A stretch of DNA of 51,499 bases, the filler included, from Jimgerdemannia flammicorona (taxonomy: Eukaryota), in NCBI GenBank assembly GCA_003990765.1. It is 2 parts of 2 records of this genome, joined end to end, with 100 filler letters (N's around TTAATTAATTAA, not from the genome) between each part and the next. Parts side by side here need not be neighbours in the genome. Positions count along the whole stretch, not along the records: positions 25,801 to 51,499 come from RBNJ01000803.1; 1 more part is not named here. The stretch is one strand, 5' to 3'. The notes beneath the pieces were generated by a model that made no database searches, had not been told where the DNA came from, and saw only the letters and a program-made list of their open reading frames with translations. The number at the start of each line of letters is the position of its first letter. The stretch's first letter is position 1. The position numbers were made by a program, and so were the translations under genes. Of this stretch, positions 1 through 51,499 are shown in pieces.

Positions 1-778
1 TGGGGGGGGGTGGGTCGTAGGTGTCGGATTTTCTCACGGCAAAAGTAATCGAGAGGTGCAAAAATTGTAGGTTGGACGATTTGGAGGGTACGTGCTTGTT
101 GGACAGATTTGTAACTTCGTTTATTTTGGTGGGGGTCGGAATCGCGTCGATGTGGTTGATGGATGGTTGTCTTTGGTATTCTTCTCTTTTCACTTTATTT
201 TGTTTTCTCGGACTATTGTTGCGAGATCATATAATGGCTCCGTCTTTGTCCATGTTCCTTTCTGCATTACCATCCTGCTGTAACCTAGGGTTCAACCTGG
301 ACGCTTGTGGAATAAAATTAGGAGTAGAACTAGCCTGAAATGTTGACACTACGTCTCTACGTTGCTGACCCACCTCAATCACATGAGCACGTGAGATCAC
401 GTTTGTCGAGAGCCAAGTGGTCCTCGAAGAAGGCGTTTCGATCCCACCGTTCGCAACATCTATTGGGATTTCTATCCTTTTGCCCTTTACATCACTGCAC
501 GACCTCCTTCCGTCCCCATATCGACGATCAATGACCGCCAGCCCTCCCCCGGGGGGGGGGGGGGGGAGGTTGGGTTTTGTTTTGTTTGGTGGGACGTCCT
601 CCCTCTCTCCTCTGATACGAAAACTCGATTTCTCGTGAAGGCTGCTGTTTTTGAGTGTGATGGTCATTGAAACCGAGGGAACAATTAGCATTTGTAACCC
701 GATGACGTACTCCGTCACGTGTATCGCCTTTATAAACCCTTCCTCACACCTATCCCTCTCCGTCGCATATCACCACCA

Positions 779-2052
779 ATGTCCACCACCATCTCCTTCC
801 AAGTGACCTTCAAAGGTCGTCCCATCACCCTAACCGAGTGGCCGACCACACGCACCGTGCTTGAGCTTAAGCAGTACCTCTCGACGGAGACTCAAATCCC
901 GCCCGAGTCGCAGAAGCTACTTTACAAGAGCCAGCTGCGCGATGAGGCCACGCTGGCGGAGGCGAAGGTCGTCGAGAAGTGCAAAATTATGATGATCGGG
1001 ACCTCGACCGAAGAGATTGAGAGCATGCAGAACATTGAAAGGAGGATCGCGTTGAGGAAGCAGGAGGGCGAAAAGGCCATGGGGAAAGGGGCCAAGGTCA
1101 GTTAGATTGAGTGGGGAAGGTGAGAGTATGTTTGGTGTGATGACAAGGTGGTTGTACTTATGCTTTTGGTTGGCATTTGCAGCTCTATAAGTCCATCCGC
1201 ACCGTCGCCGACGACAAGTACACTTTCCACCGCATCGAAGTGATCGCCGAGTTTCCCTTCCCAGAAAAGGCACGCGAGCTACTCGAGCGTTTGCGCGACG
1301 ACAAAGGCGTAAGTGAAGCTTCCCACCATGTATCCTCAATCTCCCCCCTCCTTCCCCTTCCTTTCTCACACCATTTGATTCCTCCTACCTCGCAGATTCG
1401 CGCCATCATGTCGCACTACAAATGGTCTGTGGGTGTGCTGACGGAGCTGACGCCGTTCGATCGCTCGATTCTCGGGTTCAATCGCAACGCGGGGCAATTA
1501 ATCTCGCTCCGGTTGCGTACCAACGCGCTGGATGGGTTTCGGCACTACGATTCCATACGGAAAGTGCTGCTACACGAGCTGGCGCATAATGTAGTTATTA
1601 TATTTATTTTTATCTGAGGAGGATGCTGGATCGCAATTTGTAGATAACCCCGTCGTTGTTTCTCATAGGTCTGGACTGAGCACGTTCCAGAATTCCACGC
1701 CTTGGACCGTCAGTTGAACAAGGACGTGGTGGAGATGGACTGGACGGCCCACGGGGGGCGCAGCCTGTCAGCCGGCGATTTCTACAATCCGCCTGACGCG
1801 GATGAGGTGGATAGAGGAAGCAGCGTGACGTACGAGGCTGGGACATATTTGCTTGGCGGGAGTGGAGGGAGGGTGGAGGCCGGAGACGACGAGGATCCCA
1901 AGGTTCGGAGGGAGAAGGTGGTGAAGGCGGCGATGATGAGGCTGTCGAAGGAGGAGGCCGAGATAGTCGAGGGGTGTGGGGGTGCCGAGGGAAAATCAGA
2001 AGAGAATGGAAAGGGAAAAGGGAAAGGAAAGGGGGCAGGGAGTGAGAAATAG
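779..2052 (+). CDS. Ubiquitin-like + WLM (Wss1-like) zinc metalloprotease; exons ~779-1096, 1183-1308, 1396-1590, 1669-2052
   Basis: N-terminal UBL (TVLELKQYLSTETQIPPESQKLLYK). The WLM core is WSVGVLTEL...ILGFNRNAGQLISLRLRT...LLHELAHNVWTEH, with an HExxH motif. GT-AG introns join the exons in frame. Confidence 0.9.
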
Positions 2053-2931
2053 GTGGAGTGGAGTGACCATTGCTAATGACGAAGGTGGAGAATACCCCAC
2101 AATTGTAGGCGCATTTTTTGGTGGTTCGTTTGCAGTCACACTCATTTGTATATTAATGCCAACATCATCGTAATAGTACTATTACTTTATAGATATCCAA
2201 GCAGTAAGATGGGCGCCATGCAAAATATGGTCTCGATGTATTCGGCAACTTCAATCGGATCTTGGGTTATGGGCGCAGTCGGCAATGAGTTGTCGTCCGG
2301 TTGATGGACGACCGACCCACTTTCTTAGATATATAGGTCTCTCATGCCACTAGCTTTACCTTCTCTTTTCACGTGCCCCCTTCTCAATAAAGCAGCCATC
2401 AAACAAAACATCTGAGCTGCAGCGGCGCACCCTAGTTAGACGCCGCGAGGAGATTGGCCACGGGGCTACCCAAGTGGTTGGGATGAAGTGAATGGCGATG
2501 GCTGGGTTGCAGAGTTTGGGATCGGCATGGTTTATCTCGATCTCTTTGACATATCCATTCATGGTCCGAATCTCCATTCCGAACTCCCTCTTCCACAATT
2601 GCCCATTCTACTACCCAAGCCGGACGCGTTCCCCGTGGAGCAATGGGATTGATCCGGACTGTTGAAGCGGTGGAGCGCATCGAACAAAATAGCATATCGG
2701 CATAGGATGTTGCGGATTGCTTCGTGGAATGAATGGATTAATGATAATAGTAAATCCTGTGTTGATTCCGCAGAATGTTTCGTGGTCATTTTTAGCCATT
2801 ACCCACCCCTAAAAAGGACACCAAACAAAATGACCAGGCTTATTATACCCACGTCACATATCTATGCTCTATACACCACTCCACATTTTTCGGTTGTCCC
2901 ACTACCGCCCAACTCTGAAATAACGCAGCAT

Positions 2932-4067
2932 TCAACTCTGGCTCTCCTCCCCCTTTCTCAACTCTTTCATCTCCATATTATCCTTCAACATTTTCCTCTT
3001 CAAGACACCTTCCCTCGCCGCCTCTGCCAATACTCCCGCCACCAATTCAACGCCCCTCACGGAATCATCATTCGCCGGTATCGGATACGTAACCTTCCTA
3101 GGGTCATAATCCGTATCCGTAATTGCAATCACAGGCACCCTGTTCAGCATGGCCTCGGCGATGGCGATCTCGTTCTCGATGGGGTTAAGCACGATGAGTA
3201 CGTCGGGCTTGAAAATGCGCGGCGGGCGGGACGGGTCGTCCGGGTTGGGCGGGGCATAGCGGCCGAGGACCTGGATTGCGTTGGTGAGGGTGCCGGGAAT
3301 CCACCTGGTGAAGATGTGGTAGGCCTCTGCGTGACGGGCGGCGTTAATGACGACACGGTAGATACCGGGACGGGTACCGACGAAGATGATGATGCCGCCG
3401 CGGAGGGAGATTTCGCGGAGAACCTGACAGGCGCGACGGAGGTGCACGAGCGTGTGCTCAAGATTGATGATGGAGATGCCCGCGCGCGTACCGAAAATAA
3501 AGGGGAGTGTCGCCGGGTTCCAGAGTGAGGTCGAGTGGCCCAGGTGGAGGCCAGCGGCGATGAGATGGGAAATGGTTAGCGTGTAAGAGGTTGGAGACTG
3601 AGAGGGAGGGGCGGGATTGGGGATAAAGCGGGGTGGGTCAGGGAGGGGTTTGGGAAAATTCTCCCTAATAGAGTCGATGTTTTGTGCTAGAGAGGGTGAG
3701 GAGAGACGGGGGGATACGAGAAGGTTGAGTTGGTGAATAACTGTAAGTGCAATGAGTGGGAAGGATGGTTGACCAAACTTACCCAAGAAGGCGTCAACCT
3801 CCCTCTGCAATTCTCTGGAAGTTTTTGGAACTGGAACCTCGGGAGTTTCTTCAAACTCGGGGGTATCCTCATTTTCCTGCCTCGCCACGATGGTGGAAGC
3901 GAAGCATCGGGCGGTTGTCTCTGACGAAAAAGTCAGAATGTTAAAGCCAAGCGCGCCCCTGGTCGATCTTTCAATAGCAACAAAACACAATAGTTATGCT
4001 ACTCACGTCTCGTAATGAGGGCCACGGACCGCAGCGTGGGTATTAACGCTCTCGCCGCCATGGCCAT
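2932..4067 (-). CDS. MRP4: Mitochondrial ribosomal protein S2 (uS2m), spliced
   Basis: uS2 motifs AAGLHLGHS, RWIPGTLTN and DTDYDPRKVTYPIPANDDSVR. Arg-rich presequence MAMAARALIPTLRSVALITR, followed by a GTGAGT donor. Confidence 0.9.
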
Positions 4068-4300
4068 GTTTGTGTCTGGGGCGGCGAACAGGCTCCAATT
4101 TTGTTGTCCCGCGCAACGTCTTCAGGTCACGAGACCCCGCTCAAATTCTCAGCTATTCAACCACCCCGCCTACCCAAATTATACCTCCTCTTTTACCATT
4201 TGCTTCATTCGGGTTCACCGTTGAAGGTACAATATCCCATTCCAATCCCTATTCTATTGTTATGCAAACCACCATTCGCGCGAATCAGACCGTGCAGGCC

Positions 4301-4430
4301 GATGGATGGATGGATGATGGATGATGGATGGATGGTGGTGGTGCGGATGGATGAACGAGACAAAAGCGTGTGGATGGATGTTTTGGTCTAGGTGATAATC
4401 GGAAGGTTATCGAGGATGGATGGATGAGTT
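4301..4430. repeat. Degenerate (GATG)n microsatellite in the probable 5'UTR intron of RPL15
   Basis: gatggatggatggatgatggatgatggatggatgg... The probable intron runs 4227-4645 (AAG|GTAC ... TTGCAG). Confidence 0.7.
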
Positions 4431-4662
4431 GGGATGGCGAATGGCGCATGTTGTACTGGAGGCTGGCTGCATCGGAATGGTGTTGGTCTAAAGCCTGCAC
4501 ACAATCACGAATGGCCAAATCACTACACTCGTTTTTGGACAACTCTCGCTTGGTGGCAACGGAACCTCACGGAGCAAATATTATTAGTTCGACCCATCCC
4601 TTCTCACTTTTTCCTCTCATACATGCCATCCCGCCGATCTTGCAGGGTTTAAATCGTTCGTC

Positions 4663-5784
4663 ATGGGTGGTAAGTATTGGCACTTGGCTTTGATCTCAGA
4701 GCGCATTTGGGAGCAGGTCGAATGTGTTCCTCTGTTCCTATTGTTCTGTGCCTAACCAGACTCCCCCATAACCTCGTCCACCAGCCTACAAATATCTCGA
4801 AGAGCTCTACAAGAAGAAGCAGTCTGATGTCCTCCGCTTCTTGCTCCGTGTGAGGTGCTGGGAATACAGGTACAGGACCACTCCTGTTTAGGCTTGAACA
4901 CCGTCGCAACCCTCACAGGATGCGCGGACCACTGTTCATCCAATGAATTAAATTACCACGCAACTCACACGAACCTGCCGCCACCTCTCGGGGTCCCGGT
5001 AACGTGCAACTTCATCGAAAATCATACAGACAGTTGAACGTGATCCACCGTGCTTCTCGTCCTTCGCGCCCCGATAAGGCCCGTCGTTTGGGTTACAAGG
5101 TGCGTGTCTCCCTTGATCTCTAACCTCTCCCGCCACTATTTTACCGAACCCAGCACAAAATCGAATTCAACTCTCCAGTCCCCACCACCCCACTCACCCA
5201 TCAACTCCCGTCTCCTACCCTTCCTCCAGGCCAAGCAAGGCTACGTGATCTACCGCATCCGGGTCCGCCGCGGAGGCCGCAAGCGCCCCGCACCCAAGGG
5301 TGCGACGTACGGCAAGCCTGCGAGTATGGGTATCAACCAGCTCAAGTACCAGCGCTCGCTCAAGACAACGGCGGAGGAGAGGGTGGGTCGTAGGTGCGGC
5401 AACCTTCGTGTCCTAAACTCGTACTGGGTCAACCAGGACTCTACCTACAAGTTCTATGAGGTCATCCTCGTCGACCCCTTCCACAAGGCCATCCGCCGCG
5501 ACGCCCGCATTAACTGGATTGCCAACCCGGTTCACAAGCACCGCGAGGCCCGCGGTCTCACCGCCATCGGAAAGAAGAATCGCGGTCACGGCAAAGGCCA
5601 CGGGTTCAACAAGGTACGGTTTTGCCTCATTGTGGCTGGAGCTGGAGGGATCTCCTTTTCTTTCCGCTCTTTTTTGTGAATACAAATCTCACACATTTCC
5701 CCTCGAACTCCACAGACGATCGGTTCCGGCCGCGCCCAGAACTGGAAGAGGCGCAACACCCTCTCGCTCCGTCGCTACCGTTAG
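4663..5784 (+). CDS. RPL15: 60S ribosomal protein L15; exons 4663-4669, 4785-4869, 5030-5099, 5230-5613, 5716-5784
   Basis: The spliced translation [31 protein letters not shown]...[21 protein letters not shown]...NTLSLRRYR* is canonical eL15. Confidence 0.97.
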
Positions 5785-6171
5785 ACGGTTTAGCGATGGG
5801 CGAGGCCGAGCGGGTCAACCTTCGACGGCTCAGTGTGGTAGTGATGGTGGTTGCACGCGGCTGTCGCGTTGTTGTCATGCGGATGGCGGTGCAATAAAAA
5901 TATGGATTCGTATGGTACAATTCGAGGTCGCGTGATGTGGGTGTTTTAAGAAGTGTGTCGGGAGGCGGTTGGGTTTGCGAGAATCTATATTTGGCAGCGG
6001 ATTGTGATCAGAGGGTTATGCAGGATTGCGCAGTACATGTACCATATAATGATTTACAGATCTTGCTGTCCCAGGTACACAGAAAACGGTCATGAACATG
6101 AGCGACTGTTCATTCTAATGTTTCGCTATCATGAATTCTATTACATATTTGTGGATACCCCAGCGTCGCGT

Positions 6172-6213
<42 letters not shown>

Positions 6214-6350
6214 AGCGTAGGGTTTCGTTTGTGCATGGGATAAATGAAGGATGAATGGTAACTCAGTGAATCGCTTGGCACGGAATATCACGTGATAAAG
6301 CAATGTTGCAATGAGGCGTGACCCAAAGTTATTCCTCATCTCTCACCTCG

Positions 6351-7100
6351 ATGTCGTCGAATCCCACACATGCTGGTTCCTGCCATTGTGGCCTAGTCCG
6401 GTTTGAATGCCAGGCCCCGGCCGAAGGAATCGAGGTGCAAGAGTGCAACTGCAGTATCTGCTACAAGAAAGGTAGGGGTATTGTCAGTTCACCTCGAAAC
6501 GAGCTCCCGTACGCGCCATTCACAAATATTGTTTTTTTTTTTTTTTTTTTTTCCCCGTTGTCCGCAACCAGGCTTCCAACACCTCATCGTTCCAAAATCG
6601 CGCTTCCGCATCGTCACGGGTGAGGAGGTGCTGTCGTGCTACACGTTCAACACCCACGTCGCCAAGCACTACTTCTGCAGCAAATGCGGGATATCGCCGT
6701 TTTATGTGCCGAGGTCGAATCCGGATGGAATGGATGTGTGTTCTTTATTTTTCCCGTGGACGAGAGAGAATGTTTGCGACCGAATCGACAGGAGAGACGT
6801 TGATGCGTCTTTCGCGATTAATTACTCGTATTCTCTTTTCAAACCTTACACTGCCATAGATAAACTACCGTTGCATTGAGCCGGGAACGATCAAATCCAT
6901 CAATTTGGTGTCGTTCGACGGTCAGGTTCGTTGAGATGGATTTTATTCATGCTTGCGATTGTAGTTCGTCGAACAGAACTCATTTTGAATTGCCGAAACG
7001 CCAACGCAATTCGCACGTTCTCTAATTCGTATTGACGACCATTTATTGGCAGAACTGGGAGAAAAACGCCGATAGCGTGGCTCATCTTTCCAAAGAGTGA
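6351..7100 (+). CDS. GFA / CENP-V family Zn-binding protein, 4 exons
   Basis: GSCHCG..V.F, CNCSIC.KKG, HYFCSKCGISPFYVPRSNPDG, INYRCI and FDGQNWE are the signature motifs of the family. Confidence 0.92.
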
Positions 7101-7797
7101 AGAACCGATAATTCGCTCATTCGAAAGAAAGCAAGACAAAAAAAAATTGCGACTTGAATGTCATGTAATAAATAAATGAATGAATAAGAAGAGCAGGCAA
7201 GGTATGACGAGCGCCATGGCGTGAGCTGATCCAGGTTTACATCATAAGGCCCCTATGATATCAAGTTCTATAAAATAAGATGGTGATTTTGGAGGAATGA
7301 TCAATCGTCTTTGCATTGGTGTTGATCGCGATGCTCCTTAATTTCCATCGACTCGAAAGGTGAAGCGCCCGCCCTCTAACACTTAAAAGAAGAAAAACCA
7401 CCATACGTCTCTGATGGCCCTCGACGAAAGCATTAACAGCCCAATGCCGGACGACGAGATGTGGAAGGGATCGTTCCCTCAGCTCGAAGCGAAGATCGAA
7501 GCGTTGCTCCGTTCGAACGAGGAAATGAAGACGGCGTCGAGGAGAGATTGAGAAAGGTGAGGGTGGGGAATTTCGAAGGGGGATGACAAATTGGTTGCGG
7601 GGAGCATGTAATTAGCTAAAGAGTTCCGGGTCGTGGATTGACAGAGTTTTGGGCGCAGGTTTTGAAAATACATTAACGAAGAGAACGAAGAGGCTGTCTG
7701 TCTGTGACATGGTCCAGTGAGCTGTGAAAATCCAAAAAAGGGCAACGCGTTATTTGTCAACAACACGATCCTTGATACACAACCAACAACACACACG

Positions 7798-10700
7798 ATG
7801 GACTCGAAAGAGAACGACTCCGCTCTCCTCCGCGACCTCAAAGTCATCAATGACCTCCCAGATCCGCCGCGCACCACACGTCCTAAACGCGCGATCACCC
7901 AATCCCGCCGCACTCTCAGTGAGCTCCCGTCGGTCCTCCAGGCCGCCGCGAACTCGCGCGTGACCCGCAACAGTGACTTTGGCGCCCCCGCGCGCCCCAA
8001 CCTGCCGTTCTCCAGGGCACCCGTCTCTCGCGGGAAGCTGGCCCTCAAGCGCCCGCTGCCGGCCGAGACGGATGAACTCGATTTTGATCTCGAACTAGCG
8101 CCAGCGCCGGCGCCGGCGCCAGCACCACACCGCCTCAAAACATCACACCGTCCACTGCAGTATATCTCCCGCAATGACATGTACGACAATGCGTGGATCG
8201 ACAAGCAGGAGAACGCGTTTACTAAATGGCTCAACTACGAGCTCGGCGCTGAGGATGACCTGGGCGCAGAAGGATTCGGGTCCATGTGGGCATCACCACC
8301 CGCGAAAGCCGCCGTTGAGGCGAAGGCTGACCCGGTGTCGTTAGATTATTATACACAAAAGTTGCAGTATGAGAGGATCAGGGCGATGGCGTGCACGCTT
8401 TACCAGTCCGAAACGTTCAGCGTTGTGCTGCGGAAAGTGGACGATGTATGTATAACTTTATTGATAAGGTCAATTTATACATATATATGTACCTTTGCGC
8501 CTATTTATTATTTCTCCTGGACAAACCCCAGGCCATCGCCCGTAACCGCCTCAAGCTTCACCCCGACGTCAACATGGTCGAGGACGTCGGCGTCCGCCAG
8601 GGTATCGTCGACCTGCTGTTCACCTACGACCCGCGATGGCTCGTTGTCGGGCTGGAGACCGTCATTGGGCGCGCCGTGGCGCCACTGCTGACGACAGACC
8701 AAGGGAAAATCTCAGCGTTCATGAACAGGGTGAGTTTGGCAGGTCTCCATAGTTAGAGCATCATACACGCCTCACGCATGACAACATCGTGTTCCCGCAC
8801 CGGTCTAAATCGGTCCTCCCCCCCCTAGAACCTCTTCCACGACGATGCAATTGCCGCAACCTTCCGCCCAACCGGCAATAAGTCCACGCGCCGGCCCTTC
8901 CTCTTAGCGATGCACCGCTCGATTTTTTTACGTGTGCTCATGACGATCTTCTTTCTCGACCGCGCCAAGCCCGCGCGCCTGCTCCCCAACGACCCCTGCC
9001 TGTTCCGCCGCTCCGCACCGCACAAGACTAGCCGCGACATGGTCGTCGCCATCGCCGCAAAGTATCTTTTAGGCGAGGGCGACGTGGTGCGACATCTCTT
9101 CTATATAGGCTATGCGGTTAACCATGTGCAGACGCCGCTGGAAGAGTATAACTTCGAGGTGAAAAATTTGGCGACCGATCTGAGGGACGGGATTAAACTG
9201 ACGAGGTTGGTCGAGAGGTATACGTGCGAGTGGGGGCTTAGTCTGGTAGGTCTCTCTCATGATCACAAGTAACACGACAATCCATATTCCATAATTTCTT
9301 CCCTCATCTCCACCCCTCTTCCTTCCCAATTCCACGCGTCCCAGCAACTCCGTCACCCAGCGCAATCGCGTGCGCAGCAGTTGCACAACGTCTCGCTGGC
9401 GCTCGGGGTCGTGCAGCGACATGGGGTGGATCTGGACGCCGGGCCGCGCGCCGGCACGATCGCCGCCAAGGACGTGGTCGATGGACACCGCGAGAAGACG
9501 TTTGCGCTGCTGTGGAGTGTTATTATGCACTGGAGGATCCCGGCCGTGCTTGACAAGCGCGCGCTCAGGTTTGAGATTAGGCTGCTCGGCGAGGAATTTG
9601 AGAGGAAGTTCAGGAGAAAGGTCGATGCTGAATCGGTAGGTTGAGGTGATTTTATTATTTCTATATATGCAGGTATTGAGATTCGTTGCGAGGGGTGTTG
9701 TATTTTAGAAACATACTCTCAACCGCCATATTCATAACTCTGTGCTCTCATCCGACAGGACACCATGTACATCACGTCGGAGCACCTCACGCTCCTGCTC
9801 TCCTGGTGTAAGGTTGTCTGCGCTTTCTACGGCGTGCCCGTGCGCAACTTCACCAACTCCTTCGCCGACGGCCGTGCCCTGTGCTACATCGTCCACCACT
9901 ACCACCCGTCTGTTCTGCCGGCGGACAGGATCGAGAACTCAGGGAGGTACCTGGAGACCATGTTAAAGGTGTGTGCGTTCAACTATGGCTGGGAAGAGTG
10001 ATGGTCGATCATGCCGGGCGCAATTTATTATCATGATGGCCTTATCTATGTATTTGTTATGGAAATTTGCAGGAGGCAGAGGAAATCGCCCCGCCCGAAG
10101 GTACGATGAGCTGGTTTATACCTTCTGAAAACATCAAGGACCCCGTGGTCGAGGGGCGGGAGCTCGACAAGAAGAACTTTAGGTTGCTGCACGCCAAGGT
10201 GAAGGAGCTGGGCGGAGTGCCGCTGATATGTGAGTGTTTGGATCCGGCGTGTTGGTTGGAGGGTGAAAAGGCATAGCGTGAGCATGTTATAAGTGCGGAA
10301 GAGTGAGTTAGATCTTACTGATGCGGCGATGGATTAATTGTGTTATAGTGCGATACCAGGATTTCTCGACGCTTGGCGTCCCGGACGAGAAGGTCGTGAT
10401 CACGTACGTTACGTATTTATGTGCGCGCGTGATCCATTTGAGCAGGGAGATTCGGGTATGTCTTTCCTTTTTGTCAAAGTTCTACATTCTTTTGGTACCA
10501 CAGACGGTTTTGCAAAGACAACTAAACGGACCACGGATTGCGGATCCCGTCGCTTCCCCACCAAAGGCTGCCCGCCGGATCCAGCTCACCTGGCGCACCC
10601 ATCACCAGCGCCGCCTCCTCGCCGAGCGCTGCCGCACCATCATCTCCATCCAAGCCTGCGTCCGCCGCTTTATAGTCCGCCAAACACTCCGGCGGTACTT

Positions 10701-13700
10701 CCTGGTACGCGTTGACGCCGCCATCAAGATCCAGAGCACTTACCGCGGTTACCTCGGCCGCCTCGTCGCCGCTCAGCGTTATAGTGCCACAGTCTGGCTC
10801 CAAACCATGGCGCGGCGGGCTCTAGCACGGCGCCGGTTCGTGGCGGAGAAGGGCGTGCGCGCGATCCAGGCGCAATGCCGAGGCGTCGTTGTCAGGAAGC
10901 GGATCGAAACTTTGCTGGATATGGTTCGGCCCATGCAGGCTGCGGCGCGCGGGTGGTTGGTTCGCCAGCGGGTCGGCAGGGACATGATTGCGCACCGTGC
11001 GGCGACGATGATCCAGACGGCGTGGCGGGGCGTCGAGGCCCGGCAGTGGTTCCTGCTCCTCAAGGCCGTGGTGTTGGTTCTGGAGGAACGCAGGCAGGCC
11101 ACGCTGCTGTGCCGTCGGGACCGGGAGCGATACGAGAAGCTATGGTGGGCGACGTGTACTGTGCAACAGCAGTGGCGGGCCAAGCTGGAGGGCACACGGG
11201 TCCGTAAGTGGTATGCTGGGGTGCGGAAGGTCGTCATTAAGACGCAGACCGTGGCGCGGGGGGTGCTGGTTCGAAGGCGGTATAGGGAGATTAGGGCAGC
11301 GGTGGCGATGCAGAAGGTGTGGAGGGGGTTCCAGGCCAGGAGGGATTATGTTCTTCTGAGGGCGGCGACGATCGCGATGCAGAGGCGGCGGAGAGCGCTG
11401 TTGGAAACGAGGAGGGAGAGGCAAGGGTTTTTGATACAGAAATGGGCGGTGATGGTGATTCAGGAGAGGTGGAGGGCGTGCATACTGGCGAGGAGGACAG
11501 CGCGAGCGTACATGCTTTGGCGGTTCGCAGCCGTGTTCATACAACGGAACTGGCGCCGGTACGTGGCGAGAAGGCGGTTCGTAGAGCTAAAGGCGGTGAC
11601 GCTCGCGATGCAGAGGAGGCGGCGCGCGCTGGTTGCGACGAGGGCGGAACGGAAGGAGTTTATAGTACAAAAATGGGCCGCCATGGTCATTCAGGAGAGG
11701 TGGCGGGCATACGTTGTCACGCGGCAGACGGCCGACGCGTTCCAGGCCTATCGGTGTGCGGCGATCGTGGTGCAGGCGGCGTGGCGAAGGTACGAGGCGC
11801 GCACAAGGTTCCTCGAGCTGCGCGAGGCGGTCGGTTACGTGCAGAGGAGGCGGCGCGCACTGGTTGCGACGAGGGCGGAACGGAAGGAGTTTATAATGCA
11901 AAAATGGGCCGCCATGGTCATTCAGGAGAGGTGGCGGGCATACGTTGTCACGAGGCAGACTGCCGACGCGTTCCAGACCTATCGGTGTGCGGCGATCGTG
12001 ATGCAGGCGGCGTGGCGAAGGTACGAGGCGCGCACAAGGTTCCTCGAGCTGCGCGAGGCGGCCGTTTGCGTGCAGAGGAGGCGGCGCGCACTGGTTACGA
12101 CGAAGGCGGAACGGGAGGAGTTTATGATACAAAAATGGGCCGCCATGGTCATTCAGGAGAGGTGGCGGGCATACGTTGTCGCGCGGCAGACGGCCAAGGC
12201 ATTCCAGGTCTATCGGTGTGCGGCGGTCGTGGCACAGACGGCGTGGCGAAGATACGAAGCACGCACAAGGTTCCTCGAGCTGCGCGAGGCCGCTGTTTGC
12301 GTGCAGAGGAGGCGGCGCGCCATCGTCATGACGCGACTGGTCAGAGAATGGTACATCGATCTCGTGTGGGCGACCATGGTCTTCCAGCAGCGATGGAGGG
12401 CCCAGTTGGCAATGCGCGAGGCTGCCGAGTCGTACCAGGCGATGCGGAAGGCGGCGGTTGTGCTCCAATCCGTGTACCGTGGGTATAGGGCGCGATGCGA
12501 GGTCGAACAGTTGCGAGTGGAGACACACGCCGCCACCGTCATCCAGACGGCATACAGGACATTCGTGGCACGGTACGACTTCGTGATGCTCAAGGCGGCG
12601 GCGATCTGCGTGCAGAGGAGAAGGAGGGCGCTGGTGCAGGGCCGGGAGGTGCACGCGGCGTATCACGAGTATCGCGACGCTGCCCTACAGATCCAGGAGT
12701 GGTGGCGCGCGTGCCAGTTGCGCAGGACGATCAGGGCCGATTTCGTGGCGCTGCGGAGCGCGATTATCGGCGTGCAGAGCCTGGTGCGTGGGGGGATGGT
12801 TCGGGAGCTGGTGCGGCGGTTCCGTGCGGCCGTCAAGATCCAGTCGGTGTATCGGATGTACGTTTGTCGACGCGAGTTCGAGGACATGCGCTGGGCGGCT
12901 TGGGTTGTCCAGGCACGATGGCGTGCCAAGGTTGCATGCGTAGAGGAGAGGCGGTGGTACCTACAGAAATGCTGGGCGTCCACGATCATTCAGGAAACGT
13001 GGCGTGCGTGTCAGGAGAGGAGGAGGTGTCGCAACGAATTCCTCGACATGCGGTGGGCGAGCATCACGATCCAGTCTCACTTCAAGAGGTACCTGGCCAG
13101 GACGCAATTCCTGCAAATGCGAGAAGCGGCCGTCACGATCCAGCGCGTGGTGCGCGGTCATCTAGCTCGTGTGGTCCTTGCTCAACAGTATGACGAGGAG
13201 TATTGCGCTGCCACCGTCATCCAGGCCGGCGCTCGTGGATACCTTACGCGCGTCAGGATCGCTCGGGAAATGGCTCTTCGACGCGAGTATCTTCAAAGCT
13301 GGTTCCAGGAAGCCTACCAGCACATGTGCGCCATCCGCATCCAACGCGTCTTCCGCAACCACGTCGCGTATCAGGCCGCCAAGAAGCACCACGACTCCAT
13401 CGTCACCATCCAGCAGTGGTGGCGTGCCAAGGCCGTTCGCCTCAACTTCCTGCGCCTCCGCGCTGCGACCCTCTTCGTGCAAGCCAGGGCGAAGCTCGTG
13501 TTCCTCCGGCATACACGGGCGGCGCTCATCATACAAAAAAGGTGGCAGGTCGTTGTGGCGCGACGAAGGTTCCTCAGGATATGCGAGGCTACGCTGTTGA
13601 TTCAGTCAGTGTGGAGGGCGCATTTGGTTAGACGGACGCAAGGGCCCAAGTTTAGGGCTATGAGAAGAAACATTAGGGAGGTGAATGCTAGAGCGGAGGA

Positions 13701-14436
13701 GCACATGAAGCTAAGCAATAGGACGACGATGGCCTTGGATATTTTGTTGACGAGCAAGCAGTTATCGGCGGTGTTGAAGGCTTGTTATCATTTAGGTAAA
13801 CATTTCGTCCTTTGCTATGGCTGCCTTTTTTTTATAGTCTTATGAATATTGAAAGACTCCAATATCCACCGCATTCTCAACAATCTAGATGTAGTCACCG
13901 ACCTATCCAAGATCTGCTGCCTCCGGCTCATTGAGCACGACGTCATCCGCATCATCTTTACACTCATCAAGCAATCCAACCGTTCGCAGCCGCACATGGA
14001 AGTCCTCAAGCATGCCATGTATATCCTCCGCAATCTCTCGCGGACCCCGGAAACCTCGCCACACGTCTTCGCTGATCCCGAGGGCGTCGATATTCTCGTC
14101 GAGAGCCTGCAGTCGTACCGCGAGAACGAGCGGATCTTCGCCTGTGCTGCGTCCATCTTGGTGACGATGGCGCGAGGCGGGCAGGACGGCACTGCGAACG
14201 CTAGGCAAATGCGCCAACTCCCCAACGTCCTCAAACGCATCAAGGCGGTGCAGGCATTCGCTGAGAGGAAGTTCGCAAAGGAATTTTCAGCTACGGGCAC
14301 GGCGGCGAAGGCGAGCAAGGCGGCAGCGAAGCCTATGACGAAGGTGGCGAAGGAGAAGGAGAGGGAGAAGGAGAGAGCGAACAGGACGTTAGCGGCGTTG
14401 ACGGAGCTGATGGAGAGGTTGGAAGGTCGAAAGTAG
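7798..14436 (+). CDS. ASPM: Abnormal spindle (ASPM/Asp)-like protein: calponin-homology domains, long IQ-repeat array, C-terminal ARM/HEAT-like region; multi-exon
   Basis: QENAFTKWLN; CH motifs NLATDLRDGIKLTRLVE, DVVDGHREKTFALLWSVI and VRNFTNSFADGRALCYIVHHY; dozens of IQxxxRGxxxR-like motifs at 10567-13700; C-terminal SNRSQPHMEVLKHAMYILRNLS. Confidence 0.88.
11608..12320 (+). repeat. About 3 near-identical 231-bp (77-aa) tandem units within the IQ array, preceded by a more diverged unit
   Basis: GGTT(G/A)CGACG recurs at 11631, 11862 and 12093 (period 231). Confidence 0.9.
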
Positions 14437-15703
14437 GGTCAAGTTGGGGATTATATGATTCAACGGATATCTCTATTTTTCGTATTTCTCGTTATTTTTT
14501 TTTATAATGACATCGTGATTTTGGCCGTCTTTTCCTTCGTTTGCTTTGTGTTTTGATTTGGCGTGATCTGCAAGCCGCCATAGCAATGTACATAGTGGTG
14601 ACAATCTGCGAATTGAATGAACACATAGGAGAGAAATCGTGTGGCCGCTGCACCGAGTTGTCCAAAGCATGGAGGGAGGCAATTTTTCCTCTGGTTGAAG
14701 GGAAGCAACACCCCTTGAACTTCACGTGACCCTGATCGCGTGGTATTTCGATCTTCTCTTGGCAGCAGTAATCTCTCTAGCATAGCGAAGCAGAAAGCAA
14801 AGGATTGTTTGTCTCTGATGATCATAAAGTAACCGTCTTTGATGTTCGCTCGCAACACAGGTGACCTGCTGGATGGGTATTCTGTTCGCTCGGTTGCAGT
14901 GGGCCCCAAGGTTTTAACACAGACCAGCGCTGTAGTAAGTTGCCATAGGTCAAGCAGCCGACAATGACGTGATCATGTATATATTTTGCAAGAAATGCTG
15001 GCCAGGTGAGGTGGGCCTTGGTAGCTTTTTTTTTTTTTAAAAAAAAACGGTAATCGGACTTGTAGGTGAGCAGCTTTGCATTCCATTAGACTCGATGATG
15101 GTCCTTTGTCATTGTTCAATCAGGCTCCCTAAATATGTTCCAACGGCTATAGCTCGGGCATATGACAAAAAGCCCGTTTGCAACTTGTCGCAGACGTTTC
15201 CGCTGTGTGAGAAGCGTGGGAGTTACGCGGTGTGGGTGATGGGTTGTTCGAAAGCTTCCCTCTATATTGAGAACCGTCGACCTCCTGCATCATTCCGGAG
15301 TCCGCTTGAGGTCACTTCAGAGACAGGTCACCTACCTCCATTAAAGAACCGCTCGCTCATTTCGTGAAACGCGCGGCACTCGGTACACCCTAAATAATGG
15401 ACATTATCTTTGTTCAATTGGCAAGCGAGTATCGCAGGACCTGAGCATGCGCGATATATTAACATGTATGCTAGAAATTGAATAAAAAATATAAATCGAG
15501 CAAGTGCGTAGGTAGGTATGTGATCTATGTACGTTCGGGAGATAAGCAATTACTACATTATAAAGAGAAAGGGAAATGGGACGGGCGAAAAAAAGTTGTA
15601 CATGATTGAATGCAAAAGGCAACTATAATCTCAACGAATGTTCGGTTTTAGGTAACGAAAGGTTAAAGGGTGGAAATATGCACAAGGAAATAAAGAGATT
15701 GTT

Positions 15704-15744
<41 letters not shown>

Positions 15745-15797
15745 ATCTAGTAGAGAAATCTTCCTACACGAAAAGCAGGCCCCCTTGTCTCTTGTCC

Positions 15798-17483
15798 CTA
15801 ATCTGTCACAACCCGTTTTGATGCAGCTCGATATTGGCGGCGTTGACTCTCCTTCCTTCGTACCCCAGTCAACATATCCGACTTTGTGGTGGGGTCGGCG
15901 GCGACGATGCCTACGGCGTTGTAGTCAATACGGTAGATCTTCGGAGGGAGTCCCTTTCCGAATTTTCGATTGACGTGGTTTGAGCAGAGGAGCGCGACGA
16001 AGATGACGAAAATGTGAACGGGGAGGAGGAGGAAGGTGATCGTGTAGGTGTAGATGAGGCCGGACTTGGTGAGGGTCTGGTATTTGTACTTGCAGCCCGG
16101 GAGGAGCGTGCGTGGGAAGCACTTGCTTGAGCGTTCCGGCCAGTCCGTGAACTCCTTGTAGCCGCAGCAACGGAGCTGGTGGAGGGAGGGAGGGTAAAAT
16201 GTTGTGTAAGATGTAGATCTTGATAGACTCAGGCACAATTTCTTTCAATGAACGTTACAAGCAATTCCCTCTCCCCACCCTATCCCACAACTTACATTAG
16301 CCTGCACTCTAGACCTATCGTCCCGATCGAAGATATCGTGCCATTGGTTTCTGAGCTTTGCCTCGAGGTTCCATTTGTTTTTGCGGTACGAGACGTACCC
16401 CACAGACGCAATCAAGGCGAAGCAGGGCCAAAGCAAAACGTTGTAAATGGCGAGGATGCCACGATTGTTAAGCATGATACCCGTGTAGCCCAGGAGTGAG
16501 GTGAGGAGGCAAAGGCCGCCCATCGCCGTGACAACTGTGGGAAGGAAGGCCTTGTGTCAATGGGGTGTTCGTTACGAGACAGGGGAGAGAGACGGGTGAC
16601 GGGGGATTGTGAGTACGTACGGCCTAGAAGGACGGGTTCGCCGACGATGACGGTGTCAGCGCGTTCGAAGACTAATTTGGGGGCAATGGGTAGATGGTGT
16701 TATGGTGGTTAGCTGGGACCGATCTTGGGGAGATACTGTAACAGAATGGTGTAAGGGATAAATGAAGGAGACTCAGCATACGTTTGAACCAGGTCAATAC
16801 CACCAACATGCTAGCCCCGAGACCGTAAATGAATAGCTGCAAGGAGGATGAAGGAGTGTGAGAAGCGCGAGGACATGAGGGGCGAGAGCAATACTTGATC
16901 GGAAGGGGCGCAGCTCGTCACTTAACCTACCAGAGTGTTCGCGACCAAAAGCAACCACTTGTGTTTGGACCACCTCATCTTCCTCGGCACTCCGTCGTGC
17001 ATGTATCGCTTCATGATATGCAGCGAGCTACCGTCTACATTCATGATTGAAGTCCTGGGCGAGTGGCTGCTGCCGCCGCCGCCGTTCAGCCAGGGTTGCA
17101 CGGGCGCGGGCAGCGGAGGCATCTCGTCTTGGTTTTGGGTAGATAGGCTGTTGGTAGAGTTGTCGGGGGAGACGTCGAAGGGGAAGCGAACGTTGAGGAG
17201 GCGGGAGTTACGGGCGCTGCTGGGTGCGGAGCTATTGCGGTAGTTGCCGGTAGTGGGGTTGACGTTGGAGATTGGATAATTCCTGTGAAAGGAGGGTGCG
17301 CAAAGGAGAGAACAAAACAAGGTTTAGTATACAATAAGAGAGGAAAAGTGTGGCAACGTGTAGCGTACGACTCGATAGTAATCGCTGTTTGGATAATGAA
17401 ACTTACCGTTGGCGAACGTCGGCAGGTCCAAACGATAGCGGGTGCGCGAAACGAGAGGTACCAATGTCTGCTTCTTCCAACAT
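15798..17483 (-). CDS. Fungal tetraspanin (Tsp2-like), multi-exon
   Basis: Four hydrophobic helices (KWLLLVANTL.., GGLCLLTSLLGYTG, ILAIYNVLLWPCFALIASVGY, FLLLPVHIFVIFVALLC), an extracellular LRCCGY..C......PGCK motif and a long cytosolic N-terminus. The start at 17483 is inferred from splice sites. Confidence 0.8.
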
Positions 17484-19140
17484 TTTATTGATGGCGGTGT
17501 GTTACGCTCCCGGAGGTATTTGGTAAGCAAGGTTTTACGCGAGCTATGTGACCGGGCCAAGGGATAGAGAGGAAAGAGGGGAAATGAATCTTTCATGTCA
17601 GTATGTCAGTGGAATGGCTCGAACTGGCAACCGGGGGTCCCGTTTTGGCAGAAGTTACTGTTTCACCATCCCCAGCCCAGGGCTTCGAGATCGTAGAATT
17701 TCTGGTTGGGATGGGAATCAGCCGATTTAAGTACCAATGCTAACCATCAGCTTAGAACAATAAACTGCCCGGAACAATCATCCAGGTACATCGAGTATTA
17801 ATCGGGTTGAGCCATGAGTGTGTATGTTCAATCACACAGTCAGCAATTGACAGCTCCGTGTGGACCAACGATCTCGGGTGCCATTCCGATCGACCAATCG
17901 TAGCCCGGGACTTCACGTAACGTGTTTGATTCAGATAGGGAAAGGGTTCTTCTGCACTCGTGACTCTTCGCGCTTACAGAACCTGCCGGCATGGCGGAAT
18001 TGCATAATATGCAACGTGTTCTGAGGTGTTGAATGACGCTCTATTTTTAGGACGCGTCTATAGGATGTGATATCCGAAATCATTATTACACACAAAAATA
18101 AAACCTGTGTTGACAATGAAATCTCCCACCACGAAAGCAAAGAAGGTATGATGTTCACCAAATCCCATCACGGAGCCTCCCTCCATACCACAAAACACCC
18201 ACACATACGTGACACAGCCCCCTGCATTATTATGCACGCCTGTTTGTTTTCGAACGCCGACGCCGCAGTGCCCGCGCACGGCTCGGAATGACGTGAAAGG
18301 AGAAGAATACGACTCTGCCTAGACCTTGCCACTGGCAGGGTTGTGGATGTGTGATTTAATGCTCAGCTGGCAAAATATCGTGGGAATCATAGAAGGTCCG
18401 TTCTGGACCTCCGTATCACGTGTCACGGGCTGACACAGTATCTGCGGATGCGTTTGCCGTGGAGGGAGGAATCGAGTTCTTTGGTTTTTGCGTTCGTTTG
18501 TTCTTTCAGGGGGTCTTATTAAAGCTAATGAAATTAATATAGATAATGTGAATGGTGGGGGGGTCGGAGGGGGGCTTTGCCTCGCGGTATCGCTTTACCA
18601 CGGACAAACGGTCTATTTGTATTTTGTTTTGTTTTGTTTTGTTTTTTTTTTTTATCAACCGCCAAAATGCTTCCTGATGATTCGGTGCATGCCTTTGAAA
18701 ATTCTCAAGCGGGACATTTTGATTGAACCGAACTTTGAATAAGTATTTGGTGATATATATCGGCACATTTTCTCTCCACTCGATGCGATACATGTCTATT
18801 ATTAAAAAAAAAAAAACATCCGTTCTCTACTCTATATGTTTGAAGGAATGAACCGTGCCATAGATCCATAGTCGTGTGTCCCGGTTTCTGCAGGGCATCA
18901 TCTTTCGAACTGTGTCGCCCGTGATCACTAATTAGGTGATGTTTTTTGTCCTTTGGCGACCTCCAATCCGAGATATTCATAGTAGAAATAAGGGTATTGA
19001 ACGGTACAAAGGGTCGGAACATCATGTCTGCAAGGTTGATTGACAATGATTTGATATACTATTTATTTACATTTAATATTTAATTTAATCGTGTTTTGTT
19101 GGTGGTATGTATTTTAAACCGAAAGAAAGAAAATATGTGA

Positions 19141-21246
19141 TCACCGCTCTTCACCATCCTGCAATGTCCAAAAATCTAGCGCTGCCTCTATATCCACCTC
19201 GCGCACCCCAAATTCGATGACCTTTTCAACTCTGTCCTCGACAACCTGCCCGCCCACGACAACCTGCCCGCCCACGACAACCTCTCCGCCCACGACAACC
19301 TCTCCGCCCACGACAACCTCTCCGCCCACGACAACCTCTCCGCCCACGACAACCGCATCCCCAATCTCGACCTCGGCAACCCTGTCCCCGCCCTCGTCAA
19401 CTCTATTCACAACTTCAGCGATCGTTTCAGTGCCGACTCCGTCTTCGCCAACCGCATTATCACCCTCGGTGGTCGTTTCTTGAACACTCGCCTCACCCTC
19501 GCCAAATGCATCTCCAACCACGGCGACAGTGTTAACCGTATTGCCACCCTCGACGACAGTTTCAACGCCGACTTCGCCTTCGCCAACCGCATTTCCGACT
19601 TCGACGATCTTTTCAACCTTATTCCCGGCCTCTTCGACGTTCTCCGCGCCATCAGCTCTAGCTTTATCTTTGAGGCCATTACGTATCTTTCCAAACGAAC
19701 CTCCCTTTCCGAGAGCCATCTCTCTCAACCGCGCATCCAAGATCACGGTGAGTTCCGCCAACTCGGCCCCACCCTCCACCGCGCCTTCCCTCCACATCTC
19801 CACGTATCTCTTCTGGATATGCCACAACGTTCCATCGCGGGTGCCCATCGACCACCACAAGAGGGCCGCATCACGCGCCCTGGCCGCCCGTTCGATAAAT
19901 AGCTTCGGGAACGCCAGTCTGGGCTTTTTCCGATTGTGCAATGCCGTATCGAGTAGCCGCGCAATCTCGACTATACTCGCAATTTTTTCGACTCCCGCGC
20001 GCGCCTGCGCGTCGTAATAATTCGCAAACTCCGACACAATCGACCTCGCCCCAATTTCTTCTACAAGGGCCGGGAACCTCTCCGCGCAGCTCCTCACGAT
20101 TTCGACGTCATTGGCCAGGATCGCTTGGATCAGGATCGCCTGCGCGGGTATTGCCTGCGGGAACAACCGTCCGATGTACTCCAGTACGCCTACATCGTGA
20201 TCGCGAACGGCCTCGCTGACAATGCTCCGGAGGCCGTGGTGCGGCCAGATGTTCTCCAGGGCGTCCATGGCGATGGCAGCGGCGGCGTCGTCACCGTCGG
20301 GCTCCACGCCGTGGATGCTCTTCTCCGTGTCTGCGTGGGTCTGGTACACGGCAAACATGCCCCACCATCCAATCCTGGGGAGCCAGCGGTCGCGGCATTC
20401 GGAGCAGGTGTCCTCAGGCAGCATGTTGAGGACGTGCATGGTGCGGAAGGTGATGGCATCGTCGTCGAATTCGCGGGCGCCGGAGGCGATGTACTTGCGG
20501 TCGATGCAGGCCAAGTCGGCCTCGTCCCAGGAGAGAAAGCGGACGCCGCGATTGTGCAGATAGGTTAGGGCCTCGGGCCAGTTGTTCTGGATGCCAATGC
20601 GGAGAATGCGGTCCGGCGTATCAGTGAGCTCGTTGAAGCGGGAATGGTTGTACACGTGCTCGATGAGCTGGAGCTGTTTCTGGTTCAGGAGCGTGTCCCA
20701 GTCCAGGAAGCCTGGTTGCGTCTGCTGGACGAACCGCGACGCGTAGAGCCACTCGAGGATGTCGATTCGGATCGACAGCATCGCCCAGCGGCGTATCTTT
20801 GTGAATATGCCCTGTTGCTGTTCTGGCGCGTTGGTGCCAGAAAGCAGGGGGCTCGAGGTGTCGATCAGCACGGAAAGATACATATATACATGGAGGTTAT
20901 CGGAAGAGATTTCGTATGGATAGCTGGATGACGCGAGGAATTCCCACCCATCTTTGCTGAGGTGACGCGGAAGTAGGAGGTGCCGTAGGAGGGGGAGGTC
21001 GCCCTTCTCGACCGCATGTTGGAGGATGGTCGGAGGCTGGGAGTCGTCGTCTTGGGGAGTTTCCAGGATGGGCGGAAGCTTGATAGCAACGTCGAAGAAG
21101 CCGGCGGCGGTGGCGTGCTCATGTGTGGTAAAGGAGAAGACGTACGGAATAATTTCTGGTGGACATGCGTAGAGAAGTGGAGAGATGATGTCGATGGAGT
21201 CTTTGACGGGCTCTCCATTTGTGTCTGATAATGTTGCGGACCCCAT
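19141..21246 (-). CDS. Intronless 701-aa ankyrin-repeat-like protein with a possible N-terminal F-box-like motif and an acidic repetitive tail
   Basis: Uninterrupted ORF. Degenerate ankyrin-like helices HAVEKGDLPLLRHL, AVRDHDVGVLEYI, AILANDVEIVR and AARARDAALLWW. N-terminal CPPEIIPYVFSF. Confidence 0.65.
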   Translation of the reverse strand: MGSATLSDTNGEPVKDSIDIISPLLYACPPEIIPYVFSFTTHEHATAAGFFDVAIKLPPILETPQDDDSQPPTILQHAVEKGDLPLLRHLLLPRHLSKDGWEFLASSSYPYEISSDNLHVYMYLSVLIDTSSPLLSGTNAPEQQQGIFTKIRRWAMLSIRIDILEWLYASRFVQQTQPGFLDWDTLLNQKQLQLIEHVYNHSRFNELTDTPDRILRIGIQNNWPEALTYLHNRGVRFLSWDEADLACIDRKYIASGAREFDDDAITFRTMHVLNMLPEDTCSECRDRWLPRIGWWGMFAVYQTHADTEKSIHGVEPDGDDAAAAIAMDALENIWPHHGLRSIVSEAVRDHDVGVLEYIGRLFPQAIPAQAILIQAILANDVEIVRSCAERFPALVEEIGARSIVSEFANYYDAQARAGVEKIASIVEIARLLDTALHNRKKPRLAFPKLFIERAARARDAALLWWSMGTRDGTLWHIQKRYVEMWREGAVEGGAELAELTVILDARLREMALGKGGSFGKIRNGLKDKARADGAENVEEAGNKVEKIVEVGNAVGEGEVGVETVVEGGNTVNTVAVVGDAFGEGEASVQETTTEGDNAVGEDGVGTETIAEVVNRVDEGGDRVAEVEIGDAVVVGGEVVVGGEVVVGGEVVVGGEVVVGGQVVVGGQVVEDRVEKVIEFGVREVDIEAALDFWTLQDGEER
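19239..19354 (-). repeat. 18-bp coding tandem repeat, ~6.4 copies (VVVGG[E/Q])
   Basis: cgacaacct(g/c)(c/t)ccgccca repeated from 19239. Confidence 0.95.
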
Positions 21247-21958
21247 TTTATAACAAGTTTTTTTACGATGGGCAATGGTGGGATGTTGCGGTATTTATAC
21301 GGAAAGTGGCGCGGGTGAGTCATGGGCAAGATACTGCGGCGGGGTTAGCACTCTACGCCCACATAGTTAGGTCGTCGCCGCATTCTATTGCTTGACTGCG
21401 CCTCGCCGGACCAGAAACTAATCCCAATTACTGCAAAGTTTGGGCTCAGGCCGCTGCTGATTGGCTTGGCCGATCGTGTTCTTTGTTCTACCGCTCATTT
21501 CCTTCATTTCCTGCGGATCCGCACCGCTTAGGCGTACAACCTTAGTCGTTGAACTCACTGCGGTGAGAAAAATGACTGTGCCTCACCCATCTCATTCGAC
21601 CTTGGCTTTGCGCGAGCTCTCTCTTATGTCATCCAATCCACATGCGATGCTTCATCCTCAGCTTCTGCCCATGATATAATCAATACTGAAATGGAAGTCG
21701 CCCTTACAAGATTCATTCTTCTCACTTTGCATGGACAAAATGGATGTGTGATTTCATTCAATCACCAAGCCTCTGTATCGCTAATTCTCACCTCGAATCG
21801 CATCATTGATGCTGTGCCAAACACTAGTTTCCGCCAAAGCAAACAAAAGAGAACACCTCTCTCGCAGGAGTACCAAAAAATGTTTAAATAGACCTTCTCA
21901 ACTACAAACATTCTCGAATACAACAAACGCAATACTCTCTTCACTCCACCCACATACC

Positions 21959-21989
<31 letters not shown>

Positions 21990-22014
21990 TCCCCCCAAAT
22001 CCAGCAAAACCAAG

Positions 22015-22715
22015 ATGCGTTGCTTTGCCATCCTCCTCTGCGTCTTCTTCTCCGCCTTTGTCCAGGCCGAGAATATCACCGAGTCGGGATCCCGCATCAG
22101 CATGTTTTCCCGTGCCATAGTCCAAATCCCAGAATTCCTGAGCCAGCTTAACGATGAGTCCAAAAAGTTCACGGTAAGGGCTGAAAGGTCGTACAAAATT
22201 CCGATGCAGGATATATATATGAGCCTGACTTTTGGATTCATCAGATCTTCGCTCCTACCAACGAAGCGATCACTGATGCCATTACCGGAGCCCTGGCCCG
22301 GATCAAGGAATACATGAGCGAACCCTGTACGTTCCTCCCCTCACTACTCTCCACATGCTACGCCCTCCTAAACTCACTCACGCCTTAATCCTCCCACTCA
22401 GGCGCCACCGAGATCATCAAGCGCATTGTCGCTGGACACATCGTCACCGAGGAAATCTACGCTGACCAGATCGAGGGTCCCGCCCGTCTTGGGACGCTCA
22501 TGGGCAACGAGCGCCTCATCATCTCCCGCAAGGGCTCGGACATCTTCGTCATGCCTGAGGAGACGAGCTATATAATGACTCGTCGCGCCCGCGTCGTCAT
22601 TCCGGACGCCGTTAGGGCCTCCAACGGCGTGTTTCATGGCATCGATGCTGTGCTCGTGCCTGCGAGCCTCGAGCGAGTTATAATCCCCGAGTATTGTCTT
22701 GGGCACAATGTCTAG
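22015..22715 (+). CDS. Secreted fasciclin (FAS1) domain protein, 3 exons
   Basis: Signal peptide MRCFAILLCVFFSAFVQA; FAS1 H1 motif FT|IFAPTNEA; H2 motif ASNGVFHGIDAVLVP. Confidence 0.88.
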
Positions 22716-22883
22716 GATCGCGAGGCGGGCGGTGATCCGGGTTGGGTGATATAGGCTATGAAGCGCCAAAAATCGTATAGCAATCCCCGAATAAAATTCC
22801 GTCAACTTCGTTTCTGCCTTTTTGCATGCCCTCGTCACATGACTAGAAATTCGCGTTTCGTGAGCGCGAGTTTCCTCCAAACC

Positions 22884-25175
22884 ATGGCGCTGGCAGTGCC
22901 CGCAGCTTTAGCGACGCTTTTATTTCTTTATCTGACACCTCTCACGTTCGCCTTCGTATCGGACTCAATATCGGCTGACCAAACCATGCTGCAAGCTCCC
23001 ACAATCCGTTCGTTCGTCCCACAGCTCTGGGAGGTTCTGGGCCCCTTCCCGACGGGTATGAGAGAGCAGGACTTTGGCGCCGACCCGCTGGAAGCATTTG
23101 GTACATGTGCACACCAAAGCGTCTTTGTTAAGGTTGCGATATGCTCTCTCGGCATGTTTTTGTTGGCTTGCGAGGCTGAAACGTCCTTCACCGTTCGTGA
23201 CATCGTTTAGGGGGATTCGCCAACCTGCCGTTTTCTATCGTCGACAGGTATCCATCCGAGCTTGCCGATAACGGGACCGTCGGGTGGTTTACGATAAAGA
23301 CCGGCACGGATGGCAAGACCGTCGGGCCCATTCCTTTTAAAGGAGTCCGGTATGAAAACCTCACCAATATGTTGTCTGTTCCAAACCGGGGCCACCGGCC
23401 TTCTCTTCCGACGCCTCTCAACTAACCCCACGGCATCTCGCCACTCCCAAGTTGGTCCTTCAACCAACTCTCGCAAGGCTGGGCGGTGAACCAATTCCAA
23501 GCCTGGGCACGGTCGCGGATCGTCCTGGCGCGCGCTACAACCCTGCGCATCCAATGCACCAGTGTCGGCGACTTCCACGTCGGTGTGCGCCTGTTCTCGG
23601 GCGACTGGTATGGCTACGGTGTCACCGCGCACACGCTGCGACTCCCGGCGGGCAAGCATGAGTTCCGCGTGCGCATTGTAAATGAGATCAGAATATTCGG
23701 TGGTACTGTGCCGCCGACGATTGTGTTCCGATGCGAGATCGAGGAGGTGGCGGACGAGGTCAAGGCGTGCATGAGAGAGAAGGCGGTGGTAGTCCCGGAT
23801 GTAGTGGAGGGGGTGTTGGCTGGGAGATATGTTAGCGTGACGGTGGAGAATTTGAGAACCGAGGTGGGGAATGAAGGGTGGATGGATGTGGTCAGAGTCG
23901 AAGTCGATGGGAAGGATAGCGACTCTGTCAAGGTATTGATTTCTTCGTGTATCTTTGCTATTCTCATACTCCATCTTATGAACTTCCTTTGCCACACCTT
24001 TTCTTTCTTCTAGTTCTACGCCGTACCTGCACACCCGAATTCATTCCCACTCCGTCTTGCACCCTCCCAATCCCGCCCTCTCGTCCTCGAAATCAACTTC
24101 ACATCTTCCCCCCTATTCTCCTCAGGAACTACTCTCTCCACGCGACTCAAAATCTACCTCCGCTCCTCCGATGGCACCTCCACCGTCCTCTTCACTCCTC
24201 TTATACTCACGCGCAGGACGTGGGGCGAGGCGTTCAAATTCACATTCCTTGATTTCGACGGAACGGTACATTATGGTAGGAGGTCCTCTGTCGTCCTCCT
24301 TCACAAAGAAGCCACGATCATTCAATCATACATTTTTCATCCTTCCCAAATCGACAATACAAACTCCCAAAACGACCACAAAAGCAATGGCCATACCGCC
24401 GCGCAAGCTGTTCCGCCCGTCCACCGACAGTTCCATCCCACCACCCATCGTCGTCGCGCTGCACGGGGCCGGCGTGGAGGCTGAGTCGTCGTTTTGGACT
24501 GGCGCGTATCGGAGGCAGAAGGCGGCGTGGGTGAGTTTGACAGCCGTGGTTGGTGGTTGGTGGTTAGTAGAGGTGGGGTTGAAGAAGCTCTTGGTTACCA
24601 AAAGTCGCCAAATATGCTATTTCCCATTGTTGTCATCATGTTTACTAATCCACTTCTTCTGCAATAGATTCTTTACCCGACCGGCCGGACGCCCTGGTGA
24701 GTCATCCTCATTTTGGGCAGTTCGCGATGCCTATTGTCTTACTTTGTCTGGTATCTTTTTCCGATGAAAGGGGGTTCGACTGGCACGGCCCGAGCCATCT
24801 TAACGTGCAGTCGGCGTTGCGCGCATTGGTCAAAATGCCACAGGTGTTTGCAAAGTTGGAATTTGGGGGTGGATCGTGGGCGGTGGGAGAGGAGGGGAGG
24901 GTGATTTGCACCGGTATGTATTTCTCCCCTCCCCGGTTTACCATTCTTCATTACTGCATAGTCGCATCGTACAAATACCGATCGGCGTGAACTCATACCA
25001 TCTATTGATCATCGCTCCGCCGATTCTCGCATCCAGGGCATAGCAACGGTGGCCAGGGTGCATGGTACATGGCTAGCCATTTCCCAGACGCGGCAGTTGC
25101 AGGTATACATCATGTGGATTTGGCACGACTTTATCTTTGGTATCCTTCCTCTTTTAACTTTATAATGGTTACGGG

Positions 25176-25206
<31 letters not shown>

Positions 25207-25677
25207 TTGCCTGCGGCCGGGTACGTCAAGGTACAGGACTACGTACCTTTCAATCTGTGGGTTGGTAATGCGCACACAGATCCAATGATTCGGGGAGTGA
25301 GTACTCTCTCTCCCTCTCTCTTTTTGTTACGTAAATTCCATAAGCCCATAGCATGTGAAATTAAAACCAAGATTTGGAAAAATACTCTGTTATATGGCGC
25401 ACAACCTCTCCTTGCCACAGATCCTCGAATCCTCCATCACCGAATACAACAACGACTTGCACGCCTCTAACATGGTATGTGCGATGAATGTACGCTTCTT
25501 TGGATTGTGGTTAGGGGATTAGACGATTGGAAAGCTAACCCGTTACTCCGGTTATCATCAGGTTGGCATCCCCATCCTGGCTCGGCACGGCGGCGACGAT
25601 GACAATGTTCCACCGTGGCACTCGCGCAAGTACACGCGGTTAATCAACGAGCACGCGCACGACACGAGGGCTGCATC
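22884..25677 (+). CDS. Secreted alpha/beta-hydrolase (peptidase S9-like), multi-exon, truncated by the gap
   Basis: Signal peptide; VVALHGAGVEA; WGFDWHGPS; nucleophile elbow GHSNGGQGAW; ARHGGDDDNVPPWHSR. Confidence 0.8.
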
Positions 25678-25700
25678 GTACGTTTTTTTTTTTTTTTTTT

Positions 25701-25800
25701 NNNNNNNNNNNNNNNNNNNNNNNNNNNNNNNNNNNNNNNNNNNNTTAATTAATTAANNNNNNNNNNNNNNNNNNNNNNNNNNNNNNNNNNNNNNNNNNNN
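25701..25800. other. Assembly gap with artificial six-frame-stop linker TTAATTAATTAA (25745-25756)
   Basis: An N-run with an embedded palindromic linker. Base composition changes abruptly across it. Confidence 0.95.
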
Positions 25801-25818
25801 AAAAAAAAAAAAAAAAAA

Positions 25819-26580
25819 TCAGCATTCTAAGGTCCCAGCATCTAGGTTAGACCTTTCCAAAACCCCACATTTGTCTCTTATTTTGTAGAAGAGAACCTCA
25901 TAGATTGGAGAGCCCTAGATCTCCTGGCTTTCCCTACTACCAAACAAGATGATGTCACCCATGATGACATTATTCTACTAATTGGTGATATATATGAAAT
26001 AGATGATATGTTTGCTGACCTCATCTCCTTTGAAGATATCCTGTCCCCAACCTCTAGCCTTGATGATAGTGATGAAGATGAAGCCCCCATGGTTCTGAAC
26101 TTTCTGCTCTAAGTTCTTTATAATACTTAAATCTTCTGGTATCCTTTTTCTATATCATGTGAATCTTCAGATATCCTTTTCCTATACTACTAAAATCTAC
26201 TAACATTCTGAACTTATGCAACCATTTGTACAGATACTCGAATTTGTACTTATAACTAAAGTTTTCTATATTTTAGTATTTTATTTAGTTATTAGAATTT
26301 ATATTGAGCTTTATATCTTAGCAATTATTGAATTATATTTTGTATCAATATCACTCTTATTTTCTTTGAAATAAAGTCAGTCAAGTTCACTTATACTTAA
26401 TTCTGTGCAAGCAATCTAAGAGATAATAAGACAGTTTAAAGATAAGAAGTTTGAGAACTATAAGACCTTGAGAAGGTACTCCAATAAGAACTTGCTTATA
26501 ATAAACTTGTGGTTAGTCTAAGAGATATATCTTGAAGAGAATCTGATATATTTAAAGGACTCAGTGACCACTATATAACA
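25819..26580 (+). repeat. 5' LTR of element A (truncated by contig start)
   Basis: Direct repeat of 35177-35953. It ends ...TAACA, followed by a PBS-like TTAGTGCTC (decayed TGGTGCTC). Confidence 0.8.
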
Positions 26581-28799
26581 ACTTAGTGCTCATTGACTGG
26601 TGATTCAAGATAAATTCCTCACTTTCAAACTGGAAAATGAATAACTACTACAATAATTACCCTGACTACAAAAGTCACCCCCTGCAAGAATTTAAGATAA
26701 GATGGAAATATATCTCTCTACATTCTATCAATATACTACTAAAGAGTCAATCCTGATCTTTATTGAAGACTTTGAACAATTTGCCACTATATAAGCCCTT
26801 GTTATGGATGTACAATTGATCCTTCTATCAGTCAGCCTCAGAGGACCTGCTAGAGATAAGTTCAATATAGTCACCATTACTGATGCTAGTGCAGCCAAAC
26901 TCACCAATATGAAGAATTTCCTCAGAACTATATTTTATACTAAAGAGATCAAGCAAGCTCTCAAAGATTAACTCAATACTCTCTGTCAGAGATTTAGTGA
27001 AGATCCCAACTCATTCTATATCTGAATCTACCATCAGATTATCTTAGCTAGCTATGATGACTGCCTCAAGAAACAAATAGCTGATTCAATCTTTCTCAAA
27101 GAAGTTCACCCTGAAATTGCCCTAGCAATCTGGTCTACCCCAGCTGCTCTGACTCTTGACCAGAAAGTGGTCTTTGCACAGAGATATTGGACTGCTAGAC
27201 ACCCTGCCAAATACTCAATGGAGAAAATAACTAGTATTAAGATAGAGCTACAAAAGTCAACTAGTATTATACCTACTACAGTTATCAACAGATAACCATT
27301 CCCACCTACCCCCAAGGCAGCCAAAGCTAATCCAGGGGAGAAACTCACCAAGTAGTTTGCTGAGATGACTGCATATCTTGGTGATGTTGTTAGAGAAGTC
27401 TGAAGTATCAACAGAAGACCAGTATAGAGATTTGTAGTTACTATAGAAAAACACAATATCACATACTTCAGATGTAGAGAAGAAGACCACTATGCAAAGA
27501 GTTGCATAACTGAAATAAGATATAAAGTCCAACTAAGCAATGCTACCAGAACCAGAGAACAAACCAATGTAGTAGTCATTGAGGAGATTGGTGATACTGA
27601 TGATGAAGAATACTATGAGAAGTCTGAATTATACCCTATTACTGAAGGTACCAGAACCTGGTCTAAGCTCTATGATAAGAAGGATAACAGTAAGTCAGTT
27701 GGAAGACCAAAGAATACCCCAGCTGTCACTATTCAAAACAAGATTCAACTTAAGGATATTGATCAAGTCATAGAGTTAGATGAAGCTGCCCACCAAATTA
27801 TTGAAGATACTACCCCAGTCTCGATAGAAAGTGAAAGCAAGAAAGAACAGAAGCTGTGCAAGACCAAGATCTATCAGTATGATATCTACAAGGATCTCAA
27901 GAAACAGAAGGTCAATGCTACTTTTAGACAGCTAGCTGAAGTTCCTGCCTTCAAACAGCAGTTAAGAGTAGGACTTACAACTACTATCAAGAACTAAGAG
28001 TATAAGATCATAGAAGCTCACAATGCACAAGAAGAATCTGAGAACTCAGATGAAGAATCTGAAGACTAGTGCAAAACATCTGCCTATTCCCCATGTCAGA
28101 TTGAAGATTATATATATCTTTGATACTATCATTGATACCAGTGTTGGAAGATACCTCATGAGCGAGAAGATAATTGACTGCCTAGGCTGGGACATTGAAG
28201 AGTCTACTAAAATGGTCGATATTACAGCAGATAGTATACAAGCTACCCCCTTAGGCAAAATCCAAAAAGTCTCATTCAAGATTAGAGGAGCTATTATCCC
28301 AGTAGATGTGATTGTTACAAGTATTACCAACTATGATATTCTCATTGACAACCAATGGCTTTACAAGGCCAAGGCTATCATTGACCTTAATGCCCAGAAG
28401 ATATAGATTAACTATAGAGAAAGAAAGGTATGAGTCTCTATCAATATCTATAAAGAAGTACCATCAGACATAAAGGAAGAAGATGAAGAGAACACAGAAG
28501 TCTTCATACACTCAGCATATAAGAACAAGAACAAGAACAAGACACTCAAGCTCACAGATGAGCAGTAGTACAATAAGATCATTGATGGCTATGCCTCTCA
28601 AGAAAGATGCCCCCATGATACTAGGATGTACTGCTCTGAATACCTGAATGACTACTGGTCCTGTATCAGTGAAGTTAGAAAAATCCATCTACAAATGTAT
28701 AAGCAAGAAGCTGCTGAAGTAAAAAAGAAAGCTGAAGAAGATGACCAGCCTCCAGAGCTTCAAGCTAATAGTGATGATGAGGAGGAATGAGAACTAGAC

Positions 28800-29147
28800 A
28801 TCACTCTCAAGGTCAAGTTTCATCCTGAAGCCAAGAACCCAGAATACAAGACTGAAGGAGCCATAGAAATAGACCTTGCCAGTATTTAGGATACTATCCT
28901 CAAACTACAGACCACTACTCTACTTGGTACTGAAATTGGAATCAGGTTGTCAGAGAACTATGCCAGAATTATCAAGACTAGGAGCAGTCTGGCTAAGAGT
29001 GAAATCTCAGTTGAAGGAAGAGTTATTAACCCTAATTATACTGGTGAGATCTTTCTCATAGTTAGGAATCACAACCCCACCACTCCATTCAAAGTCAAGA
29101 AGCATAACAGAATTGGCCAGATACTGATCCATAAAGTCAATCCATAA
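28800..29147 (+). pseudogene. dUTPase domain of element A, between protease and RT
   Basis: EGAIEIDL, KTRSSLAK, EGRVINPNYTGEI and HNRIGQILI are decayed dUTPase motifs 1-4. Confidence 0.85.
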
Positions 29148-30687
29148 AAAAAAAAAAAAAAAAACAAAAAAAAAAAAAAAAAAAAAAGATTCATAAAGTC
29201 TAGAAGCCTAAGATCACTGAAGACTTTGAACTCATCAAGACTAAGAGAAGAGAACAAGACTTTGGATCTACTAGAAGAGGAGTCTATGCTGTCACCAAGA
29301 TTACTAAACTTGAGCATAAGAAAAACAAGGACCAGAATAAGCATACATATACCATTGGAGAAAACTTTCCTCTAGAAGAACAACTTCTTAAGATCCTGCA
29401 CCAGAATGAAGAAGTACTTTCCACAGACTTCAGGGACATCTATAATCAAGAATCTAAGTATGTACTATCATAAAGTTGATACTGGTGATACCAAGCCTAT
29501 CTACCAGAAAGCCAGACCTATACCACCTGCCAACAGAGAATAGCTGTGAGCAGAACTTAAGGAAATGGAAGAAGCTAGAATCATCAAGTAAGCTATCAGC
29601 CTCTGGGCTTCAACCATTGTCCTCACCCCAAAGAAAGAAAGCAAGTCTGGAGAGTTTGCCTCAAGACTCTATATTGATTACAGAAAGCTCAATATAATCA
29701 CCAAGAAGGATAGACAGCTCTTGCCAAATATTCAACACTCTTAAAAGTGAAGCCAAATACTATACTACTTTGGATCTATTCTCAGGCTTCTATCAGATTG
29801 GTCTCACTCAAGACACTACTGAGAAATCAGTCTTCATCATACCTGATGTCACCTATTTCTACCTGCAAATGCTATTTGGAATGTACAATACTCTAGCAAG
29901 TTTTCAGCAAATGATGAACAGAGTCTTTAGCAATGAGATTGGAAAATAGCTCTTTGTCTATGTTGATGATGTGATCATCTTCAGCAATACTATATGAGAA
30001 TATATCAATCATATACAGCTAGCTCTCAAGAAGCTCAAGAAGCATGACCTCTACATCAAACTCAAGAAGTATAAGTTTATAGCTTAAGAAATCACTTACC
30101 TAGGACACATTATCAATCAGACTGAAATTCATATGGACTCTATGAAGATTGAGGCTGTTGCAGCCTATTCAAGACCAAGAACAATTACAGAAGTCCATGC
30201 CTTCCTTGGACTGATCTCCTACTATAGAAGATTTATCATAGGATACTCCAATATTATAGCACCTATCTACAAGCTACTGAAGAAGAAGACCAAATTTGAA
30301 TGAACCAAGAAATATCAAGAAACCTTCAATAAACTCAAGACCAGGTTAATCCAAGCACCCATCCTTAGAAGACCAGATTGGAACCTAGAGTTCATCTTGC
30401 AGAAGATACAAGTACTATAAAACCTGGAGCTATACTATCTCAGAAGAAAGATGGACATGAATATGTTATCTCCTATGCAAGCCAAGGTAGAACAGAACTA
30501 TGAGTCATGCAAGCTTAGATGCTTAGCAGTAGTCTGGATAGTGGATAAGTTTCACTACTATCTAGCTGAGAAATACTTCACTATTCAAACAGACCACTCT
30601 GTTCTTGCCTAACTATTCCACACTCTGAACTCCAAAGAAATATATACTAGATGGATCTACAGACTACAAGAGTATAACTATACTATC

Positions 30688-32749
30688 TGTAAGCGCACAA
30701 CCTCCAAGCCACCGAAATTATATGTCACCCTCTGAACAAGCCACTGAAATCACACACGACCTCCAAACAAATCTGGAAATCACCTGCTTGATCACAAAGC
30801 TGAGTCAAACCGAAGTCACAGCATACAAAGCTGAGTCAATATGAAGTCACGGAACACAAGATCTACACAAACGGAACCTTACCAATCAGGACCAAATGCA
30901 TATATACTGAGCACCGAGATGCGTCGAATCAGAGAACCAAAACAAACAACAACCACAACTTCCAAACACACAAACATGACCACTGAGATCTACAACCGCA
31001 TCTGCACTGACATTTGGAATGCCATTGTCAACTGAGCCACACCCCCTCTGCCTCTCATGAATATCCATAGCCTGGCACCCCTCTACTTCGTGGAAGCCCG
31101 ATGGAACGCCCTGAACATGCTTAGCGAGGCCCACCGAATCGGACAAATCTCAAGCTACTACCAGATCGGCTGCCTCCTGGAAGACATGGTTGAACACCAC
31201 CATGATACAGACATTACCCAGATGTCTCAACACCAGAAGCTCATTGCCCGCAAACATCGAGAACTCTTCTATGAATACAACACCTTTATCCCCCGCCTCC
31301 GAGTCACTACCAGCGAAATGGTTGCTACCCTGTCCTATGGCCAAATCGACGACATGATACAAGAAATCAACCACAAGTACCTTGAGTATGTCGAAACTAC
31401 AGACAGAACCTTCCCGCACCCTGATGACCACATTCTGCAAATGCCTCAAGTCGGATACGCCATGAAGGACGTCTACGATATAATCCACTTTGATGAAGAC
31501 GAAGCAGAAGACAATGACCCCTCTGACGCCGATATGACCTCTAGCCAAGAATCTCTGCCAACCCTGATCACTCTGCCAACCTTGCCGATGAACTTACAAC
31601 AGTTCATAACCACATACGAGACTTAATGGAACAATGACCACTGGCACGAATACCAACCCGCGTTCACCCCTGACTACTTCAACTACAATGAAGAGACCAG
31701 AGAACACAACCTGTACCTTCAGACAACTCTTGAGATTGAACCAACCACTCCACCACCCGAGTACGAGCAACTTGAATCACAGCCGCCAGCTTACTACAAC
31801 CCTGCAACTCATAGTGCTGTAACCTATAGAAGGTATGCAGACAGTGAATCTGATGAAAGCGAAGACAGTACACCCATCCTTCGCCCACCAACACCTTACC
31901 CAGCATATGAAACAGACGATGCTATCCTGTGGGACGGAGATGAAGTCCCAATGTATTACTACCTCAGCCAACAAGGAGAAGTAATCCACGAACCATTATT
32001 CCTAGACGACTACTTCATCAGAGATGATGCAATCGATGGTGATATCATCGAAGACTACCCAGATAGTGCCTAAACCTATAAATAGTCTAGCAGTCATAGT
32101 ATAGTTAGATTAGCCTTGTACGATGTGACTGTGAACTGACTCAGCAGTCAGACGATCTCTTGACATATCAGATCACACTTGTACTATGTGACTGCATTCT
32201 GACTCAGCAAGGCACTTAGTGCTACATCCATATTCAGCATAGTCCAGATAGCCCCTCACTAGTATAAATACCCCCTCCCCCAGACCTCAGAATCTCAGAC
32301 TCAAACACACAAGAACATTCCTGAATACTTCTCCACAATATCCCTTTACACAACTACTCCTAGTATAGCAATATCATGAATAGCGAATAAACCTATTTCA
32401 TAACCCACAAACCACTCTTAAGTAAATCCACTCCCTGTTAGGTCCTACTCCTAACCCTGTTACGATATCTCCTAATTGGGTATTGTCTGCAGCGATACGC
32501 CGATTCAACTAAGCTGGTCTTAGTTTCTTGAACTTCCTGAAATACGGAAAATTCTGAACATCCAGAACTAGTCTGAGAAAGGACTTTGGTTGAGATGTCA
32601 ACCCGATCTTGAAATCAATAAGCGTAGAGGACATACTCCATACGAAATTGATCTTGACCATAAGAAAACGGTCTTCCAGAACATCCAGAATATCCAGAAA
32701 ACTCTTCTAGAACTATGTAACGGTTACCCTAAAAAGTAACCCTCTTACA
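30688..32749 (+). mobile_element. 2062-bp solo LTR of a third family, inserted in the RNase H of element A
   Basis: Ends TGTAAG...CTTACA. 5-bp TSD CTATC at 30683-30687 and 32750-32754. Removing it restores EYNYTI|KYYLGRTNANADILSR. TATAAAT at 32263, AATAAA at 32386. Confidence 0.92.
30976..32073 (+). pseudogene. 365-codon accessory ORF inside the solo LTR (two in-frame stops)
   Basis: One frame from ATG 30976 to TAA 32071-32073. It is broken only by TGA 31033 (likely from CGA) and TAA 31624 (likely from CAA). Confidence 0.8.
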
Positions 32750-34387
32750 CTATCAAGTACTACTTAGGAAGAACCAATGCTAATGCTGATATACTCTCAA
32801 GAATATCCTGAAACACTCTCATCAAGACTATTCAACATAAATAAGAAGCTATACTATGGATTAATCAGCTATCTTGAGCAGTAGAAGATGTCCAACCACC
32901 TTAAACCATGGACTATCACTATTATCAATTGGACTTAGAAACAATTTGAACTAGACAATACTATACTCAGAAAAGGAGAAAAGCTCATAATATCCAAACA
33001 TAAGAAGTATCAAGTAATGAAGAAAGTATATGAACAAGGATACCTAGGAGGAACTAACATATATAAGAACTATATAGTGATCTAAGATAGAAGAAGACCT
33101 GTGCCAATTTATCAAAGAGTATGACAAGTGTCAAAAATAGAAATAAGATCAGTAAGACCAGGCACCTAGGTCATCAAGAATTGAGTCTATTCTCTTCCAC
33201 TATATCACAATAGATATCATTGGACTACTACCAGTAATACTATCATGAAAATACTACATTATAGTTATTATAGATATCTTTACTAAATAGATAGAAGTAG
33301 GAGCATTACAAGAAGTCAATGCTCTCTCTATAGCTGACTTCCTGCACCAAGAAATCATCTGCCACTATAAGACACCAAGGCAAATCACCACAGACCACAG
33401 TACAGAATTTGTCAATGAATTCTCTGAGATAATATATCAGAAATATAAGATTCAGCATATCAAGACCACCATGTACCACTCTTAAGGAAATAGATAGACA
33501 GAAAGAATTAATAAGACCTTTAAGAACATCCTGACAAAGATCTCAGACACATATGACAATTGGAATAACTACCTCCCAACTGCTCTCTCTGTCCTATGAG
33601 ATATATGATCACAGAGTACACACTTTACCCCAAGAGAACTGCTCTTCAGAGAAGAAAATTCTGATGGAACTTCAGCTACAAATCTAGACCTAACTTGGAG
33701 ATAGATGAACTCAGAAATCTGGAGACTATACTAAATTAAGAAGAAGGCTGAAGATTACATCATCAAGTTATAAGCACTGATAAAGAAGAATATAGAAAAG
33801 AATCACAAGACTCTAGAATTCATCCAAATTGGAGAAAAGCTTCTACTGTATCAAAATATAATAGAAGTCTCATAGTCATGAAAACTGGAGCCCAAATGGG
33901 AAGAACTCTTCTATGTGTGAGATATTAAGGAAACTCCCTTCTGGTTTAGAAAACTCTCAGAGACCATACTGCCTACTATAGTATATAGGAACAGACTCAA
34001 GAAATGCCATGAACCTATATAAGAAAAGTAAAACATAATGACTACCCACAAGGTTCTAGTCTGTGAATTGTAACAGTATGTCTTATAATCAGTGGGCAAT
34101 CTATCTGGACTATTATTTAAGAAATATGGTACTAACAACTACTCATCTGTGAGACTTTCAAAGTCAGAGGAGTTCAAACCATCAACTGATTGATCAAGAT
34201 CAGAATCAGGCCCTTGCTCTATATGAAGAGAGTAACCATTCACCATTATGCCAAAATACATAAAAAAGATACCAGCTCATAAATACCACTTTTCAATACT
34301 CTGCCAGAGATTATAGGATTATCAAATTTTTCAGACTAGACCAATAAATAAGAATGTTCAAAAGAAGATTCTTATTTAGAAGGAAGA

Positions 34388-35953
34388 TATAATAGTGACC
34401 TCAGAATGATAACATCATCACAGAAGACAGTCTTTCCTTACAAGCCACTAGATCAGAGTATAAGAAGATCATATAGCATAAATTACCTGGGCTACAAGAT
34501 GAGTAATGGTGACCAATCCTGAGTCATCATGATCACAAGACAGATATCTTGAGGAATATAAAAGAAGGACCAAGCAACTATAGTAGCAGTAACTCAAACA
34601 AGGCTCATAGAAATAGTTCAAAAGACTTACCACAAACAAAATACCTGCCACTCACCAAACCTCAAGATCTAGGAACTACCAAGGCTTCTAAGTCTAGAAA
34701 AGAATATTCTAAGATATCAGAAGAACTATGAGGATCTGTATAAGAAGAACTCCTAGTCTCAACCTAGGTACTGGTGACCCTTATCACTTTATTCTCTACT
34801 GCTGTAAAATGGAAACAAGGATCACTATTACTACCAAGTATCTCTGAATAGGGCAGGAATATAAAATAGAAAATCTCCTCTATTGGGAATTCCCTCAAAC
34901 TTATCCCCAAGAGATATATGTAAGATACTACTTCTATGGATATATATAAAATAAGAATAGCCAAGAAGATTCATCAGATCTTCAGATATATATAATGGTC
35001 AATCCCAAACTTAGAGTATACTAGAGTCTTGGACTTCTAGAAATTATCAGCCTATCATACTAATATATAAGAGGCCATGGTGGCCACAGAAGTCCAGTCC
35101 ACTATTACTCTCAATAGTAATGAACTGGAATCCCATCCTTTAGAACAATCTGGATCAATTTCTACAAGGATTGATCTCAGCATTCTAAGGGCCCAGTATC
35201 CAGGATAGACATCTCCAAAACCCCACATTTGTTTCTTATTTTATAGAAGAGAATCTCATAGATTGGAGGGCCCCAGATCTCCTTGCTTTCTCCACTACAA
35301 AATAAGATAACATTATCTGCAATAACATCATCAGTGATGACATCATTCTGCTAATTGGCAATATATGTGAAATGGATAAAATGTTTGCTGATCTCATCTC
35401 CTTCAAAGACATCCTGTCCCTGATCTCTAGCCTTGATGATAGTGATGAAGATGAAGCCCCCATAGTCCTGAACTTCCTACTCTAAGTTCTTTGTAATACT
35501 TAAATTTTCTGACATCTTTTTTCTATAACATCTGAATCTTTGAACACTCTTTTTCTGTACTACTGAAATCTACTGATACTCTGAACTTATACAACTATTT
35601 GTACAGGTACTCAAATTTATACTTACAACTAAAGTTTTCTGTATTTCAGTATTTTATTTAGTTATTAGAATTTATATTTAGCTTTATATCTTAGCAACTA
35701 TTGAATTATATTTTGTATAAATACTCCTCTTATTTCTTTTGAAATAAAGTCAGTCAAATTCACTTACACTCAATTCTATATAAGTAATCTAAGAGATAAC
35801 AAGACAGTTTAAAAATAAGAAGTTTGAGGACTATAAGACCTTAAGAAGATACTCCAATAAGAACTTGCTTATAACAAACTTGTGGTTAGTCTAAGAGATA
35901 TACCTTGAAGAGAATCTGATATATTTAAAGGACTCAGCAACTACTATGTGATA
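34388..35953 (+). repeat. 3' LTR of element A (~1.57 kb) containing a decayed accessory ORF (~34506-35485)
   Basis: Purine tract AGAAGGAAGA, then TATAATAGTG (decayed TGTAATAGTG), an imperfect inverted match to the LTR end CACTAT..ACA. The 5' boundary is inferred. Confidence 0.6.
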
Positions 35954-37148
35954 CTGTATAATTATAATTGAAGATTCTGGTCTACAGTATCTCAAAAACT
36001 TGCCCATATAGGGCTATCCACTCAGGAAGATAGTGTCATTCTTATGCAGGAGCCATGCTAATCTTCTCTATATTGTTCCAATTTTTTCAAGTACATATCA
36101 GTGGTCCCGAAGGACTTGACCTGGTCTATAGTATCTCTATCTTTCTTATTAGTCTAATAAGAAATACTGATAGCAGTAGTTTTGGAGAAAGTGGAAGATA
36201 TTTTGATACTAGTATCTTTCTAGCTAAAAGGTTCTTTCCTAATATATTTCTTATCTTAGTGTAATAGTAACTATACTTGGTTCTTTTTCAATATTTTAGA
36301 GGTCATTATTTTCTGATAGTATCTAGTATGTAGGAGTCATCTTAGAGAATAAGTTCAGAGAGTTTCTCCTATTTGGAAACTTTTTGTTCCAGAGTTTCTT
36401 TATTAGCTACTTCTTGATTTCAGATTGTTTGTACTTCTGTAGCTTCAGTTATAAGTATCTTTAGAGAATAGTTGTATATCTTTTTTTTTTATTCTCAGGA
36501 TAAGCTATACTAGATGGATTTCTTATTTCAATGATCTTAAAGAGCACTTATATCTTTTGAGATAGGTGGAGCATTCTCTGACATATCTTGCAATTGCTCC
36601 AATTATAATAAAGATAGTATCTTTGACCTATATATTATCTTCTGATCTATCATCTACTATATTGATTTATGGATTAAGTCTGGGATTATTTTCATCTTCA
36701 GATTCTTCTTAATTCTCTATAGTAGATACTTTGTTACTAATATCCTCTTCTTAAATAGTGACCTTCTTCTACTTCTTCAATAGCTTATAGCTGGTTACCT
36801 TGATCTATACTTAGTTTCTCTGTAGTCAAATTTGAATACCTATTGACCAATATCAATAACTGCATTCATTTTCTTCATCTAGTTAATATTAAGAATTATA
36901 TCATATATGATAGCTTTAGTAATAATAGCTTTTAGAATAGAGAAATAAATATGTCTAAGAGAGATAGTAATATTTTATACTTATCCAAGGGGTTGAGTTT
37001 AGGCTTCATTTACTACTATAATACTGAGATTAGATAGTCTATTAATAGATTACTAAATAGTGTTTAGAAATTATTTAGTAATAATACAGATAACTACTCT
37101 TATGTCAATAAGAATTTTTACCTTCTATTCTCTAATATCTCTATATAG
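35954..37148 (-). mobile_element. Older, heavily mutated fragment of the element B family (protease and downstream spacer)
   Basis: 36150-37148 aligns by eye with 42830-43870 (e.g. ccaaggggttgagtt; ttgaccaatatcaataactgcattcatttt). Confidence 0.8.
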
Positions 37149-38385
37149 TGTAACGTGCCTGGCTCAATGGAGGCAAATTACAAGGTTGGGGGTTGATGTA
37201 GTTTGGTTTGAGCCTCCAGTTACTTTGTCAAAAAGCAACAAAATGTTCTAAGATTCCTGAGATCCTTGGTGTTTAGTGGTATAATAGTCAAGATCTGGAT
37301 ACTGTGCGAGTGGTTTCCTTATTGGGACGGTTCTTCTGGGTGTAGTGGCGATTTGTGTGTGTGAACGGGTTTCCTTCTTGGGTCAACTGGGAATGCCACA
37401 ATTTGTGTAGCGCGACGGGGTTCCTTATTCGGGTCAACTAGGAATGCCACAATTTTGTGTAGCAAGGCAATCTCCAAAAGTATGCGATTTCTGGCATGAC
37501 GATCTCTTGTGTAGCACGATGGTTTCCAAAAGTATGCGATTTCTGGCATGACGATCTCTTGTGTAGCACGATGGTTTCCAAAAGTATGCGATTTCTGGCG
37601 GATAACTCGATTTGGCTCACTGGGAATAAACGAATAACTCGGATGGCGCGGATTCAGCTTCAACTGGGAATACTACTCGGATGATGCGGATAACTCGGAT
37701 AACTCGGATAACTCAGATGTCACGGATTCTTCCTGAATTGGCAGCTCTTCTGGGAATACGATGGCGCGGATTCTTCCTGAATCGGCGGCTTCAACTGGGA
37801 ATGCGGATAACTTGAAAATGGCGGACTTCTTAGAATCGGCGGCGAAGTTCTTCCTTGAACTTGGCGGCAAACTTCAGGCTTATCTGGCAAGCGAACCAAA
37901 AATGAACTTGTTCTTTGTATCGGAAAGTGGACCGGAGTAGAAAAAGGGAACCAATGCTCACAATCTCCTAGTAGTGACTGTAGAGTGGGCATTTCTCCTA
38001 AGTGTTGCAATCCTTCCTGGATCAAGTGGCTTTTGGCAGGCATATCCCTTGAAGTGTAGTAGGCAGACTTGTCTTTTGCTTTGGATTCAATTTTTGGACT
38101 GAGGTTTATTCACTCTTGTCTCTGGGGTAATTTATACATTGTGGTTGCTATCCAGTTGCTATCTGGCTAACTATAGATCTGCTATTTATGGTGTGTTTGG
38201 GTGGACAGTCACTGTCTGGTGGACAGCCACTGTCCAGGGGACAGCCACTGTTCACATTATTCCCTTCTTTGGCTATCTGGTTATTTATACATTTTTCCAC
38301 AGCAATGGTTGCTGGTTATTATACTATGTTAATGTTTATGTCACCTGGTTAGTTTTGAGATTACTATGTTTCATGGTTTGTCACA
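37149..38385 (-). repeat. 3' LTR of element B (1237 bp) with internal 52-bp and 9-bp tandem repeats
   Basis: Ends TGTAAC...GTCACA. 37149-37900 matches 45934-46624. A 52-bp unit starts at 37474, 37526 and 37578; (GGATAACTC)n at ~37688-37715. Adjacent PPT-like AGTGGGGGCTGA on the minus strand. Confidence 0.85.
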
Positions 38386-38424
38386 TCAGCCCCCACTGAA
38401 GAATAGTCTGTCCCAGACTATTCT

Positions 38425-38931
38425 TCAGTCATCATCCCAATAAGCATAAGCTGCTTCTGCATCTATACCCATCCTGTCATCTTCATTGTCTATATCAGGG
38501 TCACTCCATTTTAGCTCTGGATCTTCTTCTTGTCCTTCAGGAAACAGGATGTCTACTTGTTGGAGAATACTCTGGAAGGTGGTCTTGTTCATTTGATGAA
38601 TATCATTGAGATAGAAGTGAGATTGCACCAGGGCTCTGACATTTCATTTGTACAGAGTGTAGATTCATTTGGCAGTTCTTGCTTCTCAGCAGATTGTCCC
38701 AGCTGGTCCTTCAATGTATAGCTGTTCTTCAAGTAATTGTCTGATGTTGTAGAAGACCTGTAGATGGTGGTTCTGTAACAATCTTTGGGTGATGGCAAGG
38801 TTCTCTTGATGTTTCTGGATCAATTGTATTGGGGTTCCTTCAAGTTGGTGGAACTGGGGTAAGGGAACTGGTAGGGCCTGAAAGAAGCTGAGGACCAATG
38901 TCTGGAGGTGCTGATCAATTCTTTGACTCAT
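38425..38931 (-). pseudogene. 168-aa accessory ORF of element B, between integrase and PPT
   Basis: One frame MSQRIDQH...VFYNIRQLLEE...TAK*IYTLYK...WDDD* with three TGA stops (likely from CGA). Its ATG overlaps the pol stop. Confidence 0.75.
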
Positions 38932-41814
38932 GGTATAGAGGGGAGATATAGTTTGAGGCAATTGATTTGTACTGGTGTTCTCAGGATTCATCCATCCATG
39001 TTTCTTAAATAGATGCTAATTCCTCTGATATTGTGTATAAGACAAGGTTCCTCTCATTTGGGTTCCAACTTGGCAGCAAAGTTTGTCTCAATCATGCTTC
39101 TCCAGACTAGGACTTGATCACTAACCTTGATCATCTGGTCCTTCTGCTTCTGGTCATAATACTTCTTTTGTCTTTCCAGAGCTTTGATAATCTGATTTCA
39201 GGCTTCATTTCTCAGCTAATCTCCCTTTTTGAGGAGTTTTTCGAGATTCCCATGGTCAGCAGTTCTGGTCTTCTTGGCAAACATCATTTCAAATGGGTTT
39301 TGTTTGGTTGAGGCTGCAGGGGTGTTTCAGATTTCCCATAGGATCTCAGGTAAGCAGAGGTCCCAATTAGTAGGATTGACTCAGGCAAGTCCTTTCTTGA
39401 TGGTCTGGTTCATTCTTTCTGTCATGCCATTGGTCTGAGGGTAGTATGAAGTAATCCTTTTGAGGCGGATCTTGTGAATTCAGGCATAACTTGTGATTAT
39501 GTTGTTGATGAATTCCATGTCTTGGTCAGAGATAAGTTCTTCTGGGGTCCATATCTGAGTGTGAGTCCATAGAGGAGACCTACAATGGTTAAGGCATCTG
39601 CAGTTTCCATTGGGAAAGCCTCAGGCCACTTGGTCAGATGTTCCACAAATACAAGGATATATTTGTTTCTTCTTGATATAACTGGTAGAGGTCCAATTAT
39701 ATCTACTCCCCATCTCTAAAAGATGTGAGTGGGTGGGGGAATTGGTTGCAAAGGGGCTTGATAGTTCTTCTTTTCTTAGTACTTCTGACAAGTATCATAT
39801 TTCTGGATGATATCTCAGACTTGAGTTCTGAGGTGAGGCCAGTGTTGATACAGTTTCCAAATCTTGTCTTCTATACTTGTCTGTCCTTGGTGGGCTTTCT
39901 GATATTCTTTATGGATAAGATCTTCTTGTGTTTTGATGGTCTAAGGAGCTTCCTTTAGAGTGTAGTTCCTTGGGACACCCTTCTTCTGGTTCATTGGGAC
40001 TGGCAGGAAAGTATATCAACATTGTTGTGGGCTTTCTCTGCTTTGTGGATGATGGTGATTTTGTAATCCTGAAGGATAAGGATCCATCAGGCTAGGATTC
40101 TGGTGGGTTTCTTGTAGTTGAATAACCATTTGAGGGCTGTATGGTCTGTGATCAGGGTGAACCTTTTTCTGATGAGGTAATGCTTGAACAGAGTGACTGC
40201 CCATATAACTGCAAGATATTCCAGTTTGGTGCTACCATAGTTCATCTGCTGCTGATTGGTAGCCCTGCTTGCATAAGCTATTACATAGTGCTGTTGATTG
40301 GGTCCTTCTTGGACTAGAACTGCTCCTAAGCCATCTTTGGAAGCATCTATATACAGGAGGAATGGCTTCTGTAGATTGGGGCATACAAGGATTGGTGCTG
40401 TGGTCATATGGTTCTTGAGTTTTCTGAAGATTATTTTTTGTGATTCTGTCCATTTGAATGGTACTCCTTTCTTGAGAAGGATCTGGATTGGGGCAGTGAT
40501 TTGTGCAAAGTTCTTGATAAACCTTCTGTAGTAGGATACTAGTATCAGGAATGATAGTGTTTCTATTAGGGTCTTTGGTACTGGCCAATTGTTGATCTTC
40601 TCAGTTTTCTTTGGGTCTGCATGGGTTCCTTCTTTTGAGACTATGAATCTAAGGAATTCAAGTTTCTGTTTCCAAAAGTAGCATTTCTTTGCATTCAGTC
40701 TCATGTGATTTTTGTAGGTGAGCTTGAAGAATTCCTCCAGGTAGTGCAGGTGTTCTTTGAAATTTGCTGAATAGATATTGGAATCATCTATGTATACAAT
40801 TAGGCAGTAGTGGATCAGGGGGGTATAGACTGAATTCATCATCCTCTGAAAAGTGGGGGGTGCATTGCAAAGTCCAAAGGGCATTCAGAGGTATTCAAAC
40901 AGTTTTTCTAGAGCAAGGAAGGCTGTCTTCTGAATGTCCTTGGAGTCCATGGTGATCTCATAGAATTCTGTGAAGAGGTCCATACTACTGAAGTATCTGA
41001 TATCTTATAACTGGTCCAAAAGGTCATTGATTCTGGATAAAGGATAGGCATCCTTTTTGGTAACTGAATTGAGTTTCCTGTAATCTACACAGAGTCTCCA
41101 TCCTCCTTTCTTTGGTACAATAAGTATAGGGCTGGCCCAGGGGCTGATAGAGGGTCGGATGACCCCATTGTCTAAGAGTTCTTGAATGTGCTCCTTTTCA
41201 AATGTTTTCAAGTGATGGGGTATTCTATAGGATTTCTGCTGGATAGATATTACATTTTCTGTATTTATGCTGTGGTGATATGATGGATTGTATGACAGGT
41301 TGCCATAATCAGTAGTAAAGATATCTTGATATTTGTTGAGAAGTTCTACTAGTTGTTGCTGTTGTTGAGATGTTAATTCTTCTCCAATATTGGTGGAAGG
41401 CTTCACTGTCTCCTGGGTCACAGAGAGGCCTTTTCTTTCTTCTGGGACCTTTTGCCATTTCCTGATAGGTTTAGTTCATAAACTTCCCTATGAGTTTGGT
41501 TGAGAAAAGGCACCAGATGTCCTATGATGGTTCCTTTTGGCAAGATGATAGTCTCCCAACTTTGGTTGGTCACTCAGGAGTGTACCAGATTCATCTTGTC
41601 AGAGAATGTGTGTCTCTCTATGTCCAGATGGGAGATATCTTCCTTGGGCTTGAAGAAAAGGTTTCTGGGGTCGGGTGGTGCAAAGATTTCGAAGGTAGTT
41701 TGTTCCCCAGGCTCCAGGATCAGATTCTTGTGCAGTCTGACTGATTGCTGGTATACTTACTGGGGAATATTCCTTTTGAGATAGTTGACTTGAAGGAGAT
41801 GTACTTCCTTTTTA

Positions 41815-42215
41815 TCTGAACTTTCAAATCCTTTGGCTTGTCTTGTTCCTTCAACTAGTTCAGTGACTTCTTCCAATTGTGGAGTTTTGATCTTCATGAA
41901 GACTGCTTGGGCAATTTTCTGCCCTCTAATGATTCAGTGCCATTCTGCACTACTGTTGTGTAGGATGACCTTGATTTCGCCTGTATATCCTGGGTCAATG
42001 GTTCCTCCTTCCACAGTTATTCCTTGTCTGGCAAGTCCAGACCTTGAGGTCAGTTAGATATAAGATCCTTGAGGTGGCTGCATGGCTAATCCAGTTCTGA
42101 TCATGAAGGTTTTCCAGGTTTGATAGATTTATCCTCCAGACTGTGAAGATCATACCCTATATCTTCTGGGTGGGCTTTGGTCAGGGGTTTGGCCTTGGGA
42201 TGTAGCAGGGCATAC
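41815..42215 (-). pseudogene. dUTPase domain of element B
   Basis: DIGYDL, TSRSGLARQG, GGTIDPGYTGEI, GQKIAQAV and RQAKGFESS are all five dUTPase motifs. Confidence 0.92.
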
Positions 42216-45200
42216 TGGGCAATATCTTTGCTGAGTTCAGGCTGTCCTAGAGCTGAGGCTCCACTAGTAGAGAGCCTCCAGGCTCTGAGATTGAGGTGTG
42301 GCCATCTGGCTCCAGTAGAGGGATCTTGGAGATAATTGATTCCCCTTCTTCCTATAGGGTCTAGGGCTTCCATGACATTGGTGGCATCTTCTGCCCATCC
42401 TTGGTAGGTTGTATGTCTGATGAGAGCTAGGATGTCTTCTCCCAAATCATAGATCTTGAGGACTCTTCTTCCTGGCTTCCTGGTTTGGCTTTTTCAGATC
42501 TGGCTTCTGTTGTCTCCTCTCTTTAAAGTATGGACTGTGACATCATAACTGAGGTGAATCTTCTGATGTCTGCAGTCTTGGCAGTCAGGGTGTCTCCCAT
42601 GGTTGCAATATCTCATTGCTCAGAAATGGTGTTCCCGGCTGTTGATTTCTTGTTGCCTTGGGAATTGGTACCCATCTTGATCATAAGTTGGGAGAAGGGT
42701 AGACAAGGGGTATATTTCTATTCAGGTGAAGAAGCCTTCTTCTCTAAATCAACTTTATAATCTTGTGGTAACTTCTTGAAAAGTGTTTGACCATACAAGT
42801 GTAGTTTGGGGTTCTGGTCTCTGGGGTCTCTGTCTTTCTTATTGATCCAACAGATGACACTGATAGCAGTAGTCTCGGGGAGAGTGGAAGACCATTTGGT
42901 GTAGACATCTTCCTAGCCAGAAGGCTTTCTCTTGGTGAGTTTCTTTCTTGTGGATAATGGTGATTGTACTGGATCCTTCTTCTATATTTCAAGGATCATT
43001 GTCTTCAGATAGTGTCTAGCAAGGATCATCTCAGGGAATGAGTTTGGGGACCTCTTCTTCTTCAGGTACTTCTTGTTCAGGAACTTCTTGATCAGAAGTT
43101 TCTTTTTCCTCAGATGATTCTTGATCCCAAATTGCTTGTACTTCTGCTGCTTCAATTACAGGTGTTTCTGGAACATGTCTGCATTTCTTCTTCTTTCTTC
43201 TGCATTCTGGGGAGGCTGTGCCAGGCGATTTCCTTGTTCCCATGATCTTGGAGGAGTGCTCAGGACACTTATGTCTCTTGAGGCAGGTAGGGCATCCTTA
43301 TGCTTCTCCTGCAATGGCTCCAATGGTGATGGGGATGGTATTTTTAGCCCATACATTGTCTTCTGGTCTGTCATCCACCAGATTGATTTGGGGATTGAGT
43401 CTGGGATCATTTCCATCTTCAGATTCTTTTTTCTCTTCTGTAGTAGACTCCTTGCTGCTGGCATATTCTTCCTGTATAGTGACCTTTTTCTTCTTCATTG
43501 ATTGCTCATAGCTGGTTACCTTAACTCCATACTTCTTGCCTTAGTAGTCAAACTTGAGTACCTGTTGGCCAATATCAACAACTGCATTCATTTCCTTCAT
43601 CCAGTTGGTACCAAGAATTATGTCATAGGTAACAGCTTCAGTGAAAACAGCTTTGGGGATGGAGAACTGAATGTGTCCAAGGGAGATAGTGATATTTCGT
43701 ACTTCTCCAAGGGGTTGAGTTCAAGCTCCATCTGCTACTATGATGCTGAGGTTGGATGGTCCATCAATGGGCCATTGGAGGGTGTCCAGGAATCGTTTGG
43801 CAATGACACAGACAGCTGCTCCTGTATCTATGAGGATCTTCACCTTTTGTCCTTCAATATCTCCATATAGGTAGATGCTGACATGTCTTTCAGCTACTTG
43901 GACAGGGATGGAAGCTGGTTCTTGCTGTGGGATTGGAACTTGGCCAGTGCTAGACCTGGTGGTTCTCAGTAATTTATTTCAGACTCCAGCTGGTGTCAGT
44001 TGCAAGAACTGCAGGAGAGGGACTTCCATCTTAGCTTCTTGAATCTTCTGCCAGGCTTTGTTGTAAATGTCTCTAGGCATAGTCTGCAGAGTATACTTCT
44101 TCTTAGGCTTTGGAGCAGCAGGTTCCCATTCTTCTTATTCCATTTCTTCATCTTCTGGTAGCAACTCGTTTGTCTCAGAAACAAAAGGTAAGGGGGTTTG
44201 GAGAGGTGTTTCTACTTATTCCTCCTCATGTTCTTCATCTTCTTCTTGGATGATTCTTCTGCTGATGTTCCTGGATGGCCTTCCTATAGGTCTCTTCCTC
44301 TTTTCTGCTGGGTAGACTGTCTTTTGGGTGGTAACCTTGGTAGGGTACAAGTCTAGGTCACTGTAGTCTTCACTATTGCTTGCTTCCTTGAAATCTTCAA
44401 TAGGATGGACTTCAGTCTTCTTGTACTGGGTGTCATTCCTTTGGTTTGGTGGTTCTGAGTCTCTTCAGTCACTTCTTTTGTTGTTATATTCAGTGGCATA
44501 GTGTTCAAATTATCTACAGTGGAAGCATTGGACTTGAGCTCTATCTCAGACAGGGTACCTTCTTTCTTCTTGCCCATAATTCCTATTATCTCTTGGTGAA
44601 TAGCCTTGGCTCCTCTGTAGTGGGTATCCTCTGTTGTCTTGGTAGCCCCAATTTTTATATATAGTGAGTTTTTCAATCTGTCCAACCAATCAGTCCAACT
44701 TGGAGCTGAGGTCTTAGATTTCACTTCTGTCCTTCTTTTCTTCCTTGGCTGGCCTTCTTTCTTTAGATCTTTCTGGCTCTTGAAGGAGTCCTTATAGGGG
44801 ACCAGGATGTCTTCTTTTTCTTCTTTCCTATTATGATCACTCCAGGTAGTTCCTTATATGATATCAAAGAATCCTTGGGCTGCATCTACTTATTCTTCAG
44901 ACCTTCTGATACCCAGGGTGCAGACATTCTGGGCAATGTTTGGAGGAATTCCATTCATAAAGGTCATTGGACCTATAATGTCCTGATTAGTGGCATTGAA
45001 CCCAGCAGCATGCATTCTTTTCTGGATTCTTGTGAAGAAGGCTCTGGGTGATTCTCCAAGATTCATTTTCATCCCCATTATGGATTCTTGGGCCTTGTGG
45101 TGGGTTTCATTTCCTGCTTACTTTTTGATGAGCCAATGGACCATGGCCTCATATTCTAGCTCATAAGACATTGCTACTTGTATTTGTCTCACCAGTTCTG

Positions 45201-45913
45201 AATCTGGGTTATTTGCTGTTCAATAGAAAATTCCTCTGGCTGGTTCTTTGAGCTGAGTCTTGTAGATGGAAATTTTTCTTTCATCTGAGAGATTTCTCAA
45301 GACTGTGATTCCTTCAATTCCATCAAGAAATTCTCTAGGGTCTTCCTCTGGGTATCTTGCAAAGGTTGGCAATGAGGTAGCCATTTCTTCATCACTTTCT
45401 TCTGATTCTGGTTTAGGTTCAGATTTTAATTCTGATTCACTTTCTGAGCTGTCACTGGAGGTGGGGGTGCTTGGGTATCCTGAGGATGGTGTTCTGGACC
45501 TTAGATGAAGTGGGATAAGCCTAGGTATTCTTGTAGGAGCTGCTTCTAATTCAAGGGGTTGTGGTAAAGGTTCTATTGGTAAGATTGGTGGAACTGATCT
45601 GGGGCATCTGGCTGTAAGGTCTCAGGTTCATGTGATAAGGTCTTCTAATTCTTGTGCAAGTTCTCCAAAATCTCTAGCTGGGCTGTCTGTATTGTCTGGT
45701 TGATCTGGTTGGAGATTTTGGGTTGTACTGCCTTCTGGTTGGGAACCTTCTGATGCTGGGTAGTTGGTAAGTCTTGATGTGATTACTTCTCTTCTTGTCC
45801 AGATGCTAGTGATAACTAGTTCTCCTGTAGTAGCAGAGATTGATGTTGTATCAAATGTATCCAGTTTGACTATGGGTTCTTGTGAGCTGAAAAGTCATGT
45901 TGATTTTGAAATC

Positions 45914-45931
45914 TTCCCAGTTGAGCCCCCA
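45914..45931 (-). promoter_or_regulatory. Primer-binding site for tRNA-Pro
   Basis: TGGGGGCTCAACTGGGAA lies 2 nt from the LTR end and resembles the classic tRNA-Pro PBS TGGGGGCTCGTCCGGGAT. Confidence 0.85.
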
Positions 45932-45933
45932 AA

Positions 45934-46624
45934 TGTAACATGCCTGGTTCAATGGAGGCAAATTACAAGATTGGGAGTTGATGTAGTTTGGTTTGAGCCC
46001 CCAGTTACTTTGTCAAAAAGCAACAAAATGTTCTAAGATTCCTGAGATCCTTGGTGTTTAGTGGTATAATAGTCAAGATCTGGATACTGTGTGAGTGGTT
46101 TCCTTATTGGGACAGTTCTTCTGGGTGTAGTGGTAATTTGTGTATGTGAACGGGTTTCCTTCTTGAGTCAACTGGGAATGCCACAATTTGACGGGGTTCC
46201 TTATTCGGGTCAACTAGGAATGCCACAATTTTGTGTAGCGAGGCAATCTCCAAAAGTATGCGATTTCTGGCATGACAATCTCTTGTATAGCGCGACAGTT
46301 TCCAAAAGTATGCGATTTCTGGCAGATAACTCAATTTGGCTCACTGGAAATAAACAAATAACTCGGATGGTGCAGATTCAGCTTCAACTGGGAATACTAC
46401 TCGGATGACGCGGATAACTCGGATAACTCAGATAACTCGGATGTCGCGGATTCTTCCTGAATCAGCAGCTCTTCTGGGAATACGATTGTGTGGATTCTTC
46501 CTGAATCGGGGGCTTCAACTGGGAATGTGGATAACTTGAAAACAGCGGACTTCTTAGAATTGGCGGCGAAGTTCTTCCTTGAACTTGGTAGCAAACTTCA
46601 GGCTTATCTGGCAAGCGAACCAAA
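45934..46624 (-). repeat. 5' LTR of element B, lacking the U3-side ~485 bp (probably cut by the LINE)
   Basis: Matches 37149-37900 up to gcaagcgaaccaaa, then diverges. Confidence 0.85.
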
Positions 46625-49600
46625 TACAACTCATGTTACACAAACTTCAAGAAACCGTTTTTCAACACAACTTGGAGGAAAGGTACTATAACAATGTCAT
46701 TGAGCAAGAGTTCTGCCAGGTGTGCTAGGTCAGGTGGACCTGGGGCTTTTGGCTGGCAGCATGTGGGGAGGGGGTATGGCCTGGGGATGGGGGCCTTTGG
46801 AGGGTTGAAGGGTGGTGGGGGCTCTGGAGGTAGACTGGTGTCTGGTAGCCATGGGGAGAGGCCTGGTACCCAAAGTTTTGTGGATAAGGTGAAGGGGAGT
46901 GGGTGGCTAGCTGGGACTAGGGCTGGTGCTGTGGTAGGGAAGGGCAAGGCAAGCCTCAAGAGGGGGGGAGCTACTCAGGGGGGGAATGCGAGCATAAGTG
47001 CTGGAGGTGCAGTGGCTGGGGATGGGACTGCTGATGGCAGTGTGACAGGCAATCAGGAAAAAAAAAGAGATGTGACAGCTGATGGCAGTGTGGGGCAGGG
47101 GTTCTCAATGCGGAAGGGTGACCTGGCTGATAGTGTGACAGGGCTGGCAGTGGCACTATTACTCAGGAAGTCAATTTCAGAGTTTGCAGTGATACTGTGC
47201 TTTTGAGGCTTGGTGGTAACAGTGAGGATGGTCTTGGGGCTTGTCTCAAAGCAGGTGACTGGGGCTGCCTCAGTGAGGTTCCTGAATGGCTTGGAGGGAG
47301 TTGAGGTGGGCTTTGAGGAGGCAGGCCCACTAGAGGAGATACTGAAGTCTGGAGTGGTGGTTGGCGAGGTAGTAGTCCCCATGATGCACTGCCTGAGGTG
47401 GGATCCCAGGGTGGTGCAGCTGCTGGTGAAGGGGGTGTCTATGATGATGAAGGAGGAGACCAGGAGGAGAGTGGAGGAGGTGATGGTAGGGTATGGTGAT
47501 GTAGTGGATATCAGTTTTCAGATGTGAGAAGGGACCTCTATTAGGACTAGTGATGTGGAGGTGAGGATTAGACTGGCAGAGAGGGAGGCCACAGGGAAGA
47601 TGAGTGACTGGCCCTCAGTATTGATGTGGGGGGCCTTTATCTATAAGGTATCAAGGGTGTGAGGGAATGAAGAGGAGGAAGAGGACTTGCTGGAGGCACT
47701 GGAAGAGTTGAGTGGTGCTGTTGAGAGGAGGGCGAGGGCCTGAAAGGTGTATGAGGAGTCGATGCATCTGGAGATTGTTGATGGGAAGAGGATTCAAATG
47801 GACAAGGGGCAGTGGGAGTGTGCCCAGGGGTGCAAGCGGCAGAGAGAGCTGTTGGCGAGTATGAGCAGTGGGGCTATAAAGAAGGCTGATGGGGCTGAGG
47901 TGTCTAGGGGTGCCAAAGCCAGTGTCTGGGCCAATAAAGGAGAAGAGAAGATAGAGGTGAGCAAGGAAGGAGATAGGAAGGTGCTGAGCAAGAGCCCCTA
48001 TACTGATGGCACATTTAAGGTCTGGGAGCAGGAATTGGATACCACCCCCCCCCCTCTTATCAGGAGGGGCCCAGCTTGGAAGAGAGGAATGACAGAGGAT
48101 GTACTGATGCAGGGGGCCCAGCGAGTGCACTTTGGGGTCCCTGATGTAGCGAAAGGGGGCCAGGTGGTGGCAGTTAGTGAGGATGAGCTAGTGGATGTCC
48201 CTGAGGAGGAATGGGATGAGGCTGTCAGTATCAGAGCTGACACCATGATGTTGGATGCAGGGTGGCCAGGGACTCCAGGAGGGAAGGAGGTGGGGAATTT
48301 GTTGTGGATGAGCAAGGTGATGGATAATATTGTGGCAGAGGTGTTGGGGGAAGTGGACCTGTGGGTAATGCCCAAGGAGCACTAGGAGCAAATCCTGTAT
48401 AGTGATGGAGTGATGGAGGCACTGAAGGTGGAGATTCTTATGATCTTCCTAGAGGAGGAGGGATATGAGGTTGATGAGGTGAGGAAGGCAGAGCTGGTGG
48501 TGGTCACTAGTAAGTGGGTGGCCTACTGTTGGGCAGAGCAGTTCTGGCAGGAGGCCTGTCTGGAGTATTGTGAGGACTTTGAGGAGCAAGAAGATGGGGT
48601 GATGGTAGAACTTCTGGGTGGGTTGGAGGTACAGGAAGCTGGAGAAAGGGAGCTAGTGACTGAATATGACTTGGACTTAGTGCAGGAGGAGCCAAATGCG
48701 GACTTGTAGAGGATGGGACCACATTATATCATTATTCCTTATGAACAGTATAACCAACATTTTCTCTTTGAATGTGAATGGGTTAAGGGGTTCTGGGTGG
48801 TATAAGAACATTTTTACCTGGCTCAAGGGATTGGAGGCTGATCTCTTTTTACTATAGAATATTAGGTATGAGGATGAGGACAATTGGGTAGAGTGGACTA
48901 GGGAATAGGGTGGGGCTACTGCTTGGTTTGAAAAAGTGGCAATTCTGATGAGGAAGGGTAGAGGAGACTTGGGGGGAATCAGGAGCTGGGATGATCACTT
49001 GGTCTGAGGTAATAGATATTGGCCAGGGTGAGAGTCAGTGAAGGTTGGCTCTTGCTACTGCCCTGCAGTTAGAGGTGAGAGAACTGCATGGATTAGGGAG
49101 TTGCTGGAGGAGGGTATTCTCTTGGAGGAAGGAGTTGATGTTCTCAGTGGGGACTTTAACATGGTTCAGGATCAACATCTGGACAGAACTGATGGAGGGA
49201 GGAGTGCAGAGGGGAGAAGTGGAGGTCTGGATGCATAGGAGAAGGTGAAGAAGTTGAGCTCCTTTGGGGTATATGGGCAGAACACGGTGGGGTGACACCA
49301 GGGTCTACATACATTGGGTGAATGGATTGGGTACAAGAATTGACTGGATTCTGATGGCAGAGTGCTGGGGTCCTGATGTTTGGAAGATATTGGAGGTGGA
49401 GTAGTACCCATGGTCTGATCACTGGGGACTGTTGGGGCAGGGGCAGTTTGGAGGGAGTGGAGATAGACCTGGACATTGGCACCTTAACTCCTCCCTGCTG
49501 GCTGAGAAGGGGTTGTGGAACTCATGGGTGGAGGACATTCAGGTGAAGGTTTCTATCTGGAGGCATGAGGGTTTGTCTGTGGGTGTCTATTGGATGAGAT

Positions 49601-51188
49601 TGAAAGAGGCTGTGAGGGTCTACTGGGGAGGGGCTGGTAGAGAGGCTGGGAGATAGAGGAGAAAGTGCATGGGGTGTGCTTCCAGTAGATTGAGGAGACT
49701 GTAGATGGATTGGGCGGATTTGCTCACTTCTGATGGGGTGGAGGACTGGAGGAAAGAGAGGGCAAAATTGGAGATAGTGGAACTACAATAGGTGTTGAGA
49801 GAAGAGGAGACACATATGCGAGGTATGGCTGCTAGGCTATGGTGGCAGGGGCTTGAGGAGGGCAAGTGGTCTACTAGGTACTTATCAAGACTCCTCAAAG
49901 CTAGGAGAGTGTGACATCAGTGAGAGGGGGTCCTAGATGCTGATGAGGACATAGTGCATGGCACACAACAAATCTTAGGGGTTTTGAAGGAGAGATGGCT
50001 GGGTTTGTAGAGTGAGGGAGAAGGGGGTGCTGATGAGGTGGCAATTGCAGACATACTAGAGGAGTGGGGGCCACTGCAAGTAGCCGGACTGGGTGACTTG
50101 ATCTTACTGGTACAGGGAGAGGAGATCCAGAGTGTCCTTGCAGCAACTAAACTTGGAATAATGCCAGAGGAGGATGGATTACCATGGGACTTCTGGAAGA
50201 AGATGGTAAAGGTCCCTGGAGTTTTGGGTGAGATGGCTGCTCTCTGTGACCATGTTCTTCAGAGTGGTGAGTGGGTTGGAGAGCAGGACCTCAGGCTGGT
50301 GGCTTTATTGTACAAGGACAAGGGAAGGAGGGAAGACTGGAAGAACTGGAGACCAATCATGCTTCTGGATATGGACAGGAAGATGGTGACTAAGGTGATT
50401 GTCACAAGGCTATAGAAAGTTGCCCAACAGGTGCTGGGGGAGGAGCAGTGGGGCTTTGTTGGGGGCAGACTCATAAGAGATAGGACTGCATGGGTATATG
50501 GTTTCATTGAAGGGGCCTGGGCCTGTGGACTGGATAGAAGGTTGGTCTTTTTGGACCAGGAGAAGGCCTATGACCGTGTATAGCAGGTTTGGCTGGACAA
50601 GGTGTTGGATCGAATTGGTGTCCCCCCAGGGTTTCAGGCTTCTATGTTGAATCTGCTAGAGAGCAGTTGGGTGGCACTGATGTGTAATGGACACTGTGGT
50701 CTGACATTTTTCTTTGGAAGAGGAGTTCCTCAGGGGGACCCTCTGTCCTATATTCTCTATGCCCTTTCGCTGGAGCCATTGATAGATAGGATTCACCAGA
50801 AGGTGGTAGGGCTCTCTATATATGGTATAGTGTGGAAGGTGGGGGCCTTCGCTGATGATATGGTGGTTGGACTTGGGTCTGTGGCAGATGTAGAGGTACT
50901 TAAGGCAATGGTGGAATGGTATGAGGCTCACTCTGGGGCAAAGCTCAACTGGTATAAGTGTGAGACAATGGTGCTAGGGAATGGGCTAGTGGGTGGAGAC
51001 ATCATTGGAACAATTGTCCCTACTAGTGAGGTGGTATAGTATTTGGGCATCTTCCTTTCTGCATATGGCTCAGTCTTGTCAAGGGTGTAGTGGGAGAGCA
51101 GGGTGACCATTTGGGGGGAGGCCCTTTGAGGCTGGGGAGGCCACCATATCTCTCTGGCAGGGCAGGTGTCAATTCTGAATATGTACTG
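46625..51188 (+). mobile_element. Degenerate non-LTR retrotransposon (L1/Tx1-like LINE): ORF1 ~46694-48709; ORF2 with APE endonuclease and RT
   Basis: APE: FSLNVNGL, SGDFNMV, SDH. RT: NWRPIMLLDMDRK, FLDQEKAYDRV, GVPQGDPLS, AFADD. Confidence 0.9.
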
Positions 51189-51499
51189 TAGTGCTCCGAA
51201 CGAGTCAATCCGGATGGGATTCGGATGGATTCGAATTGGATTCGAATCCCATCCGGATGGATTCGAATCGGATTCGAATCGGATTCGAATCGGATTCGAA
51301 TCAACCATTGTTTTGATTTCCAAATTAGACAATTAAATGTTTACATCAATAACTTGATGAATAATCATCCATATTTGATGATCTTGGTGTCATTTGAAAG
51401 CCCTTAATAAGGCCTTTCTAATGATACCAAGAACATTAAAATCGGATTACGTGTTGCCGAGATATTAAGGAAAACGTTCCATTTGACGAAATTTCCAAA
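51189..51499. mobile_element. Terminus of a young DNA transposon/MITE-like insertion interrupting the LINE
   Basis: Abrupt switch to CpG-rich sequence starting TAGTGCTCCGAAC. Subterminal (GGATTCGAATC)-type palindromic repeats at 51209-51303 and a 25-bp-arm hairpin at 51382-51432. The other end is outside the window. Confidence 0.6.

Follow-up and report, generated by a model that had tools for sequence, protein, structure and literature searches.

Worn copies of a probable unnamed accessory-gene family 3' of pol in divergent Ty3/Gypsy elements of Jimgerdemannia flammicorona

Three open reading frames (ORFs) in Ty3/Gypsy long terminal repeat (LTR) retrotransposons of the fungus Jimgerdemannia flammicorona are very probably worn copies of one unnamed accessory-gene family, carried 3' of pol in at least three divergent fungal Ty3/Gypsy lineages. 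The three (S, A, and B) lie within the window analyzed here, a 51,499-nucleotide stretch (GCA_003990765.1) in which two parts of two records of the genome are joined end to end with filler. Each is the decayed copy of a genuine ORF, and intact relatives of each occur in public protein collections. An initial annotation had described a soluble, helical, unnamed accessory family in divergent elements, located toward their 3' end, and this description is borne out; by permutation, the N-terminal domains are homologous. Its placement of the family in three different lineages holds for A and B, which have divergent pol genes and unrelated LTRs, while S is seen as a solo LTR only. The env/nef position assigned to all three ORFs differs among them: the S coding sequence is wholly inside U3, that of A runs into U3, and that of B is internal to its element and outside U3.

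Family S is represented by a solo LTR of 2062 bp on the plus strand (30688-32749, as read from the sequence); the rest of the element is absent, and the window holds no full-length S element. The LTR had been annotated at 30976-32073, coordinates that belong to its ORF. It is recognized by its TG...CA ends (TGTAAG...CTTACA), by a 5-bp target duplication on both sides (CTATC, 30683-30687 and 32750-32754), and by its insertion site in the RNase H-integrase linker of element A, where the pol frame (...EYNYTI) picks up again on the far side as KYYLGRTNANAD... and is restored across the insertion. Apart from a single 40-nt pair, there are no direct repeats inside the LTR. The solo LTR is a younger insertion than element A because its CpG o/e is 0.64, versus 0.00-0.02 in the flanking element. 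The S ORF (30976-32073, plus strand; 366 codons) starts 288 nt into the LTR and lies upstream of TATA, with TATA-like sites at 32077 and 32263 and an AATAAA at 32386 downstream of it. Two internal stops interrupt the frame (TGA at 31033-31035 and TAA at 31624-31626). A conserved, predicted helical N-terminal domain of about 135 residues is encoded at 30976-31380 on the plus strand, with Y-x-I-G-x-x-L at residues 62-68. The intact relatives of S are P0002, which is 93% identical over residues 1-128, and P0001, which is 67% identical over residues 115-364 and has an identical end point; P0001 holds the S frame across 247 residues, all gaps being in-frame.

Element A, into which the solo LTR is inserted, has a plus-strand pol (28014-34090, split by the insertion) that encodes PR, dUTPase (28890-29147), RT (29458-30612), and integrase (core at about 33204-33465). 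Its decayed accessory ORF (34704-35485, plus strand) was located by tblastn of P0020 and P0021, which are 49-66% identical to its segments; P0020 reaches further upstream, to 34641. The ORF had been placed at about 34700-35060 with one frameshift; the location is right, and the span is 34704-35482 in three frame segments (34704-34916, 34924-35154, and 35126-35482), with two frameshifts, eight internal stops, and a terminal stop codon at 35483-35485. Its intact relatives, P0020-P0022, are collinear with the window copy and 79-80% identical among themselves, with all gaps in-frame. The ORF starts approximately 60-125 nt past the apparent end of pol. The 3' LTR (35177-35947, plus strand; TATA-like sites at 35716 and 35777) is 86% identical to 25819-26574, the 5' LTR on the same strand, whose start is lost to artificial spacer sequence (25701-25800, runs of N). 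The first 305 nt or so of the 3' LTR correspond to the C-terminal 100 or so codons of the ORF, a share that is read with the true LTR start hidden behind the spacer, and this coding part is repeated in the 5' LTR at 25819-26109. Coding sequence 3' of pol that reaches into U3 or is contained in it is found in S and in both LTR copies of A; B is clear of the LTR. Upstream of the A ORF and outside it, a candidate chromodomain-like stretch is visible by eye at about 34380-34580; the Pfam Chromo model matches nothing in the 3' regions of A and B, whichever frame is read.

Element B lies on the minus strand, with its 3' LTR at 37149-37900 (ends read as TGGTTCGC...GTTACA) and its 5' LTR at 45934-46624; the two are 86.8% identical over 752 nt. 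RT, RNase H, and integrase (38940-41475, minus strand) were identified from ORFs and Pfam integrase matches and lie upstream of the accessory ORF (ORF3; 38425-38931, minus strand). ORF3 runs exactly as first annotated, from Met to stop in 169 codons with three internal stops (all TGA), and ends 525 nt ahead of the 3' LTR. The B relatives comprise 16 database proteins (P0004-P0019; 51-81% identity) and a metagenome locus, L001, in which ORF3 follows an intact integrase and whose intact pol is 78.7% identical to that of element B at the DNA level. A and B are divergent elements: their pol genes are 26-37% identical and their LTRs unrelated.

Every individual pairwise statistic for homology across the families is weak. 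In tblastn of S against the window, the A region scores E=67 and the B region E=18, with many chance matches better, and frameshift-aware alignments of the window copies are matched by 22 of 200 shuffles (A) and 11 of 200 (B). The S-family HMM (A2) does not detect B in the window (E=12). Profile-profile comparison by hhalign, the check that the initial annotation had called for, returns a "probability" of 1-3% between families (P=0.013-0.057), with shallow profiles (Neff 1.2-1.6). Scores are uneven by member: the B HMM on P0020 is equaled by 1435 of 5000 shuffles, the S HMM on P0020 by 896 of 5000, and the A HMM on P0005, P0009, and P0011 by 523, 555, and 350 of 5000; Smith-Waterman scores between A and B are equaled by 534 and 1726 of 3000 shuffles in two of four B members. 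The likeness of the acidic tails goes no further than composition: of 17 pairs, the best is equaled in 35 of 3000 shuffles, and most are equaled in upward of 200. These results, together with the failure of a phmmer search with S (1.84 billion representatives, E≤0.001) to report A or B relatives, are what speaks for three unrelated, lineage-specific ORFs, genuine genes whose helical, Q/L-rich heads and acidic tails came to look alike by chance or convergence.

Such a reading is nevertheless improbable in view of the family-level comparisons. The initial claim that the three proteins align is at chance level for the window copies by themselves; with the intact relatives included, the similarity exceeds chance. 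Under column permutation, the summed cross-family score of 128.8 (null 84.8±5.0) was never equaled in 1500 trials, and the separate scores are 40.0 versus 27.7±3.4 for S-A (7/1500), 50.8 versus 28.8±2.9 for S-B (0/1500), and 38.0 versus 28.2±2.1 for A-B (2/1500). Block shuffles that preserve local motifs give 0/1000 at block 8 and again at block 12, and reversed families score 23.7-28, the null level. In searches with the three family HMMs, the highest non-self match is each time a member of another family, and few if any of 882 decoy segments outrank the other two families. BLASTP of P0004 against P0002 gives E=0.001 (19 of 67 identical). The same columns are matched in all three pairwise alignments, which begin near residue 5 of each protein, and the Y, I, G, and L of Y-x-I-G-x-x-L are kept without exception (10 of 10 sequences). 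The shared pattern first proposed is retained in this motif and in the A-[KR]-[KR]...[FY] block, present in all families; its "IP-x-L" and "[KT]LS" parts occur in S and A only. On this evidence the N-terminal domains, about 125-135 residues long, are homologous across S, A, and B. Identity across families is about 16-22% for the accessory gene and about 26-37% for pol, and the gene may already have been present in the common ancestor of the carrier lineages, diverging later to these levels.

Selection was assessed in family B by comparing L001 with the window copy. The dN/dS ratio, another proposed check, is 0.11 in the ORF3 frame (67 codons), not near 1, compared with 0.73 and 1.95 in the remaining two frames and 0.13 in pol; purifying selection on the B-family gene matches that on pol in strength. 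In the window copy, the start codon of ORF3 and the stop codon of the integrase share the sequence ATGA (38928-38931, minus strand), the overlap of stop and start expected for termination-reinitiation; the L001 junction reads ATAA (two DNA copies read). Of 14 family-B N-termini, 12 have Met at the junction, nine of these 12 being called proteins and hence Met-initial by construction. RNA folding of 61-96 nt upstream of the junction reveals no structure that stands out (z of -1.21, 0.09, -0.76, and -0.16).

The lack of an ATG in L001 would suit a different arrangement, in which there is no separate protein and the sequence is a C-terminal extension of Pol, fused to integrase through frameshifting or read-through. 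The ORF3 frame is indeed open upstream of the integrase stop, for 156 nt in L001 and 84 nt in the window, and the called relatives P0004, P0006, and P0012 begin upstream. Yet dN/dS in this overlap is 1.38 in the ORF3 frame and 0.16 in the integrase frame, so ORF3 probably begins at the ATGA. The junction Met likewise argues against fusion, as do the absence by eye of a slippery heptamer ahead of the stop in the two DNA copies and the positions of the A and S ORFs, past the end of pol and well into the LTR, respectively; a Pol extension is quite unlikely. As a separate accessory protein, the family-B product would be translated by ribosomes that terminate and reinitiate at the overlapping ATGA of the gag-pol RNA, and the S and A products would require a subgenomic, spliced, or read-in transcript.

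In all three proteins a predicted helical head is followed by an acidic tail, as first annotated, which contains aromatic residues; the tail is long in S and in A, whereas that of B has about 40 residues. D/E outnumber K/R by 52 to 7 in S, 28 to 6 in A, and 18 to 0 in B. AF2 models S with helices only (pLDDT 31), and the first two helices are co-located in S (3-18 and from 34) and B (2-18 and from 34), both models being of low confidence (pLDDT 31 and 52.6). No membrane segment was found in eight proteins from the three families (top 19-residue Kyte-Doolittle mean 0.57-1.36). The earlier view that the protein is not an env agrees with this, and a retroviral or errantiviral env was rejected for want of a TM-like segment and of any Pfam env family at E≤1. 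Known retroviral accessory families (Nef, Tas/Bel, Sag, and others) were likewise rejected as sequence matches, none being found in Pfam-A. A search of the whole of Pfam-A at E≤1 with the window copies and seven intact relatives gave sub-threshold chance matches only (E 0.07-0.36); the S, A, and B proteins have no match in the PDB and contain no recognized DNA-binding family, in keeping with the initial statement that no named family applies. The nearest Atlas clusters are hypothetical proteins of Basidiomycota (score 0.86, a lead only).

LTR retrotransposons elsewhere acquire foreign ORFs, according to the accessible part of PMC5408684, and the gene could in principle be a host-gene fragment that was picked up and carried along without a role for the element. 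This is very improbable: the phmmer search with S found three proteins (two copies of the S ORF and one repeat protein) and no cellular relative, there is no Pfam family, ORF3 is as constrained as pol between two element copies, and the family occurs in three divergent lineages. Spurious frames in non-coding 3' or LTR sequence kept open by T-poverty are scarcely credible, as, for all that the A/C-rich S region (T 20%, G 18%) favors fewer stops, the S ORF has two where same-base shuffles have 15.7±3.7 (two or fewer in 0/5000), relatives hold the frame at the identities given above for all three families, and the low dN/dS confined to the proposed frame already refutes the idea for B.

Accessory ORFs next to gag-pol are common to divergent retroelement lineages, and plant Ty3/Gypsy elements carry extra ORFs. 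According to the introduction of PMC5408684, the ORF3s of bdelloid rotifer LTR retrotransposons are of enzymatic origin; the S/A/B family shares their placement and differs in that no domain, enzymatic or otherwise known, is detectable in it. Some fungal Gypsy elements are drawn with an "add. ORF" of unknown function by Novikova et al. 2010 (PMC2864245), which also covers basidiomycete elements bearing dUTPase; the likeness to the present family, an additional ORF in fungal Ty3/Gypsy elements, is by description only, the available text giving no sequence, family, or discussion for that ORF. Both A and B carry a dUTPase between PR and RT (PF00692; E 4.2e-12 in A and 1.6e-15 in L001), an arrangement that the accessible text of PMC5408684 reports from basidiomycetes only. 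Among fungal viruses, stop-start overlaps are translated in victoriviruses (AUGA) and in the hypovirus CHV1 (UAAUG), as described in the parts available of PMC3597494, PMC13013214, and PMC2699510. The AUG of B ORF3 overlaps the upstream stop in the same manner, as AUGA, and in a fungal host; in contrast, ATGA is present in one of two DNA copies, no upstream structure was detected, and the upstream ORF is a long gag-pol.

The function of the protein can be guessed from its architecture alone, namely a predicted helical head and an acidic, aromatic-rich tail that would be selected along with the element, and the foremost guess is that it serves the element as a regulator or adaptor. It may possibly activate transcription from the element's own LTR; an adaptor that binds a host factor, as a decoy or against silencing, and a particle or integration cofactor are each slightly weaker, equally placed suggestions, with something else taking the rest.

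Retroviruses place nef, sag, or tas/bel in the U3 region, and the Tas protein of foamy viruses has an acidic activation domain. Like nef (HIV/SIV), sag (MMTV), and tas/bel (foamy virus), the fungal gene is a small non-env ORF past pol that extends into U3 (A) or lies within it (S), in both cases upstream of the TATA box, and, like Tas, its product combines a head predicted to be folded with an acidic tail. The fungal host, the lack of env in these elements, the fully internal B gene, and the absence of a sequence match to retroviral Pfam families set it apart. Tentatively, and with considerable doubt, fungal Ty3/Gypsy elements may have an ancient nef/tas-like gene in or beside U3, expressed by reinitiation after pol in one lineage, that switches on the LTR or disarms silencing. 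If true, retrovirus-style accessory regulation would extend beyond the animal retroviruses.

Nested, decayed retroelements make up the right half of the window, and three of them contribute an accessory ORF; the ORFs, their elements and their families are termed S (30976-32073), A (34704-35482) and B (38931-38425). Element A, on the plus strand, is bounded by LTRs at 25819-26574 and 35177-35947 that are 86% identical, and it encodes protease, a dUTPase at 28890-29147 (PF00692, E 4.2e-12), reverse transcriptase (RT) and integrase. Element B, on the minus strand, has LTRs at 37149-37900 and 45934-46624 that are 87% identical and encodes RT, RNase H and integrase. The pol proteins of A and B are only 26-37% identical; in tblastn of B against A, similarity is confined to pol, the last match ending at B 38952 and A 34001, and the two sets of LTRs are without similarity. 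The third element, S, is present as a solo LTR of 2062 bp (30688-32749) whose ends read TGTAAG...CTTACA and which is flanked by a 5-bp duplication, CTATC. This solo LTR splits the RNase H-integrase linker of element A and is the youngest insertion. For CpG, the observed/expected ratio falls from 1.09 in the host part (1-25000) to 0.64 in the solo LTR, 0.17 across element B and 0.00-0.02 across element A; the right flank stands at 0.15. The CpG of the elements is almost wholly lost, and CpG decay in these copies is extreme.

Other features surround the three elements. A direct repeat with 71% identity is formed by 36121-37148 and 42814-43870, and an internal (gag-side) fragment of a B-related element directly adjoins the outer end of the 3' LTR of B. 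The strongly G-skewed stretch at 46627-51498 (plus strand) includes a decayed RT at about 50340-51050 (RVT_1, E 4.6e-25) and is probably a further, non-LTR retroelement; no LTR pair around this RT is in view within the window. At 25701-25800, TTAATTAATTAA is found between two 44-N runs, with T18 at the left and A18 at the right, which looks like an artificial six-frame-stop spacer. Its artificial origin would make the window two joined pieces, with host genes on the left and the retroelement nest on the right. The frame at 2932-3993 (minus strand), which encodes a Ribosomal_S2 domain (E 2.4e-60), is a host gene. Another open frame, at 10312-13845 (plus strand), runs for 1177 codons and has IQ calmodulin-binding motifs (E 4e-63); inside it is a 231-bp tandem repeat (11361-12333).

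The S ORF spans 366 codons with two internal stops. Shuffles matched to the composition of S contain 15.7±3.7 stops, and two or fewer occurred in 0 of 5000. The initial annotation labelled 30976-32073 as the solo LTR; these are the coordinates of the ORF, which does lie inside the solo LTR. The entire ORF is held in U3 (LTR start 30688, ATG 30976, stop 32071-32073), and TATA-like sites (32077, 32263) and an AATAAA (32386) are found 3' of it. Searched with phmmer against 1.84 billion representatives, S matched three proteins. P0002 is 93% identical to S over residues 1-128; the match to P0001 covers residues 115-364 at 67% identity, with gaps that are all in-frame and the same end point. The third match, P0003 (E 1.9e-4), was dropped as a repeat protein whose six repeats inflate the score and whose Pfam rows hold 0 passing stretches. 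A scan of viral_contigs with the S alignment found no relatives.

Relatives of A were sought with a joint alignment of the two window frame pieces of A and members of B and S, which at E≤10 picked out 20 proteins from 911 candidates. These include P0020, P0021 and P0022 (215-271 aa, mutual identity 79-80%), which map to the window at 34704-34916, 34924-35154 and 35126-35482. Because of this mapping, the A ORF is read as about 250 codons broken by two frameshifts and eight stops; the frame initially proposed there is thus a real ORF, with two frameshifts rather than one. The ORF starts before the visible 3' LTR and extends 305 nt into it (end 35483-35485); TATA-like sites follow downstream, at 35716 and 35777. 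Its C-terminal coding part is repeated in the 5' LTR at 25819-26109. This LTR is cut by the spacer at 25701-25800, so its true start may lie further upstream. A worn chromodomain-like stretch (…HHHRR…W…NPES…LEEYKRR) is visible by eye after the integrase of A at 34380-34580 (plus strand); it was not confirmed by Pfam.

The B ORF, or ORF3, lies 3' of integrase on the minus strand and has 169 codons with three internal stops, all TGA, that sit where relatives have Arg. It is wholly internal to the element, ending 525 nt short of the LTR. A search with B yielded five relatives (51-81% identity) among 18 candidates, and the joint-alignment search added more. The metagenome contig L001 aligns with B along 4030 nt at 78.7% identity, and its ORF3 frame comes after an intact integrase. 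In both element A (28890-29147) and L001 (3-851), a dUTPase is positioned between protease and RT, an arrangement reported, according to PMC5408684, only from basidiomycete retrotransposons.

Comparison of L001 with window B over 67 post-integrase codons gives a dN/dS of 0.11 in the ORF3 frame and of 0.73 and 1.95 in the two other frames; RT-RNase H and integrase each give 0.13. Selection on the B ORF is as strong as on pol. A ratio of 0.11, not near 1, agrees with the initial view of a conserved protein for B, the one family tested; selection on A and S was judged from kept reading frames only. Over the last 156 nt before the integrase stop, dN/dS is 0.16 in the integrase frame versus 1.38 in the ORF3 frame, which places the start of ORF3 coding at the integrase junction. 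There, the ORF3 ATG of window B overlaps the integrase TGA as ATGA, and L001 has ATAA. Of 14 N-termini, 12 (all but those of P0006 and L001) have Met at this site; 9 of the 12 belong to called proteins, for which a start at this position is a product of the gene call. The overlap suggests that ORF3 may be translated by termination-reinitiation, a process that occurs in fungal viruses (PMC2699510; PMC3597494; PMC13013214). No stable structure stands out in RNA folding upstream of the ATGA.

The initial annotation held that the three stop-repaired proteins align by eye. With the window copies alone, the alignment is not significant: with S as the tblastn query, the A region scores E=67 and the B region E=18, behind many better chance matches, and of 200 shuffles each, 22 (A) and 11 (B) equal the frameshift-aware alignment score with S. 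With intact relatives, the claim is upheld. BLASTP of P0004 (B) against P0002 (S) gives E=0.001 with 19/67 identities, the alignment beginning around residue 5 in both ORFs. Each family HMM was run on a set of nine family members and 882 decoys, the latter being six-frame segments taken from the window. After self matches, the A-HMM recovered P0004 (E 0.057), P0002 (0.95) and then decoys; the B-HMM recovered P0002 (0.037), one decoy (0.29) and then P0021 and P0022; the S-HMM recovered P0011, P0005 and P0004 (0.05-0.09), P0009, P0021 and then decoys. The HMM scores were equalled by uneven numbers of the 5000 shuffles made per target: 6 for B to S; 3, 1435 and 5 for B to A; 31 for A to S; 2, 523, 53, 555 and 350 for A to B; 29 and 896 for S to A; and 3, 0, 60, 45 and 5 for S to B. 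Smith-Waterman counts from 3000 shuffles were 8 for S-A (208 with P0020), 1, 68, 3 and 1 for S-B, and 534, 95, 3 and 1726 for A-B. From very shallow profiles, hhalign gave P values of 0.013-0.057 and a 'probability' of 1-3%.

Column permutation, which applies one permutation per family to all members and scores the mean cross-family Smith-Waterman, pools members without cherry-picking. The observed scores were 40.0 vs 27.7±3.4 for S-A (7/1500), 50.8 vs 28.8±2.9 for S-B (0/1500) and 38.0 vs 28.2±2.1 for A-B (2/1500), and the sum was 128.8 vs 84.8±5.0 (maximum 108.3; 0/1500). Permuting blocks of 8 or 12 columns, which keeps local motifs and helix periodicity, never reached the sum (0/1000 each; z 6.8 and 5.7), and reversing any one family lowers its scores to 23.7-28. 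In a joint alignment of 10 sequences, Y-x-I-G-x-x-L never varies at its Y, I, G and L, and one Pro and one Gln are almost invariant. The N-terminal domains of S, A and B are very probably homologous. The acidic tails add no homology signal, since 35 of 3000 shuffles equal even the best of 17 pairs and hundreds equal most of them; the by-eye tail motifs W-x-x-PD and RDD-x-I-x-G-D were rejected as not beyond composition.

An acidic tail without a transmembrane helix, as initially described, is borne out: D/E to K/R counts are 52:7 (S), 28:6 (A) and 18:0 (B), and no 19-residue hydropathy window exceeds 1.36. AF2 models, of low confidence (pLDDT 52.6 for B, 31.1 for S), have helix as the only secondary structure in the first ~130 residues, and the first two helices coincide: residues 2-18 in B and 3-18 in S, followed in both by a helix from residue 34. 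The proteins also fit no named family, as first stated. No Pfam family matched S, A or B; PDB sequence and profile searches returned generic long-helix matches only, those to dynein regulatory complex 4 (E 0.044) and ATP synthase b (E 0.03-0.3) being rejected as helix bias; and matches in the protein Atlas were all to unnamed clusters (scores 0.86-0.93, with few shared features), those nearest to A being Basidiomycota hypotheticals (0.86). Any function would be a guess from architecture. The source contigs of P0002 and P0004-P0022 are 506-2297 nt long, except for two proteins on an 11765-nt contig, and for most database relatives the contig barely exceeds the ORF. Should some of these contigs be transcript assemblies, they would speak for expression. 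No RNA runs were listed, and seven DNA or unknown runs had small shares (0.05-0.15).

Genes beyond gag and pol are a hallmark of 'complex' retroviruses. The S, A and B ORFs resemble the 3' accessory genes of these viruses in arrangement but do not belong to retroviral families. To our knowledge, such extra genes in fungal LTR retrotransposons have been drawn in a figure and never studied. Plant LTR retrotransposons have additional ORFs, and these are likewise known from rotifer LTR retrotransposons (PMC5408684). The literature searched for this protein family yielded only the 'add. ORF' legend of PMC2864245, a paper whose Word supplements may list such ORFs. By sequence comparison, S, A and B form a predicted protein family without known relatives, retained across lineages whose pol is only about a third identical. 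Gene callers label these ORFs 'hypothetical protein', and an ORF within a 2-kb solo LTR could pass for a host gene; recognition of the family would improve annotation. The family would also be a tangible entry point to self-regulation in the retrotransposons of fungi, or to the ways in which they withstand silencing by the host.

What the first reader, a model, noticed from the sequence alone, without database searches (positions are those of the whole stretch)
30688..32749. A 2-kb solo LTR that is itself a gene cassette, with PPxY motifs
Seen: perfect TG..CA ends and a TSD enclose a 365-codon ORF that fills over half the LTR. Its tail reads PTTPPPEYEQLESQPPAYY, which holds two PPxY motifs in an acidic/Pro-rich region. 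Established: PPxY binds the WW domains of Nedd4/Rsp5 ligases (the retroviral late domain), and U3-encoded genes are known in retroviruses (MMTV sag, the nef overlap) but are unusual in fungal retrotransposons. Inference: every solo LTR left by recombination deposits a full copy of the gene, possibly a ubiquitin-ligase adaptor.
Basis: partly seen in the sequence, partly recalled or inferred. Interest (0 to 1): 0.72.

Follow-up and report, generated by a model that had tools for sequence, protein, structure and literature searches.

The report
Gene inside a fungal retrotransposon LTR
The 2-kb terminal repeat of an abundant fungal Ty3/gypsy jumping gene carries its own selected protein-coding gene of unknown family, a layout known from a few retroviruses, but this copy is broken and the proposed ubiquitin-ligase-binding motifs do not look like the protein's conserved core.

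Summary
30688-32749 is a true solo LTR (TGTAAG..CTTACA, CTATC duplication) of a dUTPase- and chromodomain-bearing Ty3/gypsy family. One contig holds a full LTR-gag-pol-LTR copy. The 365-codon U3 frame (30976-32073) is a real gene: 21 of 67 copies are uninterrupted, and shared non-deamination variants are strongly synonymous (omega about 0.02-0.11 in every segment). Both PY motifs are kept as (L/P)PxY in 64 of 67 copies, but no more than the rest of the tail. They are lost in the only outside relative covering them, and absent from a probable distant homologue encoded after pol in another family. The protein has no Pfam, Atlas or fold match. My best guess (about 0.4) is a trans-acting regulator of the element with an acidic-aromatic activation-type tail, made from a second promoter in U3; an Rsp5 adaptor as main role is about 0.2. 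Expression is not shown. Earlier scan notes reported this kind of LTR gene on other DNA of this genome.

The parts
30688..32749 (+). Solo LTR (2062 bp) of a chromoviral Ty3/gypsy family, TGTAAG..CTTACA
   Evidence: 40 of 40 scored own-genome copies match at 93-100%; paired around gag-pol on G000:C1402
30683..30687 (+). Left target-site duplication CTATC
32750..32754 (+). Right target-site duplication CTATC
30976..32073 (+). U3-encoded accessory gene, 365 codons; pseudogene in this copy
   Evidence: uninterrupted in 21 of 67 copies; purifying selection
31033..31035 (+). Premature stop, codon 20
31624..31626 (+). Premature stop, codon 217
30976..31491 (+). N-terminal predicted helical domain (codons 1-172); weak end-to-end similarity to the ORF3 of another Ty3 family
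   Evidence: helices only in low-confidence models; hhalign E 0.004
31492..32070 (+). Acidic, Pro/Tyr/aromatic-rich tail (45 D/E, 5 K/R in 193 aa)
31753..31764 (+). PY motif 1, PPEY
   Evidence: PPxY in 51 of 67, (L/P)PxY in 64 of 67; absent in P0003
31783..31794 (+). PY motif 2, PPAY
   Evidence: PPxY in 55 of 67, (L/P)PxY in 64 of 67; absent in P0003
30794..30855 (+). 31-bp tandem duplication with two TGAGTCA sites (30801, 30832); bZIP/Gcn4-AP-1-type consensus (recalled)
   Evidence: exact in 59 of 63 and 60 of 62 copies
30901..30906 (+). TATATA, candidate TATA box of a second promoter about 70 nt upstream of the ATG
   Evidence: suggestive only
32137..32143 (+). TGACTCA site upstream of the main TATA box
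   Evidence: exact in 62 of 67 copies
32263..32270 (+). TATAAATA, candidate main LTR TATA box, downstream of the ORF
32386..32391 (+). AATAAA, candidate polyadenylation signal in R
30388..30687 (+). Insertion site: end of the RNase H region of an older, decayed Ty3/gypsy pol
   Evidence: Pfam RT_RNaseH E 1.8e-16; integrase core downstream at 33171-33560

Best explanation
Shown: a solo LTR left by a Ty3/gypsy chromovirus (LTR-PBS-gag(CCHC)-dUTPase-PR-RT-RH-IN-chromodomain-PPT-LTR, about 10.6 kb). Its U3 holds a 365-codon accessory gene that was selected along its whole length while the family amplified. Inserted copies then decay by C-to-T change. Inferred, step 1: the gene has its own promoter in the first 290 bp of U3 (two TGAGTCA sites, TATATA, an A/C-rich leader) and ends at the LTR's own poly(A) signal, so each LTR is a self-contained transcription unit. 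Inferred, step 2: the protein is a soluble trans-acting regulator of the element, a helical domain plus an acidic-aromatic activation-type tail that boosts or de-silences transcription from the downstream main LTR promoter, in the logic of foamy-virus internal promoter, Tas, then LTR. The PY motifs are a lineage-specific extra that may set the protein's turnover through Rsp5. Confidence in the anatomy and selection is about 0.95; the figure given is for the mechanism.
For: LTR identity. Domains. Selection: shared T>C/A>G variants in 5 or more of 67 copies are 38 synonymous to 1 non-synonymous, and shared transversions 10 to 6 against 15% synonymous expected. Singleton C>T/G>A changes are neutral (omega about 1.5). 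Deletions run at 0.03/kb in the ORF and 0.4-0.6/kb in the 5' U3 and R/U5 parts. The 47 open codons upstream of the ATG are unconstrained (omega 0.75), which fixes the start. Against P0003, aromatics are kept (Y 22 of 23, W 3 of 3, F 7 of 7) while acidic residues exchange (D 18 of 31, E 11 of 23), the pattern expected of acidic activation domains (recalled); there is no transmembrane segment (maximum KD19 0.86). The probable homologue's core is basic (pI 10.3). Motif columns of both candidate promoters carry few non-deamination variants: 0.11 per column at TGASTCA, 0 at TATA, 0.9 elsewhere.
Against: No function test exists. There is no Pfam, Atlas or confident fold match. This protein's own N-terminal domain is acidic (pI 5.5), which does not favour DNA binding. 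The promoter statistics are weak: only three TGASTCA sites are family-wide and two are a tandem duplication (3 or more in 3.1% of shuffles); 3 of 28 motif columns and 0 of 15 TATA columns vary against 210 of 921 others. A spliced or 3'-end mRNA from the genomic transcript is not excluded. Homology to the second family is only probable (2 of 100 block shuffles scored as high). The activator reading was prompted by an unchecked earlier scan note.
Confidence: 0.4

Rival explanations
1. One reading: the protein is mainly an Rsp5/Nedd4 adaptor. The helical domain binds a host restriction or silencing factor (or Gag) and the tandem PY motifs recruit the WW domains to ubiquitinate it.
For: Two motifs ten residues apart, kept as (L/P)PxY in 64 of 67 copies and in 19 of 24 and 21 of 24 older copies. 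The change fixed between subfamilies at codon 260 gives LPEY, still a PY motif by the yeast definition (definition recalled). The host encodes a C2-WW-HECT ligase. The Gag-to-protease frame of L031 has no PY, PTAP or YPxL motif of its own.
Against: The PY segment is no more constrained than the rest (omega 0.11 against 0.02-0.07). P0003 keeps 22 of 25 prolines and the three lost are all in the motifs (P 0.002, or 0.011 leaving out codon 260; one sequence, possibly decayed). 8 of 8 family-2 proteins checked have no PY motif. Chance of two motifs from composition is 2-5%. Retention among 90-95% identical copies is expected anyway.
Confidence: 0.2
2. The protein acts after transcription, as an RNA export, packaging or particle-assembly helper (like CERV of Cer1), with the acidic tail as a nucleic-acid mimic or chaperone.
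For: Soluble, helical and selected; the probable homologue's core is basic. In family 2 the ORF starts on an ATGA overlap with the pol stop, which would tie its synthesis to the genomic RNA. Precedent: PMC10309623 (search listing and start of abstract only).
Against: No RNA-binding motif or fold match. A separate promoter in U3, if real, fits a regulator better.
Confidence: 0.2
3. The gene is real, but only the 3' LTR copy is ever used, through a spliced or internally primed transcript of the full element. Solo-LTR copies are silent passengers, whatever the protein does.
For: The main TATA box is downstream of the ORF. Inserted copies decay neutrally and 46 of 67 are interrupted. ORF3s are typically expressed from spliced messages (PMC5408684, passage read).
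Against: A TATATA box, two TGAGTCA sites and a good start context lie inside the LTR upstream of the ATG and are conserved.
Confidence: 0.3
4. The frame is a chance or captured-DNA open frame with no function.
For: No known family; the window copy is broken.
Against: Strong purifying selection in all segments, near absence of frameshifts, and an open relative at 65% identity in an outside metagenome.
Confidence: 0.02

Closest known systems
MMTV sag and primate lentiviral nef, ORFs in retroviral U3 (PMC2664473, passages read)
   Same: A sense ORF in the 5' part of an enlarged LTR, so it is duplicated in both LTRs and stays in solo LTRs.
   Different: The host here is a fungus and the element a Ty3/gypsy retrotransposon. 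The LTR is 2062 bp against about 1300 for MMTV. No sequence similarity was detected. No transmembrane segment (sag is a membrane protein, recalled). nef lies only partly in U3.
Foamy-virus Tas/Bel1 and Bel2
   Same: Proposed logic: a second promoter makes an accessory protein with an acidic tail that may act on the LTR promoter.
   Different: Analogy only. No homology found; the foamy internal promoter lies in env, not in U3; activity is untested here.
Additional ORFs (aORF/ORF3) of LTR retrotransposons: plant env-like and antisense aORFs, Botrytis Boty (PMC7264820, part 1 of 3 read), rotifer ORF3s (PMC5408684, passages), rice Retrosat2 ORF0 (PMC3485330, passages)
   Same: A conserved extra ORF of unknown function at one end of the element. 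The probable homologue in this window's second family sits exactly in the ORF3 position.
   Different: In the text read, those ORFs lie in the internal region, whereas this one lies wholly inside the LTR. No transmembrane, lipase or exonuclease domain.
Fungal chromoviruses with dUTPase: PosPlaTy3-3/-4/-5, Phanerochaete elements, Tmt1 (PMC2864245, passages)
   Same: Ty3/gypsy order RT-RH-IN, a chromodomain, and dUTPase at the N-terminus of Pol as in PosPlaTy3-3.
   Different: No LTR-encoded ORF appears in the passages read; that paper's supplementary .doc tables were not seen. Clade placement was not tested.
PPxY late domains and viral Nedd4 adaptors (retroviral Gag, EBV LMP2A; recalled)
   Same: Tandem PPxY motifs in a Pro-rich acidic region.
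   Different: The motifs are not in Gag and not on a membrane protein, and they are not conserved outside the family.

Membership tests
LTR of an LTR retrotransposon | TG...CA ends with short inverted repeat and 4-6 bp target-site duplication | tested here: met
   TGTAAG/CTTACA with CTATC; 9 of 66 solo copies with a perfect 5-bp TSD
LTR of an LTR retrotransposon | Paired direct copies flank gag-pol | tested here: met
   G000:C1402: LTR, 6519 bp, LTR; pair 96.4% identical; TSD AAGAG. C2835 and C8248 show the same with one LTR cut by the contig end
LTR of an LTR retrotransposon | PBS after the 5' LTR and PPT before the 3' LTR | tested here: met
   26 and 26 of 66 copies; the match of the PBS to initiator tRNA-Met is recalled, not tested
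Ty3/gypsy chromovirus | PR-RT-RH-IN order with C-terminal chromodomain | tested here: met
   Pfam on L031, L034, L036, L037
Ty3/gypsy chromovirus | RT phylogeny within a named chromovirus clade | not tested
U3-encoded retroviral ORFs (sag, nef) | ORF inside U3, upstream of the main TATA box and R | tested here: met
   ORF at LTR 289-1386, TATAAATA at 1576, AATAAA at 1699; the U3/R border is inferred from motifs
U3-encoded retroviral ORFs (sag, nef) | Sequence homology to Sag or Nef | tested here: not met
   0 Pfam families; no such hit among 4 proteins at E<=0.001
Env-like ORF3 | Transmembrane segment | tested here: not met
   maximum 19-residue hydropathy 0.86
Nedd4/Rsp5 adaptor (PY-motif protein) | (L/P)PxY motifs present | tested here: met
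   64 of 67 copies for each motif
Nedd4/Rsp5 adaptor (PY-motif protein) | Motifs conserved in diverged relatives beyond background | tested here: not met
   both lost in P0003, the only outside relative covering them; none in 8 family-2 proteins; omega not lower than the flanks
Nedd4/Rsp5 adaptor (PY-motif protein) | Binds WW domains and brings about ubiquitination of a target | not testable with these tools
   needs a pull-down; a host ligase gene exists
Tas-like trans-activator | Acidic-aromatic activation-type tail | tested here: inconclusive
   composition and conservation pattern fit; activity not measured
Tas-like trans-activator | DNA-binding domain | tested here: inconclusive
   models under pLDDT 40; fold search gave only generic helical bundles, Z<8; domain pI 5.5
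Tas-like trans-activator | Own promoter separate from the genomic-RNA promoter | tested here: inconclusive
   candidate motifs with weak statistics; no raw RNA reads available
Shared accessory family with the ORF3 at window 38931-38386 | Significant profile-profile homology | tested here: inconclusive
   hhalign E 0.004, probability 8%; 0 of 100 column shuffles and 2 of 100 block shuffles reach the score; collinear from residue 1

The most novel reading that the evidence does not exclude
A lineage of fungal Ty3/gypsy elements has evolved complex-retrovirus-like regulation. An undescribed accessory gene moved from the ORF3 position into U3 with its own bZIP-site promoter, so every LTR, solo LTRs included, is a free-standing gene for a trans-activator or anti-silencing factor. 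This family then gained PY motifs that couple it to Rsp5. Hundreds to thousands of such cassettes would act in trans on the whole family.
Probability: 0.25. Interest if true: 0.82.

Novelty: new variant of a known kind. Interest (0 to 1): 0.58.

Why it matters
LTRs of retrotransposons are annotated as non-coding. In the papers read, genes inside U3 are described only for retroviruses (sag, nef), and ten literature searches listed no report of one in a fungal element; most subscription papers are not in that library. Here the gene is strongly selected, belongs to no known family and rides in a very abundant element. It gives a testable handle on why some families amplify in a genome that mutates its repeats heavily: promoter mapping, activation assays and WW binding are ordinary experiments. 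It also means solo LTRs can be gene copies, which matters for annotation and for how such families spread.

Tried and rejected
Known protein family: Pfam gave 0 families; the ESM Atlas gave no usable hit for the whole protein or residues 1-172. phmmer over 1.84 billion representatives gave 4 hits: 2 true relatives (P0003, P0004) and 2 repeat proteins judged spurious. No related loci were found in JGI metagenome or IMG/VR scans. Structure: AlphaFold2 mean pLDDT was 37 for the single sequence and 39 for the 15-row joint alignment, so adding family-2 rows gave no support for homology. The fold search returned generic helical bundles, none at Z 8 or above. Expression: no RNA holder is on record. 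Contigs of two runs only guessed to be RNA cover R/U5 and pieces of the ORF; their summed depth piles on 32314-32660, but contig depth cannot rank parts, so it is not used as evidence. A P0003-like subfamily in this genome was not found among the 150 best matches of two searches. The fourth TGACTCA (32200) is not family-wide: 10 of 65 copies. Over the whole window TGASTCA is not enriched (11 found, 8.9 expected). The sigma-70 scan does not apply to a eukaryote. A long frame in the host element's 3' region showed no similarity to this ORF (hhalign E 0.35, one frame tried, copies frameshifted). A complex prediction with a WW domain was not run, since any PPxY peptide would tend to pass by likeness to solved structures. 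Earlier-findings look-ups by sequence and by PPxY words were empty.

Full report
Observation. The unit 30688-32749 is 2062 bp, begins TGTAAG, ends CTTACA and is flanked by CTATC on both sides. It sits at the end of the RNase H region of an older, decayed Ty3/gypsy pol (Pfam RT_RNaseH upstream, integrase core downstream). An ATG-to-TAA frame of 365 codons spans 30976-32073, with PPEY at codons 260-263 and PPAY at 270-273. The longest ATG frame left is 189 aa and ends before the motifs. The host looks fungal: the window's ribosomal protein L15 scores best against PDB entries that I recall as fungal ribosomes (the table names no organisms).

It is an LTR. A search of the own genome scored 40 of 6082 first-look candidates, all 40 near full length at 93-100% identity; candidates are not copy numbers. 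Among 66 distinct full-length copies with both flanks, 26 are followed by ACTTGGTAG (PBS-like; the match to initiator tRNA-Met is recalled), 26 are preceded by a purine tract, 9 are solo with a perfect 5-bp duplication, 3 have one mismatch (one of these looks like a cut 5' LTR) and 2 are unclassified. Contig C1402 holds LTR, 6519 bp, LTR, with LTRs 96.4% identical and an AAGAG duplication. The internal region encodes a Gag zinc knuckle, dUTPase, protease, RT, RNase H, integrase, an SH3-like domain and a chromodomain. That is a chromovirus with dUTPase at the start of Pol, as described for PosPlaTy3-3 (PMC2864245, passages).

The ORF is a real gene. It is uninterrupted in 9 of the first 30 loci, all 30 of which keep 1098 nt, and in 21 of 67 distinct copies. 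The loci were the best-scoring hits of DNA and protein searches, so the intact share is biased upward. Singleton C>T/G>A changes are neutral (omega about 1.5) and follow a CpG 18%, CpA 5%, CpC 4%, CpT 2% spectrum, which fits decay after insertion. Variants inherited by many copies are strongly synonymous: T>C/A>G in five or more copies, 38 to 1; transversions, 10 to 6 with 15% synonymous expected. Two subfamilies differ by 22 synonymous and 8 non-synonymous fixed changes. Deletions are 0.03/kb in the ORF against 0.6 and 0.4/kb in 5' U3 and R/U5. Constraint covers the whole protein (omega 0.07, 0.02, 0.11 and 0.06 for codons 1-172, 173-255, 256-276 and 277-365), while the 47 open codons upstream of the ATG are free (0.75). 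Related copies share variants, so these counts are sites, not fully independent events.

The protein. It has a predicted helical N-terminal half and a 193-residue tail with 45 acidic and 5 basic residues, and no transmembrane segment. Pfam and the ESM Atlas gave nothing, both models are under pLDDT 40, and the fold search is uninformative. Outside this genome only P0003 (65% identical over 250 columns) and P0004 (91%, N-terminal piece) were found. A second Ty3 family in the same window has a 181-codon ORF3 (38931-38386, minus strand) between pol and the polypurine tract, with relatives in public metagenomes. It aligns collinearly with our N-terminal domain from residue 1, at hhalign E 0.004; 0 of 100 column shuffles but 2 of 100 block shuffles scored as high. 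I put homology at about 0.7. If it holds, the gene occurs both outside and inside the LTR, which suggests U3 grew to include a former ORF3 (inference).

The PY motifs. They are present as PPxY in 51 and 55 of 67 copies, as (L/P)PxY in 64 of 67 each, and in 19 and 21 of 24 older copies. The host has a C2-WW-HECT ligase gene. Against the adaptor reading: the segment is no more constrained than its flanks; P0003 keeps 22 of 25 prolines, 22 of 23 tyrosines and all W and F, yet its three lost prolines are all in the two motifs (P 0.002, or 0.011 without codon 260; a single sequence whose changes could also be C>T decay); and 8 of 8 family-2 proteins checked have no PY motif. Two motifs arise in 2-5% of shuffles of the tail. 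The motifs may well bind Rsp5 in this family, but they are not the conserved core.

How it could be expressed. The ORF lies upstream of the main TATAAATA (32263) and AATAAA (32386), so the ordinary LTR promoter cannot transcribe it in a solo LTR. Upstream of the ATG are two TGAGTCA sites in a 31-bp duplication, TATATA at 30901 and an A/C-rich leader; a TGACTCA site also precedes the main TATA box. These columns carry few non-deamination variants, but the statistics are weak, and no raw RNA reads were available. A second promoter is therefore suggested, not shown.

Mechanism. Shown: LTR identity, solo state, element anatomy, selection on the whole ORF, decay of this copy. Inferred: an own promoter (about 0.6), and a trans-acting transcriptional or anti-silencing role through an acidic-aromatic tail (about 0.4 overall). 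Rivals are an Rsp5 adaptor (0.2) and an RNA or particle helper (0.2). Independent of function, solo copies may be silent passengers (0.3). The activator reading and the own-promoter lead came from unchecked earlier scan notes; I tested them only as far as stated.

Known relatives and novelty. ORFs in U3 are known for MMTV sag and lentiviral nef (PMC2664473, passages). Extra ORFs in LTR retrotransposons are common, but in the text read they lie in the internal region (PMC7264820, part 1 of 3; PMC5408684, passages; PMC3485330, passages). PMC3601003 on LTR structure had no whole-word hit for ORF. Ten searches, read as listings, showed no report of a fungal LTR-encoded gene; subscription papers and the .doc supplements of PMC2864245 were not seen. 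At least six earlier notes of this scan describe the same kind of gene on other DNA of this genome; they are not independent evidence. Verdict: a real, well-supported new variant of a known layout with an undescribed protein; function open; the PPxY reading is plausible but secondary.

Noticed in passing
window 38931-38386 (-): A second Ty3/gypsy element (about 37149-46624) has a 181-codon ORF3 whose ATG overlaps the pol stop (ATGA) and whose stop abuts the purine tract and LTR start; 13 relatives turned up in public metagenomes. Probable distant homologue of the LTR gene.
   Followed up: partly
window 34070-35950: The host element has a long, decayed, possibly coding 3' region after integrase that runs into its LTR and ends in an acidic stretch; no similarity to the LTR gene in the one frame tried.
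   Followed up: partly
L103, L104, L106, L109 (C212, C85, C695, C7509): Copies of the host family's 3' region have a second, inverted partial copy within about 1 kb; unexplained.
   Followed up: no
G000:C1402 4693-6775 and 13295-15377: Both LTRs of the full-length copy show a frame break near codons 103-106 of the LTR gene, as expected if it arose before or during reverse transcription; it may hint at complementation in trans.
   Followed up: no
window 32314-32660: Contigs of two runs guessed to be RNA pile up on the R/U5 part while a third run is flat; not usable as a measure of expression, but worth raw reads.
   Followed up: partly
window 37400-37740 and 46190-46460: The second family's LTR carries 52-bp and 9-bp tandem repeats.
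   Followed up: no
window 28800-29130 and 42150-41830: Both other Ty3 elements in the window also appear to carry dUTPase-like stretches (read by eye; not scanned).
   Followed up: no
window 7798-14436: A host gene with many IQ-like repeats, resembling ASPM/abnormal spindle (recalled), next to ribosomal protein L15.
   Followed up: no
window 25701-25800: Assembly gap of N with an embedded TTAATTAATTAA spacer; the finding lies on contig C803 to its right.
   Followed up: no
window 46700-51100: G-skewed stretch with decayed frames that look like a non-LTR retrotransposon.
   Followed up: no
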